From contig JAJYKS010000002.1 in assembly GCA_021788365.1 (NCBI GenBank), positions 32,521-96,520 of the forward strand: 64,000 nucleotides of DNA, read 5' to 3'. The notes below the pieces were generated by a model, which ran no database searches, was not told the DNA's origin, and worked only from the letters and a program-made list of their open reading frames with translations. How positions within the stretch are numbered: position 1 is the first letter of the stretch; each line of letters begins with the position of its first letter. This document shows positions 1 through 64,000 of this stretch, in pieces. A program made the position numbers and the translations under genes. Source of the stretch: a bacterium. Lineage in GTDB: Bacteria > Patescibacteriota > Microgenomatia > UBA1400 > UBA12108.

Positions 1-701
1 GCGACGCAACCACCGCGCCAGTCCCGGTTCCCGACTACCTAGGAGACCTACAGAATGACATCCATAACCTCAAAATAGGGTTACCAAAAGAATACTTCAT
101 GACCGACTCGCAACCTGGCGTAAACGAAATGGTAAAAAAAGCAGCGGCAGTGTACGAGAATCTTGGCGCACAACTTGTCGAGGTTTCGCTTCTGGATCCA
201 AAATACTCGATCGCAGACTATACGATTGTTCAGCGTTCCGAGGTCTCCTCTAATCTTGCTCGCTACACCGGTGTGCGGTATGGGAACGATCGCTGCTACT
301 TCGGCGACGAAGCCAAGCGTCGGATTATGCTCGGTACCTATGCCTTGTCCTCTGGCTACTACGATGCCTATTACAAAAAGGCCCAAGCAGTCCGCATGCT
401 CATGAAGCGCGATTTTGACCGAGTATTTGAGCAAGTAGATCTCATCCTTTCCCCCACAACCCCCTCGACCGCGCTACCCCTGGGTGCGACGCACGGCCAG
501 GCCATGTTCGGCGAGCTAGCGGACGTCTTAGCTGAAGCCAGTTCGTTGACCGGCCACCCGGCCATCAACATGCCGGTCGGTTTGCTGCAGGGATTGCCCG
601 TTGGCATGCAACTCATCGGTAACCATTTTGCCGAACAAAAAATCCTAAATGCGGCATACGCATACGAGCAGGCAACAAACTGGAGGGAAAACACACTATG
701 A
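1..701 (+). CDS. gatA: Glu-tRNA(Gln)/Asp-tRNA(Asn) amidotransferase subunit A, C-terminal part (5' end lies outside the window)
   Basis: The frame is open from the window edge; the translation has amidase-type motifs (LKIGLPKEYF, GHPAINMPVG) typical of the GatA C-terminus. The stop overlaps the gatB start as ATGA. Confidence 0.85.
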   Translation, partial: DATTAPVPVPDYLGDLQNDIHNLKIGLPKEYFMTDSQPGVNEMVKKAAAVYENLGAQLVEVSLLDPKYSIADYTIVQRSEVSSNLARYTGVRYGNDRCYFGDEAKRRIMLGTYALSSGYYDAYYKKAQAVRMLMKRDFDRVFEQVDLILSPTTPSTALPLGATHGQAMFGELADVLAEASSLTGHPAINMPVGLLQGLPVGMQLIGNHFAEQKILNAAYAYEQATNWRENTL

Positions 702-1993
702 CCTACTCCCTCGTCTGTGGCGCCGAGATTCACGTAGAGCTAAATACCAAGAGCAAGATGTTCTGCGGCTGCAAAAACGATCCCTTCGGCGCCGCAAAAC
801 CAAATATATATACTTGTCCCGTTTGTCTCGGCCTTCCCGGTGCGCTTCCCGTGCCCAACAAGAAGGCGATAGAGGACTGTATAAAGATAGGCCTGGCCCT
901 GCACTGCGAAATCGCCGAGGTGTCCAAATTCGACCGTAAACACTATTTCTACCCCGACCTCCCCAAAGGCTATCAAATCTCCCAATATGACGAACCCTTT
1001 TGCGTCAAAGGATATGTAGACACGAGCTTTGGTCGTGTCGGTATTACCCGCGTGCACATGGAAGAGGATACCGCCAAGATGCATCACGAGGTGGTGGATG
1101 GCGTAAAGTCGTCTTTGATCGACTTCAACCGTTCTGGCGTTCCCTTGGTTGAGATCGTATCGGAACCGGATATTAAGAGCCCCGAGCAAGCCAAAGAATT
1201 CCTGAAAAAAGTACGTGACATTGTCCGCGCCATCGGCGTCTCTTCCTGCGACATGGAAAAGGGGAGCATGCGACTCGAGGCCAACGTCTCGCTCACCAGC
1301 GACGGTTCGCTCCCTGCATACAAAGTCGAGGTAAAGAACATTAACTCCTTCCGCTTCTTTGCAAATGCCCTGGAATACGAAACAAAGCGTCAGGCAGAAC
1401 TACTAGATAAGGGAGAGACACCTACCCAAGAGACGCGAGGATGGCGCGAGGGGTACGGTACGGTATCGCAGCGTGGCAAAGAAGACGCCGCGGATTACCG
1501 CTACATGCCGGAGCCCGACATCCCCCCATTCGAGATTTCCCGTGATATGGTCGAACACTTGCGGAAAGAGCTACCCATTTTACCCGAGGAAATTATTACA
1601 TCGCTCGTTGCCGATGGTTTGTCCGAATCAGCCGCAAAAATCGTGGTAAATCAAACAGATATGCTGGAGTTTATAGAACAAGTGAAAAAACTGAATAGTA
1701 AATATGTACAAAAAGCCGGGAACGACCTGGTGAACAAAAAAATAGATCTCAAGAAAACATCGCCGGAAGACTACCTAAAAACACTGGAAAATGCCAAAAT
1801 GGACAAGATAACAGATGAAGCAACACTGCGCCCACTTGTCGAGAAAGCCATAGCAGAAAATCCTGCCGTCGTAGCGGATTACAAAGCTGGAAAGCAAAAT
1901 GCTCTTGGTTTCTTCGTCGGCGTTGTCATGAAAGCCTCCGGCGGCAAAGCCGATCCACGCGCCACAACCGATTTACTAAAAAAACTACTATGA
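698..1993 (+). CDS. gatB: Glu-tRNA(Gln)/Asp-tRNA(Asn) amidotransferase subunit B
   Basis: The N-terminus MTYSLVCGAEIHVELNTKSKMFCGCKN...CPVCLGLPGALP is canonical GatB; it follows gatA. Confidence 0.9.
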   Translation: MTYSLVCGAEIHVELNTKSKMFCGCKNDPFGAAKPNIYTCPVCLGLPGALPVPNKKAIEDCIKIGLALHCEIAEVSKFDRKHYFYPDLPKGYQISQYDEPFCVKGYVDTSFGRVGITRVHMEEDTAKMHHEVVDGVKSSLIDFNRSGVPLVEIVSEPDIKSPEQAKEFLKKVRDIVRAIGVSSCDMEKGSMRLEANVSLTSDGSLPAYKVEVKNINSFRFFANALEYETKRQAELLDKGETPTQETRGWREGYGTVSQRGKEDAADYRYMPEPDIPPFEISRDMVEHLRKELPILPEEIITSLVADGLSESAAKIVVNQTDMLEFIEQVKKLNSKYVQKAGNDLVNKKIDLKKTSPEDYLKTLENAKMDKITDEATLRPLVEKAIAENPAVVADYKAGKQNALGFFVGVVMKASGGKADPRATTDLLKKLL

Positions 1994-2757
1994 AAAAACT
2001 CGTCATTACCGCTGATGATTTTGGTTTTACAAAATCGGTCAACGATGGGATCGCAGAATCTGTCAAGAATGGGATTATCACCGATATTGCCATGATGGTT
2101 CTAACCGACAAAGAGGATCAGGACCACGCACTTCACCTGATAGAAAAATACAATCTTCAGCACATCGGCCTTCACACTTCGCTCTTCCCCTGGGGTAAAC
2201 ATAATCGCCCACAGCGACACGATTTTGTGAGCTTTTTTCAAGATGCAACTGACGCAGAGATACGTGAGAAAGCCGTGAGCGAGATACAAGCCTTTGAAGC
2301 CCTACTTGGAACTAAACCAGAATTTATCTCACCCCAATTCAACATGCATGGCAATTTACGTCTGCTAAAAGTATTGGCGGAATATTCCGTCGAGAACAAT
2401 ATCCCTATGCGTATTCCGAGAGCTGTCCTCACCCACGATGAAATAGAAGACAGTAACTACGCGGCAGAAGTCTATTTAAAACGACTTGGGGTAAAAATGT
2501 CGGATCATCTTTTTGCCCACATTCTTGGGAGCAGTGCGAACAGCATTATAAACGAGTTTATGCAAGAGCTATCCGCCGTGAAGGATAATGAAACCACCGA
2601 AATACTTTTTCACCCTGGCTATTTCGACCCCGACATCCTTGAAGGTTCATCGCTGAACTATGAGCGCGCACGCGATTTGGCGATAGCAACAAATCGAGAG
2701 TTTAAAAAGAAGATAGAAGATCTCGGCTTTCAACTCTCGCACATGGAAGATCTATGA
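1990..2757 (+). CDS. YdjC/ChbG-family carbohydrate deacetylase-like protein
   Basis: N-terminal 'ITADDFGFTKSVNDGI' matches the YdjC (PF04794) signature; ATGA overlap with gatB. Confidence 0.55.
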   Translation: MKKLVITADDFGFTKSVNDGIAESVKNGIITDIAMMVLTDKEDQDHALHLIEKYNLQHIGLHTSLFPWGKHNRPQRHDFVSFFQDATDAEIREKAVSEIQAFEALLGTKPEFISPQFNMHGNLRLLKVLAEYSVENNIPMRIPRAVLTHDEIEDSNYAAEVYLKRLGVKMSDHLFAHILGSSANSIINEFMQELSAVKDNETTEILFHPGYFDPDILEGSSLNYERARDLAIATNREFKKKIEDLGFQLSHMEDL

Positions 2758-3566
2758 AAAAAAACTTGATTATCACGGGGCACGACTTAGGCTTGGCAGC
2801 GGCCGTTAATGATGGCTACCGCTATGCCTTGACCAAATTGCCCAGACTATTTTCCGAGTTATCGATAATCCCAAATGCTCCTCACAGCGAGGAGGCTGTC
2901 AAAATTGCCAAGGAGAGTGGCATTTCAACAAATCTATGCTTCTCATTTACAAGCTCGATGTTGCGTTCACTCTCTGATGCAAAATCACTTATTGATAAAA
3001 ACGGTGTCATGAAGCGAGCTGCCACGCAAACGTGGGATTTTTCCGTCATCGATAGCTTTGCCGAATCTGATGTTGAAAAGGAGGTAGACGCTCAATATCA
3101 ATGGTATCTTAATCACTTTGGCCACAAACCAAGCGCCTTGGTTACACAGAAGGGGGAGCACGGTGATCCAAAAATTCTGGCGCCGCTTATTGCGCTGGCC
3201 AAACGAGAGAAGCTCCCAATGCGTTCGCCATTTTGGCAATGGAAAGCCAATTATGGTGCGCAATCACTCGCTCAATCAGAGGGAATTAAAACGACTGGAG
3301 CCGTATTTATCGCCATTAAAGACTGGCAGGGAAAATTTGGAGTCGACCTGGAGACGGAACTTGAGACGTTAATCACTGACGCACAAAAAGCTCCCGGAGT
3401 TGTTGAGCTGCTTATTTTCACTGGCTTCTGCGACAAAGATCTCATGGCCGCAACCAGTGTGTCCTGGCAGCGCGGGCAGATTCTCAACATCCTTAAGCGC
3501 AAATACTATCTCATCGAGCGGCTCTACGAAGAATTTAACGTGATTACGTATCACGACCTCGCATAA
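2754..3566 (+). CDS. YdjC-family paralog (second tandem copy, more divergent)
   Basis: N-terminus 'IITGHDLGLAAAVNDG' parallels the upstream copy; ATGA overlap. Confidence 0.45.
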   Translation: MKKNLIITGHDLGLAAAVNDGYRYALTKLPRLFSELSIIPNAPHSEEAVKIAKESGISTNLCFSFTSSMLRSLSDAKSLIDKNGVMKRAATQTWDFSVIDSFAESDVEKEVDAQYQWYLNHFGHKPSALVTQKGEHGDPKILAPLIALAKREKLPMRSPFWQWKANYGAQSLAQSEGIKTTGAVFIAIKDWQGKFGVDLETELETLITDAQKAPGVVELLIFTGFCDKDLMAATSVSWQRGQILNILKRKYYLIERLYEEFNVITYHDLA

Positions 3567-3665
3567 TCCCTATCCATCCGTAGCCACGGGCATAGTCGGG
3601 TGCTACACTAAACGTACTGCCCCCACCGCGATACTGGAATACTGCAAAACTGGAATACATACTAT

Positions 3666-6600
3666 ATGGCCCTCGATTTTACTCACTTACACGTCCACAC
3701 CCAGTACAGTCTCTTAGACGGTCTCTCCAAAGACGAAGATATCCTGGAGGCCTGTAAAAGCTACGGGATGGACGCGGTTGCCATAACCGATCACGGCTCC
3801 ATGTACGGCGTCATTCACTTCTACAACGTGCTACGCGCTGGTGGGGTGAAGCCGATTGTCGGGGTCGAAGCCTACTACACAGCCGGCTCTCGCACCGATC
3901 GCTCTCGTGAATTTAAGACACATCATATACTTCTCCTCGCAAAGAATTTGACCGGCTATCACAATCTTCTCAAGCTTGTCTCGATAGCTCACCTAGAGGG
4001 GTTTTACTATAAACCCCGAATAGACTGGGAAACCCTAGAGAAATATCACGAAGGGCTTATCGCTACCTCTGGCTGTCCGCAAGGCGAAGTTCCGTGGCTC
4101 CTGCAAAAAGGCGAGGTAGCCAAAGCCGAGGAACGATTGAAAGCCTATCTAGAGCTTTTTGGCGACGATTACTACATCGAGCTGCAGCGCCACGACGGTC
4201 TTGAAGACCTCCTGAAACCACTAAACGAGCAACTCCTGGCGCTCTCCCGCAAATATGGAGTACCGATTATCGCAACCAATGACGTGCACTATGTCCACGC
4301 CGACGACGCCCGCGCCCAGGACGCGCTCCTTGCAATCGGCACGCGGAGCACGCTCGAAGACAAGAATCGCTTCACCATGATAGGCTCACCCACCTACTAC
4401 CTAAAGTCTAAAGAAGAGATGGCGGATCTTTTTGCAGACCTTCCCGAAGCACTCACCAACACCCGCAAGATCGTGGACAAGGTAGACCTCACCATCCCCA
4501 CCGGCAAGATGATTTATCCCAAGTTTCCCGTTCCAACTGGAGAGACTCCCGAATCATTTCTGCGAAAAATGGTTGCCGAGAAACTACCGTCCCGCTACTC
4601 CGACGCAGACAAAGCCATCCATGATCGTATCAACTACGAGCTGGATGTCATCTGTACCAAAGGGTACGCTAGTTATTTTTTGATCGTGCAAGATTTTATA
4701 AACTGGGCCAAAACGCACGGGGTGCGCATCGGTCCCGGCCGTGGTAGTGCAGCTGGCAGTATCGTCGGCTACATCTTGCGCATTACCTCCATTAACCCGC
4801 TGCAGCACGGGCTGCAGTTCGAGCGATTCTTAAACCCCCAGCGTCCCAGTCCACCGGATATCGACGTCGACATCGCCGATGTCGGCCGCGACCGCGTCAT
4901 CGAATACGTGACAGAAAAATATGGGGTAGACCGAGTCGCTCAGGTCATCACCTTTGGTACCATGGAAGCCAAGGCCGCCGTACGCGACATTGGCCGGGTG
5001 CTCGGCATGCCCTACAGCGAGCCGGATCACTTAAGCAAATTGATCCCGTTTGGCTCTGACCTCTCCGGCGCACTTTCCTCGGTTCCCGAGCTTGCGGAGC
5101 TCTACAAAAATCCGAAATACAAAGAGCTCATCGACCTCGCAAAAAAGGTAGAGGGAGTTGCGCGCCACAGTAGTACGCATGCCGCAGCCGTGATTATCGC
5201 CGACGCACCACTAACAAACTACACGCCAGTACAAAGGGATGCCAAGGAAGGCAAGATCACGACCCAATACGACATGTATGCGCTCGACCTTAATGTAAAG
5301 CCAGACGCCGTTGGCCTCCTTAAAATGGATTTCCTGGGCCTCCGCAACCTGACCATCCTGCAAAACGCGGTAAACCTCGTGCAAAAAGAGCGCGGCGTTC
5401 GCGTCGACCTCTCCGGATTGGCCCTGGACGACAAGTTGGTTTTCGACATGATTAGTCGTGGCGAGACAACCGGTGTCTTCCAAATGGAGTCGGCGGGTAT
5501 GCGCCGTCTCGCCAAACAGATGCGACCAAACCTTTTCTCCGATATCGTCGCTTTAATAGCGCTGTATCGACCCGGCCCCATGGCCCTCATCCCCGACTTT
5601 GTCAAAGGCAAACTGCAGCCAGACTCCGTAAAGTACTTACATCCAGACCTACAGCCCATACTAGGTGAGACCTACGGCATCATTGTGTACCAGGAGCAGG
5701 TCTTGAAGATCGCCAACGTCATGGCAGGATACTCTCTGGGTGACGCCGACATCCTCCGCCGCGCCATGGGCAAGAAGTCGGTGGAGACCATGAACAAGGA
5801 ACACAAGAAATTTATCTCCCAGGCAGTTAAATTAAACTACTCTGAGGCCATCGCAGAAAAAGTCTGGTCATTCGTCGAGAAATTTGCCGGCTACGGCTTC
5901 AACAAAGCCCACGCCACCAGCTATGCCATGATCGCCTATCAGACCGCGTATATGAAGGCCCATTACCCCGTGGAATACATGACGGCTCTGATGAGTGCCG
6001 AGTCAGGCAACGACGACAAAATGGCACTATCCCTCGAGGAGTGCCGCACCATGGGAGTGGTAGTACTACCACCAGATATTAACTGTAGTCAGGCAAACTT
6101 TGACGTCGAAAAAAACGAGAAATCGCTCGACAAGCGCGCGATCCGCTACAGCCTAACCGCCATCAAAAACGTCGGCACCGCCGCCATAGACAATGTTTTG
6201 CTCGAGCGGACCGGTGGGGGTCAATTTAAGTCGTTTACCGATTTTGTCGCTCGAGTGGACAACCAAAAGGTCAACAAAAAAGTCCTAGAGTCCCTGATCA
6301 AGGTGGGTGCCTTTGATGCTTTTGGCAAACGCGCCGTTATGCTCGACGAAATCGAGCGAATCCGTGCCAAGGTAGGCAAGACCGCAGCCCAAAAAAATAG
6401 CAACCAAGGTGGTCTATTCGACACGCTCGCTGCCGAAGAGGTGAGCATGATCGACGACTGGCAATCCAAAAAGGAAGAATTTACCAACCGCGAGCTCATG
6501 GAAATGGAGCGTGAGCTCCTCGGCATCTACCTCCGCGAACACCCCGCCATGAAATCGTTAAAGTCTATCCGCAACGAGTGGACAACCATGCTTGCTGACA

Positions 6601-7133
6601 TTGACGACAAAAAGGGGCAAAAGGCAACGGTAGCCGCAGTCATAAAAACCATCCGGGTGGTGGTGACCAAAACAAAGCAAGAAGAAATGGCATTCCTTCT
6701 TCTCGCTGACGAAAGCGGAGATATCGAGGCTGTTGTCTTCCCGAAGACCTATCGGGAAGCAAAGGAGTTTCTCATAGGAAATACCGTCGTCATGGCTAAA
6801 GGCAAGGTAGAGGAACGTGAGGATAGGTTGTCGTTTATTATAGACAGCATCTCGCCCGTAGTGGACAGCTCTAACACACCCGGTGTGAAGGGCGCCCACA
6901 CACCGGCTATGTCTGGCGCCAACGTCATTCGCGTTCCTGCAGGAACCAGTAAGGCTGTGCTTCTCGAGCTAAACAAACTCCTACAGGAAAATAAAGGAAG
7001 TGACGAAGTGACACTCGTCTTCGAGAATAGTCACGGCTCACGCGAGCTCAAGTTGCCGTTTGGTATCAAATTTTCCGACAAGCTCAAGGCCGAGATTGTC
7101 ACGCTCCTCAAAGTCGAAAAAATCAAAGAGTAA
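3666..7133 (+). CDS. dnaE: DNA polymerase III alpha subunit
   Basis: PHP-domain N-terminus (HLHVHTQYSLLDGL...ITDHGSMYG), polymerase core and a C-terminal OB region; 1155 aa. Confidence 0.92.
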   Translation: MALDFTHLHVHTQYSLLDGLSKDEDILEACKSYGMDAVAITDHGSMYGVIHFYNVLRAGGVKPIVGVEAYYTAGSRTDRSREFKTHHILLLAKNLTGYHNLLKLVSIAHLEGFYYKPRIDWETLEKYHEGLIATSGCPQGEVPWLLQKGEVAKAEERLKAYLELFGDDYYIELQRHDGLEDLLKPLNEQLLALSRKYGVPIIATNDVHYVHADDARAQDALLAIGTRSTLEDKNRFTMIGSPTYYLKSKEEMADLFADLPEALTNTRKIVDKVDLTIPTGKMIYPKFPVPTGETPESFLRKMVAEKLPSRYSDADKAIHDRINYELDVICTKGYASYFLIVQDFINWAKTHGVRIGPGRGSAAGSIVGYILRITSINPLQHGLQFERFLNPQRPSPPDIDVDIADVGRDRVIEYVTEKYGVDRVAQVITFGTMEAKAAVRDIGRVLGMPYSEPDHLSKLIPFGSDLSGALSSVPELAELYKNPKYKELIDLAKKVEGVARHSSTHAAAVIIADAPLTNYTPVQRDAKEGKITTQYDMYALDLNVKPDAVGLLKMDFLGLRNLTILQNAVNLVQKERGVRVDLSGLALDDKLVFDMISRGETTGVFQMESAGMRRLAKQMRPNLFSDIVALIALYRPGPMALIPDFVKGKLQPDSVKYLHPDLQPILGETYGIIVYQEQVLKIANVMAGYSLGDADILRRAMGKKSVETMNKEHKKFISQAVKLNYSEAIAEKVWSFVEKFAGYGFNKAHATSYAMIAYQTAYMKAHYPVEYMTALMSAESGNDDKMALSLEECRTMGVVVLPPDINCSQANFDVEKNEKSLDKRAIRYSLTAIKNVGTAAIDNVLLERTGGGQFKSFTDFVARVDNQKVNKKVLESLIKVGAFDAFGKRAVMLDEIERIRAKVGKTAAQKNSNQGGLFDTLAAEEVSMIDDWQSKKEEFTNRELMEMERELLGIYLREHPAMKSLKSIRNEWTTMLADIDDKKGQKATVAAVIKTIRVVVTKTKQEEMAFLLLADESGDIEAVVFPKTYREAKEFLIGNTVVMAKGKVEEREDRLSFIIDSISPVVDSSNTPGVKGAHTPAMSGANVIRVPAGTSKAVLLELNKLLQENKGSDEVTLVFENSHGSRELKLPFGIKFSDKLKAEIVTLLKVEKIKE

Positions 7134-7403
7134 TTACGGCTCGTCAAGAGAGGAAGAATTCAAGATTGGAGGGTAAATTTTTTCATGCAAGCTATAATAA
7201 ACATGATCGAGAATTATGCCGGCAAACAGGTCAAAGAATTGTGCCTCAAGGGTTTTATCGGTAAGTAGTTTTGGGAGCAAAAACGCAAAGGGTGAATAAA
7301 GTACAATATCATCGAAACCCAATCTGGTCAGATAGTAATCTACTTGTCTGCAAAATTCAGAATACATAACCCATAGTATAATTTATCTTCAAGAAAATGG
7401 CAA

Positions 7404-7440
7404 TTGACATTCGGGCTATATTCGGGTTATATAGAAATAT
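7404..7440 (+). promoter_or_regulatory. Putative promoter/operator: TTGACA, 18-nt spacer with tandem ATTCGGG half-repeats, TATATA, short leader
   Basis: TTGACATTCGGGCTATATTCGGGTTATATAG lies directly upstream of the ATG at 7441. A near-identical motif sits upstream of lexA at 38600-38640. Confidence 0.4.
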
Positions 7441-7701
7441 ATGATCCAAAGAATATCCGAACCTGTTTCAGTTAGCGTCACCTTTAATCACCGCTCTCAC
7501 GAGACCAAACCCGTTTCTATCCACTGGGCTGGTCGGGTTTATCCCGTGGAGCGCATCGGCCTCCGCCACTCGTATCGAGATGGGATCTCTCGCCACCACG
7601 TCTTTTCGGTCGTAGGCGGCAGTCTCTTCTTTCGTCTAAACTTGAACGCCGAGAATCTCTCATGGACACTAGAGGAGGTTTCTGATGGCTTGCCGGACTA
7701 A
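7441..7701 (+). CDS. Small hypothetical protein (86 aa) upstream of and co-oriented with the Y-family polymerase
   Basis: ORF sits directly behind the shared promoter motif; no recognisable domain. Confidence 0.4.
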   Translation: MIQRISEPVSVSVTFNHRSHETKPVSIHWAGRVYPVERIGLRHSYRDGISRHHVFSVVGGSLFFRLNLNAENLSWTLEEVSDGLPD

Positions 7702-7716
7702 TGGCATCCCAGATTA

Positions 7717-7753
7717 CATACCTGGTATGAATAGCTCCCACATACCGGGTATG
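7717..7753 (+). promoter_or_regulatory. Two tandem 13-15-bp palindromes (ACATACC-N-GGTATG[T/A]) about 24 bp apart, just upstream of the Y-family polymerase start
   Basis: CATACCTGGTATG (7717-7729) and the perfect 15-mer ACATACCGGGTATGT (7740-7754) are seen in sequence. If translated from the 7685 ATG they would encode the repeat IPGM...IPGM, so they are more likely non-coding operator sites. Confidence 0.35.
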
Positions 7754-7783
7754 TCTCTCTTCAATCCCGCTCCACCCCGCGTC

Positions 7784-8956
7784 ATGCACATCGATCTCAA
7801 CAGTTGCTTTGCCTCGGTCGAAGCACAGGCCAACCCACTTCTACGCGGCAAGCCGCTTGCCGTCGCAGCCTACGCGAAACCTTATGGTTGCATCTTGGCT
7901 GCAAGCTACGAGGCCAAGCTCTACGGGGTAAAGACAGGAATGACAGTAAGAGAAGGGCGGGAGCTTTGTCCCTATCTCGTGGTTCGGGAGCCAGATCCCG
8001 ACAAATACCGGCAGGTACACAAGGAAATTGGTCAGCTCTTGTCGGAATATGCGCCGCACCCAGTGAGTAAATCCATCGACGAATATTGCTTGCCCCTCCG
8101 TAGCCTTTATAGCGAAGGGGGGTCTAACGTCAGATCTATCGCTCAGGAGATCAAAGACAGGATTAAATCCGAGATCGGCGACCATCTCCGTGTCTCGGTG
8201 GGCATCTCCACAAATCAAATCCTAGCCAAGCTCGCCTCCGGTCTCCACAAGCCTGACGGACTCGATGTTTTAGACAAAACCAACTATCTCGCTATATACA
8301 AAAAGATAGAGCTGCAAGATTTTTGTGGGATAAACATAAGAAACGAAGCACGCCTCAATCGTGTAGGAGTTTTCACTGCTCTAGAGTTTTCACAGGCGTC
8401 AGTCCAAACACTTCAGTCTGCCTTCCAGTCCGTTCTCGGCCGCTACTGGTACACACGACTCCGGGGATATGAAGTAGACGACGTAGAGTTTGCCCGTCGC
8501 AGTTTCGGCCAATCATATGTCCTCCCACACCCGATGAAACAAGAGGAATGGCGTCCCATCCTCGCCAAACTAGTTGGAAAGGCCGCGAGGAGGCTACGTA
8601 GAGGTGGATACAGTGCCTCCGGAGTACATCTCGCACTCAGGTACGGAGATGGCTCGCATTGGCATACGGGCAAAGCGTTAAAGGTAGCTATTTCTGACGA
8701 CAAGGATATCGTGAGCGCAGCCCTTTCTCTCTGCAAGCTCACAGATAGGCCAGTCAAAAAAATTGCCGTCACCTGTTTTGGATTGGTAAAAGAGGAGAGT
8801 AGACAAACCTCTCTGTTTGAAGACGTTGCCAGGAAACGCTCGCTCGTCCTAGCCATGGACCAGGTGAATGATAAATGGGGCGAATACTCGCTCTCGTATG
8901 GCTCGCTGATGGGCGCCGCTGGCCACGTCCGCGACGCGATCGCCTTTGGGAAATAG
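7784..8956 (+). CDS. dinB: Y-family DNA polymerase (Pol IV/DinB-like)
   Basis: MHIDLNSCFASVEAQANP...LAV is the classic Y-family N-terminus. An alternative upstream ATG at 7685 overlaps the small ORF. Confidence 0.85.
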   Translation: MHIDLNSCFASVEAQANPLLRGKPLAVAAYAKPYGCILAASYEAKLYGVKTGMTVREGRELCPYLVVREPDPDKYRQVHKEIGQLLSEYAPHPVSKSIDEYCLPLRSLYSEGGSNVRSIAQEIKDRIKSEIGDHLRVSVGISTNQILAKLASGLHKPDGLDVLDKTNYLAIYKKIELQDFCGINIRNEARLNRVGVFTALEFSQASVQTLQSAFQSVLGRYWYTRLRGYEVDDVEFARRSFGQSYVLPHPMKQEEWRPILAKLVGKAARRLRRGGYSASGVHLALRYGDGSHWHTGKALKVAISDDKDIVSAALSLCKLTDRPVKKIAVTCFGLVKEESRQTSLFEDVARKRSLVLAMDQVNDKWGEYSLSYGSLMGAAGHVRDAIAFGK

Positions 8957-8981
8957 CCTGCGTACGATATGCTATAAACCT

Positions 8982-9500
8982 ATGCAAAAATATACCCTCA
9001 TCCGCTCCTCGCGCCGCCGCCGAAGCGCTTCACTCAATCTGACAAAGGACGGCGAAGTAGTGGTACGTGCGCCCATAGGCATGCCACTCGCGTTTATAGA
9101 ACAATTTGTTGGCGGCCACACCCGGTGGATAGAGAAACGTCGCCGGGAACTTCTGCACCGCCACCGCCCACAGCCAGTACGAGCCATGACAGACAGAGAA
9201 CTTGAAGGTCTCGTCAGTACCCACATTGGGTACTATGCCGTGCGTATGGGTGTGAGCCCCAAAGCCATACGGTACAAACAAGTTACAACCTACTGGGGTT
9301 CCTGCTCGCCAACAGGTGTTCTCAGTTTCAATACCAGGCTTGTCTATACCAGTAAAGACACGGTGGAGTACGTCGTCGTCCACGAGCTCGCACACCTTAG
9401 GTGGCGAGGTCACGGCAAACGGTTCTGGGCCTTGGTAAAACAGATCTATCCACGCACCGAAGAAGTTCGTGCCTATTTACGGCATATCCCACGCGAATAA
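8982..9500 (+). CDS. DUF45/YgjP-like zinc metallohydrolase (HExxH)
   Basis: VVHELAHL motif and overall YgjP-like layout. Confidence 0.6.
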   Translation: MQKYTLIRSSRRRRSASLNLTKDGEVVVRAPIGMPLAFIEQFVGGHTRWIEKRRRELLHRHRPQPVRAMTDRELEGLVSTHIGYYAVRMGVSPKAIRYKQVTTYWGSCSPTGVLSFNTRLVYTSKDTVEYVVVHELAHLRWRGHGKRFWALVKQIYPRTEEVRAYLRHIPRE

Positions 9501-9504
9501 TCTG

Positions 9505-10752
9505 CTACTTTACAAACACGACGGCCGTAGGGAGCAATCTTCCTGGTCCTACCTTGTATCCGCCACCATACCAGAGGGCGCTACTACCCCCTCCGTCGAG
9601 GTTAAGTGCCTGCTCAAGACCGAGAGTTTTCAAGACGTGTGCCTCGTCGACGACGCTTGCACCCAAAACATGGCCGATAACGGTGAGACTACCCTTAACA
9701 CCGATAAAGCCTTTTGGTCCCTTTACCATCTGGTGTGCCTCAACACTTCCTGGGTCAAAAGCGATGTTGCCGCCAACAAGGAGGAGTGGATGGTTTGCCA
9801 GTGCGCCGGTTGCCGCAGAATCGACCCCCCAGTCAAGTGTACGTCCATAAAAATGGAGTGACGAGCCATACGCCGAAAAAAGCGGTACCACGCTGTAGAC
9901 GTTGTTTGCGGTATTCAGGGCATGGTGGGTGCGACCGTTATAGGCAAGGGTATCGAAACTATTTGTCTTACCCTGGCAGCTGCTGTAGTCTGGGGGACAA
10001 AAATAGGCACCATTTATACCGGCAAATCCGCCGTTCCGGGTAACATAGTCGGCTAGGGATAGTACCGGGCAGTTGTCACCACAATCCGAGTCAGAGGCGG
10101 TATCAACAATCACCTTCGGACTATCGGCAACCACCATCACCACCGTATAGGTACCCGTATCGGTCACGACTGATTGGCGGTAGAAACCAGGGCCATGGAG
10201 CGTGTTGTCTGTCGGCGCGTTGGCGGTAGCTGTAACACTCGCCGCCTGCTTCGCGATGAGGCCCGCAGCCGTACTCTGTACCTTAGCGGCTGCACTTGCC
10301 GCGCTCTCGTACTGCTCTTTGCCGAGGTCAGCCAGGTACTGAGCGAGGAGGCTGTCGAGGCCTGCGGTAGGGATGCCTTGCTTGTTGAGGTCTGCCACTT
10401 GGTTAAACATATCGGCGCCATCTGCATAGGTCTTCTGCATAACAGCGAGGCGGGCGGAGAGGCTCGCATTCTTTACAACCTGATCCTCCTGCTGCAGCGC
10501 TGCAAGCTCTGCTGCTTTGCCGGAGAGGTCATGCGCCGTAGTCTGCGCCGCAGAGACCTCGGCGACCATTACCCGTTGCTCCCCGTACATACCCCAAAGG
10601 GTAGTCCCGAGGCCTCCAATAATCGCGAGAAGATAGGCAGTGATAAGCGCGCGAAACGCAAAACTGCCGTAAAAGCGGAAAAACAGCACACGCACCGAGC
10701 CAAAGAGATGTTTCATTAGGATAATACTATATACTATCCCTATGCCGGACAA
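9505..10752 (-). CDS. Membrane-anchored protein with coiled-coil and C-terminal phosphodiester glycosidase (NAGPA/DUF2233-like) domain
   Basis: N-terminal TM segment, Ala/Gln-rich coiled-coil, and C-terminal 'LNLDGGGSSALWYGG' motif. Confidence 0.5.
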   Translation of the reverse strand: MSGIGIVYSIILMKHLFGSVRVLFFRFYGSFAFRALITAYLLAIIGGLGTTLWGMYGEQRVMVAEVSAAQTTAHDLSGKAAELAALQQEDQVVKNASLSARLAVMQKTYADGADMFNQVADLNKQGIPTAGLDSLLAQYLADLGKEQYESAASAAAKVQSTAAGLIAKQAASVTATANAPTDNTLHGPGFYRQSVVTDTGTYTVVMVVADSPKVIVDTASDSDCGDNCPVLSLADYVTRNGGFAGINGAYFCPPDYSSCQGKTNSFDTLAYNGRTHHALNTANNVYSVVPLFSAYGSSLHFYGRTLDWGVDSAATGALANHPLLLVGGNIAFDPGSVEAHQMVKGPKGFIGVKGSLTVIGHVLGASVVDEAHVLKTLGLEQALNLDGGGSSALWYGGGYKVGPGRLLPTAVVFVK

Positions 10753-11614
10753 ATTCTCAGCCGTGTGGGTCTCTCACTCCTCGATCAGCGACTTCAAGCG
10801 TTGCCCGCGCCGCTACTACCTGGCAAATGTCTATCGTGACCCCCGCAGCAATCATAAAATATCACTTGCTTCTCCCTCACTTTCCTTGGGGTCTGCCGTC
10901 CACGAGGTGCTGGAATCGCTATCCATGCTACCAACAAACGAACGATTCAAGGTATCGCTCATAGAACGCTTCCAAACAGCGTGGTCAAAAATATCCGGCG
11001 AGCGAGGCGGATTTGAGGGGAAAGAAGACGAAACACGCTACAAAACACGTGGAGAAGACATGCTCCGCCGCGTCGTCGCCCATCCCGGTCCCCTAGAACG
11101 CCTCGCTGTGAAGATAAAACAAGATCTACCACACTATTGGCTATCAGAAGACGACAATATCGTGCTCTGCGGCCGCATCGACTGGCTCGAGTACAATCCC
11201 GGTGACGATTCTGTTTCGATCCTCGACTTCAAGACTGGTAAAAACGACGAAGCGCCAGACTCGCTCCAACTCCCCATCTACCATTTGCTAGCGCACAACT
11301 GCCAGACACGCGAAGTAAAGAAGGCAAGCTACTGGTATCTAGATCGGGACGACGTACCAGTGGAGCAGACGCTGCCAGATCTCGATCGTTCCCGCGAGAC
11401 GATACTCAAGGTGGCCAAAGAAATAAAGCTCGCACGGGCACTTGAACGATTTAAGTGCCCCGAGGGGGATAGCGGTTGTAAATACTGCCGCCCCTACGAA
11501 AAAATACTAAAAGGCGAGGCACAGTTTGTTGGAGTAGACGAAACCAGCCGCGACGTCTACTCGCTCCACTCAACGAACACTATCGCTCAGTTCCCAGAGA
11601 GTGAGATTCTATAG
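10742..11614 (+). CDS. PD-(D/E)XK nuclease superfamily protein (Cas4/RecB-like) with C-terminal Cys cluster
   Basis: N-terminal 'SISDFKRCPRRYYL', 'ILDFKTGK' (D...K core), and C-terminal CPEGDSGCKYCRPY. Confidence 0.55.
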   Translation: MPDKFSAVWVSHSSISDFKRCPRRYYLANVYRDPRSNHKISLASPSLSLGSAVHEVLESLSMLPTNERFKVSLIERFQTAWSKISGERGGFEGKEDETRYKTRGEDMLRRVVAHPGPLERLAVKIKQDLPHYWLSEDDNIVLCGRIDWLEYNPGDDSVSILDFKTGKNDEAPDSLQLPIYHLLAHNCQTREVKKASYWYLDRDDVPVEQTLPDLDRSRETILKVAKEIKLARALERFKCPEGDSGCKYCRPYEKILKGEAQFVGVDETSRDVYSLHSTNTIAQFPESEIL

Positions 11615-11868
11615 CAGCCCTGCGCGCATCGCTTTCTCGTATTAGAATCTCCGTGAGCCGCCACAACCAACGAATCTTCCCATCTGTCTCCATAATACTA
11701 ATGGCATCTGGTGAGTTCATAAGTGTCTCAGCACACGACAAAAACAACTCGTATATATCAACCGCAACGCATATCTTCTGTTGAGTACCAATATCTACCA
11801 TAAAGATAGAATAGTTACGTAATTATACAAATCTTGCCAAAACCATACAAATACGCATAAAATAGACT

Positions 11869-13521
11869 GTGCCGCAAAAAACAGTCGATACCAAGTACGT
11901 TTTTGTTTCAGGTGGAGTTCTCTCCTCCCTCGGAAAAGGCATTACCACAGCCAGCATTGCGATGCTCCTGTCTGCAAAGGGCTATCACGTTACCGTCGTC
12001 AAATGCGAAAACTATCTCAATATAGATGCCGGGCTTATCAATCCCATCGAACACGGCGATCCTTTCCTCTGCGAAGATGGCACCGAGACCGACATGGACA
12101 TAGGCAACTACGAGCGTTTCCTGGGCCGCAATCTTGGCTCCCACAACTTCGTCACCATGGGTCAAATTTACCAGGCAGTTATCAACCGAGAGCGGTCCTA
12201 CGGCTACGAAGGCGAAGACATCGAGGCCATACCGCACGTCACGGATGAGATTATCCATAGGATAAAGAGCGCGGCAGCAGCAGACAAAGCCGAAATTTGT
12301 GTTGTGGAACTTGGCGGCACGGCAGGGGAGTACCAGAATGTACTGTATTACGAAGCTTCCCGTATCATGAAGTTATCTGGCGAGGCCGTACTCCACGTAC
12401 ACGTCACCTATTTGCCGACACCGCTCCACATTGGCGAGCCCAAAACCAAGCCAGCTCAGCTTTCCGTCAAAGAACTAAACGCCATGAGTATCCAGCCCGA
12501 TTTCCTCGTTGCCCGCTCAGAGCGGCCCCTAGATGAGCGCCGTCTTGAGCGGCTTGCCTTATTCTGCAATCTCCACAGCGAAGATATCATTGTAAATGAA
12601 GACAAAAAGAGCATTTACCAGGTCCCCCTTGGCTTCCACGAACAAAATTTCGACAAGAAAATCCTGGCAAAACTAGGCCTCAAAGACAAATCGTCTAACC
12701 TAAAAGCCTGGCAAGAGCTCGTACAACAGGCCATCACGCCAAGAGCAAAGTCGGTGACCATTTCAGTTGTGGGCAAGTATTTTAAGACAGGCGATTACAA
12801 TCTCAAAGACAGCTATCACGCCCTGTTCGAGGCGCTCGATCACGCAGCCATAAAGAGTCGTGTTGCACTCGATATCCGCTACATAAACTCTGAGCGAGTC
12901 GAAAAAGAAGGGGTGAGTATCCTCGATGGTTCAGACGGCATCATTGTACCCATAGGCTGGGGTAGTCGCGGTACCGAAGGAAAGATTGCAGCCGTGGAAT
13001 ACGCGCGTACCAAGAGGATTCCCTATCTAGGTCTCTGCTACGGCCTACAACTTGCGGTTGTCGAATACGCGCGCAACATGGTAGGGCTATCCGGCGCAAA
13101 CTCCTCTGAGATAAACCCGTCCACAAAATATCCAGTCGTGCACGATATACCCTTCGACGAACGCTACCAGCGCATTAAGGGAAACGGTGTCAGCATGCGC
13201 CTCGGCGCCTACGATTGCCACCTGACGCCAGGCAGCCTCGCCGCAGACATATATGGCAACGCCAAGGTTATCTCTGAGCGTCACCGACACCGCTACGAAG
13301 TAAACAATAGCTATCGCGACGCGCTCGAAGCGGCCGGTCTTGTCATATCCGGCACAAGTCCCGACAACTTCTTTGTGGAGATGATCGAGCTACCGCGCGA
13401 GAGTCACCCTTTCTTTGTGGCTACCCAAGCACATCCCGAGTACAAGTCTCGGCCACTGTCACCACACCCAATCTTCCTCCGCTTTTTGGACGCCGCCGTT
13501 GCTCAACATTCACAACTCTGA
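11869..13521 (+). CDS. pyrG: CTP synthase
   Basis: [23 protein letters not shown]-terminus and a glutamine amidotransferase C-domain. Confidence 0.93.
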
Positions 13522-13534
13522 TAAAATACCCGCT

Positions 13535-13864
13535 ATGGCAAACTCAGCGACACATAAAGAAGTGACATTCAAGGTAGGCGACACTGTCCGTGTTCACCAG
13601 AGCATCAAGGAAGGGGAGAAATCCCGTATCCAGGTGTTTGAGGGTGTCGTCATCGCCATCTCCAAAAATGGCGAGCCCAGCTTCACCGTCCGCAAGATTG
13701 CAACGGGAGGTATCGGTGTTGAGAAGATTTTCCCCCTAAAGGCTCCCGTCGTTGACAAAGTCGAGGTCAAGAAAACTGGCTTTGTCCGTCGTGCAAAGCT
13801 CTACTACCTCCGCGATCGCATCGGCAAGAACGCCACCAAAGTCCACGAAGCCAAAACGGCTTAA
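13535..13864 (+). CDS. rplS: 50S ribosomal protein L19
   Basis: [29 protein letters not shown]...[10 protein letters not shown] matches bL19; start taken at the in-frame ATG at 13535. Confidence 0.85.
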
Positions 13865-13881
13865 TCGGTAAAATACGAGCC

Positions 13882-14187
13882 GTGACTACTGAGTTTTACA
13901 ACGAACACAAGGGAATTGCAGAATTAGTAGAGGTTGCCCTCCAAGATCTTGCTGCGGAAGCCTTTATATCGCTCGTCGATACGGCTGGAGGTCCAGACGT
14001 AGCTAACATAGTAGCTGATACATTTGTGCGAGAATCGACACAGCCGCTAGATGAGTTGTCTGTTACTGATTGGGGGTTGAAGCTCGACAATGAGCTTGAA
14101 AAATATTCGAGAGTAGACGCGCAGACGATTGAAGCAGTAAATGTCGCCTTGACGGCCTGGGACGAGACACACTTCGGACGCGACTAG
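13882..14187 (+). CDS. Hypothetical acidic protein (101 aa)
   Basis: ORF only. Confidence 0.35.
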   Translation: MTTEFYNEHKGIAELVEVALQDLAAEAFISLVDTAGGPDVANIVADTFVRESTQPLDELSVTDWGLKLDNELEKYSRVDAQTIEAVNVALTAWDETHFGRD

Positions 14188-14243
14188 GAATAAAGAATAA
14201 GCTCCTCTATTGCCATATTTCATGCTAAAATAACCAACTAGTG

Positions 14244-14324
14244 GGGCCTATAGCTCAGCTTTGGCCAAAGGCCAATCAGCCTATGGCTGAGGTTAGAGCG
14301 TCCCGACAAGTCGGGAGTGTCCTG
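14244..14324 (+). pseudogene. Degenerate partial copy of the 5' ~50 nt of tRNA-Lys, with a hairpin insertion in the D-loop and a non-functional anticodon arm
   Basis: GGGCCTATAGCTCAGCT (17/17 identical to tRNA-Lys 5'), then the insert TTGGCCAAAGGCCAA..., then GGTTAGAGC, a 4-nt-loop hairpin and GTGTCCTG. There is no T-arm or 3' acceptor. Confidence 0.5.
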
Positions 14325-14328
14325 TCAA

Positions 14329-14586
14329 ATGAAATATTGTCTGTACATCCTTCACGATTCCTCAAAAGATCGATATTACATTGGGCAAACAGCAAATCTA
14401 GCCGACAGATTAAAACGACACCACTCTCACCGTAGTAAGTACACAAAAAGTGGGAGCTGGTCACTCGTATACAAAGAGCTGTATAATACACGATCAGAAG
14501 CATTTAGGAGAGAACTCTATCTTAAATCGCTAAAGAATAAACAAAAGATTCGAGAGTTAGTGGGGGCCTATAGCTCAGCTGGTTAG
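14329..14586 (+). CDS. Small GIY-YIG nuclease family protein (COG2827/YhbQ-like)
   Basis: 'YCLYILHDSSKDRYYIGQTANLADRLKRHHS...SLVYKELYNTRSEAFRRELYLKSLKNKQK' matches the GIY-YIG/URI consensus. Its 3' end overlaps the tRNA-Lys 5' end. Confidence 0.7.
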   Translation: MKYCLYILHDSSKDRYYIGQTANLADRLKRHHSHRSKYTKSGSWSLVYKELYNTRSEAFRRELYLKSLKNKQKIRELVGAYSSAG

Positions 14587-14637
14587 AGCACCTGCCTTTT
14601 AAGCAGGGTGTCCTGGGTCCGAATCCCAGTGGGCCCA
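14564..14637 (+). tRNA. tRNA-Lys (anticodon TTT), no encoded CCA
   Basis: Manual cloverleaf fold: acceptor GGGCCTA/TGGGCCC, anticodon loop CTTTTAA, T-loop TCCGAAT. Confidence 0.85.
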
Positions 14638-14650
14638 CGGTAATAAAATT

Positions 14651-14723
14651 GGGCCTAACTCTCAATGGGTTAGAGCATCCCGCTCACGCGGGAGTAACCT
14701 GGGTCCGAATCCCAGTGGGCCCA
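14651..14723 (+). tRNA. tRNA-Val (anticodon CAC), no encoded CCA
   Basis: Manual fold; anticodon loop CTCACGC; acceptor and T-arm identical to tRNA-Lys. Confidence 0.75.
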
Positions 14724-14739
14724 CCGTGTGTATCCTACT

Positions 14740-14814
14740 GGCCTCATCGTCTAGCCTGGTCTAGGACAGCGGGTTTTCATCCCGCTAACTTGGGTTCGAA
14801 TCCCAATGAGGTCA
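14740..14814 (+). tRNA. tRNA-Glu (anticodon TTC)
   Basis: Manual fold; anticodon loop TTTTCAT; D-arm GTCTAG...AGGAC is typical of tRNA-Glu. Confidence 0.85.
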
Positions 14815-15234
14815 CATAATCGGAATTTTCGTCCTCTAATGCTTCAATTAGCTCGAAAGAACGGGATAAATCGGCAAATAAACTCGCGGGGATGCTATTG
14901 CAGCGCGCATCCGTGATTGAGGAAAATAGTCTCCAAAAGGACCACGATCGCAATAGTCGAGAGGATAAAATACGCCCAGATCCCGCGCTCGAGGATACTT
15001 TCCCATGCCTTTGCCACCTCAGCCGCGGAATTATCTGATACTTTTTTTACCTGAGTTGTACTGTTCACAACGCATAATACTACGACAAATAAGATAGTTC
15101 TATGTCCAAAAATAGTCTGAGTTATCCGTACTTGCGTGAAAGAGAACTTTGTGTGCATAATAAAAACAGATAGGCCAGGAAACTGTCCAAAATTATTGAC
15201 GGAAACTGACTTGCCTGGTACTATAAAGACCCGT

Positions 15235-15996
15235 ATGTCATCTTTACACATAAGTATCTCAGCCGAACCGCTGGCGCATGTCGCTGGGGTCACTATTACC
15301 AACTCCATGTTGACCTCCTGGTTTGTCACCGCTCTCCTTATAATTCTTGTCCTCATGTTTTATCGCACCATTACCTACAAAGGCCGGCCAGGTCGCATGC
15401 AATCCTTTATAGAGTTTGTCATAGAAGGCCTCTACGGCGTAGTGGAGAGCATGACCGGAGCACTCAAAGCAAAGACATTTTTCCCCCTGATCGCTACATT
15501 CTTCATCTATATTATCTTCTCTAATTGGTCCGGCCTCATCCCTGGAGCAGGTACCATAGGTATGACAGAGCTCGTGGATGGCACAAAAGAGTTTATCCCG
15601 TTCTTCCGCGCACCAACAGCTGACATAAATACCACACTCGCACTTGGCCTCGTTAGCATGGTTATGGTGCAGGTCTATGGTGTCAAATTCCTCGGTGTCC
15701 GCTATTTCAAGAAATTTTTTGACTTCTCCTCACCCATCAACTTCTTTGTCGGCATACTCGAAATTATCTCCGATGTCGCCAAGGTTATTTCCTTCGCCTT
15801 CCGTCTCTTTGGCAACATCATTGCAGGCGAGATTTTGCTGCTTGTCATGGGATTCTTGGTGCCCGTATTCGGTCCCACACCGTTTATTGGTCTAGAAATC
15901 TTTGTCGGCTTTATCCAGGCGCTCGTATTTATGATGCTGTCAACGGTATTTATCAACATGGCTACAATTGGCCACGGAGATGAGCACCACGAATAA
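15235..15996 (+). CDS. atpB: F0F1 ATP synthase subunit a
   Basis: Multi-TM protein with the conserved LFGNIIAGE region; first gene of the atp operon. Confidence 0.85.
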   Translation: MSSLHISISAEPLAHVAGVTITNSMLTSWFVTALLIILVLMFYRTITYKGRPGRMQSFIEFVIEGLYGVVESMTGALKAKTFFPLIATFFIYIIFSNWSGLIPGAGTIGMTELVDGTKEFIPFFRAPTADINTTLALGLVSMVMVQVYGVKFLGVRYFKKFFDFSSPINFFVGILEIISDVAKVISFAFRLFGNIIAGEILLLVMGFLVPVFGPTPFIGLEIFVGFIQALVFMMLSTVFINMATIGHGDEHHE

Positions 15997-16036
15997 TTAT
16001 TACTAGAATCTAGAGCCCGAGAGGGCCTAGATCTAA

Positions 16037-16276
<240 letters not shown>

Positions 16277-16289
16277 AGGAGAGCGTCTT

Positions 16290-16766
16290 ATGCAAATAGA
16301 GCTCACACAAATACTCTTGCAGGTACTAAACTTTGGCATCCTATTTTTTGTGCTGGCAAAGTTTCTTTTCAAGCCAATCTTGAAGATCTTGGATGCTCGC
16401 GCCGATCGCGTTGCCGAGGCGGCCTCCGCAGCCGAGAAAAGTCTGAAGATGCAAGCAGAAATAGAGGAAAAGAAAGCAGCCAAGCTCGCCGAGGCTACGA
16501 AAAAAGCCGCAGCGGTTATGGCGGAAGCCCGAGAAGACGCCAAGAAGATGGCCGCAGAAATAGTCGCCGAAGCCAAGGCTGCCTCCGCCAAAGAGGTAGA
16601 AAAACAGCAGGCAGCGTTTATGGACGCGCTTCATGAAGAAGAACTTGCCATGAAACGCCGTGTTGTGACAATGGTTGTTGCAACCACAAAGACCGTGTTG
16701 GCCGAGTCGCTTCCCGCAACAGAGGTCAAGGCTATTACGAAAAAAGAACTTGCGAGGCTAAAGTAA
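16290..16766 (+). CDS. atpF: F0F1 ATP synthase subunit b
   Basis: N-terminal TM then a long Ala/Glu/Lys-rich helix; position in operon. Confidence 0.75.
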   Translation: MQIELTQILLQVLNFGILFFVLAKFLFKPILKILDARADRVAEAASAAEKSLKMQAEIEEKKAAKLAEATKKAAAVMAEAREDAKKMAAEIVAEAKAASAKEVEKQQAAFMDALHEEELAMKRRVVTMVVATTKTVLAESLPATEVKAITKKELARLK

Positions 16767-16767
16767 T

Positions 16768-17106
16768 ATGACCAGCGCCAAACGCCTCGCGGAGACGATC
16801 GTCAGCTATCTTCGTGCACGGGGAGAACTTTCTCTTTTGCCAGAAGTAGTCAAGTCCTTGGAAGGTGCAGCCCGCGCCGCACGGGCGGGTACTCGGGTTA
16901 CCGTCACCTCGGCCTACAAGCTGAGTGCGCCGGAGCTGAAAGACCTCGAGACCTACGTTATGCGAACTATGGGTGGTACATATCCCATCGAAAACGTCGT
17001 CGATCCTTCGCTCGTCGCCGGCTTTACTCTACAAATGGGCGACACGTTTATAGATGCCTCAACACGCGGCCGTCTGGAAGCACTGTCGAGCGAATTAGCA
17101 AAATAA
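16768..17106 (+). CDS. atpH: F0F1 ATP synthase subunit delta (short form, 112 aa)
   Basis: Operon position and C-terminal delta-like sequence ([25 protein letters not shown]); the N-terminal domain is missing. Confidence 0.6.
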
Positions 17107-17122
17107 TGGTAAAGGATACAGT

Positions 17123-18667
17123 ATGAAAACAGTGAAACCCATTGTAGCAAAAGACATCGAAACCGAACTCCTAAAACGCCTAGAGGGTCTCACCGTTGGC
17201 TCGACTAAAAAGAACGTTGGCACCATCCTATCACTAGGCGACGGCGTCGCGACAGTCTCCGGATTGGGAGACGTTATGATGAACGAAATTGTCGAATTCA
17301 AGGGAGGCGTCTATGGCCTCGCACTCTCCCTGAATGCCGACACAGTCGGCGTCGTCATGCTTGGCGACTATACCAAGCTAAACGAGGGTGACTCGGTCGC
17401 ATGCACGGGCCGCATCCTCTCCGTCCCCGTCGGCCCCGCATTCGAGGGTCGTGTAGTCAACGCTATCGGTATACCAGTAGACGGCAAAGCCGCTCCCAAA
17501 GCCGCCGATGTGTACCCGGTAGAGCGCGTTGCCTCAGGCGTCATCACCCGCCAAAGAGTCTCTCAGCCGGTCCAGACAGGCATTGTCGCAATAGACGCCA
17601 TGATCCCAGTTGGTCGGGGCCAGCGAGAGCTCATAATCGGCGATCGCGGTATTGGCAAAAGCTCAGTGGCAATAACCACCATCATCAATCAAAAAAAAGA
17701 ACACATGCACTGTATCTACGTCACGATCGGCCAAAAGCGGGCGTTCGTCGCGCAGCTACAAAGCACACTTGAGCGTTTTGGCGCCATGGAGTACACAACC
17801 ATCGTGGCCGCTACCGCCTCTGACCCCGCCTCCATGCAATTCTTGGCTCCCTACACGGGCGCAGCGTTGGGCGAGTACTATGCCCATCACGGCGAAGACG
17901 CCCTCATTATCTACGATGACCTTAGTAAGCATGCCTGGGCCTACCGCGAGATTTCGCTACTTCTCCGGCGCCCATCTGGTCGCGAGGCGTATCCCGGCGA
18001 CGTCTTCTATCTCCATTCTCGTCTCCTGGAACGCGCCTGTCGCCTCAACAAAGACTACGGCGGCGGCTCTTTGACAGCGCTTCCCATAATCGAAACGCAG
18101 GCTGGCGACGTCTCTGCCTACATTCCCACCAACGTTATCAGTATCACCGATGGCCAGATTTATCTCGAGAGTGACCTCTTCAACTCCGGTTTCAAGCCCG
18201 CTGTCAACGTCGGCCTCTCGGTCTCACGTGTCGGTGGTGACGCCCAGATCAAAGCCATGAAAAAGGTCGCCGGTCGCCTGCGACTTGACCTTGCTCAATA
18301 TCGGGAACTCGCAGCCTTTGCCCAGTTTGCTTCCGACTTGGACGCAAAAACCAAAGCGCAACTCGACAAAGGCGCTCGCGTCTCCGAAATCCTAAAACAG
18401 GGTTGGGACGAACCCATGGACGTTGCCAAACAAGTTTTCCTCATCTGGGCGACAACTGAAGGCTATGCTGCCGAAGTCGATCTCAAGAATATGGCAGAAT
18501 GGAAAAAAGCTGTTCTCTCGCATCTCGACTCCAAGGAGGGGAAGGCGGTCGTTGAAGCAATTCACAAGGAAGGAACGCTTTCCGACGAGCTTTTGACCAA
18601 GATGAAAAAGGTTGCCGACACGGTCAGTAAACAAACCACTCACTTACACATAAGTAGTGAAGAGTAA
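17123..18667 (+). CDS. atpA: F0F1 ATP synthase subunit alpha
   Basis: GDRGIGKS P-loop and [40 protein letters not shown]. Confidence 0.95.
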
Positions 18668-18673
18668 GTTCGT

Positions 18674-19531
18674 ATGAGTAATCTTATTGGCATTAGGCGC
18701 CGCATAAAGTCCGCCAAGAACATCTCGCAGATCACCAAAGCCATGGAGATGGTTTCGGCCAGCAAAATGCGCAAAGCTCAAGATATGGCGCTTGCCACTC
18801 GCCCCTTTACCGCCAAGCTGTACGACATCATGGCTCGTGTCTCCTCCGAAGAACACGCCGGCCGGCACGCACTAACACAAGTGGTACCCGAACATCACAT
18901 CCTCCTCCTTATGGTAAGTACCAACAAAGGGCTCTGCGGCGCCCTAAACGTCAACATTCACCGCGGCCTTTCGGTCTTCGCCGACGAGCACCGGGGTGTA
19001 AAGATCTCGGTAGCGACAATTGGTAAGAAGGCAAAATACGTTGTTCCAGGAAAAGACATAGAGCTCGCAGCCCGCTTTGACACGCTTGGCGAGACCATTA
19101 CGTTTGAGGAAACACGCAGCATTTCCCGGTACGCCATGGACAGCTTTATGGCTGGCACGTATGACGCTATTTACCTTGTATACCCCAAGTTTATTTCCAC
19201 CTTGCAAAACCAGGTGACAGTAACCAAACTCCTCCCGGTGACTCGTCCCAAAGACGAGGCGGCTATCCCCTCCGAGTACAAGGTGGAGCCAGACGCAAAA
19301 ACATTGATTGACACACTCCTCCCATACCAAGTAGAAATGACGGTATATCAAACGCTTCTCGAGGCCCGCGCCTCCGAGCATTCCGCGCGCATGATCGCAA
19401 TGAAAAACGCCTCGGACAACGCGCGTGACCTCATCTCAGACTTGACACTCGATTACAACCAGGCTCGACAAAGCGCCGTCACCACGGAGCTATTGGACGT
19501 GACCACCGCCCGCATGGCGCTAAACGAATAA
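18674..19531 (+). CDS. atpG: F0F1 ATP synthase subunit gamma
   Basis: IRRRIKSAKNISQITKAMEMVSASKMRKAQ N-terminus and conserved C-terminus. Confidence 0.9.
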   Translation: MSNLIGIRRRIKSAKNISQITKAMEMVSASKMRKAQDMALATRPFTAKLYDIMARVSSEEHAGRHALTQVVPEHHILLLMVSTNKGLCGALNVNIHRGLSVFADEHRGVKISVATIGKKAKYVVPGKDIELAARFDTLGETITFEETRSISRYAMDSFMAGTYDAIYLVYPKFISTLQNQVTVTKLLPVTRPKDEAAIPSEYKVEPDAKTLIDTLLPYQVEMTVYQTLLEARASEHSARMIAMKNASDNARDLISDLTLDYNQARQSAVTTELLDVTTARMALNE

Positions 19532-20962
<1,431 letters not shown>

Positions 20963-20964
20963 GT

Positions 20965-21402
20965 ATGGCGTATAAATTACTAAAACTCGACATAGTGACC
21001 CAGGAAAAGCGGCTCATAACCGCCGAGGTACGGCAGGTGACCGTCGAGACCGTCACCGGCGAAATTACGGTACTACCCAACCACATCCCGCTCCTGACCC
21101 GTCTTTCGGAGGGGCTCCTGCACTTTATAGATCGCGACGGCAAGACCGAAGTGGTTGCGATTTTTGGTGGGTTTCTAGAGGTAGGCGCAGAGGGTGGTGT
21201 CTCCGTTTTAGCCGACGCCGCAGTACGTGCTGCCGACATAGATCTAGCCAAGGTACAGCAGGCTAAAAAAGAAGCCGAGGAAACGCTCCGTGATAAAAAG
21301 CGCGAAACCGAGTTTGCGCTCGCCGAGGCCAGTTTGCGCCGCGCCTATCTCGAAATCAAGGCCGCCCAAAAGGGTAACAAGCCCCGCCACGCCCAAGGTT
21401 AA
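20965..21402 (+). CDS. atpC: F0F1 ATP synthase subunit epsilon
   Basis: Operon position and epsilon-like N-terminal beta-sandwich sequence. Confidence 0.85.
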   Translation: MAYKLLKLDIVTQEKRLITAEVRQVTVETVTGEITVLPNHIPLLTRLSEGLLHFIDRDGKTEVVAIFGGFLEVGAEGGVSVLADAAVRAADIDLAKVQQAKKEAEETLRDKKRETEFALAEASLRRAYLEIKAAQKGNKPRHAQG

Positions 21403-21461
21403 CTTATGGTGAGCTTGTCGAACCATTTGCCTTTTCTTCGGTAACTTCGTATAGTGGATGC

Positions 21462-21938
21462 ATGACTCGCATACTCGGTATAGACCCCGGCACGCACCGT
21501 GTAGGATGGGGCATCATTGAGGGCCCCCGACGCGATCCCGTCGTCGTCGCCTATGGCTGCCTAGAGTCGCCACCTCACACAGAAAAAGCTATGTACCTCC
21601 AAAAAATACGTCGCGAGCTTGGGAGTATCCTCGACACGTACCAACCGACAGCGGCCAGTTTAGAAACATTGCTATTCAAGAAAAACGCCAAAACAGCCAT
21701 TTCCGTCGCCGAAGCACGGGGAGTGATCATAGAGGTACTTGCCGCTCGTGGCCTAACACTAGAGGAATATGCCCCAAACACCATCAAAGCAACCGTTGCC
21801 GGGACGGGGAGAGCAGGTAAAAGTGAAGTCGAGCGCATGGTGAGTCTGCTACTTCGCCTAAATACGACTCACATCATAGACGACACAACCGATGCACTCG
21901 CCATAGCCTTGACTGCTCACGCGCGGCAGTCGGTATAA
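21462..21938 (+). CDS. ruvC: Holliday junction resolvase
   Basis: MTRILGIDPGTHRVGWGII and a C-terminal DDTTDALAIAL motif. Confidence 0.85.
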   Translation: MTRILGIDPGTHRVGWGIIEGPRRDPVVVAYGCLESPPHTEKAMYLQKIRRELGSILDTYQPTAASLETLLFKKNAKTAISVAEARGVIIEVLAARGLTLEEYAPNTIKATVAGTGRAGKSEVERMVSLLLRLNTTHIIDDTTDALAIALTAHARQSV

Positions 21939-21949
21939 TAGAGGCACGT

Positions 21950-22504
21950 ATGCTAGCGTATCTAAAAGGTCACATTCTCACTCACACCAAAGACGGTGCC
22001 ATTGTCGCAACCGGCGCCACGGGACACGAGGTAATCGGTGCGTGGCTCGGCCGCAAAAGCGTGGGAGACGAAGTAGTGGTGTGGACCTATGAGTACCTTG
22101 AGAATCAGAGCATACCTCGCTTGGTAGGCTGCCAATCTGCCGAGGGGCGTGCGCTACTTATCGAGCTCTTGGGTGTAAATGGTGTCGGCCCAAAAATGGC
22201 TGGTCGTATATTGGATGCCGGATCGGCCGCACAAATAAAACAAGCGATAACCTCTGGAGATCTCGCCTTTCTGGGGAGTGTCAAAGGTCTCGGTAAAAAA
22301 ACTGCACAAAAAATTGTGCTTGAACTAGGAAAAATACTAGTAGACGCGACAACCACCGCCAATGCGTTCCTGTACGACGCACTTGGCGAGCTCAAGTTTA
22401 CCCGAGCCGAAATCGATAGAGTGCTGGCAACGATAAATATAACCGACTTATCCGAAAGTGAAGCGCTCGCAAAAGTCCTGCAGGCCTTGGGAAGGCGCAC
22501 ATGA
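21950..22504 (+). CDS. ruvA: Holliday junction branch migration protein RuvA
   Basis: Position between ruvC and ruvB; HhH region (LIELLGVNGVGPKMAGRIL). Confidence 0.8.
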   Translation: MLAYLKGHILTHTKDGAIVATGATGHEVIGAWLGRKSVGDEVVVWTYEYLENQSIPRLVGCQSAEGRALLIELLGVNGVGPKMAGRILDAGSAAQIKQAITSGDLAFLGSVKGLGKKTAQKIVLELGKILVDATTTANAFLYDALGELKFTRAEIDRVLATINITDLSESEALAKVLQALGRRT

Positions 22505-23499
22505 CCCCCACCGTAGTCCTCGCACCACACGTTACTCCGGAAGAGATAAAAGCCGAGGAAACGCTTCGCCCACACTCGCTTGCAGACTTTATCGGACAAC
22601 CACGGCTCAAGAAATCGCTAACGCTCGCCCTAGGGGCTGCCGGTAAGCGGCGCGAACCCGTTGACCACATTTTGCTCTACGGCCCCCCTGGCCTTGGCAA
22701 AACAACACTCGCACACATAGTTGCAACCGAGCAGGGAGGAGCTATCCACGTAACAACCGGTCCTGCAGTCTCTCGTGCTGGTGATCTCGCCGCGCTTCTC
22801 ACCAACCTTGAAGAGGGGGACGTACTTTTTGTCGACGAGATACATCGACTACCAAAAACGGTGGAAGAGACGTTGTACTCGGGCATGGAAGATGGTCGTC
22901 TCGACCTTATTTTGGGAAAAGGCCCGGCCGCTCGCACGGTGAGTGTGGAGCTTAAACCATTTACGCTGATAGGCGCGACGACGAGATACGGCGCGCTATC
23001 CGGCCCCTTGCGAAGCCGTTTCGGCATCATCGGAAAACTCGAGTACTATGCGCCAGACGACCTAGAGCGCGTCATCGCACGCTCTGCCGCTATCCTTGGC
23101 ATTCAAGTAGAAGCCGCTGGTGTGCGCGAGCTCGCCGTTCGCTCACGTGGAACACCACGTATAGCCAACCGACTTCTACGCCGCGCACGCGATACCGCCG
23201 AACTGCACCACCAAGGTCTGCTCACCAGCGCGGCCGTTCGTGAAACAGTCGAATTACTGGAAATTGACAGCTTAGGTCTCGATGCCGCGGACCGCGACCT
23301 GCTGCGACTCATTATTAAGAACCACCGGGGCGGCCCCGTTGGAGTGAGCACATTGGCAAGCGCACTATCCGAAGACACCGGCACTATAGAAGAGGTATAC
23401 GAGCCATTCCTCATGCAACTCGGCCTCCTCGCCCGTACACCGCAAGGACGTATTGTCACCGACAAAGCGTACGACCACCTGGGATTAAAAAAAGAATGA
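22501..23499 (+). CDS. ruvB: Holliday junction helicase RuvB
   Basis: LLYGPPGLGKTTLA Walker A, DEIHRL Walker B, sensor motifs. Confidence 0.93.
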   Translation: MTPTVVLAPHVTPEEIKAEETLRPHSLADFIGQPRLKKSLTLALGAAGKRREPVDHILLYGPPGLGKTTLAHIVATEQGGAIHVTTGPAVSRAGDLAALLTNLEEGDVLFVDEIHRLPKTVEETLYSGMEDGRLDLILGKGPAARTVSVELKPFTLIGATTRYGALSGPLRSRFGIIGKLEYYAPDDLERVIARSAAILGIQVEAAGVRELAVRSRGTPRIANRLLRRARDTAELHHQGLLTSAAVRETVELLEIDSLGLDAADRDLLRLIIKNHRGGPVGVSTLASALSEDTGTIEEVYEPFLMQLGLLARTPQGRIVTDKAYDHLGLKKE

Positions 23500-24968
23500 A
23501 ACTTCTCGCCATACTCCTAGCATCGAGCATCTATTTTTTTACCGCGTCCTCCGCCCTTGCTTTTTACGACCCTCGAAGCGTGCCAAATAATAAGGTAGGG
23601 GTCCATATCCTCGCCCCCTCAGAAGTTGAGAAAGCCGCGAGCCTCGTAAACACGAACAGTGGGGACTGGGGCTATGTCACCATACCCATCCAGCCATCCG
23701 ACCGCGACAAAGTAAAATGGCAAAAGTTTATGGACGATTGCCGTAGGCTGCACCTCATACCCATTGTACGTATTACTACCATTCCACAGGGTGGCACCTG
23801 GGCACAAGGAGAAGATACTGACCTAGTCGACTTTGCCAATTTTCTAAGTAGTCTCTCCTGGCCGGTAGAAAACCGCTACATTGTCCTATTTAACGAGGTA
23901 AATAGCGCAGCGGAATGGGGCGGCACGGTCGACCCAAGTACCTATACAGCGATCGTCGAAAATGCCGCAAAGATTTTCAAGGAGCGAAACAAAGATTTTT
24001 TTCTCCTCGGTCCCGCGCTCGATGATGCCTTGCCCAATTCTACCTCATCCATGTCTGCAGCCCGCTATTTGCAGGAAATGTCGGTTGCTGATCCCTATGT
24101 ATGGACGTATTTCGACGGTTGGGCCTCGCACGCGTATCCCAATCCAGGCTTTGCCGCACCCCCACGCATTGGTGCGTACCCCGGAGTTACCTCATACAAA
24201 ACCGAAATGGCAAGACTAAACCTGGCCGACAAACCCATTTTTATCACAGAAACCGGGTGGGACCAAACCGCCGTCACCGGTACGCGACTCGCCTCGTATT
24301 GGGCAAGCGCATGGAAAATCTGGAACAACGACAAAAACGTTGTCGCCGTAACGCCGTTTGTGTTATCTGGCGGTGACCAATTCTCCAAGTTGTCACTCGT
24401 TAAAACAGACGGCTCGTGGAGCGAGTCAGGGAACGACATCCTCGGTCTCGCAAAGTCAGCAGGCTCGCCGCATATAAATACGGCCCCCGCTCCAACGCCA
24501 CTAACCGCCAACACCGAAGTACAAAATAGCTGGATAACACCGTTCTTTAAGGCCTCACGTGCACTCCTGAAAGTAGAAAACATTTTTCGCTTCCTCTTTG
24601 GATTGCCCGAAGTCCAAACGATATCGCTTGCAGGTAACACCATATCTGTTGAAGTCGCCACAACGCCGAGCCAGTGGGAGCAAGGGCTCTCAGATCGCAC
24701 CTCCCTTGCGGCAGACGCCGGCATGCTCTTTCGTTTCCCCTACGAGCACATACCACTTTTCTGGATGAAAAACATGCACTTCCCACTCGATATGGTCTGG
24801 ATAGACAACGACGTTGTCGTCGATATTACCCCAAACGTACCAGTCTCGACAAACGCGGATCTCCCCACGTACTCGCCGCATACTCCGGTAAACACCGTAC
24901 TTGAAGTAAACGCCGGCTACGCCGCCGCCCACAAGATTACAATTGGCACGAAACTTATCGCCAACTAG
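23496..24968 (+). CDS. Secreted protein: N-terminal glycoside-hydrolase-like region fused to C-terminal DUF192-like domain
   Basis: Signal peptide; C-terminal 'FPLDMVWIDNDVVVDI' resembles DUF192; N-terminal assignment is weak. Confidence 0.4.
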   Translation: MKLLAILLASSIYFFTASSALAFYDPRSVPNNKVGVHILAPSEVEKAASLVNTNSGDWGYVTIPIQPSDRDKVKWQKFMDDCRRLHLIPIVRITTIPQGGTWAQGEDTDLVDFANFLSSLSWPVENRYIVLFNEVNSAAEWGGTVDPSTYTAIVENAAKIFKERNKDFFLLGPALDDALPNSTSSMSAARYLQEMSVADPYVWTYFDGWASHAYPNPGFAAPPRIGAYPGVTSYKTEMARLNLADKPIFITETGWDQTAVTGTRLASYWASAWKIWNNDKNVVAVTPFVLSGGDQFSKLSLVKTDGSWSESGNDILGLAKSAGSPHINTAPAPTPLTANTEVQNSWITPFFKASRALLKVENIFRFLFGLPEVQTISLAGNTISVEVATTPSQWEQGLSDRTSLAADAGMLFRFPYEHIPLFWMKNMHFPLDMVWIDNDVVVDITPNVPVSTNADLPTYSPHTPVNTVLEVNAGYAAAHKITIGTKLIAN

Positions 24969-24981
24969 AGATGCAAGCTAT

Positions 24982-25665
24982 ATGACTATATACCTCTTCC
25001 ATGGCGACAACACCAGAGACTCCCGCAACGCGTTCACCGACGCGCTTTCCAAAGAGCGAGAGCGCGGCGTCGAAGTACGACACCTCGCAGGCGATAAGTT
25101 GGCCGCCAAAGACCTGGAAAGTACTCTTGCAACCGAGAATCTTTTCTCGTCGGAAAGTGTGGCAATCGAAGGACTGCTATCACGTATAAAGTCAAAGGAA
25201 AAAGATCGTTGCCTAGGTATACTAAATGGTTACACCGGAGCAAAGAATATCTTTTTGTGGGAGGGGAAACTCATACCCAAAACCGGAGTGCCGCATGAAG
25301 CCAAGGTTTCTCTATCCAAAGCTCCGTCCCTGCTTTTTACCTTCCTCGATACGCTCATTCCAGCTAATACCAATCGCGCTCTGACGCTCCTCCACGAGCT
25401 GGAACCGATCACCAATGACCTTCTCGTCTTTACCCTTGCAGCTCGAACGGTAGCTAACCTCCTGCTCGCCAAATCGGGGAAGTCGGTCAAACTTGCTCCC
25501 TGGCAACTTGCAAAATTAAGAGGACAGGCAGGGAAATGGGACGAAGCAAAATTGCTTGATTTTCACGACAAACTACTTGCCATCGACTTCGCCGTAAAAA
25601 CAGGTACAACCAAGCTATCCTACTATGACCACCTTGACATCTTGTTACTCGATGTACTAGGCTAA
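24982..25665 (+). CDS. Possible DNA polymerase III delta subunit (HolA-like, short)
   Basis: 'IYLFHGDNTRDSRNAFTDALS...ENLFSSESV' resembles the HolA N-terminus; only 227 aa. Confidence 0.4.
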   Translation: MTIYLFHGDNTRDSRNAFTDALSKERERGVEVRHLAGDKLAAKDLESTLATENLFSSESVAIEGLLSRIKSKEKDRCLGILNGYTGAKNIFLWEGKLIPKTGVPHEAKVSLSKAPSLLFTFLDTLIPANTNRALTLLHELEPITNDLLVFTLAARTVANLLLAKSGKSVKLAPWQLAKLRGQAGKWDEAKLLDFHDKLLAIDFAVKTGTTKLSYYDHLDILLLDVLG

Positions 25666-25671
25666 ATCCCT

Positions 25672-27891
25672 ATGCGCTTTACAAAGCCAGTTCCAAAAAA
25701 TGATTTAGAACGAGCGTTGCTCAGCTCTGTCGAAAATGACACTCCCGAACAAATCAAACGCTCGCCACTCATCGACCTAAACAATAGCGAAGCATTCACC
25801 TTCACCCTGAAGCAAGAGCATCTAGAAAAATTCGATTTGAGTAAGGACGCACTCGGAATAGATGATTGGTTTATCAATTACGAAAAGGAAGCAAAAGTTA
25901 GTACCGCGGGAATACGAGGATTACAAAATCCACTGTATCCATGGGATACACGCTATCCACTGAATCTTGTTGGCGTCATGCTAGCGACCATGGGGAAAAT
26001 CCTCGTCGCAAAGGATATTCCAGGTGATAAAGCAAAAATTTCGGCCAGCGAAGTTCGCTACAACTCCGCACAATATGTTGAACTCATTGCACGCCTGCAG
26101 GCAGCGTATGGGATCAAGACATATGTCACCAAAGACTACATGCCCATTCCCATATTTCTCATATCGTTTCTCATCTTTATGTACGACCTCTATGGTGGTG
26201 AATACGTGACGAGTAGTCACGCCATCAGCAAAAAAATTGCGACAAAAGACCTCAACACCCAAGGCAGTCAATACATTCCCGACGAATCGATGCTTTTTGT
26301 TGAAAAAGTCCGTCAAATACTTAAAGAAGTGCGAGAAAAAGGTGAGTATACTATCAACTTTGCTTCCACCACAGATGCAAATATAGATACAACGTTTCTT
26401 AACTCGATAAAAAATGGCACCGACCTCTATGTAAAGTACCTTCGTGACGGTGTCGCGACAGAGACCAATCTAAACAATATTCTCGAGGCAAAACGAAAGA
26501 TATTGGTTGAATGCATGGGTGGGAGCATGTACCAAACTCTCCAACCAGTGCTGAGAGGTCTCGGAATTGGCGATCACTTCGATTTTCTACACAGAGAGAC
26601 AGACCCATTCTTTCACGCTATAGGGAAAGTAATTGACCAAAACAACAAATTTTTCGACTGGAGCTGCGACACAACCATCATGAAGGCAGACACAAAAACA
26701 AAGACTATACGGGTTCCCGTGGTGGATACCGCACATTACGCCGAGCTATTAAAAGACTACCCACTTGGCACCGTGCTGCTCATGACCGACCCGGATGCGG
26801 ATAGGCTGGTAACGGCATACATCGACAGTACCGCAAACAAAGAAAAGCTTGAAAAGCTGGGACTTGTTTTTGGCGAGCTCGATCCTGGTCGCATACTTGT
26901 CATATTTACACCAAATCAGTCATTTCTCCTAACAATAGATTTCCAATATCGAGCATTAAAAGAGGCAGGCCTCTGGGAGAAATACGACTGGCTACTTATG
27001 AAAACGACAGCCTCTCAGCGTAGTTGGGACGAATGGGCAGCAGCACACAAGATACCGGTAAACAACACACCAGTTGGGTTCAAGGAGCTCGCAGATTCCA
27101 TGCAACAGGTGGAGCGCAAGATGCACGACAATCCTGACCAAGATGTCTACCTAAAAGATGTGTTCGGTGAAAACCACAATCTTGGGAGGAATCCCCGGCT
27201 ACTCTTTGCGGGAGAAGAAAGTGGCGGCGAGATATTTGGACCTGCAGAACTTATTTCCAGTCTTGGTGGCCGCACGGCCATCTCGATGCGAGAAAAAAGC
27301 GCAGGTGAGGCGGTGGTTATAACCGCTGCCATGTCCGCTTGGCTCGAATCGCAGAATCTGACCATGACAGATTACTTAGTAAAAGTATTCGACGAAAACA
27401 ACATTACCTCCCGCTACGAGATTCGTATAGACCAAAAATACTACAACGAAAGTGAACCCGATATTGCGACACTACTAAAAGCCAAGAAAAAAGGCATGGA
27501 GGTAAAAAGTAAGAATAACTCCTACTTTCTCTCTCTCGCCATAGGATATCGTGACAACCTGATTACGCTCAAGCAAGTAAAAGAAATCCTCACAGAGTGT
27601 TTTCCCGAGCTTAGCTTCGATGACCTGCGGGATACAAAATTTGTCGGTGACGGAACTTATTTCCTCTTTGCGGACAAATGTTTGGAAGTGCGACCGTCAG
27701 GAACGGACGCCGTCAACAAAGCCTACAGCTATGGCCGAGACCAATGGGAATGTATTACATACGCCCAGGCATTCTCAGCCTACGAAGGAGATCGTACACC
27801 GCTCCACAAACAATATATCCACGACGACTTCTACAAAGACATCGAAAATTACGCATTCCGTCTCTACACCGAATACAAGCAAAACCAGTAA
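25672..27891 (+). CDS. Large alpha-D-phosphohexomutase superfamily protein (739 aa)
   Basis: 'STAGIRG' (substrate-loop-like), 'DPDADR' (metal loop) and 'GEESGGEIFG' (sugar loop) are seen. The usual TASHNP active-site loop is replaced by 'VTSSHAISKK'. Confidence 0.55.
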   Translation: MRFTKPVPKNDLERALLSSVENDTPEQIKRSPLIDLNNSEAFTFTLKQEHLEKFDLSKDALGIDDWFINYEKEAKVSTAGIRGLQNPLYPWDTRYPLNLVGVMLATMGKILVAKDIPGDKAKISASEVRYNSAQYVELIARLQAAYGIKTYVTKDYMPIPIFLISFLIFMYDLYGGEYVTSSHAISKKIATKDLNTQGSQYIPDESMLFVEKVRQILKEVREKGEYTINFASTTDANIDTTFLNSIKNGTDLYVKYLRDGVATETNLNNILEAKRKILVECMGGSMYQTLQPVLRGLGIGDHFDFLHRETDPFFHAIGKVIDQNNKFFDWSCDTTIMKADTKTKTIRVPVVDTAHYAELLKDYPLGTVLLMTDPDADRLVTAYIDSTANKEKLEKLGLVFGELDPGRILVIFTPNQSFLLTIDFQYRALKEAGLWEKYDWLLMKTTASQRSWDEWAAAHKIPVNNTPVGFKELADSMQQVERKMHDNPDQDVYLKDVFGENHNLGRNPRLLFAGEESGGEIFGPAELISSLGGRTAISMREKSAGEAVVITAAMSAWLESQNLTMTDYLVKVFDENNITSRYEIRIDQKYYNESEPDIATLLKAKKKGMEVKSKNNSYFLSLAIGYRDNLITLKQVKEILTECFPELSFDDLRDTKFVGDGTYFLFADKCLEVRPSGTDAVNKAYSYGRDQWECITYAQAFSAYEGDRTPLHKQYIHDDFYKDIENYAFRLYTEYKQNQ

Positions 27892-27908
27892 AGGATAGAA
27901 AGGGATAC

Positions 27909-29264
27909 ATGTCGGATAGTCAGCTTTTTGGGTCTAGTGGCATTAGAGGCGATGCCGCATCTTTTTTTACGAATCAACTCTGTTTTGATCTAGGGAGATC
28001 TTTCGCGCTGTTTCTAAAAAAACACAATCTCCATGGGGCAGTCGCAGTTGGTATGGACCCACGTGAGTCCAGCCCACGTATTAAATCAGCATTTATCCAA
28101 GGCGTGCTTGCTGAGAAATTTTCCGTACTAGATGAAGGCATCATTCCAATCCCAGCCGTAAATTGGGTTTTAAGAGCAGATAAAGATATAGTCGGAAGCA
28201 TTATGGTAACAGGGAGCCACATTAAGGCGCATTTGAATGGGCTTAAATTCTTCGCTTTTGATGATGAAATTCTTAAAGAGCATGAACGAGAAATCCAAAC
28301 GATATACAACCAGCAAAAAAATTTATTTTCATATAAAGAAGCCCCTAGCAACAAAGCTAATCTCATCGCAGCTGGTAATCACAGCAAGGATTACATATCT
28401 TATATATTGGCTAAAGCGGAACCAACAAACCGTCAACTCAAAATAGTGGTTGATGCCGGGAACGGCGCACAGTCGATAATTGCGCCAGAGATTCTTCGAA
28501 AACTTGGTCACAATGTAATAACAATGTATACAAACACCAATGATACTCTGCTATCCAGAGATACTGAGGTAAGTGGTGACTTTATTGAATTGCAAAAGCG
28601 AGTTAAGGCGGAAAAGGCAGATCTTGGAATCGGGTTTGATTCAGACGGAGATCGCATTATATTTATAGACGAAAATGCAGAATTTATTCCAGGCGACTAC
28701 TCTGGTGCACTTATTGCGAAACACTATGACACAGACTCGATAGTAACTCCCATAAATACATCACAGGTTGTGGACCACCTCGGTAAACCTGTATATCGTA
28801 CAAAAGTAGGCTCACCATACGTCGTTGGAAAAATGAAAGAAGTTAAAGCAAGATTTGGCTTTGAAGCAAACGGAGGGGGGATTTTCTCAGATATGTACAG
28901 TCGAGACGGTGGGAGGTCCATGATCGAATTTTTAGACCTCCTACAACTAAAAAACAAAACAGCTTCAGAATTGATGCATGAGCTGCCCAGATTTTATATT
29001 GAACGTGACAAAATTGATTACGATCCAGAAAAAAAAGCAGAGATCATCAAAAAGGCCAAGGAACAATTTTCTGGTAGTAAGTTTGAAGAATTAGATGGGT
29101 TAAAAATATGGGTAAACTCTACAACATGGATTCTCTTCCGTTCGTCTGCAAACGCTCCTGAGTTCCGAATTTTTACCGAAAGCGACAAGGAGGACGTGGC
29201 GAAGGAACTGCTCAAACGTGGCATGGAACTCATCACAAAATATAAAATAGCAGAGACGGTGTAA
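27909..29264 (+). CDS. Phosphomannomutase/phosphoglucomutase family protein (archaeal-type PMM/PGM-like)
   Basis: FGSSGIRG, GFDSDGDR and FEANGGG motifs; the active-site loop is 'VTGSHIKAHLNGLKF'. Start taken at 27909; the 27678 ATG overlaps the upstream gene. Confidence 0.75.
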   Translation: MSDSQLFGSSGIRGDAASFFTNQLCFDLGRSFALFLKKHNLHGAVAVGMDPRESSPRIKSAFIQGVLAEKFSVLDEGIIPIPAVNWVLRADKDIVGSIMVTGSHIKAHLNGLKFFAFDDEILKEHEREIQTIYNQQKNLFSYKEAPSNKANLIAAGNHSKDYISYILAKAEPTNRQLKIVVDAGNGAQSIIAPEILRKLGHNVITMYTNTNDTLLSRDTEVSGDFIELQKRVKAEKADLGIGFDSDGDRIIFIDENAEFIPGDYSGALIAKHYDTDSIVTPINTSQVVDHLGKPVYRTKVGSPYVVGKMKEVKARFGFEANGGGIFSDMYSRDGGRSMIEFLDLLQLKNKTASELMHELPRFYIERDKIDYDPEKKAEIIKKAKEQFSGSKFEELDGLKIWVNSTTWILFRSSANAPEFRIFTESDKEDVAKELLKRGMELITKYKIAETV

Positions 29265-29295
29265 ATTTTTACTAAAATGAATGGTAATATAAGGT

Positions 29296-30366
29296 ATGAC
29301 TTCCATCCTCGACTCACGTGAAGAAATAAAAAAGCTCGATACGAGTAACGTCCTGGGCAGCGTCGAGTCGCTCCCAGACCAGATCGCGGACGCGTGGACC
29401 AAAGCCTCCGAACTTACCTTCCCCGACACCTACCCACTTGCCAAAAATGTGGTTGTCGCTGGCATGGGTGGTTCAGCACTCGGCTCCTGGGTCATTAAAC
29501 GTCTATTCAAGGACGAGCTCACGCTGCCGTTCGAGGTCTACTCCCACTATGCGCTTCCCGGCTACGTCGACAAAGATTCGCTTGTACTCCTGTCAAGCTA
29601 CTCCGGGTCTACCGAAGAGACATTGGCAGCAGGGGAGCAGGCAGCACGTGTTGGGGCCAAAGTCGCCGTCATCGCGTCCGGGGGCGAACTAGAGCAGATG
29701 GCACTCAAACATGGGTGGCCCGCGTACATCATAGATCCGGTGCATAACCCATCCGGCCAGCCGCGCATGGCTATTGGCTACGCGATAGCCGGACAGCTCG
29801 CCATGTTTACCAAGATGGGCCTCATAAACGTTGCGCAAGATGATATCGACACCCTCGTCGATCGCCTCCGAGCGATGGTAAAACATTTGACGCCGGAAGC
29901 TGTGGAAAACAACACCGCTAAATACCTCGCATATCAGGCCTATGACAAACAAATTACTCTGACTGCAGCGGAGCATTTGGTCGGCGCAGCCCACGTGACC
30001 AACAACCAGCTCAACGAAAACGCCAAGGTACTGACAGCCGAGTGGCACCTCCCCGAGTTCAATCATCACTATCTAGAAGCACTCAAAAACCCGAGTAAGC
30101 TCAAAGAAGATATTATCTTTTTCCTCTACAATTCGTACCTCTACAACCCGCGAGTAACGCGCCGAGTAGAGCTCACAAAAACAGCCATTGAGAAGTCTGG
30201 GTTCCAAGCAGAAGTAATCCAGGCAACAGCATCTACCCCACTCGAACAAGTCTTTGAGATAATCACGCTTGGAGCGTTCTTCAACTTCTACCTGGCCATG
30301 CTCTACAAGCTAGACCCTGCCCCCATCCCGACAGTCGACTGGTTCAAGTCTGAGATGGCAAAATGA
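29296..30366 (+). CDS. Bifunctional phosphoglucose/phosphomannose isomerase (SIS-domain, archaeal type)
   Basis: VVVAGMGGSALG and LVLLSSYSGSTEETL SIS motifs. Confidence 0.7.
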   Translation: MTSILDSREEIKKLDTSNVLGSVESLPDQIADAWTKASELTFPDTYPLAKNVVVAGMGGSALGSWVIKRLFKDELTLPFEVYSHYALPGYVDKDSLVLLSSYSGSTEETLAAGEQAARVGAKVAVIASGGELEQMALKHGWPAYIIDPVHNPSGQPRMAIGYAIAGQLAMFTKMGLINVAQDDIDTLVDRLRAMVKHLTPEAVENNTAKYLAYQAYDKQITLTAAEHLVGAAHVTNNQLNENAKVLTAEWHLPEFNHHYLEALKNPSKLKEDIIFFLYNSYLYNPRVTRRVELTKTAIEKSGFQAEVIQATASTPLEQVFEIITLGAFFNFYLAMLYKLDPAPIPTVDWFKSEMAK

Positions 30367-31196
30367 AAGATTTACTTCTTTCGCTCGCGCACGACTGCTT
30401 TACCTACATGAATCCAGCACTCGCTAACCAGGCAGAATTCCAACAATCACTGGAGACCGTTATTAAAGTAAAAGCCGGTGATAATGTGCAATTTAGCTTC
30501 GATGTAAAACTCGACAAGCTGATAAAGGACAAATTATCTTCACATTCTATGCGTATTTTCTCCGAAGAATCCGGCTGGTTCTCAACAGTCGAAACCTATG
30601 ACTACATTTGTGTCTACGATCCCTTCTGCAATAGCTCGCTCGCTAGCCGCACGTTCCGCGAAGCTGCCATGGGCATTTCGGTATTTAAGGCTGATTATTC
30701 CTGGGTCGCTTCTCTCGTCCTCGATTACCAAACCGGCCTCGTTGGCCTTGCCGACGAGCAAGGATTCTCTACATATCTGGCTCAAAATGGTGCGTCAATT
30801 GCGCCAAAAAGCAAAACGGCAGCCTCAATCAATGACGCCTGGGTTGTCATGACCCTGGAAAACAGACAAGAGCGAATCGGTATGGCTACATATTTCCCGC
30901 TCTTGCAAAAAATCGGCAGACTCGTGGTAAGCAGTGGGCACATTTATTGGCTGAAACTTGCAACCGGCCAGATCGACGCCTACCTCGATCCCGTAGGGGG
31001 AGAAAAGCTCTACGAGATGTTTGCTGCCACACTGGTGCAAAAGGCGGGAGGGGTCGTAACCGACACAAAGGGAACTCCATTTGATGCGGGTGCGATGCTT
31101 AAACAGTTTATAGCTGATGGGGAGTATATCTATCATCCGGTGGCTGCCAGAACGAAATCTCTTCATCACGAGTTGTTGCAAGTTACCGCTCATTGA
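30363..31196 (+). CDS. Inositol monophosphatase/FBPase family protein
   Basis: 'IFSEESG' and a C-terminal 'AATLVQKAGGVVTD' (WDxAAG-like); the DPxDGT metal motif is atypical (DPFCNS). Confidence 0.5.
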   Translation: MKDLLLSLAHDCFTYMNPALANQAEFQQSLETVIKVKAGDNVQFSFDVKLDKLIKDKLSSHSMRIFSEESGWFSTVETYDYICVYDPFCNSSLASRTFREAAMGISVFKADYSWVASLVLDYQTGLVGLADEQGFSTYLAQNGASIAPKSKTAASINDAWVVMTLENRQERIGMATYFPLLQKIGRLVVSSGHIYWLKLATGQIDAYLDPVGGEKLYEMFAATLVQKAGGVVTDTKGTPFDAGAMLKQFIADGEYIYHPVAARTKSLHHELLQVTAH

Positions 31197-31232
31197 CTTT
31201 ACACATCCCCCCCAACCAGCTACTATGGATAT

Positions 31233-33527
31233 ATGCCTGCCCGCCCAAAATACATTCTCTGGTTTCATGAAATCGATAAAGAAGATGTAGCTATAGTCGG
31301 GGGCAAGGGCGCGAACCTTGGCGAAATGACCCAGGCCGGTTTTCCCGTCCCCCCCGGATTTGTCGTCAACGCCGAGGCCTACCGTCACCACATCGAAGTA
31401 AACCACCTTGAAGACAAGATCCGCAAAATTCTCGAAGGCTTGGACGTCGAAAACGCCGACGCCCTAAATCGCGCTGCTCACGACGTGCAGGCTGTCATCA
31501 CCAAAGCACCATTCCCGAAAGACATAGAGAGTGAGGTGTTTGAGGCCTACGACAAGCTGGGGCGAGATCCTTGGGTTGCGGTCCGAAGCAGCGCCACAGC
31601 CGAAGATTTGCCCTCTGCGAGTTTTGCGGGCCAGCAGGAAACCTACTTAAACGTAAAGGGTGACGCATCGCTTATTGTTCACATTCGCATGGCCTGGGCT
31701 AGCTTGTTCGAGCCGCGTGCCATCTATTATCGGCAGACACAGGGTTTCGATCATTTCAAGGTTGCGCTCGCCTGTCCCGTCCAGAAAATGGTTCAGTCAG
31801 AGGTGTCGGGTATCATGTTCTCGATAAACCCCGTAACAAACGACAAAAAACACATCATCGTCGAGGCTATCTGGGGCCTCGGAGAGAACATCGTGCAAGG
31901 CGCAGTAACACCAGATCGTTATGTAGTAGACAAAGAGACGCTCAAACTCGAAGACTTCAAGGTGGTCCCTCAAACAATCGAGCTTGTGAGGACAGGTGAA
32001 GGAGTAAATAAAAATCGTAAAGTGCCAAAATCCCGAGTCGACAAGCGCAAACTCTCGACAAAAGAAGTCGAGTATTTGGCAGGCCTCAGCAAAAAGCTCC
32101 AAGCACACTACTTCTTCCCACAAGATTCTGAGTGGGCGATAGAAAACAACGAGATCTTCCTCGTACAGACACGTCCAATAACAACGATTAAAGCCACAGA
32201 AGAAAAGCACAAAGAAGAAGTACACGCTGCGGCGCACCCCATCTCGGGGAAGCTAGTTTTAGAAGGCGAGCCCGCGTCACCAGGTATTACCACCGGCGTA
32301 GTCAATATCCTAAAATCCGCCCGTGAAATCGGGAAGATAAAGCCCGGTGACGTGCTGGTAACTGACATGACTACTCCAGATTTTGTCCCTGCCATGAAGC
32401 GCGCTGTTGCAATAGTCACCAACAAAGGCGGGCAAACAAGTCACGCCGCAATCGTCTCACGTGAGCTGGGTGTACCGTGCGTCGTGGGCACCAAAACCGC
32501 AACACGTACACTAAAGCAAGGGCAGGTAGTCACCATAGATGGCGCGGCAGGGAAAGTGTTTCTTACCAACCTCAAACCATCCTCGGTCCACTTTGCCCCC
32601 AAGGATACCACGTATCACGAGTCGGAAACAGAGCACCTGAAAACAGCGACCAAAGTCTATGTAAACTTGGGCGAACCAGATCTAGCCGCAACAGTCGCCA
32701 GAAAAAACGTCGACGGCGTGGGACTACTTCGTGCCGAATTTATGATCGCCGGCATCGGCACACATCCCAGAAAGTTGATCGCCGACAAGAAGAGTAATAT
32801 TTTTGTAGACAAGCTTGCAGAGGGTATGAGTAAAATCTGCAGTGCCTTCGGCGACCGTCCCGTCGTCTATCGTGCCACCGACTTTAAGACCAACGAATAC
32901 AAACATCTCAAGGGTGGAGATGCGTACGAGCCAGAAGAGCCAAATCCCTTGATGGGTTACCGTGGTGCGTTCCGCTACGTGCACGACCCTGATGTATTCG
33001 AGCTAGAGCTCAAAGCCATCAAAAAGGTTCGTAACGAAATGGGTCTGAAGAATCTTCACCTCATGATCCCGTTTGTCCGCAACGTTCGCGAGATGGCAGC
33101 AGTAAAGAAGCTCGTGGTAGCCGCAGGTCTCACCAGAAGCACCACCTTCAAGCTTTGGATGATGGTAGAGATACCGGTCAACGTCATTCTTCTCGACTCA
33201 TTTATCGACGTCGGGATAGATGGTGTCTCAGTAGGCACCAACGACCTCACCATGCTCATGATGGGCACAGATCGCGACAACGAGACGGTCGCAGAAGATT
33301 ACGACGAACGGAGTCCGGCCATGCTCTGGGCATTGCAACACATCATCCGAACCTGCCACAAGCGCGGTATCACCGTCTCGGTGTGCGGCCAAGCGCCAAG
33401 TAGCCATGCAGATTTTGCCGAGTTCTTGGTCAAAGAGGGCGTGACCAGTGTATCGGTCACACCGGACGTCATAGACAAGACTCGACAAGTTATTTACGAC
33501 ACCGAAAAACGCATAGCCTCAAAGTAA
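31233..33527 (+). CDS. ppsA: Phosphoenolpyruvate synthase (PEP-utilising enzyme)
   Basis: ATP-grasp N-domain (VAIVGGKGANLGEM), phosphohistidine domain (GGQTSHAAIVSRELGVPCVVG) and PEP-binding C-domain; 764 aa. Confidence 0.85.
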   Translation: MPARPKYILWFHEIDKEDVAIVGGKGANLGEMTQAGFPVPPGFVVNAEAYRHHIEVNHLEDKIRKILEGLDVENADALNRAAHDVQAVITKAPFPKDIESEVFEAYDKLGRDPWVAVRSSATAEDLPSASFAGQQETYLNVKGDASLIVHIRMAWASLFEPRAIYYRQTQGFDHFKVALACPVQKMVQSEVSGIMFSINPVTNDKKHIIVEAIWGLGENIVQGAVTPDRYVVDKETLKLEDFKVVPQTIELVRTGEGVNKNRKVPKSRVDKRKLSTKEVEYLAGLSKKLQAHYFFPQDSEWAIENNEIFLVQTRPITTIKATEEKHKEEVHAAAHPISGKLVLEGEPASPGITTGVVNILKSAREIGKIKPGDVLVTDMTTPDFVPAMKRAVAIVTNKGGQTSHAAIVSRELGVPCVVGTKTATRTLKQGQVVTIDGAAGKVFLTNLKPSSVHFAPKDTTYHESETEHLKTATKVYVNLGEPDLAATVARKNVDGVGLLRAEFMIAGIGTHPRKLIADKKSNIFVDKLAEGMSKICSAFGDRPVVYRATDFKTNEYKHLKGGDAYEPEEPNPLMGYRGAFRYVHDPDVFELELKAIKKVRNEMGLKNLHLMIPFVRNVREMAAVKKLVVAAGLTRSTTFKLWMMVEIPVNVILLDSFIDVGIDGVSVGTNDLTMLMMGTDRDNETVAEDYDERSPAMLWALQHIIRTCHKRGITVSVCGQAPSSHADFAEFLVKEGVTSVSVTPDVIDKTRQVIYDTEKRIASK

Positions 33528-33530
33528 CCT

Positions 33531-34793
33531 ATGCCAAAAATCAGTCGCATCGTAGCCAGAGAAATCTTAGATTCACGTGCCACACCCACGGTAGAAGCAT
33601 CGGTGATGCTGGATTCTGGCCACTTTGGCACCGCATCGGTTCCCTCGGGAGCGTCGACAGGCAAAACCGAAGCGGTGGAGTTGCGGGACAACGATCCTGC
33701 CAGATACCACGGTAAAGGGGTGCAAAAAGCCGTATCTAATATCGTAAACCACATAGCTCCAGGGTTAATTGGCATGGACGCTAGCAATCAAGAAGCCCTC
33801 GATAAAAAAATGGGCGACCTAGATGGCACGGGCAACAAAGCAAAATTGGGCGCCAACGCCATGCTTGCCGTTTCCGTCGCCTGCCTCAAAGCCGCCGCTT
33901 CTGCTGCCCGCATGCCGCTGTTCGCCTACATCGCCGCTCGCTATCGTCCGGGTGCAGCGCTCGCCATACCAGGCGTCGAATTCAACCTCATAAACGGTGG
34001 CAAACACGGCGCAGGCAACCTCGATTTTCAAGAGTTTCACGTCATTCCTTCCACTCGCTTCAGTTTCAGTCAGACATTGCAGGCGGGTACCGAAATATTC
34101 GAGGATCTTAAGCAAGAGCTCATCCACAGAAACGCCGTCCACTCCGTCGGGGACGAAGGTGGCTTTGCGCCAAATCTCTTCACCAACTCCGATGCCTTGG
34201 AACTTTTGGCGCTTGTCATCAAAAACTCGCCCTACCGTCTGGGGAGCGATGTTTTCCTCGCTCTCGACGTCGCCGCGGATGTGTTCTACAAAGATGGTAA
34301 ATATCAAATCAAAGACTCTCCCCGGCCGCTTGATGTAGATGGCATGATTGCACTCTACCAAGGGCTGGTCAAAGATTATGGCCTGCTCGCCATAGAAGAC
34401 GGCTTGGATCAAGAAGATTTCCGCGGCTGGAGCAAGATGCGCCAAGCACTTCCCGCGACTGTGACGCTCGTCGCCGATGATCTTGTGACTACCAATATAA
34501 AACGGCTGGAGCGCGCTATAGAAGAAAAATCATGCACTGGCGTCATTGTAAAACCAAACCAGATAGGCACCGTATCCGAAACCGTGCAATTTATGATGAC
34601 GGCAGCTGCCGATCACGTCTCAACTATTTGTTCGCACCGCTCCGGTGAAACAAACGACCCCTTTATTGCCGACTTTGCGGTCGGCATGGGTGCGAACTAC
34701 GTCAAGTTCGGCGCTCCGGACCGTGGCGAACGTGTCGCCAAATACAACCGACTCCTGGAAATCGAGACGTACCTTGCCGCGAAGGCCGGTTAG
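33531..34793 (+). CDS. eno: Enolase
   Basis: REILDSRATPTVEASV...SGASTG and IKPNQIGT motifs. Confidence 0.95.
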   Translation: MPKISRIVAREILDSRATPTVEASVMLDSGHFGTASVPSGASTGKTEAVELRDNDPARYHGKGVQKAVSNIVNHIAPGLIGMDASNQEALDKKMGDLDGTGNKAKLGANAMLAVSVACLKAAASAARMPLFAYIAARYRPGAALAIPGVEFNLINGGKHGAGNLDFQEFHVIPSTRFSFSQTLQAGTEIFEDLKQELIHRNAVHSVGDEGGFAPNLFTNSDALELLALVIKNSPYRLGSDVFLALDVAADVFYKDGKYQIKDSPRPLDVDGMIALYQGLVKDYGLLAIEDGLDQEDFRGWSKMRQALPATVTLVADDLVTTNIKRLERAIEEKSCTGVIVKPNQIGTVSETVQFMMTAAADHVSTICSHRSGETNDPFIADFAVGMGANYVKFGAPDRGERVAKYNRLLEIETYLAAKAG

Positions 34794-34825
34794 CTCAATT
34801 CGCTAAATTCAGCTAAGATAAACAT

Positions 34826-36436
34826 ATGCAAAAGTCTCGTGTTGCCCTAATTATTCTCGACGGTTGGGGCATAGGTCCCGAATATCCAGGCAACGCCGAG
34901 CGCCTCGCCAAAACACCGACGCTAAATATACTCTGGAATACCTTTCCCCACACAGAGCTCTTGGCTTCTGGCGAAGCCGTTGGCCTCCCCAAAGGTGAAG
35001 TGGGTAATACCGAGACAGGACATCTCAATATAGGCGCCGGCCGCATCGTATACCAGGACCTCCCGAGAATAAACATGGCGATTGCGTCAGGGACATTTTT
35101 CCAAAACAAGGCCTTTCTAAAAGCAGCAGATCACGTCAAGACACGGGGTTCGTCGCTTCACATCCTCGGACTCATAGGTCAAGGCGGGGTGCACTCGGTG
35201 AACGAACATCTGTATGCCCTCTTACGCTTTGCCAAAAATAGCGGAGTACCAACCGTGTATCTACATCTCATCACAGACGGCCGTGACTCTGCCCCGACAT
35301 CCTCTCCCATGTACCTTGAACAAGTGCAAAAAGAAATTGAGGAAATCGGCATCGGTAAAATTGCAAGCGTGCTAGGCCGCTACTACGCGATGGATCGTGA
35401 TCATCGATGGGAACGCACCAAGGTTGCCTACGATGCCCTGGTAAATGGGGTAGGGGAGACATCCGCAGACATTGTAGGGACCATCAACGCGAGGTACAGC
35501 AAAGGAGAAACCGATGAATTCCTAAAACCGATAATCGTACCAGGCACTGCACGCATCCACGACAACGACGCCGTCATCTTCTATAACTACCGCATCGATC
35601 GTCCTAGACAGCTCACCCGGGCACTAACACTCCCCGAAAACGGCGTCGCCAATTTGCCCGAATCCTTCGATCCCTACGCGGTGAAATATCACAAAACCCA
35701 CCTGCTAGAAACGCCGCAATCCACCATGTTTGCTCGCGATCATCTTCCCAAAAACCTTTGCTTTGTCACCATGACGCAATACGAAAAAGATTTCCCGGTC
35801 GAAGTTGCCTTCCCCCCCGAATTCGTCGAGATGCCGCTTTCGCGCATCATAGCCCTCAACGGACTGCGGCAACTTAAGCTTGCGGAAAGCGAAAAAGAAC
35901 GTTTTGTTACATACTACTTCAATGGCCAGCGAGAGCTAGCATTCCCCGGAGAAGACGTCGATATTACTGCTTCACCCAAGGTAGCCACGTATGACCTCCA
36001 ACCTGAGATGTCGGGAGTCGAACAAACAAAAAAACTCCTAGCCGCATTGAATGGTTCCAAATATGATCTTGTCGTCATCAACTACGCCAATCCCGATATG
36101 GTCGCCCACACCGGCAACCTGCAGGCAACTATCAAAGCCTGCGAGCTTGTAGACGGGTGGCTCCGAGAGGTGTACGGCCGCGTCATGCAAACAGAAGGGA
36201 TGGTTGCCATGATTACCGCCGATCACGGGCACGCAGAACAGCTAACCAACCCAACAACGGGGGGAGTTGCGACAGAACATACGGCAAGTCCGGTGCCGTT
36301 CATCATGTTCGGACAACAATTTCTAAACCAAGGAAGCACGCTTACTCGTGGCATTCTCGCCGACATAGCCCCAACCATCCTGAAAATCTTAGGACTGGAA
36401 AAACCACAGGGCATGACCGGACGTTCACTAATCTAG
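34826..36436 (+). CDS. gpmI: 2,3-bisphosphoglycerate-independent phosphoglycerate mutase
   Basis: ILDGWGIG N-terminus, TDGRDS, and C-terminal ADHGHAE. Confidence 0.9.
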   Translation: MQKSRVALIILDGWGIGPEYPGNAERLAKTPTLNILWNTFPHTELLASGEAVGLPKGEVGNTETGHLNIGAGRIVYQDLPRINMAIASGTFFQNKAFLKAADHVKTRGSSLHILGLIGQGGVHSVNEHLYALLRFAKNSGVPTVYLHLITDGRDSAPTSSPMYLEQVQKEIEEIGIGKIASVLGRYYAMDRDHRWERTKVAYDALVNGVGETSADIVGTINARYSKGETDEFLKPIIVPGTARIHDNDAVIFYNYRIDRPRQLTRALTLPENGVANLPESFDPYAVKYHKTHLLETPQSTMFARDHLPKNLCFVTMTQYEKDFPVEVAFPPEFVEMPLSRIIALNGLRQLKLAESEKERFVTYYFNGQRELAFPGEDVDITASPKVATYDLQPEMSGVEQTKKLLAALNGSKYDLVVINYANPDMVAHTGNLQATIKACELVDGWLREVYGRVMQTEGMVAMITADHGHAEQLTNPTTGGVATEHTASPVPFIMFGQQFLNQGSTLTRGILADIAPTILKILGLEKPQGMTGRSLI

Positions 36437-37141
36437 CGATTCTTTTGCAAGAACAAGCACTATCTCACCTTTTACGCCCGCTGTAGCATAGTGCTGCAAA
36501 AGCTGGCTTGTTGTTCCCTCGACCCGCTCCTCATGCATCTTGGTAAGCTCTCGGCATAGAGTGCAGCGCACCTCACCCATGACCCGAGAAATTGCCTCCA
36601 AATCTTTTAGCAATCTATGTGGAGAGACGCAGAGCGCGATACGTGCAGATGGCACGTCCTCCCAAATTCGCAGAGCAGTCGCAAGAAGTCGGTCAGCTTT
36701 CCCACTCGTCTTTGGCAAAAAACCAAGATACGTAAACACTTCCCCACCCAGAGCGCTCCACACAAGGGCAGTCGTGAGCGCCGTCACTCCGGGGACAATC
36801 TGCACGGGGAGCCGCGCGTCGAGGACACCTCGGATCGCCCGATACCCTGGATCGGAGAGTGCGGGCATGCCCGCATCAGTGACAAGCCCCACAACGTGAC
36901 CCTCGGAGACTAGTCGTACCACTTCCGGTGCCATGCGCGATTCGTTAAATTCGTTGTATGCCAGGTAGCGTGGAGTCGTATGGAGCAGGCCCTTTTCTCG
37001 GTACAGGTTCACGAGGCGTGAGGCGACACGGCTATCCTCACACACCAGCACCTCAACTTTATCGAGCGTCTCGAGCGCGCGCAGGGTAATGTCTCCGAGG
37101 TTGCCAATTGGCGTGCCGATAACATACAGAATTCCAGACAT
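36428..37141 (-). CDS. rsmI: 16S rRNA (cytidine1402-2'-O)-methyltransferase
   Basis: LYVIGTPIGNLGDITLRALETL and VLVCEDSRVASRL motifs; the 3' end overlaps gpmI convergently. Confidence 0.85.
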   Translation of the reverse strand: MSGILYVIGTPIGNLGDITLRALETLDKVEVLVCEDSRVASRLVNLYREKGLLHTTPRYLAYNEFNESRMAPEVVRLVSEGHVVGLVTDAGMPALSDPGYRAIRGVLDARLPVQIVPGVTALTTALVWSALGGEVFTYLGFLPKTSGKADRLLATALRIWEDVPSARIALCVSPHRLLKDLEAISRVMGEVRCTLCRELTKMHEERVEGTTSQLLQHYATAGVKGEIVLVLAKESLD

Positions 37142-37308
37142 GCGCTAAGTATACCGCAATAGCTACACATATTAACGAGCACACGAGCAGAGCAATTTTC
37201 AGCGCGGAGCGTCGAACTGGTTGTTCCAGTAAGCTGTGAGCACTGCAAAATTGTGGCGCGAGTGCTCGTCTCTATACGATTCTCCATTCACCCGATATAC
37301 TATTTCCT

Positions 37309-37977
37309 ATGCTAAATACACTGCTTGCTCCGCTCGCCCACTTCGTAACCTATCTTATCGCTACCCTCGGCTACCCCGGCGTCGCCCTCGCCATGGCGAT
37401 CGAGTCTGCCTGTATCCCACTTCCCTCAGAAATTATTATGCCGTTCTCTGGCTTTCTCGTTTCGGCTGGTACGTTCACGCTTCTTGGTATCACAATTGCC
37501 GGTACTATTGGTGGCCTCATAGGCTCACTTGCCGCCTACGCCTTGGGTTACTGGGGTGGCGAAACCGTTGTACGTGACGTCATCCGCAAATACGGGAAAT
37601 ATGTATTTATCAAAGAAAAAGAATTCGATCACTCCATTGTTTGGTTCGACAAATACGGGTCGACCATTACCTTTACCTCGCGTCTCCTGCCGGTTATCCG
37701 CACTTTTATTTCACTGCCTGCAGGTATTGCTCGCATGCCGATTCTGCCATTTGTTGTGTACACCACCTTAGGTTCGGCAATCTGGACACTGCTCCTAGGA
37801 TACCTTGGCCTGCAGCTCGGCAGCAATTGGGACACCCTCGGTGTCTACTTTCATCAATTCGATATAGCAGTCGTGCTGGTCGGCACCCTAACCGTTGGTT
37901 TCTATTTCTACAAAAAACATCAAGAGGCAACGCACAGTTTGCTCTACCGTCTCCTCCACACGCTCCACATCCGTTAA
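37309..37977 (+). CDS. DedA-family membrane protein
   Basis: 'GYPGVALAMAIESACIPLPSEIIMPFSGFL' DedA signature; multi-TM. Confidence 0.8.
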   Translation: MLNTLLAPLAHFVTYLIATLGYPGVALAMAIESACIPLPSEIIMPFSGFLVSAGTFTLLGITIAGTIGGLIGSLAAYALGYWGGETVVRDVIRKYGKYVFIKEKEFDHSIVWFDKYGSTITFTSRLLPVIRTFISLPAGIARMPILPFVVYTTLGSAIWTLLLGYLGLQLGSNWDTLGVYFHQFDIAVVLVGTLTVGFYFYKKHQEATHSLLYRLLHTLHIR

Positions 37978-37978
37978 T

Positions 37979-38599
37979 TTATTGGCCAAATCGGCGCACA
38001 AGCCCCACCACTTTTCCCTGGACCTTAACATTCTTCGCGTAAATAGGTTTCATGGTACTGTTGGCCGGCTCCAGACGTATCCGCGTAGCCTCCTTAAAAA
38101 ATTTTTTGAGTGTTGCGAGACCGTTGTCGAGAAGGGCGACTACAATATCACCATCGTGTGCCTCGGGATGCTCCTCTACGACAACAAAATCACCGTCGAG
38201 TATCCCTTCGTCAATCATGCTATCACCCCTAACCTGCAGGACAAACGATCGCTTCTTGCCCGTGAGCATCGCCGAAGAGACGCGAAGCGTTGCATTTGGG
38301 TCGGTCATTGGCTGGATTGGCGTCCCCGCCGCAATAAAGCCAAGTATTGGCAACTCCACTCCGTCCACGCTGGTGGCGAGTTTTTCATCAAGCAACTCTA
38401 TCCCACGCACAGCGCCCTCAAATCGTTTGATAACACCCTTCTTCGCAAGTGTCTGCAAGTGCTCGTGAACAGTCGCAAGCGAGGACACTCCCAGTGCATC
38501 AGCGATCTCCTGCAGAGTAGGGGACGTGTTAAATTTTTGGATATACTGAGAAATAAAGTCGACGATCTGTCGCTGTCGCTTATAAAGTGTTATCGGCAT
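37979..38599 (-). CDS. lexA: LexA repressor (S24 peptidase)
   Basis: N-terminal wHTH (LTKRQ...IADALGVSS.ATVHEHL), Ala-Gly cleavage site, Ser (GDSM) and Lys (KKF) catalytic residues. Start placed at MPITLYK; the mRNA is near-leaderless. Confidence 0.88.
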   Translation of the reverse strand: MPITLYKRQRQIVDFISQYIQKFNTSPTLQEIADALGVSSLATVHEHLQTLAKKGVIKRFEGAVRGIELLDEKLATSVDGVELPILGFIAAGTPIQPMTDPNATLRVSSAMLTGKKRSFVLQVRGDSMIDEGILDGDFVVVEEHPEAHDGDIVVALLDNGLATLKKFFKEATRIRLEPANSTMKPIYAKNVKVQGKVVGLVRRFGQ

Positions 38600-38640
38600 A
38601 GCTTTACTGTAACCCAAATAAATCCCGTATGTCAAGCATG
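38600..38640 (-). promoter_or_regulatory. lexA promoter/putative operator: TTGACATACGGGATTTATTTGGGTTACAGTA
   Basis: 26/31 identical to the motif at 7404-7434; TTGACA, 18 nt, TACAGT, then 6 nt to the ATG. Confidence 0.4.
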
Positions 38641-38674
38641 CGCTTGAAAAGCAAGTGCATGATATTATGTCTCC

Positions 38675-40309
38675 ATGCGATTTTTACGTATCCTTGCCGC
38701 ACTTCTATCGTCGAGTATCTACCTTCTAGCATCTATCCCCGTCTACGCAACCGGTGAATTTACTACCGCTTTCACCTCGACGTACGTCGTCGGTAACAAC
38801 ACGACAACGCACGTCTCTCACGCCATTTCCATTACGAATAACCTCGCACACATCTACACCACGTCGTACACACTCTCCGTAGGCTCCGACAAAGTGACAA
38901 ATATTAAGGCAAGCGACGAAAAGGGGACACTGTCTGCCGCCGTGGATAAAAACGGCGCCGCAACAACCATCACGATCAACATACCCAATCCGGCCATGGG
39001 GCAAGGTAAAACAAAAAATCTCCAAGTATCCTATGACACGCCTGACATTGCAGAGGTTATAGGAAACACGGCAACCGTAAATATCCCACGTCTTTACCGC
39101 GGCAATGAAGTTGCAGCGTACTCCCGTGTCATCGTTGTACCTCGTACCTTTCCGCCACTGACAATTGTCTCGCCGCAACCGTCTACCTCCTCAAAACTAC
39201 AAGACGGCACGACGAGCTACACCTTCGTCGGCCATCCCGAAGAGAGCATTAGCTTACTCTTTGGCTCATCCGTCACCTACCAGCTCTCACTCGCCTACGA
39301 CATCCAAAATCCCACCTATAACGCTGGTGACACCGAAATCGCCCTCCCGCCCGACACGCGCTATCAACATAGTATGATAAAGAGCCTCACGCCTGCTCCC
39401 AAAACTATCCGGGTAGACGCAGATGGTAACTGGCTCGCCGTTTATCCCCTCGGCAGTCGCGCGAGCGAAACCATTCACGCAGTACTATTTGCAACAGTCT
39501 ACCCAAATCCCGAAGGAGTCGATCCTTCAAGCCTAGGCACGTCGCTCACTGCTGCACAAAAATACTGGGAAACAGGAGACAGCAGCGTACAATCGCTCGC
39601 CCGATCGCTTACTTCTCCTGAAAATATCTATAACTACCTCGTCGACAACTTTCGGTACAACTACCATCGTGTGGCCGTGGGTGCCACCAGACTTGGCGCC
39701 GTAGCCGCACTCGCCTCCCCAACCGATGCCATCTGCACCGAATTTACCGATACGTTTGTAGCGCTTTCCCGCGCCTCGGGTGTGCCGGCACGCGAAATAG
39801 ACGGCTATGCCTACTCAACAGATAACACCCTCCACCCGCTTTCCGTAGAGACCGATGTACTCCACGCCTGGCCAGAATACTACGACGCGGGTAACGCCGT
39901 GTGGCAAGAGGTAGACCCCACTTGGGGCAATACAACCGGCGGGATAGATTACTTTCACAAATTAGATTTCAGTCACATCGCGTTTGTACGCCATGGCGTA
40001 GAGTCCACCTATCCCTATCCGGCCGGTGCCTACAAAACAAGCGCGGATGAAAAGCAAGTACAAGTTACCGTCGTCGCCACTACACCAAAGGAAGATGACT
40101 CATATCAAATACTCCCAGGTGGTGTCATACGAAATACCGGAAACGTAGCTATGGTAAACCGGCCAGTAAAAGTAGGGGACAATACGGTTACCGTCTCCTA
40201 CCTGCCGCCATACGGAGAATTCACAACTCCGCTCGCAAAAAGCACCGGCTGGTCTCTGGCTTATGTTGTACAGGCTATTCGCGATTTTCTCAAAAAACTG
40301 TTACCATAG
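38675..40309 (+). CDS. Secreted transglutaminase-like (cysteine protease fold) protein
   Basis: Signal peptide and a Cys-His-Asp core (AICTEFTDTFV...LHAWPEYYD...WQEVDPTWG). Confidence 0.7.
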   Translation: MRFLRILAALLSSSIYLLASIPVYATGEFTTAFTSTYVVGNNTTTHVSHAISITNNLAHIYTTSYTLSVGSDKVTNIKASDEKGTLSAAVDKNGAATTITINIPNPAMGQGKTKNLQVSYDTPDIAEVIGNTATVNIPRLYRGNEVAAYSRVIVVPRTFPPLTIVSPQPSTSSKLQDGTTSYTFVGHPEESISLLFGSSVTYQLSLAYDIQNPTYNAGDTEIALPPDTRYQHSMIKSLTPAPKTIRVDADGNWLAVYPLGSRASETIHAVLFATVYPNPEGVDPSSLGTSLTAAQKYWETGDSSVQSLARSLTSPENIYNYLVDNFRYNYHRVAVGATRLGAVAALASPTDAICTEFTDTFVALSRASGVPAREIDGYAYSTDNTLHPLSVETDVLHAWPEYYDAGNAVWQEVDPTWGNTTGGIDYFHKLDFSHIAFVRHGVESTYPYPAGAYKTSADEKQVQVTVVATTPKEDDSYQILPGGVIRNTGNVAMVNRPVKVGDNTVTVSYLPPYGEFTTPLAKSTGWSLAYVVQAIRDFLKKLLP

Positions 40310-40313
40310 CGCT

Positions 40314-40721
40314 ATGCGTGCATTTATCGTACGAGTACTTGCTTCAGCCATAGGGTTTTATCTAGTTGCATCAGTCGTAAGTGGTTTTCACATTGACCCC
40401 ACATGGTCCAGCTACGCGACGGCTGGCGTTGTCTTTACCTTGTTTAACTTGCTGGTACTACCGGTCGTAAAACTACTGCTCCTTCCGGTCAACTTACTCA
40501 CCCTCGGTCTTCTGCGCTGGCTCGCAAATGTCATTGTTCTGTACCTCTTTACCCTAACCTATTCTGGAGTACACATTACCGCCTACCAGTTTCAAGGCTA
40601 CAGCTCATCCATAGTAGCGCTCCCCGCCGCCCACCTTTCGCTATTTTGGGTACTCGTGATTGTCTCCTTGCTCATGAGCATAACGACTGGTATAGTGATG
40701 GCGCTATTCAAGACAGAATAA
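40314..40721 (+). CDS. DUF360/phage-holin-4-like small membrane protein
   Basis: 4 TM; 'LLLPVNLLTLGLLRWLANVIVLYLF' is family-typical. Confidence 0.45.
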   Translation: MRAFIVRVLASAIGFYLVASVVSGFHIDPTWSSYATAGVVFTLFNLLVLPVVKLLLLPVNLLTLGLLRWLANVIVLYLFTLTYSGVHITAYQFQGYSSSIVALPAAHLSLFWVLVIVSLLMSITTGIVMALFKTE

Positions 40722-40722
40722 T

Positions 40723-40926
40723 ATGATCACACTGATAATACAAATACTCGTTTCTATCGTTTTAGTCGCGGTCATCGTGCTGCAATCAAAGGGAACGGGC
40801 TTAGGAGCCGCGTTCGGTGGCACTACTTCGTACCACACCAAGCGCGGGATGGAAAAGTCGCTATTTGCGACGACCATCATTCTCTCGATAGCGTTTGTTG
40901 TTCTTGCCATGATAAACGCCTTGTAA
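40723..40926 (+). CDS. secG: Preprotein translocase subunit SecG
   Basis: 67 aa, 2 TM; 'VLQSKGTGLGAAFGG' SecG motif. Confidence 0.75.
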   Translation: MITLIIQILVSIVLVAVIVLQSKGTGLGAAFGGTTSYHTKRGMEKSLFATTIILSIAFVVLAMINAL

Positions 40927-40936
40927 TGGGAGCTGC

Positions 40937-42265
40937 ATGTTTAAGACCCTTCGTCGGTATTACTGGGTTACGGACATGTTTATCCGCCGCCACGGCGGCA
41001 TCATTGTTCGCACCACACTCGTAGTCCTAGCGGCAGTGGGAGCTCTGTACTTCTTCAATCGCTACGTACCTGCGCCTCTTCAGACCATTCGTATTGGGAG
41101 GGTAGGGAAGTACTCATTGGAAACCCTCCCTCCAGACATCGAATCAAAAATTTCCGTCGGTCTCGTAAAGGACAATATAGATGGTTCGGTAACTCCTGGC
41201 CTGGCAAAGTCTTGGACCGTTTCCCCTGACGGCAAAACCTACACTTTCACCCTAAACCACGATCTTACATGGAGTGATGGCTCGCAAGTAATTCCTCAGG
41301 ACATTACCTACAATTTCCAGGATGTACAGACGACGAGAGGCAACGGTACGGTCACCTTTCAGCTCTCGGAGCCATTTTCACCCTTCTACAGCGCAGTAAG
41401 CGAACCTCTACTTAAAAACGGCCGCTGGGGTGTTGGCACCTACCGCGTCGAAGGGCAGCAAAGCTACAACGGCATTCTTCAATCGGTCACGCTTGTCGGT
41501 CCGGACAAGCTCATCTACAAGTTTTATCCCACCGAGTCCTCGGCCTTGACCGCATACCAACTTGGCGAAGTAGACAAAGTAGAAGCCTTATCGTTCGTGC
41601 CATCCGATCTCACCAAAGACTCGGCAAGCCACGTAGCAACTGATAGCGGCGATCGCAAAATTACCGTACTTTTCTTCAACAACAACGACTCGCTCTTATC
41701 GGCAAAATCAACCAGGCAGGCACTAGCCTATGCAATTCGGGACAAGACGTTTGGAGCGGAACGCGCCATTTCCCCCATAGACAGTCGGTCGTGGGCATAC
41801 AACCCGTTGGTAAAAACCTATGACTACGACGCAGCCCACGCCAAGACGCTCCTAGCCGAAAACATCAAAGACCCGAGCACCGTCTCGCTCGAGCTTAAAA
41901 CGACACTTCCTTATCTAGACGAGGCAGAAAGCATCGCCTCGGACTGGCAAACCGCACTTGGGATACAGGTAAATGTAAAGGTTGTAACGACAGTTTCAAG
42001 TGACTACCAGACGCTTCTGGCAGACTTCACCCCGCCAACCGATCCCGATCAATACACCATGTGGCACAGTACCCAACCCACGAATTTTACCCACGTCACC
42101 GATCTCAAGGTAGACAAATTATTGGAAGATGGTCGCCGCACCCTCGACCCCAAGCTCCGCAAGGACATTTACCTAGACTTTCAACGTTTTCTCCTCGAAG
42201 ACTGCCCCGCTGTGTTCTTGTTCAATAGCAGCAGCTACACCATCTCCCGCAAGCCGTTGTTTTAG
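40937..42265 (+). CDS. Membrane-anchored solute-binding protein family 5 (peptide/nickel ABC SBP-like)
   Basis: 'PGLAKSWTVSPDGKTYTFTLNHDLTWSDGSQVIPQDITYNF' matches the SBP_bac_5 signature region; no cognate permease in the window. Confidence 0.55.
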   Translation: MFKTLRRYYWVTDMFIRRHGGIIVRTTLVVLAAVGALYFFNRYVPAPLQTIRIGRVGKYSLETLPPDIESKISVGLVKDNIDGSVTPGLAKSWTVSPDGKTYTFTLNHDLTWSDGSQVIPQDITYNFQDVQTTRGNGTVTFQLSEPFSPFYSAVSEPLLKNGRWGVGTYRVEGQQSYNGILQSVTLVGPDKLIYKFYPTESSALTAYQLGEVDKVEALSFVPSDLTKDSASHVATDSGDRKITVLFFNNNDSLLSAKSTRQALAYAIRDKTFGAERAISPIDSRSWAYNPLVKTYDYDAAHAKTLLAENIKDPSTVSLELKTTLPYLDEAESIASDWQTALGIQVNVKVVTTVSSDYQTLLADFTPPTDPDQYTMWHSTQPTNFTHVTDLKVDKLLEDGRRTLDPKLRKDIYLDFQRFLLEDCPAVFLFNSSSYTISRKPLF

Positions 42266-42267
42266 CT

Positions 42268-43077
42268 ATGACCATCCGCATTCTTACATGGAATATCTTG
42301 AGCGGCGGATTCACCAAGTACGGGAGTGATGAAACACGTCCGCCGAGACTACCTGCACTCGCCGACGTAATCCGTCGATTGGAGCCGGACGTCGCATGCC
42401 TCATCGACACGTACCGTTGGGCCGATATGTTCTCGCCAAACGACTTACAGCAACTATTTAATTTTCCGTTTGCGTATACGGCAAAGCTAGACGACGAAAG
42501 ATTGAAAATACTCGGCCATGACAACGGAATAACAGTTCTCTCACATATACCTAGCACGTCAGCACATACAATTCGTATAGCCACACGCAACGCACTCGCA
42601 GTTCGCACACCCGGCCTAGACATTTTCCCCACCTACCTCGATGACACGAGCGAAGACACACGAAAAGCACAACTGACCGTGCTCCTAAGAGAAGTCCACA
42701 AAAACATTCCCACAGTTATCACGGGAGATTTCAATACGTTTGATAAGAGTGATTTAGCTAAAACATCTGAAGCACTTGAAAAGATGCGACAGGCGTATCC
42801 AACGGCACAAGCAAAGATGGAACACTCACTAAACGAAATGAAACGAGGAGAGGTGACGCGTATGCTGACCAACGCCGGGTTCATAGACCAAGGAAAAGGA
42901 AGGGGCAATACTATGCCTGCTGGCCTTTTCCCGCTGAAGCTTGCGACTCCAATTGCCAGGATTGACTATACATTCGGCAATAAATCGGTAAAGTTAAAAA
43001 ACTTTCAAGTCCTGACAGGGGAGCCGTACGCAAACCTGTCTGACCACTATCCCATCCTCACAACAATAGCTGTTTAG
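42268..43077 (+). CDS. Endonuclease/exonuclease/phosphatase (EEP) family protein
   Basis: ILTWNIL N-terminus, ITGDFNTF, and C-terminal SDHYPILTTIAV. Confidence 0.75.
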   Translation: MTIRILTWNILSGGFTKYGSDETRPPRLPALADVIRRLEPDVACLIDTYRWADMFSPNDLQQLFNFPFAYTAKLDDERLKILGHDNGITVLSHIPSTSAHTIRIATRNALAVRTPGLDIFPTYLDDTSEDTRKAQLTVLLREVHKNIPTVITGDFNTFDKSDLAKTSEALEKMRQAYPTAQAKMEHSLNEMKRGEVTRMLTNAGFIDQGKGRGNTMPAGLFPLKLATPIARIDYTFGNKSVKLKNFQVLTGEPYANLSDHYPILTTIAV

Positions 43078-43080
43078 ATG

Positions 43081-43154
43081 TGCGCCCAGGTGGAATCGAA
43101 CCACCGACCGTCCCGTTAGAAGCGGGATGCTCTATCCAACTGAGCTATGGGCGC
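43081..43154 (-). tRNA. tRNA-Arg (anticodon TCT)
   Basis: Manual fold of the reverse complement: acceptor GCGCCCA/TGGGCGC, anticodon loop CTTCTAA, T-loop TTCGATT. Confidence 0.85.
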
Positions 43155-43222
43155 CAGTTATTTCATTATATCAGGCAGACACGGTATAATCAGGCTGCTG
43201 ACAGCCCTGAGCTTGTCGAAGG

Positions 43223-43305
43223 GCCGAGGTGGCGGAATGGTATACGCTCAAGTCTTAAAAACTTGTGGAGGTAACTCCATGCGGGTTCGATCCCCGCCCT
43301 CGGCA
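43223..43305 (+). tRNA. tRNA-Leu (anticodon TAA), type II long variable arm
   Basis: Acceptor GCCGAGG/CCTCGGC, anticodon loop CTTAAAA, variable arm TGGAGGTAACTCCAT. Confidence 0.8.
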
Positions 43306-43390
43306 CCTAGTACACCTCGATACTAGGTTGTAAAATGCAGTAACCTCTTAAAGTTCTCTTCGGGCTTGCCCGCCGAAACTTTAGTGAAGG

Positions 43391-43463
43391 CGGGGTGTGG
43401 CTCAGATGGTAGAGCGCCTCGTTTGGGACGAGGAGGTCCCCAGTTCGAGTCTGGGCACCCCGA
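43391..43463 (+). tRNA. tRNA-Pro (anticodon TGG)
   Basis: Acceptor CGGGGTG/CACCCCG, anticodon loop TTTGGGA. Confidence 0.85.
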
Positions 43464-43491
43464 CATAGGCCATGTTACAATAACTACCGTT

Positions 43492-43564
43492 GCGGGCATA
43501 GCTCAGTTGGTAGAGCGTCTCCTTGCCAAGGAGAAGGTCGCGAGTTCGAGTCTCGTTGCCCGCT
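43492..43564 (+). tRNA. tRNA-Gly (anticodon GCC)
   Basis: Acceptor GCGGGCA/TGCCCGC, anticodon loop TTGCCAA. Confidence 0.85.
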
Positions 43565-43568
43565 CAAG

Positions 43569-44234
43569 ATGAAATATGTAGTGCCTATAGTTGTCATCGT
43601 TGGTGTCGTAGTCGGCGTGCTGGCATTTACGTTTCATCCATCGTCTGGGGAAGCGCCATCCCCGACACCTCAAATATCAGCTATACCGGAAGCCTCCGCA
43701 AGCGAGGCCTCCACAGGAGTTACCCCTATGCAGTTTACAAACGCAGAACAAGTCATAAAAGCCGGCAAAACCTATACCGCCACTCTAAAAACAGACGACG
43801 GCGACATCGTAATTGCTCTAGACGCGAAGGACACTCCCAAAACGGTCAACAACTTTGTCTTTTTGGCCGAGAAGCACTTCTACGACAACACCATCTTTCA
43901 CCGAGTTATTAAAGGCTTTATGATCCAGGGAGGAGATCCCACGGGTACCGGCACCGGCGGGCCCGGGTACCGTTTTGCCGATGAGCCTTTTACCGGCACG
44001 TACACGCGAGGCACCGTTGCGATGGCAAATGCCGGTCCCAACACCAACGGCAGCCAATTCTTCATCATGCACGCCGACGTAAACCTCCCCCACTCCTATG
44101 TGATCTTTGGTCACGTCACAAGTGGCATGGACACCGTAGACAAGATAGCCGACGCACCCATGAAACAAGGTGGGGAGGGAAGTAGTCCCGTAGTCCCCGT
44201 TCACATCTTGTCTGCTACCATCGTCGAAAAATAA
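43569..44234 (+). CDS. Peptidyl-prolyl cis-trans isomerase (cyclophilin type) with N-terminal membrane anchor
   Basis: HRVIKGFMIQGGDPTGTGTGGPGY...GTVAMANAGPNTNGSQFFI. Confidence 0.88.
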   Translation: MKYVVPIVVIVGVVVGVLAFTFHPSSGEAPSPTPQISAIPEASASEASTGVTPMQFTNAEQVIKAGKTYTATLKTDDGDIVIALDAKDTPKTVNNFVFLAEKHFYDNTIFHRVIKGFMIQGGDPTGTGTGGPGYRFADEPFTGTYTRGTVAMANAGPNTNGSQFFIMHADVNLPHSYVIFGHVTSGMDTVDKIADAPMKQGGEGSSPVVPVHILSATIVEK

Positions 44235-44814
44235 TCGATTGGGGTGTCAACATATCCCCACCGTGCAAAGGTTGCATAGCACCCAAAGAGTCGATACCAT
44301 CAAGCGTTTTTTTGACCACTGCTTCTCGAACGGGATGTATCATTCGCGCAATATTGTCTTCAACGCCAAAAGCAATGACTCCGGTGAGCAAGCAATTAAA
44401 AACCAGGCCAGACAAAGTACCAGCAGTCAATGTGTCAAGTGCTGGTTCCACGCTGTGTTCGACAAGCGCAGCAGTTATTCCGACAACGTTTGCCGGGTTG
44501 GTCATCATGTTAACAAGCGAGGCCAACACAACAGACCCACCAGTGTTTATTCCCCAACCAGACAAAGTACTCGCGAGCATATTGCCCGAGAGCTTAAATT
44601 TAGAGAGCGTCCATAAGTCAAGCATAAAATTGGCACCGAGTGCAAACGACATTAGTGCCTCCGAAGTCTGCGGATTAAGGTGAAAATGAGGCAACTCAAC
44701 GGTACCCAAAAAGGCTTGAAGCGACACGTTTAAAAAGCTCACGATAGGAAGAAGCACGGCAATCGCAGCCATACGGTCAACACGTTCAGGTGCGCCAACA
44801 TGATTATCCTCCAC
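44215..44814 (-). CDS. Hypothetical integral membrane protein
   Basis: Hydrophobic, multi-TM; preferred over the hydrophilic low-complexity +-strand ORF at 44239..44616. Confidence 0.35.
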   Translation of the reverse strand: MEDNHVGAPERVDRMAAIAVLLPIVSFLNVSLQAFLGTVELPHFHLNPQTSEALMSFALGANFMLDLWTLSKFKLSGNMLASTLSGWGINTGGSVVLASLVNMMTNPANVVGITAALVEHSVEPALDTLTAGTLSGLVFNCLLTGVIAFGVEDNIARMIHPVREAVVKKTLDGIDSLGAMQPLHGGDMLTPQSIIFRRW

Positions 44815-44865
44815 CCCGATATATAACCAATTTCCCCAGAGAATGTAAAGAGGTATACTAAAAAG

Positions 44866-46155
44866 ATGCCCGCCGACACGTCGCGACCTTTTGTTATTCT
44901 AACAACTGCTGTCGCAGGCCTTGGCCACCTTCGCGTGACTCGCGCGCTCCGTGACGCACTACCGGCAAAAGTCTCCAGTATAGAGATTCCCGCTAAAGAT
45001 ACGTGGCTCACGATGTTTCACAATGTGATGAGCAACAATAGTCTCTTACGGAAGATATTCGAGTATACGCAAGACACACCACAACTTGAGGATGCCTTTA
45101 CCTGGATCACCCGTCAGGGTTTGCATCTTACCTCAAGTCGGGTTCGACGTCTCATTGTTGATACCGTCCGAGAATCTAAAAAAAATCCGACGTCGGTTGT
45201 CATAGCGTGCAGCCACTTTATGCTGGCAGAGTCCGTAGGCGTAGAAAAACAAGCAATAGAGGCCGAGCTCGGTATCCCCGTACGTTTGGTTGTACAGATA
45301 ACCGACGACACCACCCAGCACATTTGGTACGTGACCGGCGCAGATCTACTCGTCGCCCCCAGCGTCCACGTTGCGTCGTCGCTCCACGCCTACGGTGTCG
45401 CCCATCACATGGCAGATACCCCCATCTCGGTTCTGCCATACCCCATAAATCCACTCTTTAGCAAACCGCTAAATCCCGGTCCGCACGAACGGCTTGCAGA
45501 ATACGAAGGGAAAGCGCCGCTCAAACTCGTGATCCCTGTTTCTGGTGCAGCGGCTGGCCTCAGCTACCTTACCGATCTCGCCATACATATAAGTAACAGC
45601 CACGACGCCATCCACACTACGATAGTCGGACAAGCAACCCCGCGTCTCAAAAGCACTCGCCGCCAGCTGCTACGCGCAAAGAACATAAAATGTATATGTG
45701 CAAAGTCAGAAGACGATGTTATTACAGCGTACGAGAACTACTACAAAGAGAATGTGGTAGGGGCAGAAGTGACAAAACCCAGCGAACAAGCCTTCAAGGT
45801 ACTTGCGAGACATGATCAGGTAGGGGGCAGTATCCTGTTCCTAACCCATCCCGTCGGACGCCAGGAATACGAAAACCTAGAATTCCTCTTTCGTAATCGT
45901 TTTATCCCAACTCCCTCAGAACGGCGAGAGCTTTTTGCGCTTGCGCGCTATCACCAAACTCCATCCACCGCGATTCGCCGCCAAGCTCGCTACTGGCGTG
46001 GTCTGCAGTTGCCGCCAATACCGAAAGAGGCTGCCTCATTCATCCACTGGTGTCTCGAGACGAAACTATTAGCCGACATGGGGTTGGTCACACGCAAGGC
46101 CCCCTCACTCCAACCCGACGGGGCAAAAGAGTTCTGGGACATAGCCCTCAACTAA
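44866..46155 (+). CDS. Putative glycosyltransferase (MGDG-synthase/UgtP-like N-domain plus GT28-like C-domain)
   Basis: 'VILTTAVAGLGHLRVTRAL' resembles the MGDG_synth N-terminus; weak. Confidence 0.35.
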   Translation: MPADTSRPFVILTTAVAGLGHLRVTRALRDALPAKVSSIEIPAKDTWLTMFHNVMSNNSLLRKIFEYTQDTPQLEDAFTWITRQGLHLTSSRVRRLIVDTVRESKKNPTSVVIACSHFMLAESVGVEKQAIEAELGIPVRLVVQITDDTTQHIWYVTGADLLVAPSVHVASSLHAYGVAHHMADTPISVLPYPINPLFSKPLNPGPHERLAEYEGKAPLKLVIPVSGAAAGLSYLTDLAIHISNSHDAIHTTIVGQATPRLKSTRRQLLRAKNIKCICAKSEDDVITAYENYYKENVVGAEVTKPSEQAFKVLARHDQVGGSILFLTHPVGRQEYENLEFLFRNRFIPTPSERRELFALARYHQTPSTAIRRQARYWRGLQLPPIPKEAASFIHWCLETKLLADMGLVTRKAPSLQPDGAKEFWDIALN

Positions 46156-46164
46156 TTCTCGAAG

Positions 46165-46203
46165 CGTAGATTGTAATATCTAGGACCTCAGTCGTGGTGA
46201 GTG
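46165..46203 (+). repeat. Direct repeat of the tRNA-His leader plus its first 7 nt (second copy at 46315-46353)
   Basis: GGACCTCAGTCGTGGTGAGTG is identical in both copies, preceded by similar TAATATC. Confidence 0.6.
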
Positions 46204-46314
46204 GAGAAGCACATCGAGTTGGTCACAACTCGAGAAATGCCTCCAGATACGAAGTAATCTGGGAGGCGCAGCTGGTTAGACCTGCCGGCAGGCAGGGCGC
46301 GTCAATTCTCCAAG
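46204..46314 (+). other. Hairpin-rich insert between the duplicated tRNA-His leaders, including a D-arm-like fragment (GCGCAGCTGGTTAGACC); possible decayed tRNA-His 5' remnant or small structured RNA
   Basis: Three inverted repeats: CGAGTTG-GTCA-CAACTCG; GCCTCCAGAT...ATCTGGGAGGC; CCTGCCGGCAGG. Confidence 0.35.
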
Positions 46315-46345
46315 CTTAGGTTATAATATCCTGGACCTCAGTCGT

Positions 46346-46420
46346 GGTGAGTGTAGCTCAGCTGGTTAGAGCGCGTCCCTGTGGAGGATGAGGTCGCCGG
46401 TTCGATCCCGGTCACTCACC
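46346..46420 (+). tRNA. tRNA-His (anticodon GTG) with encoded G-1 and C73
   Basis: Acceptor GTGAGTG/CACTCAC, G-1, anticodon loop CTGTGGA. Confidence 0.85.
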
Positions 46421-48016
46421 CATTACAGGATTATTCGACAAATAATCCTTAAAATGCACCATGTTATCGGTCTTTTCGAGAGGTTCGAACCTCCTAGCGA
46501 TTGCGCGGACGTCACAAGCCACAGATTTGAGCATAAATAGGGGTTTTTTGAGCTGTATATCGAGGACTCCATCGGTTAGCACTAGGTTCGAACCAAGATA
46601 GCTCACGATCTCCCGCCGCGTGCGCTCGTCACCATGGGCGAACCGCTCGGCTGCCGTTGCGGCGAATGACAGGTCCTGATCTAGCTCTTGGAGTCGCTCG
46701 TCCACTCTAGTATCGATACTATCGAGGAGCCGTTTCCGCGTCTCCTTGTCGTGCTCTAGCTCGGCCAGGCGGCGCTGGTAGTAGTCTTCGGGCACCTTGT
46801 CGTCGAGATATTTCCCGACCAGCGTGTCCATCTGCTTGAGGACCTCATTATAGCCAGTTTGTGCCTGCTGGAGGCTCGTCTGCCGATCACCTACGGACTT
46901 CTCCTGATCCTTTTTGATCTCACCGATTGCCCAGTCGTGGAATCCTTCGGGTATCTGGACCGCATCGAGAAGCTCACCGAACTGACGCTCCAGTTCTGTC
47001 GAAAGGAGGTAATGTTGGCGGCACGGCCCTTTTTTCTTCGTGCAGCGGTAATAGGTATAGCTATGGGTATTGCCGTTTTCCTGATGTTTTGTCTTTTTCT
47101 CTGCAGTGATCGAGCACCCGCACTCGCCGCACGACATGAGACCAGTATAAGGGAAGTAATGGGTCTTGGGACGAGGCTTATTCTTGAGTCCCAGTACGTA
47201 CTGGATCTCCTCAAACTCTTCGGGTTCGATCGCTTTTTTCGCCTTCGAGTCGTAAAAGGTCCCCGAGCTTGCAGGATACTCAAATCTCCCCGCGTACATC
47301 GGGTTTACCAGGAGATCGTACCAGGTTGTAGAGGGGAGCGTATCAACACGCTTACCGTGGAGACCCAAGGACTCCATATACACGCGTGCCTCGGCGGGTA
47401 TCATCTGGTGGCTGGCGACTAGCTTGAGCCCCTTGGAGACGAGGTCAAACACGTCGTTCGGTAGTATCTCGTCTTCTCCGAGCCGCTTGTACTGGGCATG
47501 ACGGTAGCCGAGCGGCAGACTCGCACCAGGGTACCAACCCCGTTCCGCCTTCTTGAGAAGCCCACGGTGAGTATCGGCACTGAGGTCTCGGCTAAACTGG
47601 TTCGTGAGACCGAACTCGACATACATCATCATGACGTTGTCTTCTGGGTACCAGTTACGGTCGACCGTGCGGATATGTTTGATCTCCCCACGCTGAAGCA
47701 TCCCCATGATCCGCCCTGCGTCGTCGGGGTTACGGGAGAGGCGGGAGAGCTTCCAGACGACAATCCCGTCCGCCTCGCCATTCTCAATCCGCTCAACCAT
47801 CCTGTTGAAAACTGGGCGGCCCACCTTGAACCCAGAGCACGACTCGCTCATAGTATCGACTACTTTGAGCTGATTATCGTGCGCCACATCCCCCATGACC
47901 TCGATCTGGGACTCGATCGAGGCTACCTGGCGGTCCTCGTTCGTCGAGCTTTTACGTGCGTAGACAAAGTAGCGGAGAGGTAGCTTTGGCTTGGTACTAG
48001 AGGTAGGAGCGTACAT
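46412..48016 (-). CDS. Large serine recombinase (resolvase domain + recombinase domain + zinc ribbon)
   Basis: 'YVYARKSSTNEDRQVASIESQ' (catalytic Ser) and 'GIVVWKLSRLSRN'; 534 aa; C-terminal Cys pairs. Confidence 0.85.
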   Translation of the reverse strand: MYAPTSSTKPKLPLRYFVYARKSSTNEDRQVASIESQIEVMGDVAHDNQLKVVDTMSESCSGFKVGRPVFNRMVERIENGEADGIVVWKLSRLSRNPDDAGRIMGMLQRGEIKHIRTVDRNWYPEDNVMMMYVEFGLTNQFSRDLSADTHRGLLKKAERGWYPGASLPLGYRHAQYKRLGEDEILPNDVFDLVSKGLKLVASHQMIPAEARVYMESLGLHGKRVDTLPSTTWYDLLVNPMYAGRFEYPASSGTFYDSKAKKAIEPEEFEEIQYVLGLKNKPRPKTHYFPYTGLMSCGECGCSITAEKKTKHQENGNTHSYTYYRCTKKKGPCRQHYLLSTELERQFGELLDAVQIPEGFHDWAIGEIKKDQEKSVGDRQTSLQQAQTGYNEVLKQMDTLVGKYLDDKVPEDYYQRRLAELEHDKETRKRLLDSIDTRVDERLQELDQDLSFAATAAERFAHGDERTRREIVSYLGSNLVLTDGVLDIQLKKPLFMLKSVACDVRAIARRFEPLEKTDNMVHFKDYLSNNPVMGE

Positions 48017-48032
48017 ATACGACCAGCTTACA

Positions 48033-49175
48033 CTATTTGCTCGTAGTTTGTAGTCGTACCATCTCTGCTGCTATCTGGCGAGCCAGATCATTCGTGCCTC
48101 CAGATGTAGCATTACCGGAAAAGTCTATAGATCGGACGATCTCGTTCACTCTCCCAGGGTCGATCGCGCCGTATGCTTGGTAGGTCGTCGCAATATGCTC
48201 GTGGCCTAGGTTTTGTGAGAGAGCCTTCATCTGCTCGGGGGTAGTAATGTGTTTCTCCGTCTCGGCCGTCACGAAATGGCGGAATGTATGGGGGTAGAAA
48301 TAGGGGAGTCTCATTTGCTTACACCGATCGCGGAAAATCGTACGCATCGAACCAGCATCGGCCCAAAATGCCTTACTCACCCCTTTGGCCTCGTACGCAT
48401 AGTTATCTGGTCCTATCTGGCCGATCTCGGTACTCGGGAAAAGTGGGTCATCCAGCCCGTAGTGTTTCTCTCGGGTGAGGTACTCGTACCACTCGGTGAA
48501 GTAACCCGTGAGCGTGCTATCGAGGGGTAGGAGTGTGGTGTAGATGTCCTTGTTAAACTTCGTCTTTACCCCTAGTGACGGAAGTTGTTTTACGAGTCGT
48601 GCCGCTGGATCATAACACCGTATCGAGAGTGACACGACCGCCCTATCCCGCATCCCCGTGAGCGACGTGAAGGCAATGAGAGCACGGTCCCGCCGATCTG
48701 TCTCCGAGAATGTGGGGAAGCTACAAAGTTGCCTGATCTGCTCCAGGGTAGGATAGCTCGGGAGCCTGGCAGAGAGCGCCTCTCGTTGCTCGCCGCGGGA
48801 TAACTTGAGGTAACTGGCGTACTCTGGACGGACCCGCGACTTGTATCCTGGCTGGCTCGATAGCCACGCAAAGAAGTTGCGGACGTGGCGGAGTGTGTAG
48901 TACCTACTCTTGAGGCCCAGAGGTCGTCCAGAACGTTCATTTGCATGGGTCCCCAGGTACCGCTTAAACTGCTCTGCCCGCTTGTCCGTAAACCGTACGA
49001 AGTCCTCGTAATCGCTAAACTCCTCATACTTGCCGATGGCCTTCTCTACCAATCGGATAGAAGCATCACTCATCTGCTCAGGTCCCTTTAGCCAGGACCA
49101 GTAACGCCGTTTCACCAGCTCGTTTTTCTGCCGAATCTCCCCACTCGTAGACATATTATTCCTTCCCACTCCCAA
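48033..49175 (-). CDS. Tyrosine recombinase/phage-type integrase
   Basis: C-terminal 'HTFRHFVTA...LGHEHIATTYQAY' (R-H-R-Y catalytic box). Confidence 0.8.
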   Translation of the reverse strand: MGVGRNNMSTSGEIRQKNELVKRRYWSWLKGPEQMSDASIRLVEKAIGKYEEFSDYEDFVRFTDKRAEQFKRYLGTHANERSGRPLGLKSRYYTLRHVRNFFAWLSSQPGYKSRVRPEYASYLKLSRGEQREALSARLPSYPTLEQIRQLCSFPTFSETDRRDRALIAFTSLTGMRDRAVVSLSIRCYDPAARLVKQLPSLGVKTKFNKDIYTTLLPLDSTLTGYFTEWYEYLTREKHYGLDDPLFPSTEIGQIGPDNYAYEAKGVSKAFWADAGSMRTIFRDRCKQMRLPYFYPHTFRHFVTAETEKHITTPEQMKALSQNLGHEHIATTYQAYGAIDPGRVNEIVRSIDFSGNATSGGTNDLARQIAAEMVRLQTTSK

Positions 49176-49620
49176 GTGAGTGATACAAAGAGGGCTGGTG
49201 GTCTACATTAGTACCTTCTCCCTCCGCTAATATATGTACTGGTTTGGTGAAATACTTACGTACATCATGACCGCACACCGCGCACTTTCCCTGATACTGT
49301 ATCTCCTCCATTCCCGTCCCGATCCGTTTATGGCAATCTACTACTTTAACGTCGAGACCCTTGACCGCCGTGTGGCACGAGAAGCAAAAAAACTCATCGG
49401 TGCCGAGTGGCACCCGTCGCGCTGCCTGTCGGCTGCGGCAATAGCGCCGCACCTCGTCGCCTAGATAGAGCGAGAAGTGACTGTCGGGGTCGATTGGCCG
49501 CAACCCCCCAGCTCGCCACGTGCGAATAGTCTGCGGGTGGACGCCAAGGCATTCGGCCAGCTCGGTAGTGCTATAGCTCCGTATCCCGATCAGCCTGCGG
49601 GTGCTAATGCGCTTCTTCAT
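49156..49620 (-). CDS. Excisionase/MerR-like HTH DNA-binding protein with C-terminal Cys4 zinc ribbon
   Basis: 'STTELAECLGVHPQTIRTWRAGG' HTH; CFSCH...CAVCGH. Confidence 0.5.
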   Translation of the reverse strand: MKKRISTRRLIGIRSYSTTELAECLGVHPQTIRTWRAGGLRPIDPDSHFSLYLGDEVRRYCRSRQAARRVPLGTDEFFCFSCHTAVKGLDVKVVDCHKRIGTGMEEIQYQGKCAVCGHDVRKYFTKPVHILAEGEGTNVDHQPSLYHSLGSGKE

Positions 49621-49818
49621 ACGTCCTCATGGCTGGTTTACGACTTGGCAGATATACGGCACGGTACAGGTTCACCAAATTGGTCCCAAGCTTTTCCGCA
49701 TCCTCATCCGACAGCTCCACCCCATACTCTTGGAGATATAACTTCTGAAAGGCAATAAGTGAATCTCTTGCTAACATACCTCCAAAATATATGGAGGCAC
49801 TTGATCAACCGAGATCAA

Positions 49819-51048
49819 CTATTGATCAACAACCGCGACGGAGCTATCCAAACTCTCCCGACCGCCTAGATAATCATGGTTAAAGCTAGCACTGTGCATG
49901 TTGTAGGTAAGAAATCTGACCACACCCAAGTCTCCGGCAATACGACTGACCAGAGCTCGTGCGGCGTCGTAGGGTACTCTCCCTGGATTTTTTACTTTCC
50001 CGACATCGACTACGTCCACCATCGAGCCTTTAATATCCTCAAATACAACATTTCCCTCGGGGTCGTCGTCAAGCGCCGCTAACAATATGCCCGCATTGTC
50101 TAGGTCGCGTTTAAACCGATAATCCTTGCCGTTGATCCTCAGGTAAACAAAGTTCTCATCTTTTTTCAAAGACCAGTGAACCCCGATAATTAGGTCGATA
50201 CCACCGGTAGGAGTAACCGGCGTTATACTCGAATGCGTATCTGGTTCTAGCTCTAGGTATTCGAGCGTAAATTGGTGTACCTTAGCTATGTAGTAACGAT
50301 AATCCACAGACTTAAACTCATGCGCCTGCTCTGACGGACCAAATTGCTCTCCCTTAATGATCTTCCTCATCTCTGCCTGCATCGACGACCAGCCCATCAG
50401 CTCAAAAAACTTATTTTTCTTGGCGAAATCGTCGTGGATCTTCCACTTGACGTCGTCGATCGCCCAAAACGCGGTTACGATCTTATCCCAGCTAAACCAT
50501 AGCCTGGTGATCTCGATAATCTTTAGACCAGTCATAATCTGGTCATACTTGGTATAGCTTGGAGAAAACGTCCAGGACGTGATCCGCCGCTCATTACTTA
50601 CTTCTCCATACCTTTGAACAAACTTGAGCTCCGCTTCATTGCCGTCCTCCACCATGGTCATGAGTGCGTAGGATAATTTGTCGTAAAGATCCTCGACATA
50701 GCCCCGAGAGGAGGTCATCCTTCCCTCTACGACATCGCGGAACTCGGCGAGATTTTTAGTCACAACCTTGTCCGTTATCCCAGAATACTTCACATGCGAG
50801 GCCACCTGTTTATAGATTTTCTGTATCTCGTCCACAGCTTTTTGCCACAGTTCATTGACTTCCTTGTACTCGGCGAGCTTTTGCTCCTGGATTGCCTTAA
50901 ACATGCCACCCAAATTTTCCTCTTGGTCAAAGACCCGGACATAATCGTATAGCCAGAGGAAAAAATGCTGCTCGCTATCCGCCGCCATTGCCAAGTCGTA
51001 GATGCGCACAAGCCGCTTGCGTAGTACCTCAACATTTGCCGTTGGCAT
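49819..51048 (-). CDS. Hypothetical protein (409 aa), island cargo
   Basis: Long ORF in a co-directional cluster; no recognisable domain. Confidence 0.4.
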   Translation of the reverse strand: MPTANVEVLRKRLVRIYDLAMAADSEQHFFLWLYDYVRVFDQEENLGGMFKAIQEQKLAEYKEVNELWQKAVDEIQKIYKQVASHVKYSGITDKVVTKNLAEFRDVVEGRMTSSRGYVEDLYDKLSYALMTMVEDGNEAELKFVQRYGEVSNERRITSWTFSPSYTKYDQIMTGLKIIEITRLWFSWDKIVTAFWAIDDVKWKIHDDFAKKNKFFELMGWSSMQAEMRKIIKGEQFGPSEQAHEFKSVDYRYYIAKVHQFTLEYLELEPDTHSSITPVTPTGGIDLIIGVHWSLKKDENFVYLRINGKDYRFKRDLDNAGILLAALDDDPEGNVVFEDIKGSMVDVVDVGKVKNPGRVPYDAARALVSRIAGDLGVVRFLTYNMHSASFNHDYLGGRESLDSSVAVVDQ

Positions 51049-51070
51049 ATACCCTATTTTACGCCGCGGC

Positions 51071-51424
51071 CTACATCGCCAAAGGGACTAGCTCTGTGGC
51101 TCCCGGGACGTCGGGGCTGGCGAAAATGTGATATGTGGTCGCATGGTTCGGATCGGTTCCAGGTTCCAAGACGAGAGCCTCGGCAGGGAAGCCATATTCA
51201 TTGAGGATTGCCAAAATATCGGTATCCGTAGCCTCCGGCGAAACGGAAACTTCTGTCATGGCTGTATCGACAATGTATCCCTCGCTTGTGGGGTGAAATA
51301 CCGGCTGCACATTGCGATGTGCCTGAAGAAGGTCAGGTTTCACGGGTCCAGGGAGAGCCGGAAATCCCTCTACCCACGGATCGGAGACATAGAGGTGTGA
51401 GGATAATTTGCAAGAATAGCTCAT
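51071..51424 (-). CDS. Hypothetical protein (117 aa)
   Basis: ORF; 4-nt overlap with the upstream gene. Confidence 0.3.
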   Translation of the reverse strand: MSYSCKLSSHLYVSDPWVEGFPALPGPVKPDLLQAHRNVQPVFHPTSEGYIVDTAMTEVSVSPEATDTDILAILNEYGFPAEALVLEPGTDPNHATTYHIFASPDVPGATELVPLAM

Positions 51425-53100
51425 ACTGACCCAGGACCTAACTGGGGTGTCTCAAGTCTTTTCTTGGCTGTTTCTTCGTCGGCGACATCCTTGGCCAGTT
51501 GTCTCTGTAGAAGCTCCGCTTGTTGCTGTGCTTGATGATCTTGAAAAATTGCTTGACCGGCCTGAATTGTTGCCCGACCGGCTTTTTTTGCAGCAGTGTA
51601 AAGATTATTGAGGGCATCCAGGGTTCTTTGCTTTGATGCAACGGCAGTGGTAAGGGCGATCATGTTTTCGGCATGTTTACCCATGCGCTCTTTTTCATCC
51701 AGGACTATTTTGGGCCGGATAAACATCTTGGCCAGTCCTGTTTCCTGCTTCTGCACAGTTTGCTGGCTTTCAGCAACGATTTTATTAGTTCTGCGAATAG
51801 TGTCAGCTAGATTGCCGAGCAGTGACATCGTGTCACGCGGATTGTTAACCATGATTTCGCCAATAATTTGGTTGCGTTCGAGTGAGTAAAAAATGATCTT
51901 ACCGCCAACGTTAAAGCCGGTAAGCCATTTGTAGAGAGAATTTTGCAGGAGCGCTCCGCCTTTTTTTCTGATCGTGTCAACTGCCGAAGGTGTACCGATC
52001 GACATAAGATAACCACCAGGAACAGCAGATTTGTTGGTGGTGAGGAGGGATAGTGGTAAAGGAAGGTCGTCCTGTTTTTTAGTGATGTCACGGATTACCA
52101 GGCTTGTATTGGTTAATCCCCAAACTCGATTACGATGAAGTTCCTCCTCATGGTCGGTGAGGACGATTTTGTTGGTGACCAGGTCGGTTACAAACATGGT
52201 CTCCGGTTCGGTTTGGAGGGCCAATTCATCGAGGGCAGTACCCATCGTCTTAAATTGTTCGAAAAGAGCATTAGCCTGAGATTGCTCGGCGATGTCACCG
52301 GCGGCGGCCAATACAGCCAAGTCCAGTTCTTTCATAAGTGTATCTTGAGGTTTACCCATTTTTTCCAACTGGAGTAGGTGTGCGGCCAAGGCCTTCTCCT
52401 CTGGAGTAAGCGGGTAGGCATGGTCGAGATGACCTTGCTTTACCGCCTTAGCCAGTTCTTCAGCTTTGGTGACGATGTCCTTCTCTAAATCAGTTAGCCG
52501 AGCTTGCCCTCGATTACTAAAAACAAAAGCTGGATTAATGTCCAAATATCTCTGCTTAATTTTACTGATGGCGGCGGCGATGGCTGGTGTGGAAGGAACT
52601 TCAAGATCGATATGAGTACCAAAATTCTTATTGATCAAATTTTCGCCTAGATCAAGCGCAGTCTTTTCTATCGTGCTGGCCGGGGGGATGAATAGCAGTC
52701 CATGCTGGAGGATTCCGGCTTTAGCTAGGCGCCAAGCCGCGTCGCCCACGGTCAAGGTTTCTTCTTCTCCGGCCTTGGTAGCGGCAGGTTTGGTGCTGGC
52801 CCAGGGGTGCCCGTCGCTAAGGTGTTTCCAGGCGTCATCGCTAGCCCTAACAATAGCGAGGGGATTGATACTTTGAGGATATTCAGCTGGAGGGGGCGTC
52901 GCTGCTGGTTTAGCAGGTGTTTGCTGACCAATAGCCCTCCATGCGTCTTCAGCAGAGATGCCATTGGCCCACGCTGCTGTGTTTATCGTAGGTGTTGGCG
53001 AAGCCGCACCTTGTTTTCCCAGTGCGCCCCACAGCGCCTCACCGGATTGTTGTGAGAGCCATAGTGCAGCGGGACTGGTGGTTTCTTGTACGGAGGCCAT
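51421..53100 (-). CDS. Hypothetical protein (559 aa) with N-terminal repeated (D/E)AW(K/R)xL motifs and a C-terminal coiled-coil
   Basis: 'EALWGAL', 'EDAWRAIG', 'DDAWKHL' and 'DAAWRLAK' repeats; Gln/Ala-rich C-terminus. Confidence 0.45.
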   Translation of the reverse strand: MASVQETTSPAALWLSQQSGEALWGALGKQGAASPTPTINTAAWANGISAEDAWRAIGQQTPAKPAATPPPAEYPQSINPLAIVRASDDAWKHLSDGHPWASTKPAATKAGEEETLTVGDAAWRLAKAGILQHGLLFIPPASTIEKTALDLGENLINKNFGTHIDLEVPSTPAIAAAISKIKQRYLDINPAFVFSNRGQARLTDLEKDIVTKAEELAKAVKQGHLDHAYPLTPEEKALAAHLLQLEKMGKPQDTLMKELDLAVLAAAGDIAEQSQANALFEQFKTMGTALDELALQTEPETMFVTDLVTNKIVLTDHEEELHRNRVWGLTNTSLVIRDITKKQDDLPLPLSLLTTNKSAVPGGYLMSIGTPSAVDTIRKKGGALLQNSLYKWLTGFNVGGKIIFYSLERNQIIGEIMVNNPRDTMSLLGNLADTIRRTNKIVAESQQTVQKQETGLAKMFIRPKIVLDEKERMGKHAENMIALTTAVASKQRTLDALNNLYTAAKKAGRATIQAGQAIFQDHQAQQQAELLQRQLAKDVADEETAKKRLETPQLGPGSV

Positions 53101-53105
53101 AATAT

Positions 53106-53522
53106 TTATTGAGTATTTTCCTTTACTTCGGTAACATCAGCGTCGATAACCTCGTCGTCTCCATCACCCTCATAAACCACTACATCCCCTCGCTTGTTTA
53201 CAGTTTTTTTTGCACGAGCCTTCTCGATAAATTTTTGGAAAATTCCCGGTTTAGCTGGCTGTTTGGGCTGGTCGGCGAGTTTCTTCCACTCCTCTTCACC
53301 GGTTCGAAGGGCAGCAGCGACGGCCTGCACGACGCCTACCCCTGCAGCATGAGCGAGGTTTTCTGGCAACTTCAACTCTTTGGTTACTTGTTGTGTTACC
53401 CCATCCAAAAACCCCGCTTGTTTAGGTGGAGGGGTGAGAGCCTGCCACGCAGATTCGCTGGCAGAGTCACTGTTACCTTGCTGCCCAGATAATGATTTCC
53501 AGGCTTCATCAGATGTAGTCAT
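53106..53522 (-). CDS. Hypothetical protein (138 aa) with the same AW-type repeats
   Basis: 'DEAWKSL', 'ESAWQAL' and 'EEEWKKL'. Confidence 0.4.
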   Translation of the reverse strand: MTTSDEAWKSLSGQQGNSDSASESAWQALTPPPKQAGFLDGVTQQVTKELKLPENLAHAAGVGVVQAVAAALRTGEEEWKKLADQPKQPAKPGIFQKFIEKARAKKTVNKRGDVVVYEGDGDDEVIDADVTEVKENTQ

Positions 53523-53593
53523 TTGTGCTCCTTTTTATGTATGTATTCTATCCTATGGGTCCACTCCTTGGGAAGAGTTCGGAGTTGTTCACG

Positions 53594-53639
53594 CGCCGCA
53601 CTTGGTGACCATTCTCATGGTCAAGAGCCAAGTGCGGCG
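53594..53639. promoter_or_regulatory. Nested palindrome (CGCCGCACTTGG [TGACCAT TCTC ATGGTCA] AGAG CCAAGTGCGGCG) between two island genes
   Basis: 10-bp outer stem and 7-bp inner stem seen in sequence; no U-tract. Confidence 0.35.
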
Positions 53640-53736
53640 GATTGTCGTGAACGATGTATTTGATTGTAATTTTACCGTGGTCGCCGGATAGGCGAGGGCG
53701 CGCGAGGCGGCCACGGTGCTGGCTAAATGGCCAGGT

Positions 53737-54393
53737 TTACGGGCAGGCACCAACCGTGACGGCAGCAAGATGGATCCAGGATCCAACAGGAAAGGATCCC
53801 GACGCCTCAGCAAGCTGGCCGCGCTGGCACACATTGTTGACACAGGTACTGTCAACGATAGATCCGATTTTAATCGTAGTGCCAGCGGGAATGTTTCCGA
53901 GCCCGTTTGGTCCTCCAGCTGTGGAGTTGGGTTCAGGGCGAACTGTGGCTCCATCAGACATGGTAACGCAGTATGGCTGCCCGCCAGTCGTGGACAGTAA
54001 TGACTGCTGCGAACCGGGGGTGGGAGAGACAAGACTCTGATGAACTGCTGTAGGCGGAACCTGGGAATTCGCGGCTGAGGGAATAGGGCTGGGTGTGCCA
54101 AGGATCACTCCTTCAGTGTTGACGACACCGGTGCTTATGCCCCAGATGAAAAACTTCCCTAGCCAAGGACCAACGAAGATGATGAAGAGCACCACCAGGA
54201 TCAAAGTAATGATCCCAATGACGAACAGGAATGCCTGATGCTTCTTCTTCGCGTATATCACTGGTCCCTCGGCGGATTCTTTCCCGGCCGTAGCCCAACG
54301 CCAGATGATCAAACCGGCAACAATGGCAAAAACCAATGCGCCGAACCAGTGCTGGCCAAGCCATGCGAGTAGTTGAACAATTGTGGTTGGCAT
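53737..54393 (-). CDS. Hypothetical membrane protein (2 TM plus Pro/Ser/Thr-rich and Cys-containing extracytoplasmic region)
   Basis: Two hydrophobic helices in the N-terminal half; C-terminal PST-rich segment with 4 Cys. Confidence 0.45.
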   Translation of the reverse strand: MPTTIVQLLAWLGQHWFGALVFAIVAGLIIWRWATAGKESAEGPVIYAKKKHQAFLFVIGIITLILVVLFIIFVGPWLGKFFIWGISTGVVNTEGVILGTPSPIPSAANSQVPPTAVHQSLVSPTPGSQQSLLSTTGGQPYCVTMSDGATVRPEPNSTAGGPNGLGNIPAGTTIKIGSIVDSTCVNNVCQRGQLAEASGSFPVGSWIHLAAVTVGACP

Positions 54394-54516
54394 GATATTT
54401 CTCCTTTTTGATTTGGAACTGAATTTTTTTGGATACGACTTGAATCTTGCGTTCTATTACTTTGTTACTTTGGACTATCAACCACCTCCTTTCGGGATGG
54501 GGTTTGTACACATTCG

Positions 54517-56262
54517 CTATGGTGCGGATGTGGGGGTGGGTGAATTTGCCGTTTGCTGGATTAGCTGTTGCCAGAGTGTCCAGACAAACTTTGCCTGACC
54601 TTCGTGCTGATTCCAGCACGATCCCTTGAGGGGATGGTAGGCAAAACGGTCAACGAACACGGCCTCGGAGGTTGCGCTAGGCAAACCCTGGTCGCTGATC
54701 TTCCTGCATGCAGCATCAGCTGCCGCGGGGATATTTGTGCGATCGGGCTGGTCTGGACCTACAGGCCAATAGTCATTCCACGTACCCGGCATGAACTGCC
54801 AGACACCTGCGGCTCCCACGGGGGAAACGGCGGTGTTGTTGTAAACGGAGCTTTCAGAGAAAGCCACCGCGACAACGAGGCGTGGATCACAGGTACCGTT
54901 CTTTTGGTACGCTGTGACAGCGGCATCCCAAACGTCTTGGGGTGCATAAAAACGCACCTCACTGCCATTCCAATAAGTAATCTGGAATTCCGGCAGAGCG
55001 CTGGGGACGCGGGCAACTGGAGCAGAGGCAACTGCGGGGGGTGGAGAATAGAGGCTGGGGATAAAGTACATCCCGGCCAAGACACCCGCGACCAAGAGAG
55101 TGACAACCACAAACGTCTGTCCATGGCGTTTTTTCTTGGTTTCGGCAGTTGGCTCGTAAGCTCCGCGGGCTTGGCGCAGGCGACCCAGGAGGGTCAAGCC
55201 AAGCCAAAAGGCCAGCATACCGTACACGAGGGCGTTAGGGACGCTCGACTCGCCGTTTAACCAGTCTCGGAAGAGTCTGGTGCGGTAAGCCAAAACATCC
55301 GGCCATTGCCACTGGGCGTAAAAGTATGCGCCAATAGTCATGACCACGCCGACGATGACGGCTACTTCAATGGCTCCTCGCCAGAGACTTTTCTTTCTGG
55401 CGACTTCGCCTTGGGTTCGAGGCTTGCCAATCCGCAAAATTACTTTTGGACCGGCAAATATGAGCCACAAGACGGCGAGGACCACCAACCCCCAAACGGC
55501 TGCTGTTTGAAAAGACTGATAGATCGCAGCAGCGTGCACCTCCTTTGGTGCGGGGTTTGTTTTTACGGTGGGGACAACTATGGTTCCAGGGATATTTGTT
55601 GGAACAATCCCAGGAACTTGCGGAAGCGGGTTTGTGGTGGGTCCACTTGTGACCGTGAGGGTGAGACTATCACCATCCACAGTCCAGTGGAGCACTACTG
55701 GTCCGTAGTCGTTGACGACGCGGACGTCCGCTCCGTTTTTTGTGCTGGGGTCAGCCGAGTTGCGGGATGTTGCTACCGCAATTGAGTATCGGCTATCGAC
55801 CCCGGGGATGGGTGTCGGGTGTGGTGAGTAACTATCGACAGTGAGACCGGCAGATGCCAGTGTCTCCGAGACCATCGATATTATGTCACACGCGCCGCCA
55901 CCTTCAGTAATCCCCCCTACTTCGGAGTAGCCCATACCGTACTCGACGGTATAGGGTCCGAAGACGCCGTTCAGCCAGGTGGTCCCTGACGGGATGGTCA
56001 CCTGACCCTCAAAGCTATCGGGGACGCTAAGATACGCGTCCTTAAACTTTGAACCTGGCGAAACACCCCAGAGTGTCATCAACATATTGAGACGGTAGTT
56101 AGTGTAGCTACCATAGTTAAGTCTCATGTTGAAGACCTTTGAGGTTGGGTTGAAGCTTATCGGCCGTATGGCCTGCACTGTCCCGGTGGGGGACAGAAGA
56201 GCGATTAGCGCAAGGAGAAGAACTCCCAGCGCCAAGGTTTGCTTGGTTTTCATGGAATTCAA
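54517..56262 (-). CDS. Secreted/membrane fusion protein: VanW-like N-terminal domain, TM helices, C-terminal lytic transglycosylase (SLT-like) domain
   Basis: Signal peptide; 'GGGACDIISMVSETLASAGL' (VanW-like GGG-C motif); 3-4 TM helices; C-terminal 'FSESSVYNN...GAAGVWQFMPGTWNDY' (SLT motif). Confidence 0.55.
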   Translation of the reverse strand: MNSMKTKQTLALGVLLLALIALLSPTGTVQAIRPISFNPTSKVFNMRLNYGSYTNYRLNMLMTLWGVSPGSKFKDAYLSVPDSFEGQVTIPSGTTWLNGVFGPYTVEYGMGYSEVGGITEGGGACDIISMVSETLASAGLTVDSYSPHPTPIPGVDSRYSIAVATSRNSADPSTKNGADVRVVNDYGPVVLHWTVDGDSLTLTVTSGPTTNPLPQVPGIVPTNIPGTIVVPTVKTNPAPKEVHAAAIYQSFQTAAVWGLVVLAVLWLIFAGPKVILRIGKPRTQGEVARKKSLWRGAIEVAVIVGVVMTIGAYFYAQWQWPDVLAYRTRLFRDWLNGESSVPNALVYGMLAFWLGLTLLGRLRQARGAYEPTAETKKKRHGQTFVVVTLLVAGVLAGMYFIPSLYSPPPAVASAPVARVPSALPEFQITYWNGSEVRFYAPQDVWDAAVTAYQKNGTCDPRLVVAVAFSESSVYNNTAVSPVGAAGVWQFMPGTWNDYWPVGPDQPDRTNIPAAADAACRKISDQGLPSATSEAVFVDRFAYHPLKGSCWNQHEGQAKFVWTLWQQLIQQTANSPTPTSAP

Positions 56263-56278
56263 CTCCTTTCTTTTAAAT

Positions 56279-56331
56279 TTGAAACCAGCAAGACAGAGGA
56301 CGAAAATTCATCCGCTATCAGCTGGTTTCAA
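56279..56331 (-). promoter_or_regulatory. 11-bp-stem hairpin (TTGAAACCAGC...GCTGGTTTCAA) in the 5' leader of the VanW-SLT gene, ~6 nt before its AAAGGAG RBS
   Basis: Seen in sequence. Confidence 0.3.
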
Positions 56332-56562
56332 TCGCGATAAAAGCTCTATATAGGCCGCAGTCAATTTTGTCGTATCCGTATAAAAGGAGAATATCTCTTT
56401 TATCAAATACAAACGTTCACTTTTTAAGGTGCGTGATCTCCACGACAACCAACTCGCTTCGAGTAGATGTCGCCAAAATCACGTATTCAGTGGGCAGTAA
56501 CCTAGCTAGGGCGCAACCAATCCCACGCGATGTGGTAGTAGATGCGTGTGTAGCTATTGCGT

Positions 56563-56668
56563 AAGATTATAGCCTATTAGTCAAGTTATAGGTCTGGAAA
56601 AAACTGACTGAACCCATGGTACTTAAAAAAGTGCACTAAGCACCATGGGTTCGACTTACTCAGTCAGT
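56563..56668. repeat. Repeat-family member R-a: TTATAGCC/TTATAGGT motif plus a 66-bp palindrome P1 (ACTGACTGA...GTGCAC...TCAGTCAGT)
   Basis: Shares the ACTGACTGA and TTATAGG cores with four other loci in 56.5-61.8 kb. Confidence 0.6.
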
Positions 56669-56698
56669 CGGCGAAACGAGCCACGTAACTATTTGGGA

Positions 56699-56929
56699 TT
56701 AATTCGCTCGCCGAATTAGGTGGAGATTGGTGGGACAGACCGAGGCTGTTTGACCAAATTGGTCGTCCACATCACGGTAGATGGTAACTTGCGTATTGCC
56801 ATCACGCAGTGATGAAACAACACCAATGGTCCCAGCCACGTGAAGTGGATGAGACTTACCAGAGAGCGTGATTTGCATGGCGACGACGTCGCCTAGTCGG
56901 GGAGCTTCCCCGTTTGGATAATTTTTCAT
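56699..56929 (-). CDS. Small hypothetical protein (76 aa)
   Basis: ORF only. Confidence 0.3.
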   Translation of the reverse strand: MKNYPNGEAPRLGDVVAMQITLSGKSHPLHVAGTIGVVSSLRDGNTQVTIYRDVDDQFGQTASVCPTNLHLIRRAN

Positions 56930-57043
56930 TTTTTATATCCTCTTGGTGAAATGTTGGATCAAATTTTGCGGCTTATTGAAGCCCGCGATAAACTACGAGC
57001 ACTCGTACGACGGGAAACTTACATTGTGTCTGGTGGAATCATT

Positions 57044-57311
57044 ATATTCTCCTTTTCAAAAATGGATTTCACGCTGGGGACTAATTTAATTCCCAAAGTG
57101 AAACCCATTTTGTTGGAACACTGACTGAGTGTTAAAGTGCAAGAAGCGATCGGGCAGACGCAAACGTCCACACATCGCCTATTACTCGACGGAGTTTACA
57201 CAACAAATGCGTATGAGTCAAGGTTATAGGCTAAAACCATAGGAAAAATGAGGACCGCTGGTCTGGTAGGTCGCGAAAATCTCTCGAACACGCTCCCGCA
57301 GGCTACCCAAA
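57044..57311. repeat. Repeat-family member R-b (~270 bp), about 80% similar over ~200 bp to R-d at 61625-61825; 3' ~90 bp also matches R-c
   Basis: Contains the hairpin AAAATGGATTTCAC...GTGAAACCCATTTT, the ACTGACTGAGTGTTAAAGTGCAA core, GAGTTTACACAACA, TTATAGGCTAAAACCATAGG and a GGTAGG...CTACCCAAAG element. Confidence 0.65.
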
Positions 57312-57347
57312 GATATAGTTTGATATATTAAAACAGAATGATTGGTT

Positions 57348-57461
57348 ATGGTAGCAGGTGAACTACAACGTGCTATAGAGGCCGCACAAAAGCTGGTAGA
57401 GAGCGGCGGAATGACCGCCGATGAGTTTGAGGAGCTCAAACGAAATCTCCTGGGGGATTAG
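57348..57461 (+). CDS. Possible 37-aa SHOCT-domain peptide
   Basis: 'MVAGELQRAIEAAQKLVESGGMTADEFEELKRNLLGD' fits the SHOCT consensus (GxIT.EEFE..K..LL); directly downstream of R-b. Confidence 0.3.
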   Translation: MVAGELQRAIEAAQKLVESGGMTADEFEELKRNLLGD

Positions 57462-57655
57462 ATTATACCTACCGAACTTCGCATCGAGGGTCAAGAGGCC
57501 AACGGCATCCCGTCCCACGCCAAACCCGCAGTTACGGAAGAAGAGACAACACCAGAGGAGCGCTGGGCGAAGAAAGGTAAAGAAACACCTGCCAGCGGGG
57601 CAGCCAATACCGCGATGAACCTAGAAATTATAGAGCGGTCACAAAAATAGAAAAA

Positions 57656-58039
57656 GTGATATGGATAATTCGTATGACATCACCTGACTATGTAAGGCTT
57701 GAACGGATGGCCACCTGGGCACGAGATACACTCCATCCTTATCTCCTAGAGCTCATCCCTCAGTATGCCTCCGCCACCTTGGCCATGAACATCCAGATGG
57801 CGGCGGGGGTAGTGTATGGGAGAGATGTGTACGGGGTTAATGCCGTGAGTGATCGTGAGCCGATAGCGGCAGATGATCTAGAGCAGTTTGCGGCCATGTG
57901 TGCAGAAGCAATCGCTCACTTCGACACCGATCACCTCTGGACTCCACGATATTCTGCCAAGAAATACAAAAGTAATGATCAGGTCCTGATCATCTCCCAC
58001 CACTTCCGCGCTAACCAGTACTCTCATGTCTGGAATTAA
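57656..58039 (+). CDS. Hypothetical protein (127 aa)
   Basis: ORF within the repeat-flanked cassette. Confidence 0.35.
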   Translation: MIWIIRMTSPDYVRLERMATWARDTLHPYLLELIPQYASATLAMNIQMAAGVVYGRDVYGVNAVSDREPIAADDLEQFAAMCAEAIAHFDTDHLWTPRYSAKKYKSNDQVLIISHHFRANQYSHVWN

Positions 58040-58074
58040 TCGCTCTAATCATTTATACTACGAACAGTAAAAAC

Positions 58075-58431
58075 ATGTTTGATCAAAAGAAGTACAACCA
58101 TTTAGGGTTCACCGAAAAAATAGCTTACCTTACAAACGCTGTAAGGGATGGCGAAATCGGAGAACCAGAAATTTCGAAAATTGTGAAGGATGATCGATCT
58201 GAGGAAGTTATTTTTAACGTCGTTTATCAAATATCTAATGGCCTGGATAGTGACCTTGAAAGTGGTAGCAGAGCCACGCAGGTAGCAGAACAACTAGCCA
58301 TGGCAAGAATGACAGAACTTAAATCCCATTTTCCTCACGGACCTATAGGCAGAGACGCCAAAGGGAAAATGGAATACGATACAACTGGAGACGCACTAAA
58401 ATCTCTCCAAGATAAAATGAATAGACGTTAG
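58075..58431 (+). CDS. Hypothetical protein (118 aa)
   Basis: ORF within the cassette. Confidence 0.35.
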   Translation: MFDQKKYNHLGFTEKIAYLTNAVRDGEIGEPEISKIVKDDRSEEVIFNVVYQISNGLDSDLESGSRATQVAEQLAMARMTELKSHFPHGPIGRDAKGKMEYDTTGDALKSLQDKMNRR

Positions 58432-58433
58432 CT

Positions 58434-58667
58434 ATGCCTAATCCAAGTGAAACACCACCCAAGGGAATCTCGGGAGAAGCACTTGCCGACTGGTGGCGTG
58501 AACACGGTGCCAACATGCAACACGTCGAGATACTTTCAGATGATGAGCGTATTTGCCCTCGATGTGGTGATGTTCAACCTTGTACTGGAACTGACGAATG
58601 TACGTCTTGTGGAGCATCGTTAAAAGGAGCGAAACGACGTCGGCGAAATCTCTTCCAGTCGCAGTAA
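58434..58667 (+). CDS. Small zinc-ribbon protein (77 aa), basic C-terminus
   Basis: CPRCG...CTSCG; 3-nt gap from the upstream ORF. Confidence 0.4.
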   Translation: MPNPSETPPKGISGEALADWWREHGANMQHVEILSDDERICPRCGDVQPCTGTDECTSCGASLKGAKRRRRNLFQSQ

Positions 58668-58684
58668 GTATTTAGTCTAGAACA

Positions 58685-58785
58685 AGCTATAGGCTGAAAC
58701 GATATGCAAATCGATGGCCTGTGATCTGGTAGGTAGCAAAGATCTCTCGAACGACCTCCCGCAAACTACCCAAAGCAATCAAATG
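58685..58785. repeat. Repeat-family member R-c (matches the 3' ~90 bp of R-b), directly upstream of the 58811 ORF
   Basis: Shares the conserved blocks TCTGGTAGGT, ATCTCTCGAAC, CTCCCGCA and CTACCCAAAG with R-b. Confidence 0.6.
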
Positions 58786-58810
58786 GCTAAATACTCGGGA
58801 GAGATTTTCT

Positions 58811-59185
58811 ATGTTGTCGGATAAAATGTGTAGCACCATTTCCCAAGACATACAAAACTACTGGGATACCCATATTTCAGAGCTCGATGCACAATTACAA
58901 GGGAAGGAGCGGGGCCATAAAATTGCCGACATCATAGACGAAAAAACAACTATGTATCTGAGCTCAAAATATGACAGTGCATACGAACGCAAGAAGTCGC
59001 CGGGAGGAGATCCCATGCCTCGCTCTATGGGCGACATTTGGATCAAAGATCAGGGGGTATATCATCCGGTGAACATTAAAACAGGAATAAAAGGATCAGA
59101 GGGGCAGCCAAATATGGTATCTATGCACAAACTACTAAACGCAATCCTCTCAACTCGATCGATTCCTATTATCTACTCATGGTAA
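58811..59185 (+). CDS. Hypothetical protein (124 aa); may be the N-terminal half of a frameshifted ~240-aa nuclease partnered with the downstream methyltransferase
   Basis: A 7-nt overlap and frame change with 59179..59532 next to an A-run; 'GDIWIKD...VNIKTG' is loosely PD-(D/E)xK-like. Speculative. Confidence 0.3.
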   Translation: MLSDKMCSTISQDIQNYWDTHISELDAQLQGKERGHKIADIIDEKTTMYLSSKYDSAYERKKSPGGDPMPRSMGDIWIKDQGVYHPVNIKTGIKGSEGQPNMVSMHKLLNAILSTRSIPIIYSW

Positions 59186-59532
59186 AGATCAAAGAAAAAT
59201 CAGTGACAGATAAAACAACCGCGAGCATTATATTTGTCGACATGTTAAACATTATTGACTACATTACCTACGACGCCGGCCCAGGTCAAATAATGCTCAA
59301 AGCAAAAGCATTCTTTGACAAAATAGATCGAGAAGGTGCAGCCTTCCAAAATGGGTCGACGATAAAAGAAAAAGTCGAGAAATTGGCAGCACTCATGAGA
59401 GACGGGGAATCGCGGCTAGTAAGCAATCGGAAGAAGCGACTTGAGGTAATTGAAAAAAGTATTACGTCATATTTAGACAATACCCCTTTTGTTGTGAGCG
59501 TAGACAATCAAGCAAGGTTCAATTTAGCATAA
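59179..59532 (+). CDS. Hypothetical protein (117 aa); possible C-terminal half of the same split gene
   Basis: Overlaps the upstream ORF in another frame; its stop overlaps the methyltransferase start. Confidence 0.3.
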   Translation: MVKIKEKSVTDKTTASIIFVDMLNIIDYITYDAGPGQIMLKAKAFFDKIDREGAAFQNGSTIKEKVEKLAALMRDGESRLVSNRKKRLEVIEKSITSYLDNTPFVVSVDNQARFNLA

Positions 59533-61166
59533 TGAGCATCGCGCGCAGAAATAGGGCCGACAAGCGTCAATTGGGTCAATTTTTAACACCAAATAGATTG
59601 TCGCGTAAAATTGTCGATTATGCTCGCCCCAAGATAACCGATTTGATTTTAGAGCCCTCATTCGGATCTGGTTCGTTTATAGAATCAATTCTTGATCATT
59701 TCCACGACAAGAATGTTAGTTACAAAAACGCGGCAAAAATGATTGCGGGGGTCGAGATAGACACGGCGCTCTACCAGCAAGCCCTACACACATTCCACGC
59801 CAAATACGGGCTGTCTGCAAAAGATTTCGCCGAGCTATCATGTGATGATTATTTTCGCTGGGGCTCTGATCAAGCAACACTCCTACATCCGGAGAAATAC
59901 TTTGCAAAAAACCTTGAAAAATATGATTTGGTCATAGGCAATCCACCGTTTGGGGGCACATTTGATAAACAAATAGAAGACCAACTAGACCGAATATATG
60001 GATTCCGACTCGGAGAAAAAATAAAAAAAGAAACGTACGCATTTTTCATTATTAAATCAATCGATCTACTAAAAGATCTCGGGCGTCTCGTCTTTATCTG
60101 CTCGGATACCTTCCTTACGATTAACACCATGAAAGGTCTCAGGAAAGTATTGATGGATACGGGCAGTGTTAGGATCCGTAGCCTCAAAGAATTCTCAGAC
60201 GAGACATCGCACCCCATGGTAATCATCGATTATCAAAAAGGACCAGTCGCAAGCACAGTATACGTCGACAACGACGAAATATCCGTAGCAGACATAAAGC
60301 AAACGCCAAACTACTCGTGGAAAATAAATAGTGAACTACTGAAATATTTCAACGGTAAACTATGCGGGGAGTACGTTGTAGCCACAAGTGGCATGACCGT
60401 CGGTAAAAACGAGTATTTTATAAAAAAGATAGGAAATAATAACACCATCGAAGAACGATACAAATACGAATTATTTCAGGACCCAATTACGCTCACCAAA
60501 GAGCTGCAAAAAGCTCGGCTAGGGAAGCTATCGGAAAAACGAAAGCAAGAGATACAGCTCCTCGAATCCAAAGGAGTGACAACAACCAATGTCAAAGTTT
60601 CGTTAAAAGCAAAACCCACAACCGTTCAGCTACCCAACAAAAATTACAAATACTACAACAAGGGCCAAACAAAAAGGTTATACGCCAACCCCAAATATGT
60701 AATTTACTGGAAGGACGCCGGCAAAGCTGTATACCTATTTAAATACAATGGCCCATGGTATTTGCACGGCGTGGGCGGGAAAAAATACTTTGAGAAAGAG
60801 GGAATAACCTGGCAATTGGTTGCAAACAAACTATATGTACGGTATCTGCCAAGTGGGTACATCCTGGATAGTGGGTCACCCGCCGCCTTCCTACGGCAGG
60901 GTATAAAGAAAGACGAACTATATTTTATCCTCGGTTGGTTGGCGACCGATATTGCAACCGATATATTGAAGAAAGTGATCAACCACACACGCAACATTCA
61001 AGGTAAAGACGTCGAAAGGATGCCGTATCCAACCTGGGTATCAGCCACCGACAAAAAGAGGGCTATCGCTATAGTTAAGAATGCTGTCGCAAACTTGATG
61101 AGTGGACAAAACACGGATACCGATCTCACCGTAGCAAAATTAAATTCATTATTCAGACAATCGTAG
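59532..61166 (+). CDS. N6-adenine DNA methyltransferase, gamma-class (Eco57I/TaqI-like) with C-terminal target-recognition region
   Basis: Motif I 'LEPSFGSGSF' and motif IV 'IGNPPFGG' in gamma order; 544 aa. Confidence 0.8.
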   Translation: MSIARRNRADKRQLGQFLTPNRLSRKIVDYARPKITDLILEPSFGSGSFIESILDHFHDKNVSYKNAAKMIAGVEIDTALYQQALHTFHAKYGLSAKDFAELSCDDYFRWGSDQATLLHPEKYFAKNLEKYDLVIGNPPFGGTFDKQIEDQLDRIYGFRLGEKIKKETYAFFIIKSIDLLKDLGRLVFICSDTFLTINTMKGLRKVLMDTGSVRIRSLKEFSDETSHPMVIIDYQKGPVASTVYVDNDEISVADIKQTPNYSWKINSELLKYFNGKLCGEYVVATSGMTVGKNEYFIKKIGNNNTIEERYKYELFQDPITLTKELQKARLGKLSEKRKQEIQLLESKGVTTTNVKVSLKAKPTTVQLPNKNYKYYNKGQTKRLYANPKYVIYWKDAGKAVYLFKYNGPWYLHGVGGKKYFEKEGITWQLVANKLYVRYLPSGYILDSGSPAAFLRQGIKKDELYFILGWLATDIATDILKKVINHTRNIQGKDVERMPYPTWVSATDKKRAIAIVKNAVANLMSGQNTDTDLTVAKLNSLFRQS

Positions 61167-61245
61167 TGAATGAACTGACTGAATCATGGTGCTTTGAGTG
61201 CACAAAGCACCATGATTCTTGACTCAGTCAGTTTTAGTATTCACC
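61165..61245. repeat. Palindrome P2 (~80 bp; GTGAAT-ACTGACTGA-ATCATGGTGC...GTGCAC...GCACCATGAT-TCAGTCAGT-ATTCAC), related to P1; directly after the methyltransferase stop
   Basis: Seen in sequence; shares the ACTGACTGA, GTGCAC and AGCACCATG blocks with P1. Confidence 0.6.
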
Positions 61246-61624
61246 ACCTTTGGCGAGGAAGAAATCCATGCTAGCTCCACTCGTGTCCGAATTGGTCGCG
61301 GTGTTTATTATGTTCCCCACGGCGCGTGCACCCTCCGGGGCAGCCTTTTCGCGAGCATGCACTGCCGCATCCTTGCCCACCATCAAAAACTTGGATGGAG
61401 GTAAATGAAGTTGGCAGGAAGTCCAGCTGCGCAACAGGCATTAGCAAGCTCTGCCCTTTGAGTGAAGTTACGATCTGAACGGACGCAGTTGTTGGGGTAC
61501 TTGATTGTGGTGCAGTGTTCATTCTTAACTACTCCTCTATTAAAATTTTTCTTGCATTTTGAGATTTGTAAAACATTGGAACTGTGGAACAAAAAACTAT
61601 ACATGGTACGGTGGTTTCATTTCT

Positions 61625-61825
61625 ATTATCTCCTCATAAAATGGATTTCGCGCTGGGGACTAGCAAATAATTCCCAAAGTGAAATCCATTTCGTAGGAGT
61701 ACTGACTGAGTGTTAAGGTGCAAAAAGAGATCGCAAAAGACGCAAACGCCTACCGATCTCCAGTTACGGGGTCGAGTTTACACAACAGATACGCATTAGT
61801 CAACAGTTATAGGTCATAATAGGTA
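61625..61825. repeat. Repeat-family member R-d (direct repeat partner of R-b)
   Basis: Hairpin AAAATGGATTTCGC...GTGAAATCCATTT; ACTGACTGAGTGTTAAGGTGCAA; GAGTTTACACAACA; TTATAGGTCATAATAGG. Confidence 0.65.
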
Positions 61826-61827
61826 GG

Positions 61828-62802
61828 GTGCTACAATTTCCTCATATGAACGAGATCCCGCAACTTGTTGTAACGGGCTCCATATCGCTCGACCGGATCA
61901 TGAATTTTGGCGGGCGATACCAAGATCTCATCCAGCCGGACAAACTGCACACCCTTTCGCTGAGCGTACTTATAAATGAATTGTCAGAGACACACGGTGG
62001 GACAGGAGCCAACATCGCCTACACGAGCGCGCTCCTCGGTGAGCATCCCGTCCTGCTTGGTTCTGTCGGCCCCAATGCCACGGACTACCTAGAGGAATTA
62101 AGAATCCTGGGTGTAGACGTCTCCCACATACACAAGAGTTCGCTCCAGACAGCGACCTTCACCGTCCTCACCGACAGGGTCAATAATCAGGTCGGCGGCT
62201 TCTTCCTCGGAGCCATGGAGGACACCGATTCGATCTCGCTTTCTCCCTGGAAAGATACACATGCCACTGTCGTTGTCTCCCCCAACACACCATCGCTCAT
62301 GAAGCGACTGGTCCGGGAAGCAAAACAGTACCACCTGGCCTTAGTGTATGACCCCGGGCAACAAGTGACAAACTCTCCCGCAGAGGACCTTGCAGCGGGG
62401 GTACAAGCGGCAGACGTCCTCATGACAAACGACTATGAACTCACCATGCTGTCGAGACGGATCGGTATAAAAGAGGATGTCATACGAGCTACCGTTCCCA
62501 TAGTTGTGACCACGCTCGGGGAAAGAGGTTCTCTTATTACGGGCGCAAAGGGAAGAGAATCGATCCATGTTAGCGCAGTATCGGGCGTACATGTCGTAGA
62601 TCCCACAGGCGCGGGAGACGCATTCCGTGGCGGCTTCCTCCACGGCTATCGCCGAGGCCGAGATCTCACAACCTGCGGCCGCATGGGCAGTGTCTCCGCG
62701 GCATACACAGTCGAACAGGTTGGCACGCAAACGCACCACTTCACCCCTGCAGAGTTTACCGCGCGCTACCAAACGGCCTACGACGAGGTAGTCGAGCTGT
62801 AA
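61828..62802 (+). CDS. PfkB-family carbohydrate kinase (ribokinase-like)
   Basis: N-terminal Gly-rich motif (THGGTGANIAY) and C-terminal 'DPTGAGDAFRGGFLHG'. Confidence 0.8.
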   Translation: MLQFPHMNEIPQLVVTGSISLDRIMNFGGRYQDLIQPDKLHTLSLSVLINELSETHGGTGANIAYTSALLGEHPVLLGSVGPNATDYLEELRILGVDVSHIHKSSLQTATFTVLTDRVNNQVGGFFLGAMEDTDSISLSPWKDTHATVVVSPNTPSLMKRLVREAKQYHLALVYDPGQQVTNSPAEDLAAGVQAADVLMTNDYELTMLSRRIGIKEDVIRATVPIVVTTLGERGSLITGAKGRESIHVSAVSGVHVVDPTGAGDAFRGGFLHGYRRGRDLTTCGRMGSVSAAYTVEQVGTQTHHFTPAEFTARYQTAYDEVVEL

Positions 62803-62967
62803 CAAGATTTTCTGCAAGCCGTTTCTCTGGGTCCGTGCTTGCTCGGCGCCCACACCATAGAAGAACGGGCTAGTGTTACCTCCGTCGAACGGTTTTATAC
62901 CCTCATCTCCCACGTACTGAGCATTGTGTGAACAAAACCCGAAAGTCTGTTATACTGATAGGCTGCT

Positions 62968-64000
62968 ATGTTCACGCTAAAAAGTGCCTACCAGCCGACC
63001 GGTGACCAGCCGCAAGCGATTTCGTCGCTCGTGGACGGCGTCAAACGTGGAGTCAAGGACCAGGTATTGCTCGGCGTAACCGGCTCGGGTAAGACCTATA
63101 CCATGGCCAATGTCATTAGAGACACCAATCTTCCCACTCTGATTATCTCGCACAACAAAACACTTGCCGCCCAACTATATCAGGAGATGCGCGACTTCTT
63201 CCCCGACGCCGGGGTCTCATACTTCGTCTCGTATTACGACTTTTACCAGCCAGAGGCATACGTACCTTCAAGTGATACCTACATTGAAAAAGAAGCGGAC
63301 ATCAACGACAAAATTGACAAACTTCGCCTCCAGGCAACCACCAATATTATGACGCGCAAGGACGTTATCGTTGTCGCCTCGGTCTCGTGTATCTACAACA
63401 TTGGCGATCCAAAAGAGTACAACAAATATGAGCTACCCATCTTCAAGGGCCTGGAAAGCTCTTGGAGTCAGATTGCCGAGAAACTGGTCGCCATGCAGTA
63501 CGAGCGGAGCGAATACGAATTTCGTCGTGGCACGTTCCGAGTACGGGGGATGGATCTCGATATTTATCCTGCATACGAAGATATAGGGTATCGCGTCTCC
63601 TTTTTTGGCGATCACGTGACCGGTATATCCGCATTCGATCCAGTAAGTGGTAAAACCACAAATAGCGCACCACAGGCTATCGGCAAAGCCGGAATCGTCA
63701 TATATCCGGCAAAACATTATCTGTTAGATCGAGAGCGATTCTTGGGGGCGGAGGGTGCCATCCGTGCCGACCTCGAGCGTGAATACAAAGCCTTGCAAGG
63801 GAAAGGTAAGGTAGTTGAGGCGCAGCGACTCCTTCAGCGGACCAACTACGACCTTGAAGCCATGAAGGAACTTGGGTACGTAAATGGCATCGAGAACTAC
63901 AGCCGCTACTTCGATGGCCGAGTACCTGGAGAACGCCCCTTTTGTCTCCCCGACTACTTTCGCGAAGCTTACGGCGACAACTGGCTTACCATAATAGACG
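62968..64000 (+). CDS. uvrB: Excinuclease ABC subunit B, N-terminal part (continues beyond the window)
   Basis: The frame is open from the ATG at 62968 to the window end. Translation 'YQPTGDQPQAI...LLGVTGSGKTYTMANVI...HNKTLAAQLY...YFVSYYDFYQPEAYVP' is canonical UvrB. It is absent from the ORF track because no stop occurs in the window. Confidence 0.92.
   Translation, partial: MFTLKSAYQPTGDQPQAISSLVDGVKRGVKDQVLLGVTGSGKTYTMANVIRDTNLPTLIISHNKTLAAQLYQEMRDFFPDAGVSYFVSYYDFYQPEAYVPSSDTYIEKEADINDKIDKLRLQATTNIMTRKDVIVVASVSCIYNIGDPKEYNKYELPIFKGLESSWSQIAEKLVAMQYERSEYEFRRGTFRVRGMDLDIYPAYEDIGYRVSFFGDHVTGISAFDPVSGKTTNSAPQAIGKAGIVIYPAKHYLLDRERFLGAEGAIRADLEREYKALQGKGKVVEAQRLLQRTNYDLEAMKELGYVNGIENYSRYFDGRVPGERPFCLPDYFREAYGDNWLTIID

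What the first reader, a model, noticed from the sequence alone, without database searches (positions are those of the whole stretch)
7404..7440. Shared promoter/operator-like motif upstream of lexA and of the small-ORF/Y-family-polymerase operon
The 31 bp starting at TTGACAT upstream of the 86-aa ORF (7404-7434) and the corresponding region upstream of lexA (38600-38640, minus strand) are 26/31 identical. Both are TTGACAT-N-CGGG-N7-YGGGTTA-YAKTA with an 18-nt spacer and a very short leader. In the first copy the spacer holds a tandem direct repeat ATTCGGG(C/T)TAT. This is the expected signature of a common repressor, most simply LexA, controlling its own gene and an error-prone polymerase cassette. 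The operator would be non-canonical: direct-repeat-like, not a CGAAC-N4-GTTCG Cheo box. A looser relative (CACGGGCATAGTCGGGTGCTACACTA) lies upstream of dnaE at ~3588-3613.
Basis: seen in the sequence. Interest (0 to 1): 0.6.

Follow-up and report, generated by a model that had tools for sequence, protein, structure and literature searches.

The report
Direct-repeat LexA (SOS) operator in CPR bacterium
The shared motif is most likely the binding site of the DNA-damage repressor LexA, a tandem TTCGG repeat inside the promoters of lexA, an error-prone polymerase operon and probably ruvCAB in a Patescibacteria (CPR) genome; this kind of operator has already been reported for the group.

Summary
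TTGACATNCGGG-N7-YGGGTTA occurs exactly twice in 64 kb (0.03 expected). One copy precedes lexA and the other precedes an 86-aa ORF/Pol IV-like operon. Some details are off: the identity is 23/31, not 26/31, and the dnaE 'relative' is no better than chance.

The functional core is a direct repeat, TTCGG-N6-TTCGG with an 11-bp period, that fills the -35/-10 spacer of leaderless promoters. It is conserved at the same promoter position in 98 of 143 non-redundant orthologous upstream regions, against 4 of 2860 shuffled ones. It is present upstream of lexA in 46 of 65 CPR-type loci and in 0 of 15 loci from other phyla.

A matrix built only from relatives ranks as the top four window hits:
- the polymerase promoter;
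- the ruvCAB promoter, which is conserved in 7 of 8 relatives;
- an inverted copy buried in codons 2-7 of the 86-aa ORF, where synonymous sites are frozen;
- the lexA promoter.

LexA itself is canonical, with the Ala-Gly cleavage site and the Ser and Lys catalytic residues.

The kind is already known: a citing paper lists Sánchez-Osuna et al. 2017 among reports of direct-repeat LexA motifs. Binding was not tested here. Interest is modest.

The parts
7404..7409 (+). -35 hexamer TTGACA of the promoter of the 86-aa ORF / Pol IV-like operon
   Evidence: Read. TTGAC directly abuts the repeat in about 70 orthologous promoters.
7410..7425 (+). Operator O1: TTCGG-GCTATA-TTCGG, a perfect direct repeat with 11-bp period that fills the -35/-10 spacer
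   Evidence: Best hit in the window of a matrix built only from relatives, 22.1 bits. Exact match.
7427..7433 (+). -10 region (TTATAT/TATATA). It ends 7-8 nt before the ATG, so the mRNA is leaderless or nearly so.
   Evidence: Sequence. Relatives have TATA(A/T)A at the same place. The consensus scan did not call this promoter because of its strict rule for position 6.
7446..7461 (-). Candidate second operator O2: TTCGG-ATATTC-TTTGG in inverted orientation, inside codons 2-7 of the 86-aa ORF
   Evidence: Third-best window hit at 17.8 bits. The same sequence occurs in about 20 loci of the nearest subclade. Synonymous sites of codons 2-7 are nearly invariant, 0.83 against 0.43 pairwise codon identity, p=0.004.
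7441..7701 (+). 86-aa conserved ORF of unknown function: all-beta, with a weak DUF6504 resemblance
   Evidence: 122 homologs and no Pfam domain on record. AF2 pLDDT 93.4 with 8 strands. No PDB or BFVD relative. DUF6504 is hit weakly by 8 of 25 members.
7685..8956 (+). Y-family (Pol IV/DinB-like) DNA polymerase, overlapping the end of the small ORF
   Evidence: Pfam IMS + IMS_C. The best NCBIfam hits are Pol IV models, all below their equivalog cut-offs. It follows the small ORF in 73 of 80 loci.
8946..9500 (+). YgjP-like (WLM-related) metallopeptidase, third gene of the operon
   Evidence: Pfam PF01863. It follows the polymerase in 14 loci of the nearest subclade.
38614..38629 (-). lexA operator: TACGG-GATTTA-TTTGG in the -35/-10 spacer
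   Evidence: Fourth-best window hit at 16.5 bits. The closest relatives have TGCGG-N6-TT(T/C)GG at the same position.
38606..38635 (-). lexA promoter TTGACA-18-TACAGT. The -10 ends 6 nt before the ATG, so the mRNA is leaderless.
   Evidence: sequence.
37979..38599 (-). lexA (206 aa), canonical self-cleaving repressor
   Evidence: Pfam LexA_DNA_bind + Peptidase_S24. TIGR00498 scores 191 bits against a cut-off of 110.95. The alignment to E. coli LexA keeps the Ala-Gly site, Ser119 and Lys156.
21426..21441 (+). Candidate operator of ruvCAB: TTTGC-CTTTTC-TTCGG. The first half overlaps the -35 and the second lies in the spacer.
   Evidence: Second-best window hit at 18.0 bits. ATTTGCCTTT(T/C)(C/G)TTCGG(G/T) is kept in 7 of 8 relatives, at -37 from the ATG in six of them and moved with its promoter to -81 in one, with unrelated flanks in two. 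Promoter TTGCCT-17-TATAGT.
21462..23499 (+). ruvC-ruvA-ruvB operon
   Evidence: Pfam RuvC; RuvA_N/HHH_5; RuvB_N/RuvB_C.
62927..62944 (-). Weak inverted motif (TTCGG-GTTTTG-TTCAC) 24 nt before uvrB, which starts at 62968 and runs off the window. Doubtful.
   Evidence: 10.9 bits, within the range of shuffles. uvrB was identified.

Best explanation
The motif is the SOS box of a Patescibacteria (Microgenomates-type) bacterium. It is a direct repeat, TTCGG-N6-TTCGG with an 11-bp period, written here as (T/A)CGGG-N6-T(C/T)GGG. It is most likely bound by the canonical, self-cleaving LexA encoded at 37979-38599.

In both promoters named in the finding the repeat occupies the spacer between a consensus -35 (TTGACA) and the -10 of a leaderless promoter. 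Bound LexA would therefore exclude RNA polymerase. After DNA damage, RecA-stimulated self-cleavage of LexA at its Ala-Gly bond would free three promoters: lexA itself (autoregulation), the operon of the 86-aa protein, Pol IV-like polymerase and YgjP-like peptidase, and probably ruvCAB.

The polymerase operon has the best site. In this subclade it also has a second, inverted copy at +6 to +21 inside the coding sequence. That fits the tightest repression falling on the mutagenic function.

Shown here: the sequence, its position in the promoters, its conservation, its specificity for CPR-type lexA loci, and the intact LexA cleavage and catalytic residues. Inferred: that LexA is the protein that binds, that repression works by occlusion, and that DNA damage induces these genes.
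For: - Only two window matches to the full pattern, 0.03 expected.
- The repeat with up to 1 mismatch occurs in 98 of 143 non-redundant upstream regions of lexA and small-ORF orthologs, against 4 of 2860 shuffled. It sits at a fixed place abutting TTGAC.
- It moves with the promoter when a leader is present (L001-L004).
- Several loci carry a second copy without any -35 hexamer, so it is an element of its own and not just promoter sequence (L104-L112, L124, L143, L156).
- In 834 kb of related loci, 175 core hits of 14 bits or more are almost all at these promoters.
- 46 of 65 CPR-type lexA loci have a site, against 0 of 15 loci from other phyla.
- The relatives-only matrix ranks the Y-polymerase, ruvC, O2 and lexA sites 1st to 4th among 128,000 window positions.
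- The ruvC site is conserved in 7 of 8 relatives. uvrB carries a site in WWE3/Saccharibacteria-labelled loci.
- LexA passes TIGR00498 and keeps the Ala-Gly site, Ser and Lys.
- Literature: PMC7739468 lists the Patescibacteria study (Sánchez-Osuna et al. 2017) among cases where LexA evolved a direct-repeat motif. PMC8565304 notes several direct-repeat LexA motifs.
Against: - No binding or expression data were available here, and the 2017 paper could not be read, so identity with its published consensus is unverified.
- The 10 specified bases are weak on their own: up to 1 mismatch gives 6 window hits against 5.5 expected.
- Single scores of 16-18 bits fall within the maximum of some shuffles (mean 13.6, largest 19.9).
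- The lexA site itself has two mismatches.
- The ruvC first half-site (TTTGC) coincides with the -35 hexamer, so part of its conservation could be promoter conservation.
- A perfect TTCGG-N6-TTCGG lies antisense inside a PGM/PMM-like gene (29165-29180) with no obvious role.
- uvrA and uvrC lack sites, and uvrB has only a weak one.
Confidence: 0.85

Rival explanations
1. The similarity is only promoter similarity. Both are strong sigma-70-type leaderless promoters, and the shared spacer bases are a lineage-specific promoter feature with no repressor involved.
For: Both sites begin with a perfect TTGACA and end in a -10. The repeat always abuts the -35. The ruvC first half-site is itself the -35.
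Against: - Spacer sequence is normally free, yet here TTCGG is kept twice in register across loci whose flanks are unalignable.
- Extra copies occur with no -35 hexamer and downstream of the -10.
- An inverted copy lies inside the ORF.
- In the window, the four best matrix hits all lie at the lexA, polymerase-operon and ruvCAB promoters.
- The element is absent from lexA promoters of other phyla.
Confidence: 0.05
2. The repeat is an operator, but for a regulator other than LexA. Candidates are the 86-aa protein itself or an unidentified damage-response factor that also controls lexA.
For: Binding was not tested. A symmetric LexA dimer on a direct repeat is structurally awkward. The 86-aa protein is always co-transcribed and has no known function.
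Against: - The motif precedes lexA across Parcubacteria, WWE3, Saccharibacteria-labelled and Microgenomates loci. The small ORF family, by contrast, gave only 122 hits, and the few named ones are Microgenomates.
- LexA autoregulation is general, and direct-repeat LexA boxes are documented in several clades (PMC8565304, PMC7739468).
- The 86-aa model is all-beta with no recognisable DNA-binding fold.
Confidence: 0.07
3. The two copies come from a recent local duplication or are a chance resemblance with no function.
For: There are only two full-length copies in the window. The bare consensus is not enriched.
Against: Similarity stops at the promoter. Orthologs at 43-87% LexA identity and 51-78% small-ORF identity keep the motif. 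The chance expectation for the full pattern is 0.03.
Confidence: 0.01

Closest known systems
Patescibacteria LexA-binding motif and SOS network (Sánchez-Osuna, Barbé & Erill 2017, Environ Microbiol 19:3465)
   Same: Same superphylum: the LexA homologs are named Microgenomates, Woesebacteria and similar. Same regulator. The motif has direct-repeat architecture, as a citing paper states (PMC7739468). The core regulon is lexA plus a translesion polymerase.
   Different: The paper is not in the library, so I could not compare the consensus, the regulon list or the binding assays. This Microgenomates subclade uses a G-rich variant, (T/A/G)CGGG ... T(T/C)GGG. I do not know whether the inverted intragenic copy, the ruvCAB site or the 86-aa partner gene were described there.
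Alphaproteobacterial (and Acidobacterium) LexA box GTTC-N7-GTTC
   Same: A direct repeat with the same 11-bp period and a shared TTC core, bound by a canonical LexA (PMC8565304 for the motif).
   Different: The half-site differs: TTCGG, not GTTC. No GTTC-N7-GTTC occurs in the window. The phylum is unrelated.
Gram-positive Cheo box CGAAC-N4-GTTCG
   Same: The half-site GTTCG shares TTCG with TTCGG. From my memory of B. subtilis LexA, untested here, the recognition-helix region (S-x-A-T-V-H-E-H-L) resembles the Gram-positive type (SSSTVHGHL).
   Different: The Cheo box is palindromic and this motif is direct. Cheo-like matches are at chance level (32 found, 33 expected) and none lies at these promoters.
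E. coli umuDC / B. subtilis yqjX-yqjW (YolD-like + UmuC-like) SOS cassettes
   Same: A small accessory gene is co-transcribed with, and precedes, a Y-family polymerase under the strongest LexA site of the set.
   Different: The 86-aa protein is neither an S24 peptidase (UmuD) nor a Pfam YolD match. The polymerase is nearer Pol IV than UmuC.

Membership tests
LexA-controlled SOS operator | A canonical LexA is encoded in the genome: winged-helix DNA-binding domain, S24 domain, Ala-Gly cleavage site and Ser/Lys dyad | tested here: met
   Pfam PF01726 + PF00717. TIGR00498 scores 191 against a cut-off of 110.95. The AAG site, the Ser in GDSM and the Lys in TLKK align to E. coli A84-G85, S119 and K156.
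LexA-controlled SOS operator | The site lies in the promoter of lexA itself (autoregulation) | tested here: met
   The site at 38614-38629 lies in the spacer of TTGACA-18-TACAGT. The same holds in 46 of 65 CPR-type lexA loci.
LexA-controlled SOS operator | The same motif lies upstream of other DNA-damage genes (a regulon) | tested here: met
   Pol IV-like operon. ruvCAB, conserved in 7 of 8 relatives. uvrB in L018/L019. uvrA and uvrC lack sites, and recA was not within reach.
LexA-controlled SOS operator | The motif is conserved in orthologous promoters beyond neutral expectation | tested here: met
   98 of 143 regions against 4 of 2860 shuffled.
LexA-controlled SOS operator | LexA binds the site, and the genes are derepressed after DNA damage | not testable with these tools
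   This needs EMSA or footprinting and expression data. No cultured host is available.
Patescibacteria direct-repeat LexA box (Sánchez-Osuna et al. 2017) | The host belongs to the Patescibacteria/CPR | tested here: met
   The closest LexA, RuvC and small-ORF homologs are named Microgenomates, Woesebacteria, Moraniibacteriota or Gottesmanbacteria.
Patescibacteria direct-repeat LexA box (Sánchez-Osuna et al. 2017) | Direct-repeat rather than palindromic architecture | tested here: met
   TTCGG-N6-TTCGG in one orientation. PMC7739468 cites the 2017 study as a direct-repeat case.
Patescibacteria direct-repeat LexA box (Sánchez-Osuna et al. 2017) | Sequence agreement with the published consensus | not testable with these tools
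   The paper is not held, and no citing paper in the library quotes the consensus.
Cheo box (CGAAC-N4-GTTCG) | A palindromic GAAC-N4-GTTC at SOS promoters | tested here: not met
   32 matches against 33 expected, none at the lexA, polymerase or ruvC promoters.
Alphaproteobacterial box (GTTC-N7-GTTC) | GTTC half-sites in direct repeat | tested here: not met
   0 matches in the window. Only the 11-bp period and the TTC core are shared.

The most novel reading that the evidence does not exclude
In this Microgenomates subclade the translesion-polymerase operon may be held by two oppositely oriented direct-repeat operators that bracket the -10 and the transcription start. One lies in the promoter spacer (7410-7425). 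The other is written into codons 2-7 of a leaderless ORF (7446-7461), where it would dictate codon choice. This arrangement would allow a head-to-head pair of LexA dimers. The co-transcribed 86-aa all-beta protein, which has no structural relative in the libraries searched, may be a new accessory subunit of a Pol IV-like polymerase, a functional analogue of UmuD', YolD or ImuA.
Probability: 0.3. Interest if true: 0.55.

Novelty: new member of a known kind. Interest (0 to 1): 0.3.

Why it matters
The finding shows that a minimal-genome CPR bacterium keeps a recognisable SOS circuit: an autoregulated LexA, a translesion polymerase and Holliday-junction resolution. It also gives a concrete operator model for annotating SOS regulons in Microgenomates metagenome-assembled genomes. 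For specialists this mainly confirms and extends published comparative genomics.

The less ordinary parts are by-products:
- a possible operator embedded in coding sequence;
- a conserved, unknown small partner of the polymerase;
- outside the window, LexA fused to DNA methyltransferases in Parcubacteria-type genomes.

Tried and rejected
- **dnaE-upstream 'looser relative' (3581-3604).** Rejected. It scores -10.7 bits, or 0.5 bits with a 10-bp period, which 63 other window positions match.
- **Other CGGG-N7-YGGGT hits (13423, 14689, 21075, 55627).** They lie inside coding sequence or in what looks like a tRNA cluster. Rejected.
- **Perfect TTCGG-N6-TTCGG at 29165-29180 (-).** It lies antisense inside a PGM/PMM-like ORF. 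I treat it as chance or unexplained.
- **uvrB, uvrA and uvrC just past the window.** There is only a weak inverted site before uvrB, so I do not claim them.
- **77-aa minus-strand ORF 7134-7367.** It has a divergent promoter-like site but no homolog in any related locus. Probably not a gene.
- **Literature.** The 2017 Patescibacteria paper and the 2016 Verrucomicrobia paper are not held. Searches for the consensus, for DUF6504 and for LexA-methyltransferase fusions found nothing relevant.
- **Extending the window upstream.** This failed, because the matching contig starts at about window position 1661.
- **A PafBC-type, LexA-independent damage promoter.** Considered from memory only and not pursued, because the motif goes with lexA genes and has operator-like extra copies.

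Full report
**1. The observation**

Site A is TTGACATTCGGGCTATATTCGGGTTA at 7404-7429 (+). It ends 11 nt before the ATG (7441) of an 86-aa ORF. Site B is TTGACATACGGGATTTATTTGGGTTA at 38610-38635 (-). It ends 10 nt before the ATG (38599) of lexA.

The chance expectation is 0.03.

The tandem repeat in site A is real: TTCGGGCTATA / TTCGGGTTATA, 10/11 identical. Three details are wrong:
- The 31-mers are 23/31 identical, not 26/31. The core 26-mer is 22/26.
- The 'YAKTA' tail fits only the lexA copy.
- The dnaE-upstream element at 3581-3604 is no better than background. It scores -10.7 bits, or 0.5 bits if the period is relaxed to 10 bp, and 63 window positions reach that value.

**2. The genes**

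The ORF at 37979-38599 (-) is a canonical LexA.
- It has the Pfam domains LexA_DNA_bind and Peptidase_S24.
- It scores 191 bits on TIGR00498, against a cut-off of 110.95.
- Its alignment to E. coli LexA structures keeps the Ala-Gly cleavage site, the catalytic Ser (GDSM) and the Lys (TLKK).

Downstream of site A lie three genes:
- an 86-aa ORF;
- an overlapping Y-family polymerase with IMS and IMS_C domains, whose best NCBIfam hits are Pol IV models, all below their equivalog cut-offs;
- a YgjP-like metallopeptidase.

The organism is a Patescibacteria/CPR bacterium of the Microgenomates type. LexA homologs at 83-88% identity carry names such as Microgenomates, Woesebacteria and Moraniibacteriota.

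**3. Promoter anatomy**

- lexA has TTGACA-18-TACAGT, and the -10 ends 6 nt before the ATG.
- Site A has TTGACA-17/18-T(T)ATATA, and the -10 ends 7-8 nt before the ATG.
- ruvC has TTGCCT-17-TATAGT, and the -10 ends 6 nt before the ATG.

All three are therefore leaderless or nearly so. At lexA and site A the shared non-hexamer bases fill the spacer exactly.

**4. Comparative test**

I fetched 80 lexA loci from reference genomes and 80 loci of the 86-aa ORF family from metagenomes.

Upstream of lexA, the same element recurs in loci labelled Microgenomates, Beckwithbacteria, Daviesbacteria, WWE3, Saccharibacteria, Nomurabacteria and Parcubacteria. It reads TTGACA-n-TTCGG(G/T)-N5-TTCGG(G/T)-TAnnAT. 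About 70 small-ORF loci have TTGAC-TTCGGG-TTTTA-TTCGGn-TATAa.

TTCGG-N6-TTCGG with at most one mismatch is present in 98 of 143 non-redundant upstream regions. In shuffled versions it is present in 4 of 2860. Position counts show invariant T, T, G, G in both halves and a T-rich spacer.

Three observations separate the element from the promoter hexamers:
- When a leader with a Shine-Dalgarno sequence is present, the element stays with the promoter (L001-L004).
- Several loci have a second copy with no TTGAC, placed between the -10 and the ATG (L104-L112, L124, L126, L130, L143, L152, L156).
- In 834 kb of related loci, the 175 core hits of 14 bits or more are almost all at these two promoters.

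The element is specific to the clade. 46 of 65 CPR-type lexA loci carry a site within 200 nt upstream. None of the 15 loci labelled Acidobacteria, Firmicutes or other phyla does.

**5. Scanning the window with a matrix built only from relatives**

The top core hits were:

| Rank | Coordinates | Strand | Bits | Location |
|---|---|---|---|---|
| 1 | 7409-7426 | + | 22.1 | polymerase operon promoter |
| 2 | 21425-21442 | + | 18.0 | ruvC promoter |
| 3 | 7445-7462 | - | 17.8 | codons 2-7 of the 86-aa ORF |
| 4 | 38613-38630 | - | 16.5 | lexA promoter |
| 5 | 29164-29181 | - | 15.8 | antisense inside a PGM/PMM-like ORF |

In shuffles the maximum score averaged 13.6, and the largest was 19.9. Single scores are therefore not decisive. 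What carries the weight is that four of the top five hits fall on three promoter regions of SOS-type genes.

The bare consensus with up to one mismatch is not enriched window-wide: 6 found against 5.5 expected.

**6. ruvCAB**

The 59-bp gap before ruvC-ruvA-ruvB (Pfam) holds TTTGC-CTTTTC-TTCGG.

I looked at eight relatives with 49-91% RuvC identity. Seven keep ATTTGCCTTT(T/C)(C/G)TTCGG(G/T). In six it sits at -37 from the ATG, including two loci whose upstream gene and flanks differ. In one it has moved with its promoter to -81. The Gottesmanbacteria locus lacks it.

The first half-site coincides with the -35 hexamer, so its conservation is ambiguous. The invariant TTCGG in the spacer is not explained that way. 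I rate ruvCAB membership at about 0.6.

Beyond the window end lie uvrB (starting at window 62968), uvrA and uvrC. Only uvrB has a weak inverted match of 10.9 bits. In WWE3/Saccharibacteria-labelled loci a divergent uvrB does carry a good site. No recA was within reach.

**7. A second operator inside the ORF?**

On the minus strand, 7446-7461 reads TTCGG-ATATTC-TTTGG. This is ATC CAA AGA ATA TCC GAA on the coding strand.

The same nucleotides recur in about 20 loci of the nearest subclade. More distant relatives encode similar residues with other codons.

I compared seven ungapped members at codons whose amino acid is invariant. Pairwise codon identity is 0.83 for codons 2-8 and 0.43 elsewhere (Mann-Whitney p=0.004). 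Ile5, Ser6 (a six-fold degenerate codon) and Glu7 are fixed. Pro8, just outside the motif, varies freely.

So there is nucleotide-level selection that coincides with the motif's limits. Together with O1 it forms a symmetric array, TTCGG-TTCGG ... CCAAA-CCGAA, centred near the -10 and the start. The alternative is a constraint on the 5' end of a leaderless mRNA, and I cannot exclude it.

**8. Mechanism**

LexA most likely binds the direct repeat in the spacer and blocks RNA polymerase. RecA-stimulated self-cleavage would then derepress lexA, the polymerase operon and probably ruvCAB.

The perfect site plus O2 on the mutagenic polymerase, against a two-mismatch site on lexA, parallels the graded operator strengths of the E. 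coli SOS system. That parallel is from general knowledge and is an inference.

How a symmetric dimer reads a direct repeat is unknown. The same question applies to the alphaproteobacterial GTTC-N7-GTTC box, which also has an 11-bp period (motif quoted in PMC8565304).

**9. Comparison with what is known**

No Cheo box or GTTC-N7-GTTC is present or enriched.

Direct-repeat LexA motifs are documented in several clades (PMC8565304). [quoted passage not shown] That paper is not in the library, so I could not check its consensus, regulon or binding assays.

I therefore file this as a new member of a known kind. The TTCG core shared with the Cheo half-site GTTCG suggests descent from the Gram-positive-type box. 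So does the Gram-positive-like recognition helix, though that comparison rests on my memory of B. subtilis LexA. This is a lead, not a test.

**10. The 86-aa protein**

- It is a real gene: 122 homologs with 18 invariant residues.
- It is followed by the polymerase in 73 of 80 loci.
- AlphaFold gives a confident all-beta model of 8 strands, pLDDT 93.4.
- It has no significant match in PDB or BFVD by fold, nor in PDB by profile.
- 8 of 25 members touch DUF6504 weakly.

Its role as a polymerase accessory factor is a guess based on gene order.

**11. Verdict**

The kind is already published for this superphylum. Binding remains untested. Interest is modest, and the side observations listed separately are the more novel leads.

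Noticed in passing
L039:2998-4848, L040:2998-4539, L050:2998-5475, L051:2992-4377, L064:2995-4563, L077:2995-4575; also L038, L055, L057, L059, L066: In 11 of 80 lexA loci, mostly Parcubacteria-type, the LexA ORF reads without a stop into a DNA methyltransferase. The LexA part has the DNA-binding domain, the S24 domain, the Ala-Gly site, Ser and Lys. In the six ORFs scanned with Pfam, four unrelated methyltransferase classes appear: N6_Mtase/Eco57I, D12 Dam, N6_N4, and C5. In those six loci the fused ORF is preceded by a motif hit of 14.9-26.3 bits. Self-cleavage would separate the DNA-binding domain from an S24-methyltransferase fragment. The paper library held nothing on this.
   Followed up: partly
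window 8946-9500: A YgjP-like (WLM-related) metallopeptidase is the third gene of the LexA-controlled polymerase operon here and in 14 related loci. It may be a DNA-protein crosslink protease under SOS control.
   Followed up: partly
window 3631-3656: An exact 10-bp direct repeat, ACTGGAATAC ... ACTGGAATAC with a 16-bp period, lies immediately before the dnaE start at 3666. It is unrelated to the LexA motif and could be another regulator's site.
   Followed up: no
window 38637-38661: A 10-pair hairpin or palindrome, CATGCGCTTGAAAAGCAAGTGCATG, abuts the lexA -35. It lies between lexA and the divergent transglutaminase-like gene at 38675. It is not placed like a terminator of either gene.
   Followed up: no
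window 29165-29180 (-): A perfect TTCGG-TAAAAA-TTCGG lies antisense inside the 3' part of a PGM/PMM-like ORF (27678-29264), with no promoter context. It may be chance (about 0.1 expected, my estimate) or an unexplained internal site.
   Followed up: partly
window 7375-7403 (-) and 7134-7367 (-): A promoter-like site, TTGCCA-17-TATACT, sits back-to-back with the TTGACA of site A and would give a leaderless 77-aa minus-strand ORF. That ORF has no homolog in any related locus.
   Followed up: yes
window about 46400-57400: An apparent integrated mobile element. It carries a serine recombinase, a tyrosine integrase, an HTH protein, an SLT-domain protein and many ORFs without a family. GC skew changes sign near 52-56 kb.
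   Followed up: no
L032:2607-2963, L047:2565-2912: In some Parcubacteria-type loci the LexA site precedes a '23S rRNA-intervening-sequence protein' (bAvd-like four-helix bundle) gene that lies just upstream of lexA.
   Followed up: partly
L004, L009, L010, L025, L028, L066 and others (record titles): Several MAGs have CPR-type LexA at 70-86% identity to Microgenomates and CPR-type operators, yet are labelled 'uncultured Gammaproteobacteria', 'Pseudomonadales' or 'Atribacterota'. These are probably taxonomic mislabels in the records.
   Followed up: no
L043:2960-3000: One Patescibacteria-labelled lexA locus has GTTCTATTTTTGTTCTAT, an alphaproteobacterial-type GTTC-N7-GTTC repeat, directly before lexA in place of TTCGG-N6-TTCGG.
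   Followed up: no

What the first reader, a model, noticed from the sequence alone, without database searches (positions are those of the whole stretch)
14244..14637. tRNA-Lys preceded by a decayed partial copy of its own 5' half flanking a small GIY-YIG nuclease gene
A second, degenerate copy of the tRNA-Lys 5' ~50 nt sits ~320 bp upstream of the intact tRNA-Lys(TTT). Its first 17 nt are identical. It carries a 31-nt palindromic insertion (TTGGCCAAAGGCCAA...) in the D-loop and a broken anticodon arm. The only thing between the two copies is a COG2827-type GIY-YIG ORF whose 3' end runs into the intact tRNA. This looks like the footprint of a tiny tRNA-targeting insertion: an element carrying a replacement tRNA 5' segment plus a GIY-YIG nuclease, with the displaced original 5' segment left behind. 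GIY-YIG/URI proteins of this family are not known to be mobile, so this would be new. The pseudo-copy could instead be a tRNA-like regulatory leader.
Basis: partly seen in the sequence, partly recalled or inferred. Interest (0 to 1): 0.65.

Follow-up and report, generated by a model that had tools for sequence, protein, structure and literature searches.

The report
Tiny nuclease gene cassette nested in tRNA-Lys
An 85-residue GIY-YIG nuclease gene sits at the front edge of a tRNA-Lys gene, bracketed by tRNA-Lys look-alikes whose anticodon arm is replaced by one particular hairpin; the same layout recurs next to at least seven kinds of tRNA in several bacterial phyla and looks like an undescribed, very small selfish element that lives in tRNA genes.

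Summary
Window 14241-14324 repeats the 5' part of tRNA-Lys(UUU) (14564-14638), and only an 85-aa GIY-YIG ORF (14329-14586) lies between them, ending on a TAG inside the tRNA.

The upstream copy is not decaying. In relatives whose synonymous sites are saturated, it is kept almost unchanged. Its 'broken' anticodon arm is a perfect hairpin, TCCCGA-CAAG-TCGGGA. A second hairpin-bearing pseudo-tRNA (14651-14723) follows tRNA-Lys.

A blind scan for homologues gave 42 loci from CPR, Bacteroidota, Neomarinimicrobiota and others. About 30 have a same-strand tRNA (Lys, Met, Val, Pro x2, Ala, Thr) touching the ORF, and nearly all of these have a partial copy of that tRNA on the other side. A TCCCG...CGGGA hairpin is 26-fold enriched around the ORFs.

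Related Microgenomates genomes with the same tRNA-Lys include clean empty sites, tandem arrays and double occupancies.

Best reading: a minimal, homing-endonuclease-like selfish cassette that uses tRNA genes as a harbour and tRNA-derived repeats for recombination. Nuclease activity, its target and the role of the hairpin are inferred, not shown. I found no description in the searchable literature.

The parts
14226..14231 (+). Promoter-like -10 box (TAAAAT), 9 nt before the GTG that precedes the tRNA-like leader
   Evidence: Read from the sequence. Empty-site and occupied relatives have TATAAT, TACAAT or TAGAAT boxes a similar short distance before the GTGGGG start. The consensus scan did not call it, so this is an inference.
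14241..14324 (+). tRNA-Lys-derived leader: GTG plus tRNA positions 1-16, a 31-nt D-loop insertion (14260-14290), the D-arm 3' part (14291-14300), the hairpin, then tRNA positions 44-51 (GTGTCCTG)
   Evidence: It is conserved in L002, L003, L004 and L161 although synonymous sites are saturated.
14301..14316 (+). Family hairpin TCCCGA-CAAG-TCGGGA replacing the anticodon arm (tRNA positions 27-43)
   Evidence: The invariant TCCCG/CGGGA stem is 26-fold enriched near GIY-YIG ORFs, and pairs 6 and 7 covary (A-T, C-G, T-A).
14329..14586 (+). GIY-YIG nuclease ORF, 85 aa, ATG start. The TAG stop lies in the D loop of tRNA-Lys
   Evidence: Pfam PF01541 E = 4e-14. Homologues start at this ATG. Y6, Y17, G19, R27, H31 and E62 are invariant or nearly so. 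Codon positions 1+2 are 78-84% identical against 46-57% at position 3.
14458..14487 (+). Promoter-like site inside the ORF (TGGTCA-18-TATAAT), 76 nt before tRNA-Lys
   Evidence: 10 of 12 matches. It is kept in L002, L003, L004, L161 and L156, and the Leu codon CTG is fixed there although CTG is rare elsewhere in these ORFs. Function is inferred.
14564..14638 (+). Functional tRNA-Lys(UUU)
   Evidence: ARAGORN; Rfam tRNA 69.9 bits.
14651..14723 (+). Full-length pseudo-tRNA derived from tRNA-Lys, with a 6-nt 'anticodon loop' and hairpin TCCCGC-TCAC-GCGGGA at 14678-14693
   Evidence: Rfam tRNA 39.2 bits; not called by ARAGORN. Its 3' 27 nt are identical to tRNA-Lys. Homologous copies exist in L003 and L004.
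14740..14815 (+). tRNA-Glu(UUC), the last gene of the operon that hosts the cassette
   Evidence: The tRNA-Lys to tRNA-Glu pair is present in every related locus that extends past tRNA-Lys, whether occupied or empty.

Best explanation
The locus is one copy of a widespread, very compact cassette. It consists of a stand-alone minimal GIY-YIG nuclease gene (about 80-90 aa) lodged against one end of a tRNA gene. On the other side, and sometimes on both sides, lie derivatives of that same tRNA in which the anticodon arm (sometimes also the D or T loop) is replaced by a family-specific TCCCG...CGGGA hairpin.

In the window the cassette occupies the 5' edge of tRNA-Lys(UUU) in the tRNA-Lys/tRNA-Glu operon. 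The order is: operon promoter, hairpin-bearing tRNA-Lys mimic (positions 1-51), ORF, then the real tRNA-Lys. The ORF has no stop codon of its own and ends on the TAG of the tRNA D loop.

I read it as a selfish, homing-endonuclease-like element that uses tRNA genes as a safe, conserved and well-transcribed harbour.

Shown here:
- the architecture;
- its strong conservation;
- the association with many tRNA types across phyla;
- presence/absence alleles, tandem arrays and repeated colonisation of one operon.

Inferred:
- The protein is an active nuclease that cuts a naive tRNA gene or its edge.
- The tRNA-derived repeats then serve as homology arms, so the break is repaired from an occupied allele (gain). 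The same repeats allow unequal exchange (arrays) and precise loss.
- The hairpin copy is kept because it is a cis element of the cassette, such as a protein-binding or immunity site or an mRNA-flanking structure, while being useless as a tRNA.
- The cassette keeps the host tRNAs expressed by co-transcription and by an ORF-internal promoter.
For: Anatomy.

Conservation. The same module is found in L002, L003, L004-L009 and L161 (GIY 69-82% identical). The leader is under constraint while 4-fold sites are saturated, and the ORF is under purifying selection.

Generality. A pattern-based scan that took no account of tRNAs gave 42 loci. About 30 have a same-strand tRNA within about 60 nt upstream of the ORF or overlapping its 3' end. 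Of the 27 loci examined, almost all also hold partial copies of the adjacent tRNA, usually on the far side of the ORF and mostly lacking the anticodon arm.

Hairpin. There are 55 occurrences within +-350 nt of the ORFs (35 kb) against 10 in the other 167 kb, in 33 of 42 loci. TCCCG is by far the commonest stem among all perfect hairpins near the ORFs. Pair 6 is A-T in 32, C-G in 17 and T-A in 3 cases; pair 7 is A-T in 17, T-A in 13 and C-G in 4.

Polymorphism. Clean empty sites L059, L091, L086, L071, L073 and L104 have the identical tRNA-Lys. The L002 / L086 / L071 alignment shows a ~320-nt indel bounded by the repeat. Occupied and empty genomes are interleaved by L19, PyrG and AtpB identity.

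Dynamics:
- two tandem units in L100;
- arrays in L034, L035 and L050;
- a 120-nt, 100% identical repeat in L022 that includes 104 nt of the ORF;
- two different GIY genes at one tRNA in L015 and L074;
- at least 3 GIY lineages at the Microgenomates tRNA-Lys.

The GIY tree clusters by tRNA type, and the Microgenomates clade sits nearer a Rhodohalobacter sequence than other CPR sequences.

Precedent. T4 SegB is a GIY-YIG homing endonuclease in a tRNA cluster, and its recognition site contains the T-psi-C stem-loop motif (PMC2330249).

No integrase or transposase lies nearby. No Rfam family other than tRNA matches.
Against: - No nuclease activity, cleavage site or transfer event has been shown.
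- An 85-aa catalytic domain has no separate DNA-binding domain, unlike characterised GIY-YIG homing endonucleases, so site-specific cutting is not obvious.
- The resident functional tRNA-Lys is identical to the one in empty alleles. If the tRNA body were the target, the host copy would stay cleavable.
- Within the Lys clade the GIY tree follows the host (L002 is closer than L003, as for L19). This fits one ancient gain followed by losses through repeat recombination, with no recent mobility.
- Repeat lengths differ between clades (junctions at tRNA positions ~31, ~43, 51 and 60), which excludes a fixed target-site duplication.
- The hairpin's position follows the pseudo-tRNA rather than the ORF, and the homing model does not by itself explain that.
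- No close relatives were found in viral contigs.
Confidence: 0.58

Rival explanations
1. An RNA-level device. The tRNA-like leader and the hairpin are cis-regulatory or processing elements of a small accessory nuclease gene co-transcribed with the tRNA operon. The hairpin would be a translational operator or stabiliser bound by the protein. RNase P cleavage at the downstream tRNA would remove the stop codon and so limit expression. Under this reading the cassette is an accessory or domesticated gene rather than a mobile one. This partly overlaps with the best explanation, since a selfish cassette could also use such control.
For: - The leader is conserved far beyond neutral expectation.
- The hairpin sits 12 nt before the ATG in every Lys-clade copy compared (window, L002, L003, L004, L161).
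- In many other clades hairpins sit just after the stop or just before the start.
- In the ORFs that read into a tRNA or tRNA-like copy, the stop codon always lies inside it.
- A prokaryotic Slx1-like GIY-YIG domain fused to a TrmH tRNA methyltransferase has been taken to hint at RNA metabolism (PMC1564403).
Against: - The cassette is dispensable. Close relatives lack it and have clean tRNA-Lys genes.
- The hairpins also replace D-stem and T-stem strands, destroying any cloverleaf, so a tRNA-like fold is not what is conserved.
- The hairpin is upstream of the ORF in some clades and downstream in others.
- Tandem arrays and double occupancy are not expected of a simple regulated operon gene.
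- All characterised GIY-YIG enzymes are DNA nucleases (background knowledge).
Confidence: 0.2
2. An RNA-protein pair of the type III toxin-antitoxin kind. The nuclease would be a toxin, and the repeated hairpin-bearing tRNA-like RNAs would be processed antitoxin or decoy units that bind it.
For: - Repeated hairpin units lie next to a small nuclease gene, as in the 3 x 85-nt array in L029.
- A terminator-like hairpin separates the tRNA from the ORF in the Ala clade.
- The distribution is patchy.
Against: - The repeats derive from the local tRNA in every lineage, which a toxin-antitoxin pair does not need.
- Most loci have only one or two units.
- The protein is a GIY-YIG DNA nuclease fold, not a known ToxN, AbiE or CptN type. 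PADLOC gives only weak motif-level hits.
- The cassette is always fused to a tRNA gene edge.
Confidence: 0.06
3. A one-off insertion into the T stem of tRNA-Lys by an element that carried a replacement 5' segment. The upstream fragment would be the displaced original, now a functionless relic in decay.
For: - A direct repeat of tRNA positions 1-51 flanks the ORF.
- The empty allele shares the promoter flank with the occupied one.
Against: - The fragment is not decaying. Where 4-fold sites are saturated, its tRNA-derived part is identical apart from D-loop insertions and 1-2 changes at its first bases in L004 and L161, and the hairpin is 88-100% identical.
- The same hairpin recurs in the non-functional copies of other tRNAs in other phyla.
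- In L100 both upstream units carry the hairpin.
- Cassettes with only pseudo-tRNAs exist, with no real tRNA within 3 kb (L034, L035, L038).
Confidence: 0.05
4. An intron or ribozyme. The ORF would be carried by a group I intron, or another self-splicing RNA, inserted in a tRNA gene, as described for Patescibacteria tRNAs.
For: Group I introns are common in Patescibacteria tRNA genes, and some carry homing endonucleases (PMC13011429).
Against: - No group I, group II or other ribozyme model matches 14100-14900 even at E <= 10.
- The non-coding part is only about 85 nt.
- The functional tRNA-Lys is uninterrupted.
- The reported introns sit in the anticodon loop and carry HNH, not GIY-YIG, genes.
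Confidence: 0.01

Closest known systems
Free-standing GIY-YIG homing endonucleases in phage tRNA clusters (T4 SegB; PMC2330249)
   Same: A GIY-YIG nuclease gene embedded among tRNA genes. [quoted passage not shown] Presence is patchy among relatives.
   Different: SegB is a phage protein whose 27-bp recognition site has been mapped. It has no tRNA-derived direct repeats, no hairpin-substituted pseudo-tRNAs and no ORF/tRNA overlap. The present protein is an 85-aa bare catalytic domain in cellular chromosomes, and no close relatives turned up in viral contigs.
Integrase-mediated integration of islands, phages and ICEs into tRNA genes, leaving a partial tRNA repeat (PMC9897764)
   Same: Inserted DNA is bracketed by a direct repeat of part of a tRNA gene, one copy of which belongs to an intact functional tRNA.
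   Different: The documented cases are kilobase-scale; the example in that paper is a 21.4-kb island with a 44-bp repeat. From background knowledge, such elements encode a tyrosine or serine integrase and usually duplicate the 3' part of the tRNA. Here the inserted unit is about 320 nt with no recombinase. In the window it is the 5' part that is duplicated, and the repeat carries a substituted hairpin and is conserved.
Stand-alone minimal GIY-YIG proteins (UPF0213 / COG2827; the prokaryotic Slx1-like cluster; PDB 1ZG2, 1YWL)
   Same: Same domain, same size, no accessory domain. The profile hits 1zg2 at E = 2e-10 and 1ywl at E = 1e-7. The family is classed as the minimal form of the fold (PMC1564403).
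   Different: I found no tRNA-gene association or mobility described for that family. The subfamily here (about 2,700 clusters at E <= 1e-10) is defined by its tRNA-edge position and its hairpin.
REP/RAYT and IS200/IS605: single nuclease genes flanked by conserved hairpins
   Same: A small nuclease gene is flanked by copies of a short conserved hairpin whose stem base is invariant and whose loop varies.
   Different: Those use HUH Y1 transposases, and their hairpins are dispersed genome-wide. Here the enzyme is GIY-YIG and the hairpins are confined to the cassette. In the 64-kb window, the only other matches are the anticodon arm of a real tRNA-Arg and one at 6739 that was not examined.
Group I introns with homing endonuclease genes in Patescibacteria tRNA genes (PMC13011429)
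   Same: The same host phylum and the same kind of target (tRNA genes). A small endonuclease gene is carried into a tRNA locus.
   Different: No intron RNA is present. The tRNA is not interrupted, the endonuclease family differs, and the insertion is at the gene edge with a duplicated tRNA segment.

Membership tests
GIY-YIG nuclease superfamily (Pfam PF01541) | Significant match to the domain profile over its full length | tested here: met
   PF01541 E = 4.4e-14, 53 bits against a cut-off of 22.6; residues 2-74 match profile positions 1-77 of 78.
GIY-YIG nuclease superfamily (Pfam PF01541) | Conserved catalytic motif residues: the Tyr of 'GIY', the Tyr and Gly of 'YIG', Arg, and the metal-binding Glu | tested here: met
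   Y6, Y17, G19, R27, H31 and E62 are invariant or at least 90% conserved among 36 and among 15 homologues. The C-terminal Asn motif is absent, as in the Slx1-like branch (PMC1564403).
Stand-alone UPF0213 / COG2827 (prokaryotic Slx1-like) proteins | Single-domain protein of about 80-110 aa with closest sequence similarity to BH0048 / EF2693 | tested here: met
   The profile of the family hits 1zg2_A at E = 1.8e-10, 1ywl_A at E = 1.4e-7 and SLX1 7cq2 at E = 0.008.
Homing endonuclease gene (free-standing) | Presence/absence polymorphism at one homologous site among related genomes | tested here: met
   L002 is occupied while L086 and L071 are empty with shared flanks. Further empty sites are L059, L091, L073 and L104. 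Occupied and empty genomes are interleaved by housekeeping identity.
Homing endonuclease gene (free-standing) | Site-specific cleavage of the endonuclease-less allele and biased inheritance | not testable with these tools
   This needs a biochemical cleavage assay and a genetic homing assay.
Homing endonuclease gene (free-standing) | A DNA-binding domain in addition to the catalytic domain, as in I-TevI and the Seg proteins | tested here: not met
   The protein is 85 aa, all covered by the catalytic domain. NCBIfam grpIintron_endo matches only residues 5-41, below its cut-off.
Integrase-type tRNA-targeting integrative element | Encodes a tyrosine or serine recombinase | tested here: not met
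   The ORF is the only gene between the repeats. The neighbours are pyrG, rplS and the atp operon, and no integrase Pfam hit occurs within +-6 kb.
Integrase-type tRNA-targeting integrative element | A direct repeat of part of the tRNA flanks the insert, and an intact tRNA is retained | tested here: met
   However, the repeat is the 5' part of the tRNA and is modified by a hairpin.
Group I intron in a tRNA gene | Match to the group I intron covariance model, with insertion in the anticodon loop of an otherwise split tRNA | tested here: not met
   Only tRNA and chance-level hits appear at E <= 10 in 14100-14900. tRNA-Lys is continuous.
Canonical tRNA (for the two tRNA-Lys derivatives) | Complete cloverleaf with a 7-nt anticodon loop | tested here: not met
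   The copy at 14241-14324 lacks the T arm and the 3' acceptor strand. The copy at 14651-14723 has a 6-bp stem with a 4-nt loop (or 5 bp with 6 nt), is missed by ARAGORN and scores 39 bits in Rfam against 57-73 bits for the real tRNAs.

The most novel reading that the evidence does not exclude
A previously unrecognised class of minimal autonomous mobile element. The unit would be about 300 nt: a bare 85-aa GIY-YIG catalytic domain plus a hairpin-marked tRNA mimic. It would spread between tRNA genes and between phyla. The nuclease would recognise a nucleic-acid structure, either the TCCCG hairpin or a cruciform or the tRNA-gene stem-loops, rather than a long sequence. The tRNA mimic would supply portable homology arms. 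If so, it would be among the smallest self-mobilising DNA elements known.
Probability: 0.3. Interest if true: 0.85.

Novelty: new variant of a known kind. Interest (0 to 1): 0.72.

Why it matters
Stand-alone GIY-YIG proteins (UPF0213/COG2827) form a large family with solved structures and no established role. This result ties a subfamily of about 2,700 sequence clusters to one reproducible genomic habitat, the edges of tRNA genes, and to a conserved cis hairpin. That gives a concrete hypothesis that can be tested at the bench.

If the cassette is mobile, it sets a new lower size limit for homing-type elements. It also shows a way of invading essential single-copy tRNA genes without killing them.

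There is a practical side too. The cassettes create pseudo-tRNAs, ORFs that run into tRNAs and tandem repeats, all of which confuse tRNA and gene annotation in CPR and Bacteroidota metagenome-assembled genomes.

Tried and rejected
- **Known RNA families.** Rfam at gathering and at E <= 10 found only tRNAs at the locus and in relatives. Intron, ribozyme and riboswitch readings were dropped.
- **Genome-wide repeat.** The TCCCG hairpin is not a dispersed repeat of the REP kind. There are 4 matches in 64 kb against 0.8 expected. Two are in the cassette, one is the anticodon arm of a real tRNA-Arg, and one at 6739 was not examined.
- **Phage origin.** The viral-contig scan returned only 9 partial N-terminal matches.
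- **Defence system.** PADLOC gave weak hits covering only the N-terminal motif region.
- **Fixed target-site duplication.** Rejected, because repeat junctions differ between clades (tRNA positions ~31, ~43, 51 and 60).
- **Conserved tRNA-like fold in the pseudo-copies.** Rejected as a general rule, because hairpins often replace D-stem or T-stem strands.
- **First scan attempt.** The first genome scan, using the 36-sequence alignment, failed for lack of a conserved peptide stretch. It worked with 15 sequences.
- **Literature.** Eight full-text searches found no description of GIY-YIG genes flanked by tRNA-derived repeats. The library covers open-access papers only.
- **Intrinsic terminators.** None was found in 13850-15200.
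Full report
**1. What is in the window**

Between rplS plus an orphan ORF on one side and the atp operon on the other lies a compact same-strand module. In order it contains:

- a -10-like TAAAAT box (14226-14231);
- a leader (14241-14324);
- a GIY-YIG ORF (14329-14586);
- tRNA-Lys(UUU) (14564-14638);
- a pseudo-tRNA (14651-14723);
- tRNA-Glu(UUC) (14740-14815).

The leader repeats tRNA-Lys positions -3 to 16, then 18-26, then 44-51.

- The 17-mer GGGGCCTATAGCTCAGC occurs only at these two places in 64 kb, with none in 100 shuffles.
- A 31-nt insertion (14260-14290) sits in the D loop and folds into a long hairpin.
- The anticodon arm is replaced by a perfect hairpin, TCCCGA-CAAG-TCGGGA (14301-14316).

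The ORF is a bare GIY-YIG domain (PF01541, E = 4e-14). It begins 12 nt after the hairpin. It has no stop of its own and ends on the TAG of the tRNA-Lys D loop.

The pseudo-tRNA scores 39 bits with the Rfam tRNA model, and ARAGORN misses it. Its 3' half is identical to tRNA-Lys. It carries a second hairpin of the same type, TCCCGC-TCAC-GCGGGA.

The 'broken anticodon arm', however, is a specific structure, and the system is larger than the coordinates given.

**2. The fragment is conserved, not decayed**

The exact protein is on a 131-kb metagenomic contig. Its closest homologues (69-82% identity) come from Microgenomates-type CPR genomes.

Their loci (L002, L003, L004-L009, L161) show the same module between rplS and atpB:

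- a -10 box;
- GTGGGGCCTATAGCTCAG...GGTTAGAGCA;
- TCCCGACTTGTCGGGA;
- GTGTCCTG;
- 4 nt, then the ATG;
- the ORF running into tRNA-Lys;
- tRNA-Glu.

L003 and L004 also have the downstream pseudo-tRNA with the identical hairpin. L002 does not.

Among these lineages:

- ORF codon positions 1+2 are 78-84% identical;
- position 3 is only 46-57% identical;
- 4-fold sites are about 35-50% identical, which is saturated;
- the region upstream of the leader is 21-47% identical;
- the hairpin is 88-100% identical and GTGTCCTG is 100% identical;
- the tRNA-derived 5' part is unchanged apart from lineage-specific D-loop insertions (31 nt in the window, a different 23 nt in L002, none in L003, L004 or L161) and 1-2 changes at its first bases in L004 and L161.

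A displaced, functionless relic would not survive like this.

**3. The arrangement is general**

A genome scan with a peptide pattern from the family, which took no account of tRNAs, returned 42 loci. They come from CPR (Microgenomates-like, Terrybacteria, Moranbacteria), Bacteroidota, Neomarinimicrobiota/Fidelibacterota, Rhodohalobacter and others.

About 30 have a same-strand tRNA touching the ORF, in one of two geometries:

- The ORF's 3' end overlaps the tRNA's 5' end: Lys, Met, Val, Pro-GGG.
- The tRNA ends 2-60 nt before the ATG: Pro-CGG, Pro-GGG, Ala-GGC, Thr-UGU, Val.

In almost all of the 27 loci examined there are further partial copies of the adjacent tRNA, usually on the far side of the ORF. 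They match the D-arm and the T-arm/acceptor regions but mostly not the anticodon arm.

The hairpin evidence:

- In those copies the anticodon arm is replaced by a hairpin with an invariant TCCCG/CGGGA stem base. In some, part of the D arm or T arm is replaced as well.
- The motif occurs 55 times within +-350 nt of the ORFs (35 kb) and 10 times in the remaining 167 kb. That is 26-fold enrichment, in 33 of 42 loci.
- TCCCG is the commonest stem among all perfect hairpins near the ORFs and is absent from the top of the list elsewhere.
- Pairs 6 and 7 covary while loops vary: A-T 32, C-G 17 and T-A 3 at pair 6; A-T 17, T-A 13 and C-G 4 at pair 7.
- In the window the motif occurs only in the cassette, in the anticodon arm of a real tRNA-Arg, and once at 6739, which I did not examine.

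The family is large: 2,692 50%-identity clusters at E <= 1e-10. At least ten of the top 150 representatives end in R[NGD]VAQPG, which is the translated 5' end of tRNA-Pro(GGG).

**4. Signs of gain, loss and amplification**

A metagenome scan with the tRNA-Lys core recovered CPR loci carrying the same tRNA-Lys. They fall into four states.

- *Clean empty sites* (promoter, GTG, tRNA-Lys, tRNA-Glu): L059, L091, L086, L071, L073 and L104. L086 and L071 share the upstream ORF and promoter with occupied L002. They differ by a ~320-nt block bounded by the tRNA 5' repeat.
- *Occupied sites*, including L161, L137 and L156.
- *Divergent occupants.* L084 has a distant GIY and a 20-nt perfect palindrome in place of the hairpin. 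L133 and L129 are further cases. L100 has two tandem 317-nt units, each a fragment plus a CCCCG hairpin plus the ORF.
- *ORF-less leaders*, described in section 7.

By L19, PyrG and AtpB identity to the window, occupied and empty genomes are interleaved:

| Locus | State | L19 identity to window |
|---|---|---|
| L002 | occupied | 79% |
| L086 | empty | 78% |
| L104 | empty | 77% |
| L059 | empty | 76% |
| L161 | occupied | 74% |
| L003 | occupied | 68% |
| L091 | empty | 68% |

Elsewhere:

- L034, L035 and L050 are tandem arrays of ORF plus pseudo-tRNA.
- L022 repeats 120 nt at 100% identity, including the first 104 nt of the ORF.
- L029 has three 85-nt hairpin-bearing tRNA-Ala mimics before the true tRNA-Ala.
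- L015 and L074 carry two different GIY genes at one tRNA.

The protein tree groups by tRNA type. The Microgenomates Lys clade sits next to a Rhodohalobacter sequence rather than other CPR sequences.

Together this shows a dispensable unit that repeatedly colonises tRNA loci, amplifies and is lost.

One caveat applies. Direct repeats alone can produce both arrays and precise deletions. Within the Lys clade the protein tree follows the host. The window's copy is therefore most simply an old, vertically inherited resident.

**5. How it probably works**

*Shown:* the architecture, the constraint on the leader and hairpin, purifying selection on the ORF with catalytic residues intact, the tRNA association and the polymorphism.

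*Inferred:*

- Transcription starts at the tRNA promoter, so the leader is the 5' end of the transcript.
- The ORF carries a TGGTCA-18-TATAAT site 76-84 nt before tRNA-Lys. The rare Leu codon CTG is fixed at that site in all Lys-clade copies. This may keep the tRNAs expressed.
- The nuclease cuts a naive tRNA gene or its edge. SegB of T4, a GIY-YIG enzyme in a tRNA cluster that recognises the T-psi-C motif, is a precedent.
- The break is repaired from an occupied allele, using the tRNA-derived repeats as homology arms that work in any genome carrying that tRNA.
- The hairpin-substituted copy is a cis part of the cassette. It could be a binding or immunity site, or an mRNA end structure.

*Open problems:*

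- An 85-aa domain has no DNA-binding module.
- The resident tRNA is identical to the empty-site tRNA.
- The hairpin tracks the pseudo-tRNA rather than the ORF.

I put 0.58 on the selfish-cassette reading as a whole, and less on the homing details.

**6. Comparison with known systems**

- The protein belongs to the GIY-YIG superfamily and to the stand-alone UPF0213 / Slx1-like branch.
- It behaves like a free-standing homing endonuclease gene but lacks the DNA-binding domain of characterised ones.
- It resembles integrase-type tRNA-targeting islands only in leaving a partial tRNA repeat. There is no recombinase, and here the repeat is the 5' part.
- It is not a group I intron.
- It recalls REP/RAYT in having a nuclease gene flanked by conserved hairpins, but the enzyme class and the hairpin distribution differ.
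- Full-text searches found no description of this arrangement.

**7. Side observations**

- The whole module is inverted between rplS and atpB in L002-L009 relative to the window. Both orientations also occur among the empty sites.
- Six loci (L167, L106, L102, L169, L081, L122) have an ORF-less leader. Five of them show a tRNA-Lys 5' fragment whose D loop holds a ~65-nt two-hairpin insertion; L169 has a rearranged, partly duplicated version. The alignment shows three compensatory pairs, and no Rfam family matches. This is possibly an ORF-deleted derivative.

**Verdict**

The feature is a member of an apparently undescribed, widespread cassette family.

Noticed in passing
window 14651-14723: A full-length pseudo-tRNA derived from tRNA-Lys lies between tRNA-Lys and tRNA-Glu. 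It scores 39 bits with Rfam tRNA and is not called by ARAGORN. TCCCGC-TCAC-GCGGGA stands in place of the anticodon arm, and the 3' half is identical to tRNA-Lys.
   Followed up: yes
window 14241-14815 compared with L002-L009: The whole module (leader, GIY, tRNA-Lys, pseudo-tRNA where present, tRNA-Glu) is inverted between rplS and atpB in the relatives compared with the window. Empty sites also occur in both orientations (L059/L091 against L086/L071). Weak inverted repeats flank the module in the window (14128-14146 and 14830-14848, 79% complementary).
   Followed up: partly
L167 9931-10063; also L106, L102, L169, L081, L122: These are ORF-less leaders before tRNA-Lys. In five of the six, a tRNA-Lys 5' fragment carries a ~65-nt two-hairpin insertion in its D loop, followed by a 30-50 nt spacer; L169 has a rearranged, partly duplicated version. 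The alignment shows three compensatory base pairs (GTCCC/GGGAC, GTCAC/GTGAC, GTCGCC/GGCGAC), and no Rfam family matches. This is possibly an ORF-deleted derivative of the cassette, or a separate small structured element.
   Followed up: partly
window 14458-14487: A promoter-like TGGTCA-18-TATAAT site lies inside the GIY-YIG ORF, 76 nt before tRNA-Lys. It is conserved in all Lys-clade relatives. The Leu codon of the ELYN motif is always CTG, although CTG is rare elsewhere in these ORFs.
   Followed up: partly
window 14260-14290: The 31-nt D-loop insertion of the leader is lineage-specific. L002 has a different 23-nt insertion containing TCCCGG-TAAA-TCGGGA, and L003, L004 and L161 have none. Hairpin insertions at the same D-loop position also occur in L017, L129, L020 and L015, so this position looks like a hot spot.
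   Followed up: partly
L074 (metagenome contig Ga0100390_10122636), ~190-450 in the tRNA-oriented sequence: A second, unrelated GIY-YIG gene lies between tRNA-Lys and tRNA-Glu, flanked by repeated CACGTGGTAAACC-like motifs instead of TCCCG hairpins. The usual GIY ORF ends just upstream of the same tRNA-Lys.
   Followed up: no
L084 ~9640-9680 in the tRNA-oriented sequence: In a distantly related occupant of the tRNA-Lys site, the anticodon arm of the fragment is replaced by a perfect 20-nt palindrome, CCTGCCTGCCGGCAGGCAGG. It is built from the native anticodon-stem strand and looks like a fold-back product.
   Followed up: no
window 13882-14187: A 101-aa ORF lies between rplS and the cassette. 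It has no Pfam or PADLOC hit and no homologue in any of the related loci, so it is an orphan or not a real gene.
   Followed up: partly
L011, L026, L028, L034 (record titles): Several metagenome-assembled genomes carrying family members have taxonomic labels that look doubtful. For L011 ('uncultured Pseudomonadales') the label does not fit the CPR-like gene content. For L026, L028 and L034 ('Synechococcus', 'Burkholderiales', 'Bifidobacteriaceae') the GIY clade is otherwise Bacteroidota. These are probably mis-binned or mislabelled contigs.
   Followed up: no
P0037, P0038, P0040, P0117: Some predicted proteins of 166-214 aa contain two GIY-YIG stretches. This is consistent with gene calls reading through tandem ORF / pseudo-tRNA arrays.
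   Followed up: no

What the first reader, a model, noticed from the sequence alone, without database searches (positions are those of the whole stretch)
46165..46420. tRNA-His with duplicated leader/5' end and a hairpin-rich tRNA-like insert, parallel to the tRNA-Lys locus
The 33-bp segment ...TAATATC..GGACCTCAGTCGTGGTGAGTG (leader plus the first 7 nt of tRNA-His) occurs twice, 150 bp apart. Between the copies lie three strong inverted repeats and a D-arm-like GCGCAGCTGGTTAGACC. As at tRNA-Lys, the partial copy sits on the 5' side with a hairpin insertion in the D-loop position, so this architecture is recurrent in this genome. Two recombinase genes sit immediately 3' of this tRNA, so the site is recombinationally active.
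Basis: seen in the sequence. Interest (0 to 1): 0.55.

Follow-up and report, generated by a model that had tools for sequence, protein, structure and literature searches.

The report
Conserved tRNA-His-derived small RNA upstream of tRNA-His
Just upstream of the tRNA-His gene of an uncultivated Patescibacteria bacterium lies an old partial copy of that gene's promoter and 5' end, which has become a conserved hairpin-rich element, most likely a small RNA of unknown function; it is not an assembly error or a scar of the neighbouring mobile island.

Summary
A 53-nt direct repeat (87% identical, with a 21-nt exact core) lies 150 nt apart. A gapped alignment shows that the upstream unit (46154-46303) is a tandem copy of the tRNA-His promoter, leader and tRNA positions -1 to about 30, interrupted by hairpins. 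It is not an artefact: the same locus was assembled from at least eight separate samples.

It occurs in four lineages: A/A' (window type), B, C and D. Their upstream gene is 99%, 88%, 55% and 43% identical in protein to the window's. Between A and B, neutral (fourfold) sites are 57% identical, but the core 46183-46292 is 94% identical, while the flanks on both sides are 48-54%. Between A and D, neutral sites are saturated (35%), yet the element is 81% identical and hairpin H1 keeps pairing through two compensatory changes. Conservation starts at the transcription start predicted for a promoter of the local tRNA type.

The two recombinases belong to a separate 12.35-kb island at the tRNA's 3' end. 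That island is absent from relatives that still carry the 5' duplication. The tRNA-Lys parallel is only superficial: it involves a GIY-YIG cassette and is not conserved.

Best reading: a selectively maintained, tRNA-His-derived structured leader or small RNA. No Rfam family matches. Transcription and function are untested.

The parts
46154..46206 (+). Repeat copy 1. It holds promoter-like P1 (-10 TGTAAT at 46172-46177), a 12-nt leader, G-1 (46196) and a copy of the tRNA-His acceptor 5' strand, GTGAGTG (46197-46203).
   Evidence: The -10 motif matches the local tRNA promoter pattern TAGGTTnTAAnAT.
46184..46292 (+). Conserved core of the upstream element, the putative small RNA or structured 5' leader. 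It is four hairpins in series, and conservation starts at the transcription start predicted for P1.
   Evidence: A vs B: 101/108 identical (94%) against 57% at fourfold sites, P about 1e-17. Flanks are 48% and 54% identical. A vs D: 47/58 (81%) against 35% neutral.
46201..46212 (+). Small hairpin GUG-N6-CAC. It uses the last 3 nt of the acceptor-strand copy, and the GCAC motif is present in all four lineages.
   Evidence: 3 invariant pairs in A, A', B and D; sequence of C.
46214..46233 (+). Hairpin H1 (UCGAGUU / GGUCAC / AACUCGA).
   Evidence: Lineage D has UCAGGC/GCCUGA at this place: two pairs change on both sides and 100% of cells stay paired. The only A/B difference is in the loop.
46234..46238 (+). 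Conserved linker GAAAU, the unpaired part of GAAAUG. The final G (46239) opens H2.
   Evidence: Identical in A, A' and D; B has GAAGUG.
46239..46267 (+). Hairpin H2 (GCCUCCAGAU / ACGAAGUA / AUCUGGGAGGC, with one bulged G). The loop ACGAAGUA is invariant in A, B and D.
   Evidence: The 3' strand in D was not seen because the contig ends in the loop.
46268..46293 (+). Hairpin H3'. The D-arm-like GCAGCUGGU pairs with GCCGGC..GC, with two G-U pairs, which favours an RNA of the + strand. It overlaps the D-arm-like segment 46266-46280.
   Evidence: RNAalifold consensus of A, A' and B; D4 repeat.
46281..46296 (+). Hairpin CCTGCC-GGCA-GGCAGG, specific to the window lineage.
46297..46303 (+). GCGCGTC, the end of the duplicated unit (tRNA positions about 24-30). 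It overlaps the -35-like GCGTCA (46299-46304) of promoter P2.
   Evidence: (D7). xGTCA sits 17 nt upstream of TATAAT in A, B and C.
46304..46356 (+). Repeat copy 2: promoter P2 (-10 TATAAT at 46322-46327), the leader, G-1 (46346) and the start of tRNA-His.
   Evidence: TTAGGTTATAAT is conserved in A, B and C.
46347..46421 (+). tRNA-His (GUG), complete and canonical.
   Evidence: ARAGORN; Rfam tRNA 62.7 bits.
46423..58772 (.). A separate 12.35-kb integrated island (serine recombinase 46412-48016, tyrosine integrase 48033-49175, an HTH protein, an SLT-domain protein and unknowns). It is bounded by ACCCA at 46418-46422 and 58768-58772 and is not part of the 5' element.
   Evidence: Empty site in L012, L015, L016, L005 and L006; Pfam.

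Best explanation
An ancient tandem duplication copied the tRNA-His promoter, leader and the first roughly 30 nt of the tRNA. The upstream copy did not decay. In lineages A, B and D it is a selectively maintained element of about 110 nt made of four hairpins in series: a GUG/CAC mini-hairpin, H1, H2 and H3'. It still begins with the tRNA-His leader, G-1 and the acceptor 5' strand.

I infer the following steps. The element is transcribed from its own tRNA-type promoter P1, starting at about 46184. Because no terminator follows, transcription runs on through P2 into tRNA-His. RNase P cleavage at the tRNA 5' end would then release the element as a structured 5' leader or small RNA of about 110-160 nt.

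Shown here: the duplication, its age, purifying selection on the core, and hairpin-preserving substitutions. Inferred: transcription, processing and function. My best guess for function is a cis-linked leader or small RNA tied to tRNA-His expression or maturation, since its linkage to tRNA-His survived a rearrangement in lineage C. In the window lineage, a later gene-conversion-like event re-copied P2 and the leader onto copy 1.
For: 1. The locus is identical in two assemblies (ENA ERZ27233565 and Logan SRR13170411). The same architecture appears in A' (five ENA samples), in B (four ENA samples plus the NCBI MAG GCA_021842825.1), in C and in D.
2. Selection. The upstream ORF has fourfold-site identity of 57% for A-B, 29% for A-C and 35% for A-D. 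The core is 94% identical for A-B (P about 1e-17), with flanks at 48% and 54%. For A-D it is 81% identical over the 58 nt available (P about 1e-12).
3. Structure. All A/B substitutions between 46204 and 46268 fall in loops or linkers. In D, the H1 stem is rebuilt with two double-sided changes and all cells paired; slid controls give 21-63% paired. H3' has two G-U pairs on the + strand.
4. Promoter. P1 reads TAGATTGTAATAT in A, CAGGATATAATAT in B and TAGGTTAAAATAT in D. Compare P2, TAGGTTATAAT, and the window's tRNA-Pro promoter, TAGGTTGTAAAAT. Conservation begins 7 nt after the -10 hexamer.
5. The hairpin insert cannot be maintained by conversion from the tRNA, which lacks it.
6. Evidence for conversion in A: copy 1 and copy 2 are similar over 53 nt in A, about 38 nt in B, and 10 + 10 nt in C.
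Against: There are no expression data, and the generic sigma-70 scan found no promoter or terminator here. Only four lineages are available, so covariation rests on two base pairs in one helix (34 of 500 shuffles reach it). H2 and H3' never vary. Lineage C lacks H1/H2 and has a degenerate P1, so the hairpin module is dispensable there. A' and B co-occur in the same samples, and the locus shows mosaic identity; for example, the last roughly 50 nt of the ORF are about 96% identical. Recombination could therefore inflate A-B similarity, although it cannot explain D. Within A vs A', the tRNA-like parts changed at about the neutral rate (4 changes in 150 nt). The insert has no Rfam match and no second copy in any DNA held.
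Confidence: 0.6

Rival explanations
1. It is a non-functional relic. A tandem partial duplication of the tRNA-His 5' region is slowly decaying and picking up hairpin-forming insertions. It stays recognisable only through repeated gene conversion from the adjacent real tRNA gene and through recombination between co-occurring strains.
For: Copy 1 tracks its own tRNA: GTGAGTG in A and GTGGGTG in C. The 53-nt block in A looks like a recent conversion. C keeps only a compact copy without the hairpins and with a poor -10. A' shows near-neutral change in the tRNA-like parts. Identity across the locus is mosaic. The analogous tRNA-Lys copy is not conserved.
Against: Conversion from the tRNA cannot preserve H1, H2, the GAAAUG linker or the ACGAAGUA loop, because the tRNA lacks them. 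Yet these are 94% identical in A-B and about 81% in A-D, where neutral sites are saturated. The H1 stem changes in D are compensatory. The flanks on both sides of the core have diverged to neutral levels.
Confidence: 0.2
2. The element works at the DNA level. It is an upstream regulatory region of the tRNA-His promoter, made of protein-binding sites or cruciform-forming palindromes, rather than an RNA.
For: It lies at about -40 to -160 relative to P2. GCGTCA at its end coincides with a -35-like hexamer 17 nt upstream of TATAAT in A, B and C. In C the remnant sits directly upstream of P2 and next to a divergent PfkB gene. Compensatory changes would also preserve a DNA hairpin.
Against: The spacing between the conserved core and P2 is not conserved (indels, and a 16-nt hairpin only in A). 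Conservation begins at a predicted transcription start downstream of a -10 box, not at a fixed distance from P2. G-U pairs in H3' would be A-C mismatches on the other strand.
Confidence: 0.12
3. It is an attachment-site scar: direct repeats left by the serine or tyrosine recombinase island, or by an earlier integrative element that targeted tRNA-His.
For: tRNA genes are classic integration sites, and two recombinase genes abut the tRNA. The site is demonstrably polymorphic for a 12.35-kb island.
Against: The island joins at the 3' end with only a 5-nt repeat. The 5' duplication is present unchanged in island-free genomes of A', B and C. The two copies abut directly, with nothing between them that could be an element. 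The duplicated part is the promoter and 5' third, not the 3' part that integrases normally duplicate (established knowledge of tRNA-targeting integrases).
Confidence: 0.05
4. It is an assembly artefact at a repeat.
For: Short-read metagenome assemblies can collapse or duplicate repeats.
Against: The sequence is identical in two assemblies made with different assemblers. Homologous but diverged versions occur in more than ten further contigs from other samples and in one NCBI MAG. The copies differ at 7 of 53 positions, so they are not a graph loop.
Confidence: 0.01

Closest known systems
Functional spacers of bacterial tRNA transcripts, such as the E. coli 3'ETS-leuZ small-RNA sponge (Lalaouna et al. 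2015, as cited in PMC9514646)
   Same: It is a non-tRNA segment of a tRNA transcription unit. It would be released by tRNA-processing nucleases and could act as an RNA in its own right. Like 3'ETS-leuZ, it is physically linked to a tRNA gene.
   Different: This element lies 5' of the tRNA, appears to have its own promoter, is derived from a duplicate of the tRNA's own 5' end, and is a four-hairpin structure. No target, no Hfq-type partner and no expression data are known. It shares no sequence or Rfam family with 3'ETS-leuZ.
Tandem promoters of stable-RNA operons (rrn P1/P2 type; established knowledge)
   Same: There are two -10 boxes of the same type about 150 nt apart, both reading into one stable-RNA gene. 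They arose by duplication.
   Different: What is most conserved here is the transcribed segment between the promoters, not the upstream promoter itself. The sequence around P1 has diverged to neutral levels between A and B.
Partial tRNA copies at the ends of integrated elements (attL/attR of tRNA-targeting integrases; established knowledge)
   Same: Both involve a direct repeat of part of a tRNA gene next to an intact tRNA, at a locus that also carries recombinases.
   Different: The repeat covers the 5' part plus the promoter, the copies abut, no element lies between them, and the repeat is present in island-free relatives. The real island junction is at the 3' end with a 5-nt core.
tRNA pseudogenes and tRNA-like RNAs (Rfam RF00005 clan; the tRNA-like domains of tmRNA and YrlA)
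   Same: It starts with a G-1 plus acceptor 5' strand identical to tRNA-His, and it contains a D-loop-like AGCUGGUUA.
   Different: It has no anticodon arm, no T arm and no 3' acceptor strand. Neither ARAGORN nor Rfam reports a match.
Homing-endonuclease cassettes that duplicate part of their target gene (the window's own tRNA-Lys/GIY-YIG locus; free-standing GIY-YIG SegB in the T4 tRNA cluster, PMC2330249)
   Same: A 5' partial tRNA copy lies upstream of an intact tRNA.
   Different: No ORF lies between the tRNA-His copies. The His element is conserved at deep divergence, whereas the Lys extras are missing from a relative.

Membership tests
tRNA / tRNA pseudogene (Rfam RF00005) | A cloverleaf with acceptor, D, anticodon and T arms that scores against the tRNA covariance model. 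| tested here: not met
   Only 46347-46420 scores (62.7 bits). Nothing in 46154-46303 scores at E <= 10, and ARAGORN is silent there. The alignment covers tRNA positions -1 to about 30 only.
Any curated RNA family (Rfam 15) | A match to a covariance model. | tested here: not met
   There is no hit to the element in the window at E <= 10, or in relatives L005, L010 and L020 at E <= 1.
Integrase att-site duplication | The direct repeats flank a mobile element, and repeats and element are present or absent together. | tested here: not met
   The copies abut. Island-free genomes keep the duplication. The island has its own junctions at the tRNA 3' end.
Conserved structured non-coding RNA (generic criteria) | Conservation above the neutral rate, with boundaries sharper than the surrounding intergenic DNA. 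| tested here: met
   94% against 57% neutral for A-B, with flanks at 48% and 54%. 81% against 35% for A-D.
Conserved structured non-coding RNA (generic criteria) | Compensatory base-pair changes that support the helices. | tested here: inconclusive
   H1 has 2 of 7 pairs with double-sided changes and all cells paired. H2 and H3' are invariant. There are only 4 distinct sequences, and D is truncated.
Conserved structured non-coding RNA (generic criteria) | A transcript with defined ends. | not testable with these tools
   No expression data are available. The promoter is inferred from the -10 motif shared with other tRNA promoters, and the generic scan was negative.
Repeated mobile hairpin element (REP / MITE-like) | Multiple dispersed copies in the genome. 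| tested here: not met
   Each hairpin occurs once in the 64 kb at <= 3 mismatches. nhmmer finds only the orthologous copies in all held DNA. Only 64 kb of the genome was searched.
Tandem stable-RNA promoters | Two promoter-like sites of the same type, in the same orientation, upstream of one stable-RNA gene. | tested here: met
   There are -10 motifs at 46172-46177 and 46322-46327, and both are conserved as motifs in relatives. Promoter activity was not tested.

The most novel reading that the evidence does not exclude
The element is a dedicated mimic of the 5' end of pre-tRNA-His, with the same leader, G-1 and acceptor strand fused to a conserved hairpin platform. It would control tRNA-His biogenesis in one of two ways. 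It could compete with the true 5' strand for the tRNA's 3' acceptor strand within the P1 transcript. Alternatively, it could titrate a factor that reads the unusual G-1 end, such as RNase P, HisRS or a tRNA-His-directed nuclease. That would be a tRNA-specific RNA regulator born from its own target gene, in a lineage with a minimal genome.
Probability: 0.12. Interest if true: 0.75.

Novelty: new variant of a known kind. Interest (0 to 1): 0.45.

Why it matters
If the element is transcribed, it is a clean natural example of how a new small RNA gene arises. A tandem duplication of a tRNA promoter and 5' end supplied the transcription signals, and a hairpin module was then fixed under selection. 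Patescibacteria have tiny genomes and very few described regulatory RNAs, so a deeply conserved RNA tied to a single tRNA would be a useful entry point into stable-RNA regulation in this group. There are also practical consequences. The element breaks naive 'partial tRNA = integration scar' annotation. It also shows that the neighbouring 12-kb island is a separate, recent insertion.

Tried and rejected
- Rfam searches of the locus at E <= 10 and of relatives at E <= 1 found only tRNAs.
- Searches for further copies of each hairpin in the window and of the whole insert in all held DNA by nhmmer found none.
- Exact and degenerate scans of viral contigs for H2 and for linker-H2 gave 0 hits.
They returned only a 33%-identical Woesebacteria locus whose tRNA-His has no upstream copy.
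- More distant ORF homologues (P0020, P0030) are not next to tRNA-His.
- I tried to recover the missing half of lineage D through the 240-aa downstream protein. That protein belongs to a mobile restriction-modification-like neighbourhood, and the contig fetched had no tRNA.
- The generic promoter/terminator scan was negative.
- A conserved closing stem between the 5' mimic and the 3' end of the element was considered and rejected. B folds into a four-way junction, but the pairing is not conserved in A.
- Small ORFs on either strand were considered and rejected: no start codon follows the SD-like GGGAGG.
- A hammerhead-like core was considered and rejected: GAAA is present after H1, but there is no CUGAUGA.
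- Assembly artefact and att scar are treated under the rival explanations.

Full report
**What is there**

tRNA-His (GUG) lies at 46347-46420/21. The 21-mer GGACCTCAGTCGTGGTGAGTG occurs exactly twice in the window, at 46183 and 46333; no match was expected by chance. Ungapped, the repeat is 53 nt at 87% identity (46154-46206 and 46304-46356).

The upstream unit, 46154-46303, is a copy of the leader plus tRNA positions -1 to about 30. It reads GTGAGTG ... GCGCAGCTGGTTAGA ... GCGCGTC, with about 60 nt inserted after the acceptor strand and 16 nt inserted after GGTTAGA. It ends exactly where the second leader copy starts, so this is a tandem partial duplication of 74 nt plus 76 nt of inserts. The upstream copy has no anticodon arm, T arm or 3' acceptor strand. 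It matches neither the tRNA model nor any other Rfam model at E <= 10.

**Where the window comes from**

The upstream 429-aa ORF (44866-46155) has weak MGDG-synthase-like relatives in Patescibacteria and Woesebacteria. The window's atpB is about 71% identical to Woesebacteria atpB. The window is part of a 130-kb metagenome contig (ENA ERZ27233565). The same 5.6 kb was assembled independently by Logan from SRR13170411, and the two are 100% identical including the duplication.

**Relatives**

I fetched contigs that encode homologues of the 429-aa ORF and found four lineages.

- A' has an ORF 99% identical in protein and was found in five samples.
- B is 88% identical and was found in four samples plus NCBI MAG GCA_021842825.1.
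- C is 55% identical.
- D is 43% identical, on a 1.5-kb contig.

All of them carry a partial tRNA-His 5' copy upstream of tRNA-His or, in D, directly after the ORF.

- A' differs from the window at 4 positions of the upstream unit.
- B has the same leader/acceptor copy, H1 with one loop change, an identical H2, and the D-like GCAGCTGGTT. Its sequence around P1 and in the spacer before P2 is unrelated.
- D has TTTAGGTTAAAATATCC, then GTG-GTGGGTG-TAGC-GAGCAC, then an H1 with a different stem, then GAAATG, then the H2 5' strand and the ACGAAGTA loop. The contig ends there.
- In C, tRNA-His is on the other strand relative to the ORF, but it still has a compact copy directly upstream of its promoter: GTGGTGGGTG-CAGGGGCAC-GCAGCTGGTTAAGATACGTC. 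This copy is significant (0 of 2000 shuffles). It lacks H1 and H2 and has a degenerate -10.
- A 33%-identical Woesebacteria locus has no such copy.

**Selection**

Fourfold-degenerate sites of the ORF are 96% identical for A-A', 57% for A-B, 29% for A-C and 35% for A-D.

For A-B (the same pattern appears in sliding windows for A'-B):

| Segment | Identity |
|---|---|
| Core 46183-46292 | 101/108 (94%, P about 1e-17) |
| 27 nt before the core | 48% |
| 26 nt after the core | 54% |
| P2 plus leader | 96% |
| tRNA-His | 99% |

For A-D, 47 of the 58 alignable positions are identical (81%, P about 1e-12). The hairpin module is absent from the tRNA gene, so gene conversion from the tRNA cannot maintain it. 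D is too divergent for recent exchange to explain the similarity.

**Structure**

RNAalifold on A, A' and B gives four hairpins in series: GUG/CAC, H1, H2 and H3'. In H3' the D-like GCAGCUGGU pairs with GCCGGC..GC through two G-U pairs. All A-B substitutions in 46204-46268 are in loops or linkers. In D, two H1 pairs change on both sides (G-C to A-U and A-U to G-C) and every cell stays paired, against 21-63% paired in slid controls. This evidence is suggestive but thin: there are four sequences and one informative helix.

**Promoters**

The generic sigma-70 scan is negative. However, P2 (TAGGTTATAAT), the window's tRNA-Pro promoter (TAGGTTGTAAAAT) and P1 in D, B and A share a -10 motif. Conservation of the core starts about 7 nt after the P1 hexamer. 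No terminator follows the core. I therefore infer read-through into tRNA-His and release of the element by RNase P.

**Concerted evolution**

In the window lineage the two copies are similar over 53 nt, starting at the ORF stop codon. In B they are similar over about 38 nt, and in C over only 10 + 10 nt. Copy 1 carries A4 in the window, as its tRNA does, but the ancestral G4 in B. A conversion-like event in lineage A therefore refreshed P1 and the leader. That event is what made the repeat conspicuous.

**The recombinases**

A' and B continue after ...CACTCACCCA with AAGCAATCAAATGG. In the window that sequence resumes at 58773. A 12.35-kb island (46423-58772) bounded by ACCCA is therefore inserted at the tRNA 3' end. 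The island carries the serine recombinase, the tyrosine integrase, an HTH protein and an SLT-domain protein. The site is recombinationally active, but the island is younger than the 5' duplication and independent of it.

**tRNA-Lys**

- 14243-14325 is a partial tRNA-Lys (positions -4 to 47) with a 30-nt D-loop insert and a replaced anticodon arm.
- A GIY-YIG ORF follows at 14329-14586 (Pfam E = 4e-14). Its 3' end reads into tRNA-Lys.
- A third, non-canonical tRNA-like copy sits at 14651-14723 (39 bits).
- A relative whose atpB is 77% identical has tRNA-Lys, 18 nt and then tRNA-Glu, with no GIY-YIG gene.

The Lys extras therefore look like products of a mobile cassette, not like a conserved RNA.

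**Verdict**

The element is most likely a conserved structured leader or small RNA derived from tRNA-His, of unknown function (confidence 0.6). The main rival is a conversion-maintained relic (0.2). It belongs to no described family. Its kind, a functional spacer or small RNA of a tRNA operon, is known, so I rate it a new variant of a known kind.

Noticed in passing
window 14243-14723: The tRNA-Lys locus holds a 5' partial tRNA-Lys copy (14243-14325), a GIY-YIG nuclease ORF (14329-14586) whose stop codon lies inside the D loop of the intact tRNA-Lys (14564-14638), and a non-canonical tRNA-like copy (14651-14723; Rfam 39 bits, 6-nt anticodon loop, missed by ARAGORN). A relative (L024) has none of the extras apart from an 18/19-nt remnant of the ORF. 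This looks like a homing-endonuclease-type cassette that duplicated part of its tRNA target.
   Followed up: partly
window 46418-58772: A 12.35-kb integrated island sits at the 3' end of tRNA-His, bounded by ACCCA. It carries a large serine recombinase, a tyrosine integrase, an HTH protein, an SLT-domain protein and mostly unknown ORFs. The empty site is seen in L012, L015, L016, L005 and L006.
   Followed up: yes
window 58811-59532: The 240-aa gene that follows tRNA-His in island-free relatives (intact at L012 5596-6318) is split into two overlapping ORFs in the window by a 1-nt indel. This is either a pseudogene or a sequencing error. Its homologues are scattered across phyla, and it sits next to an Eco57I/N6-methylase gene, so it is probably part of a mobile restriction-modification module.
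   Followed up: partly
window 43077-43465: The tRNA-Arg/Leu/Pro cluster is inverted in the window relative to A' (L012) and B (L005), so there is a second rearrangement within 3 kb of the tRNA-His locus.
   Followed up: no
window 46100-46155 (3' end of the 429-aa ORF): The last roughly 50 nt of the ORF are about 96% identical between A' and B, including synonymous sites, although the ORF as a whole is 81% identical. This could be a recombination tract or an overlapping signal upstream of the element.
   Followed up: no
window 43336-43390: tRNA-Pro has a leader of about 50 nt containing a long hairpin (AAAGTT...AACTTT) downstream of a TAGGTTGTAAAAT promoter motif. Structured tRNA leaders may be common in this genome.
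   Followed up: no
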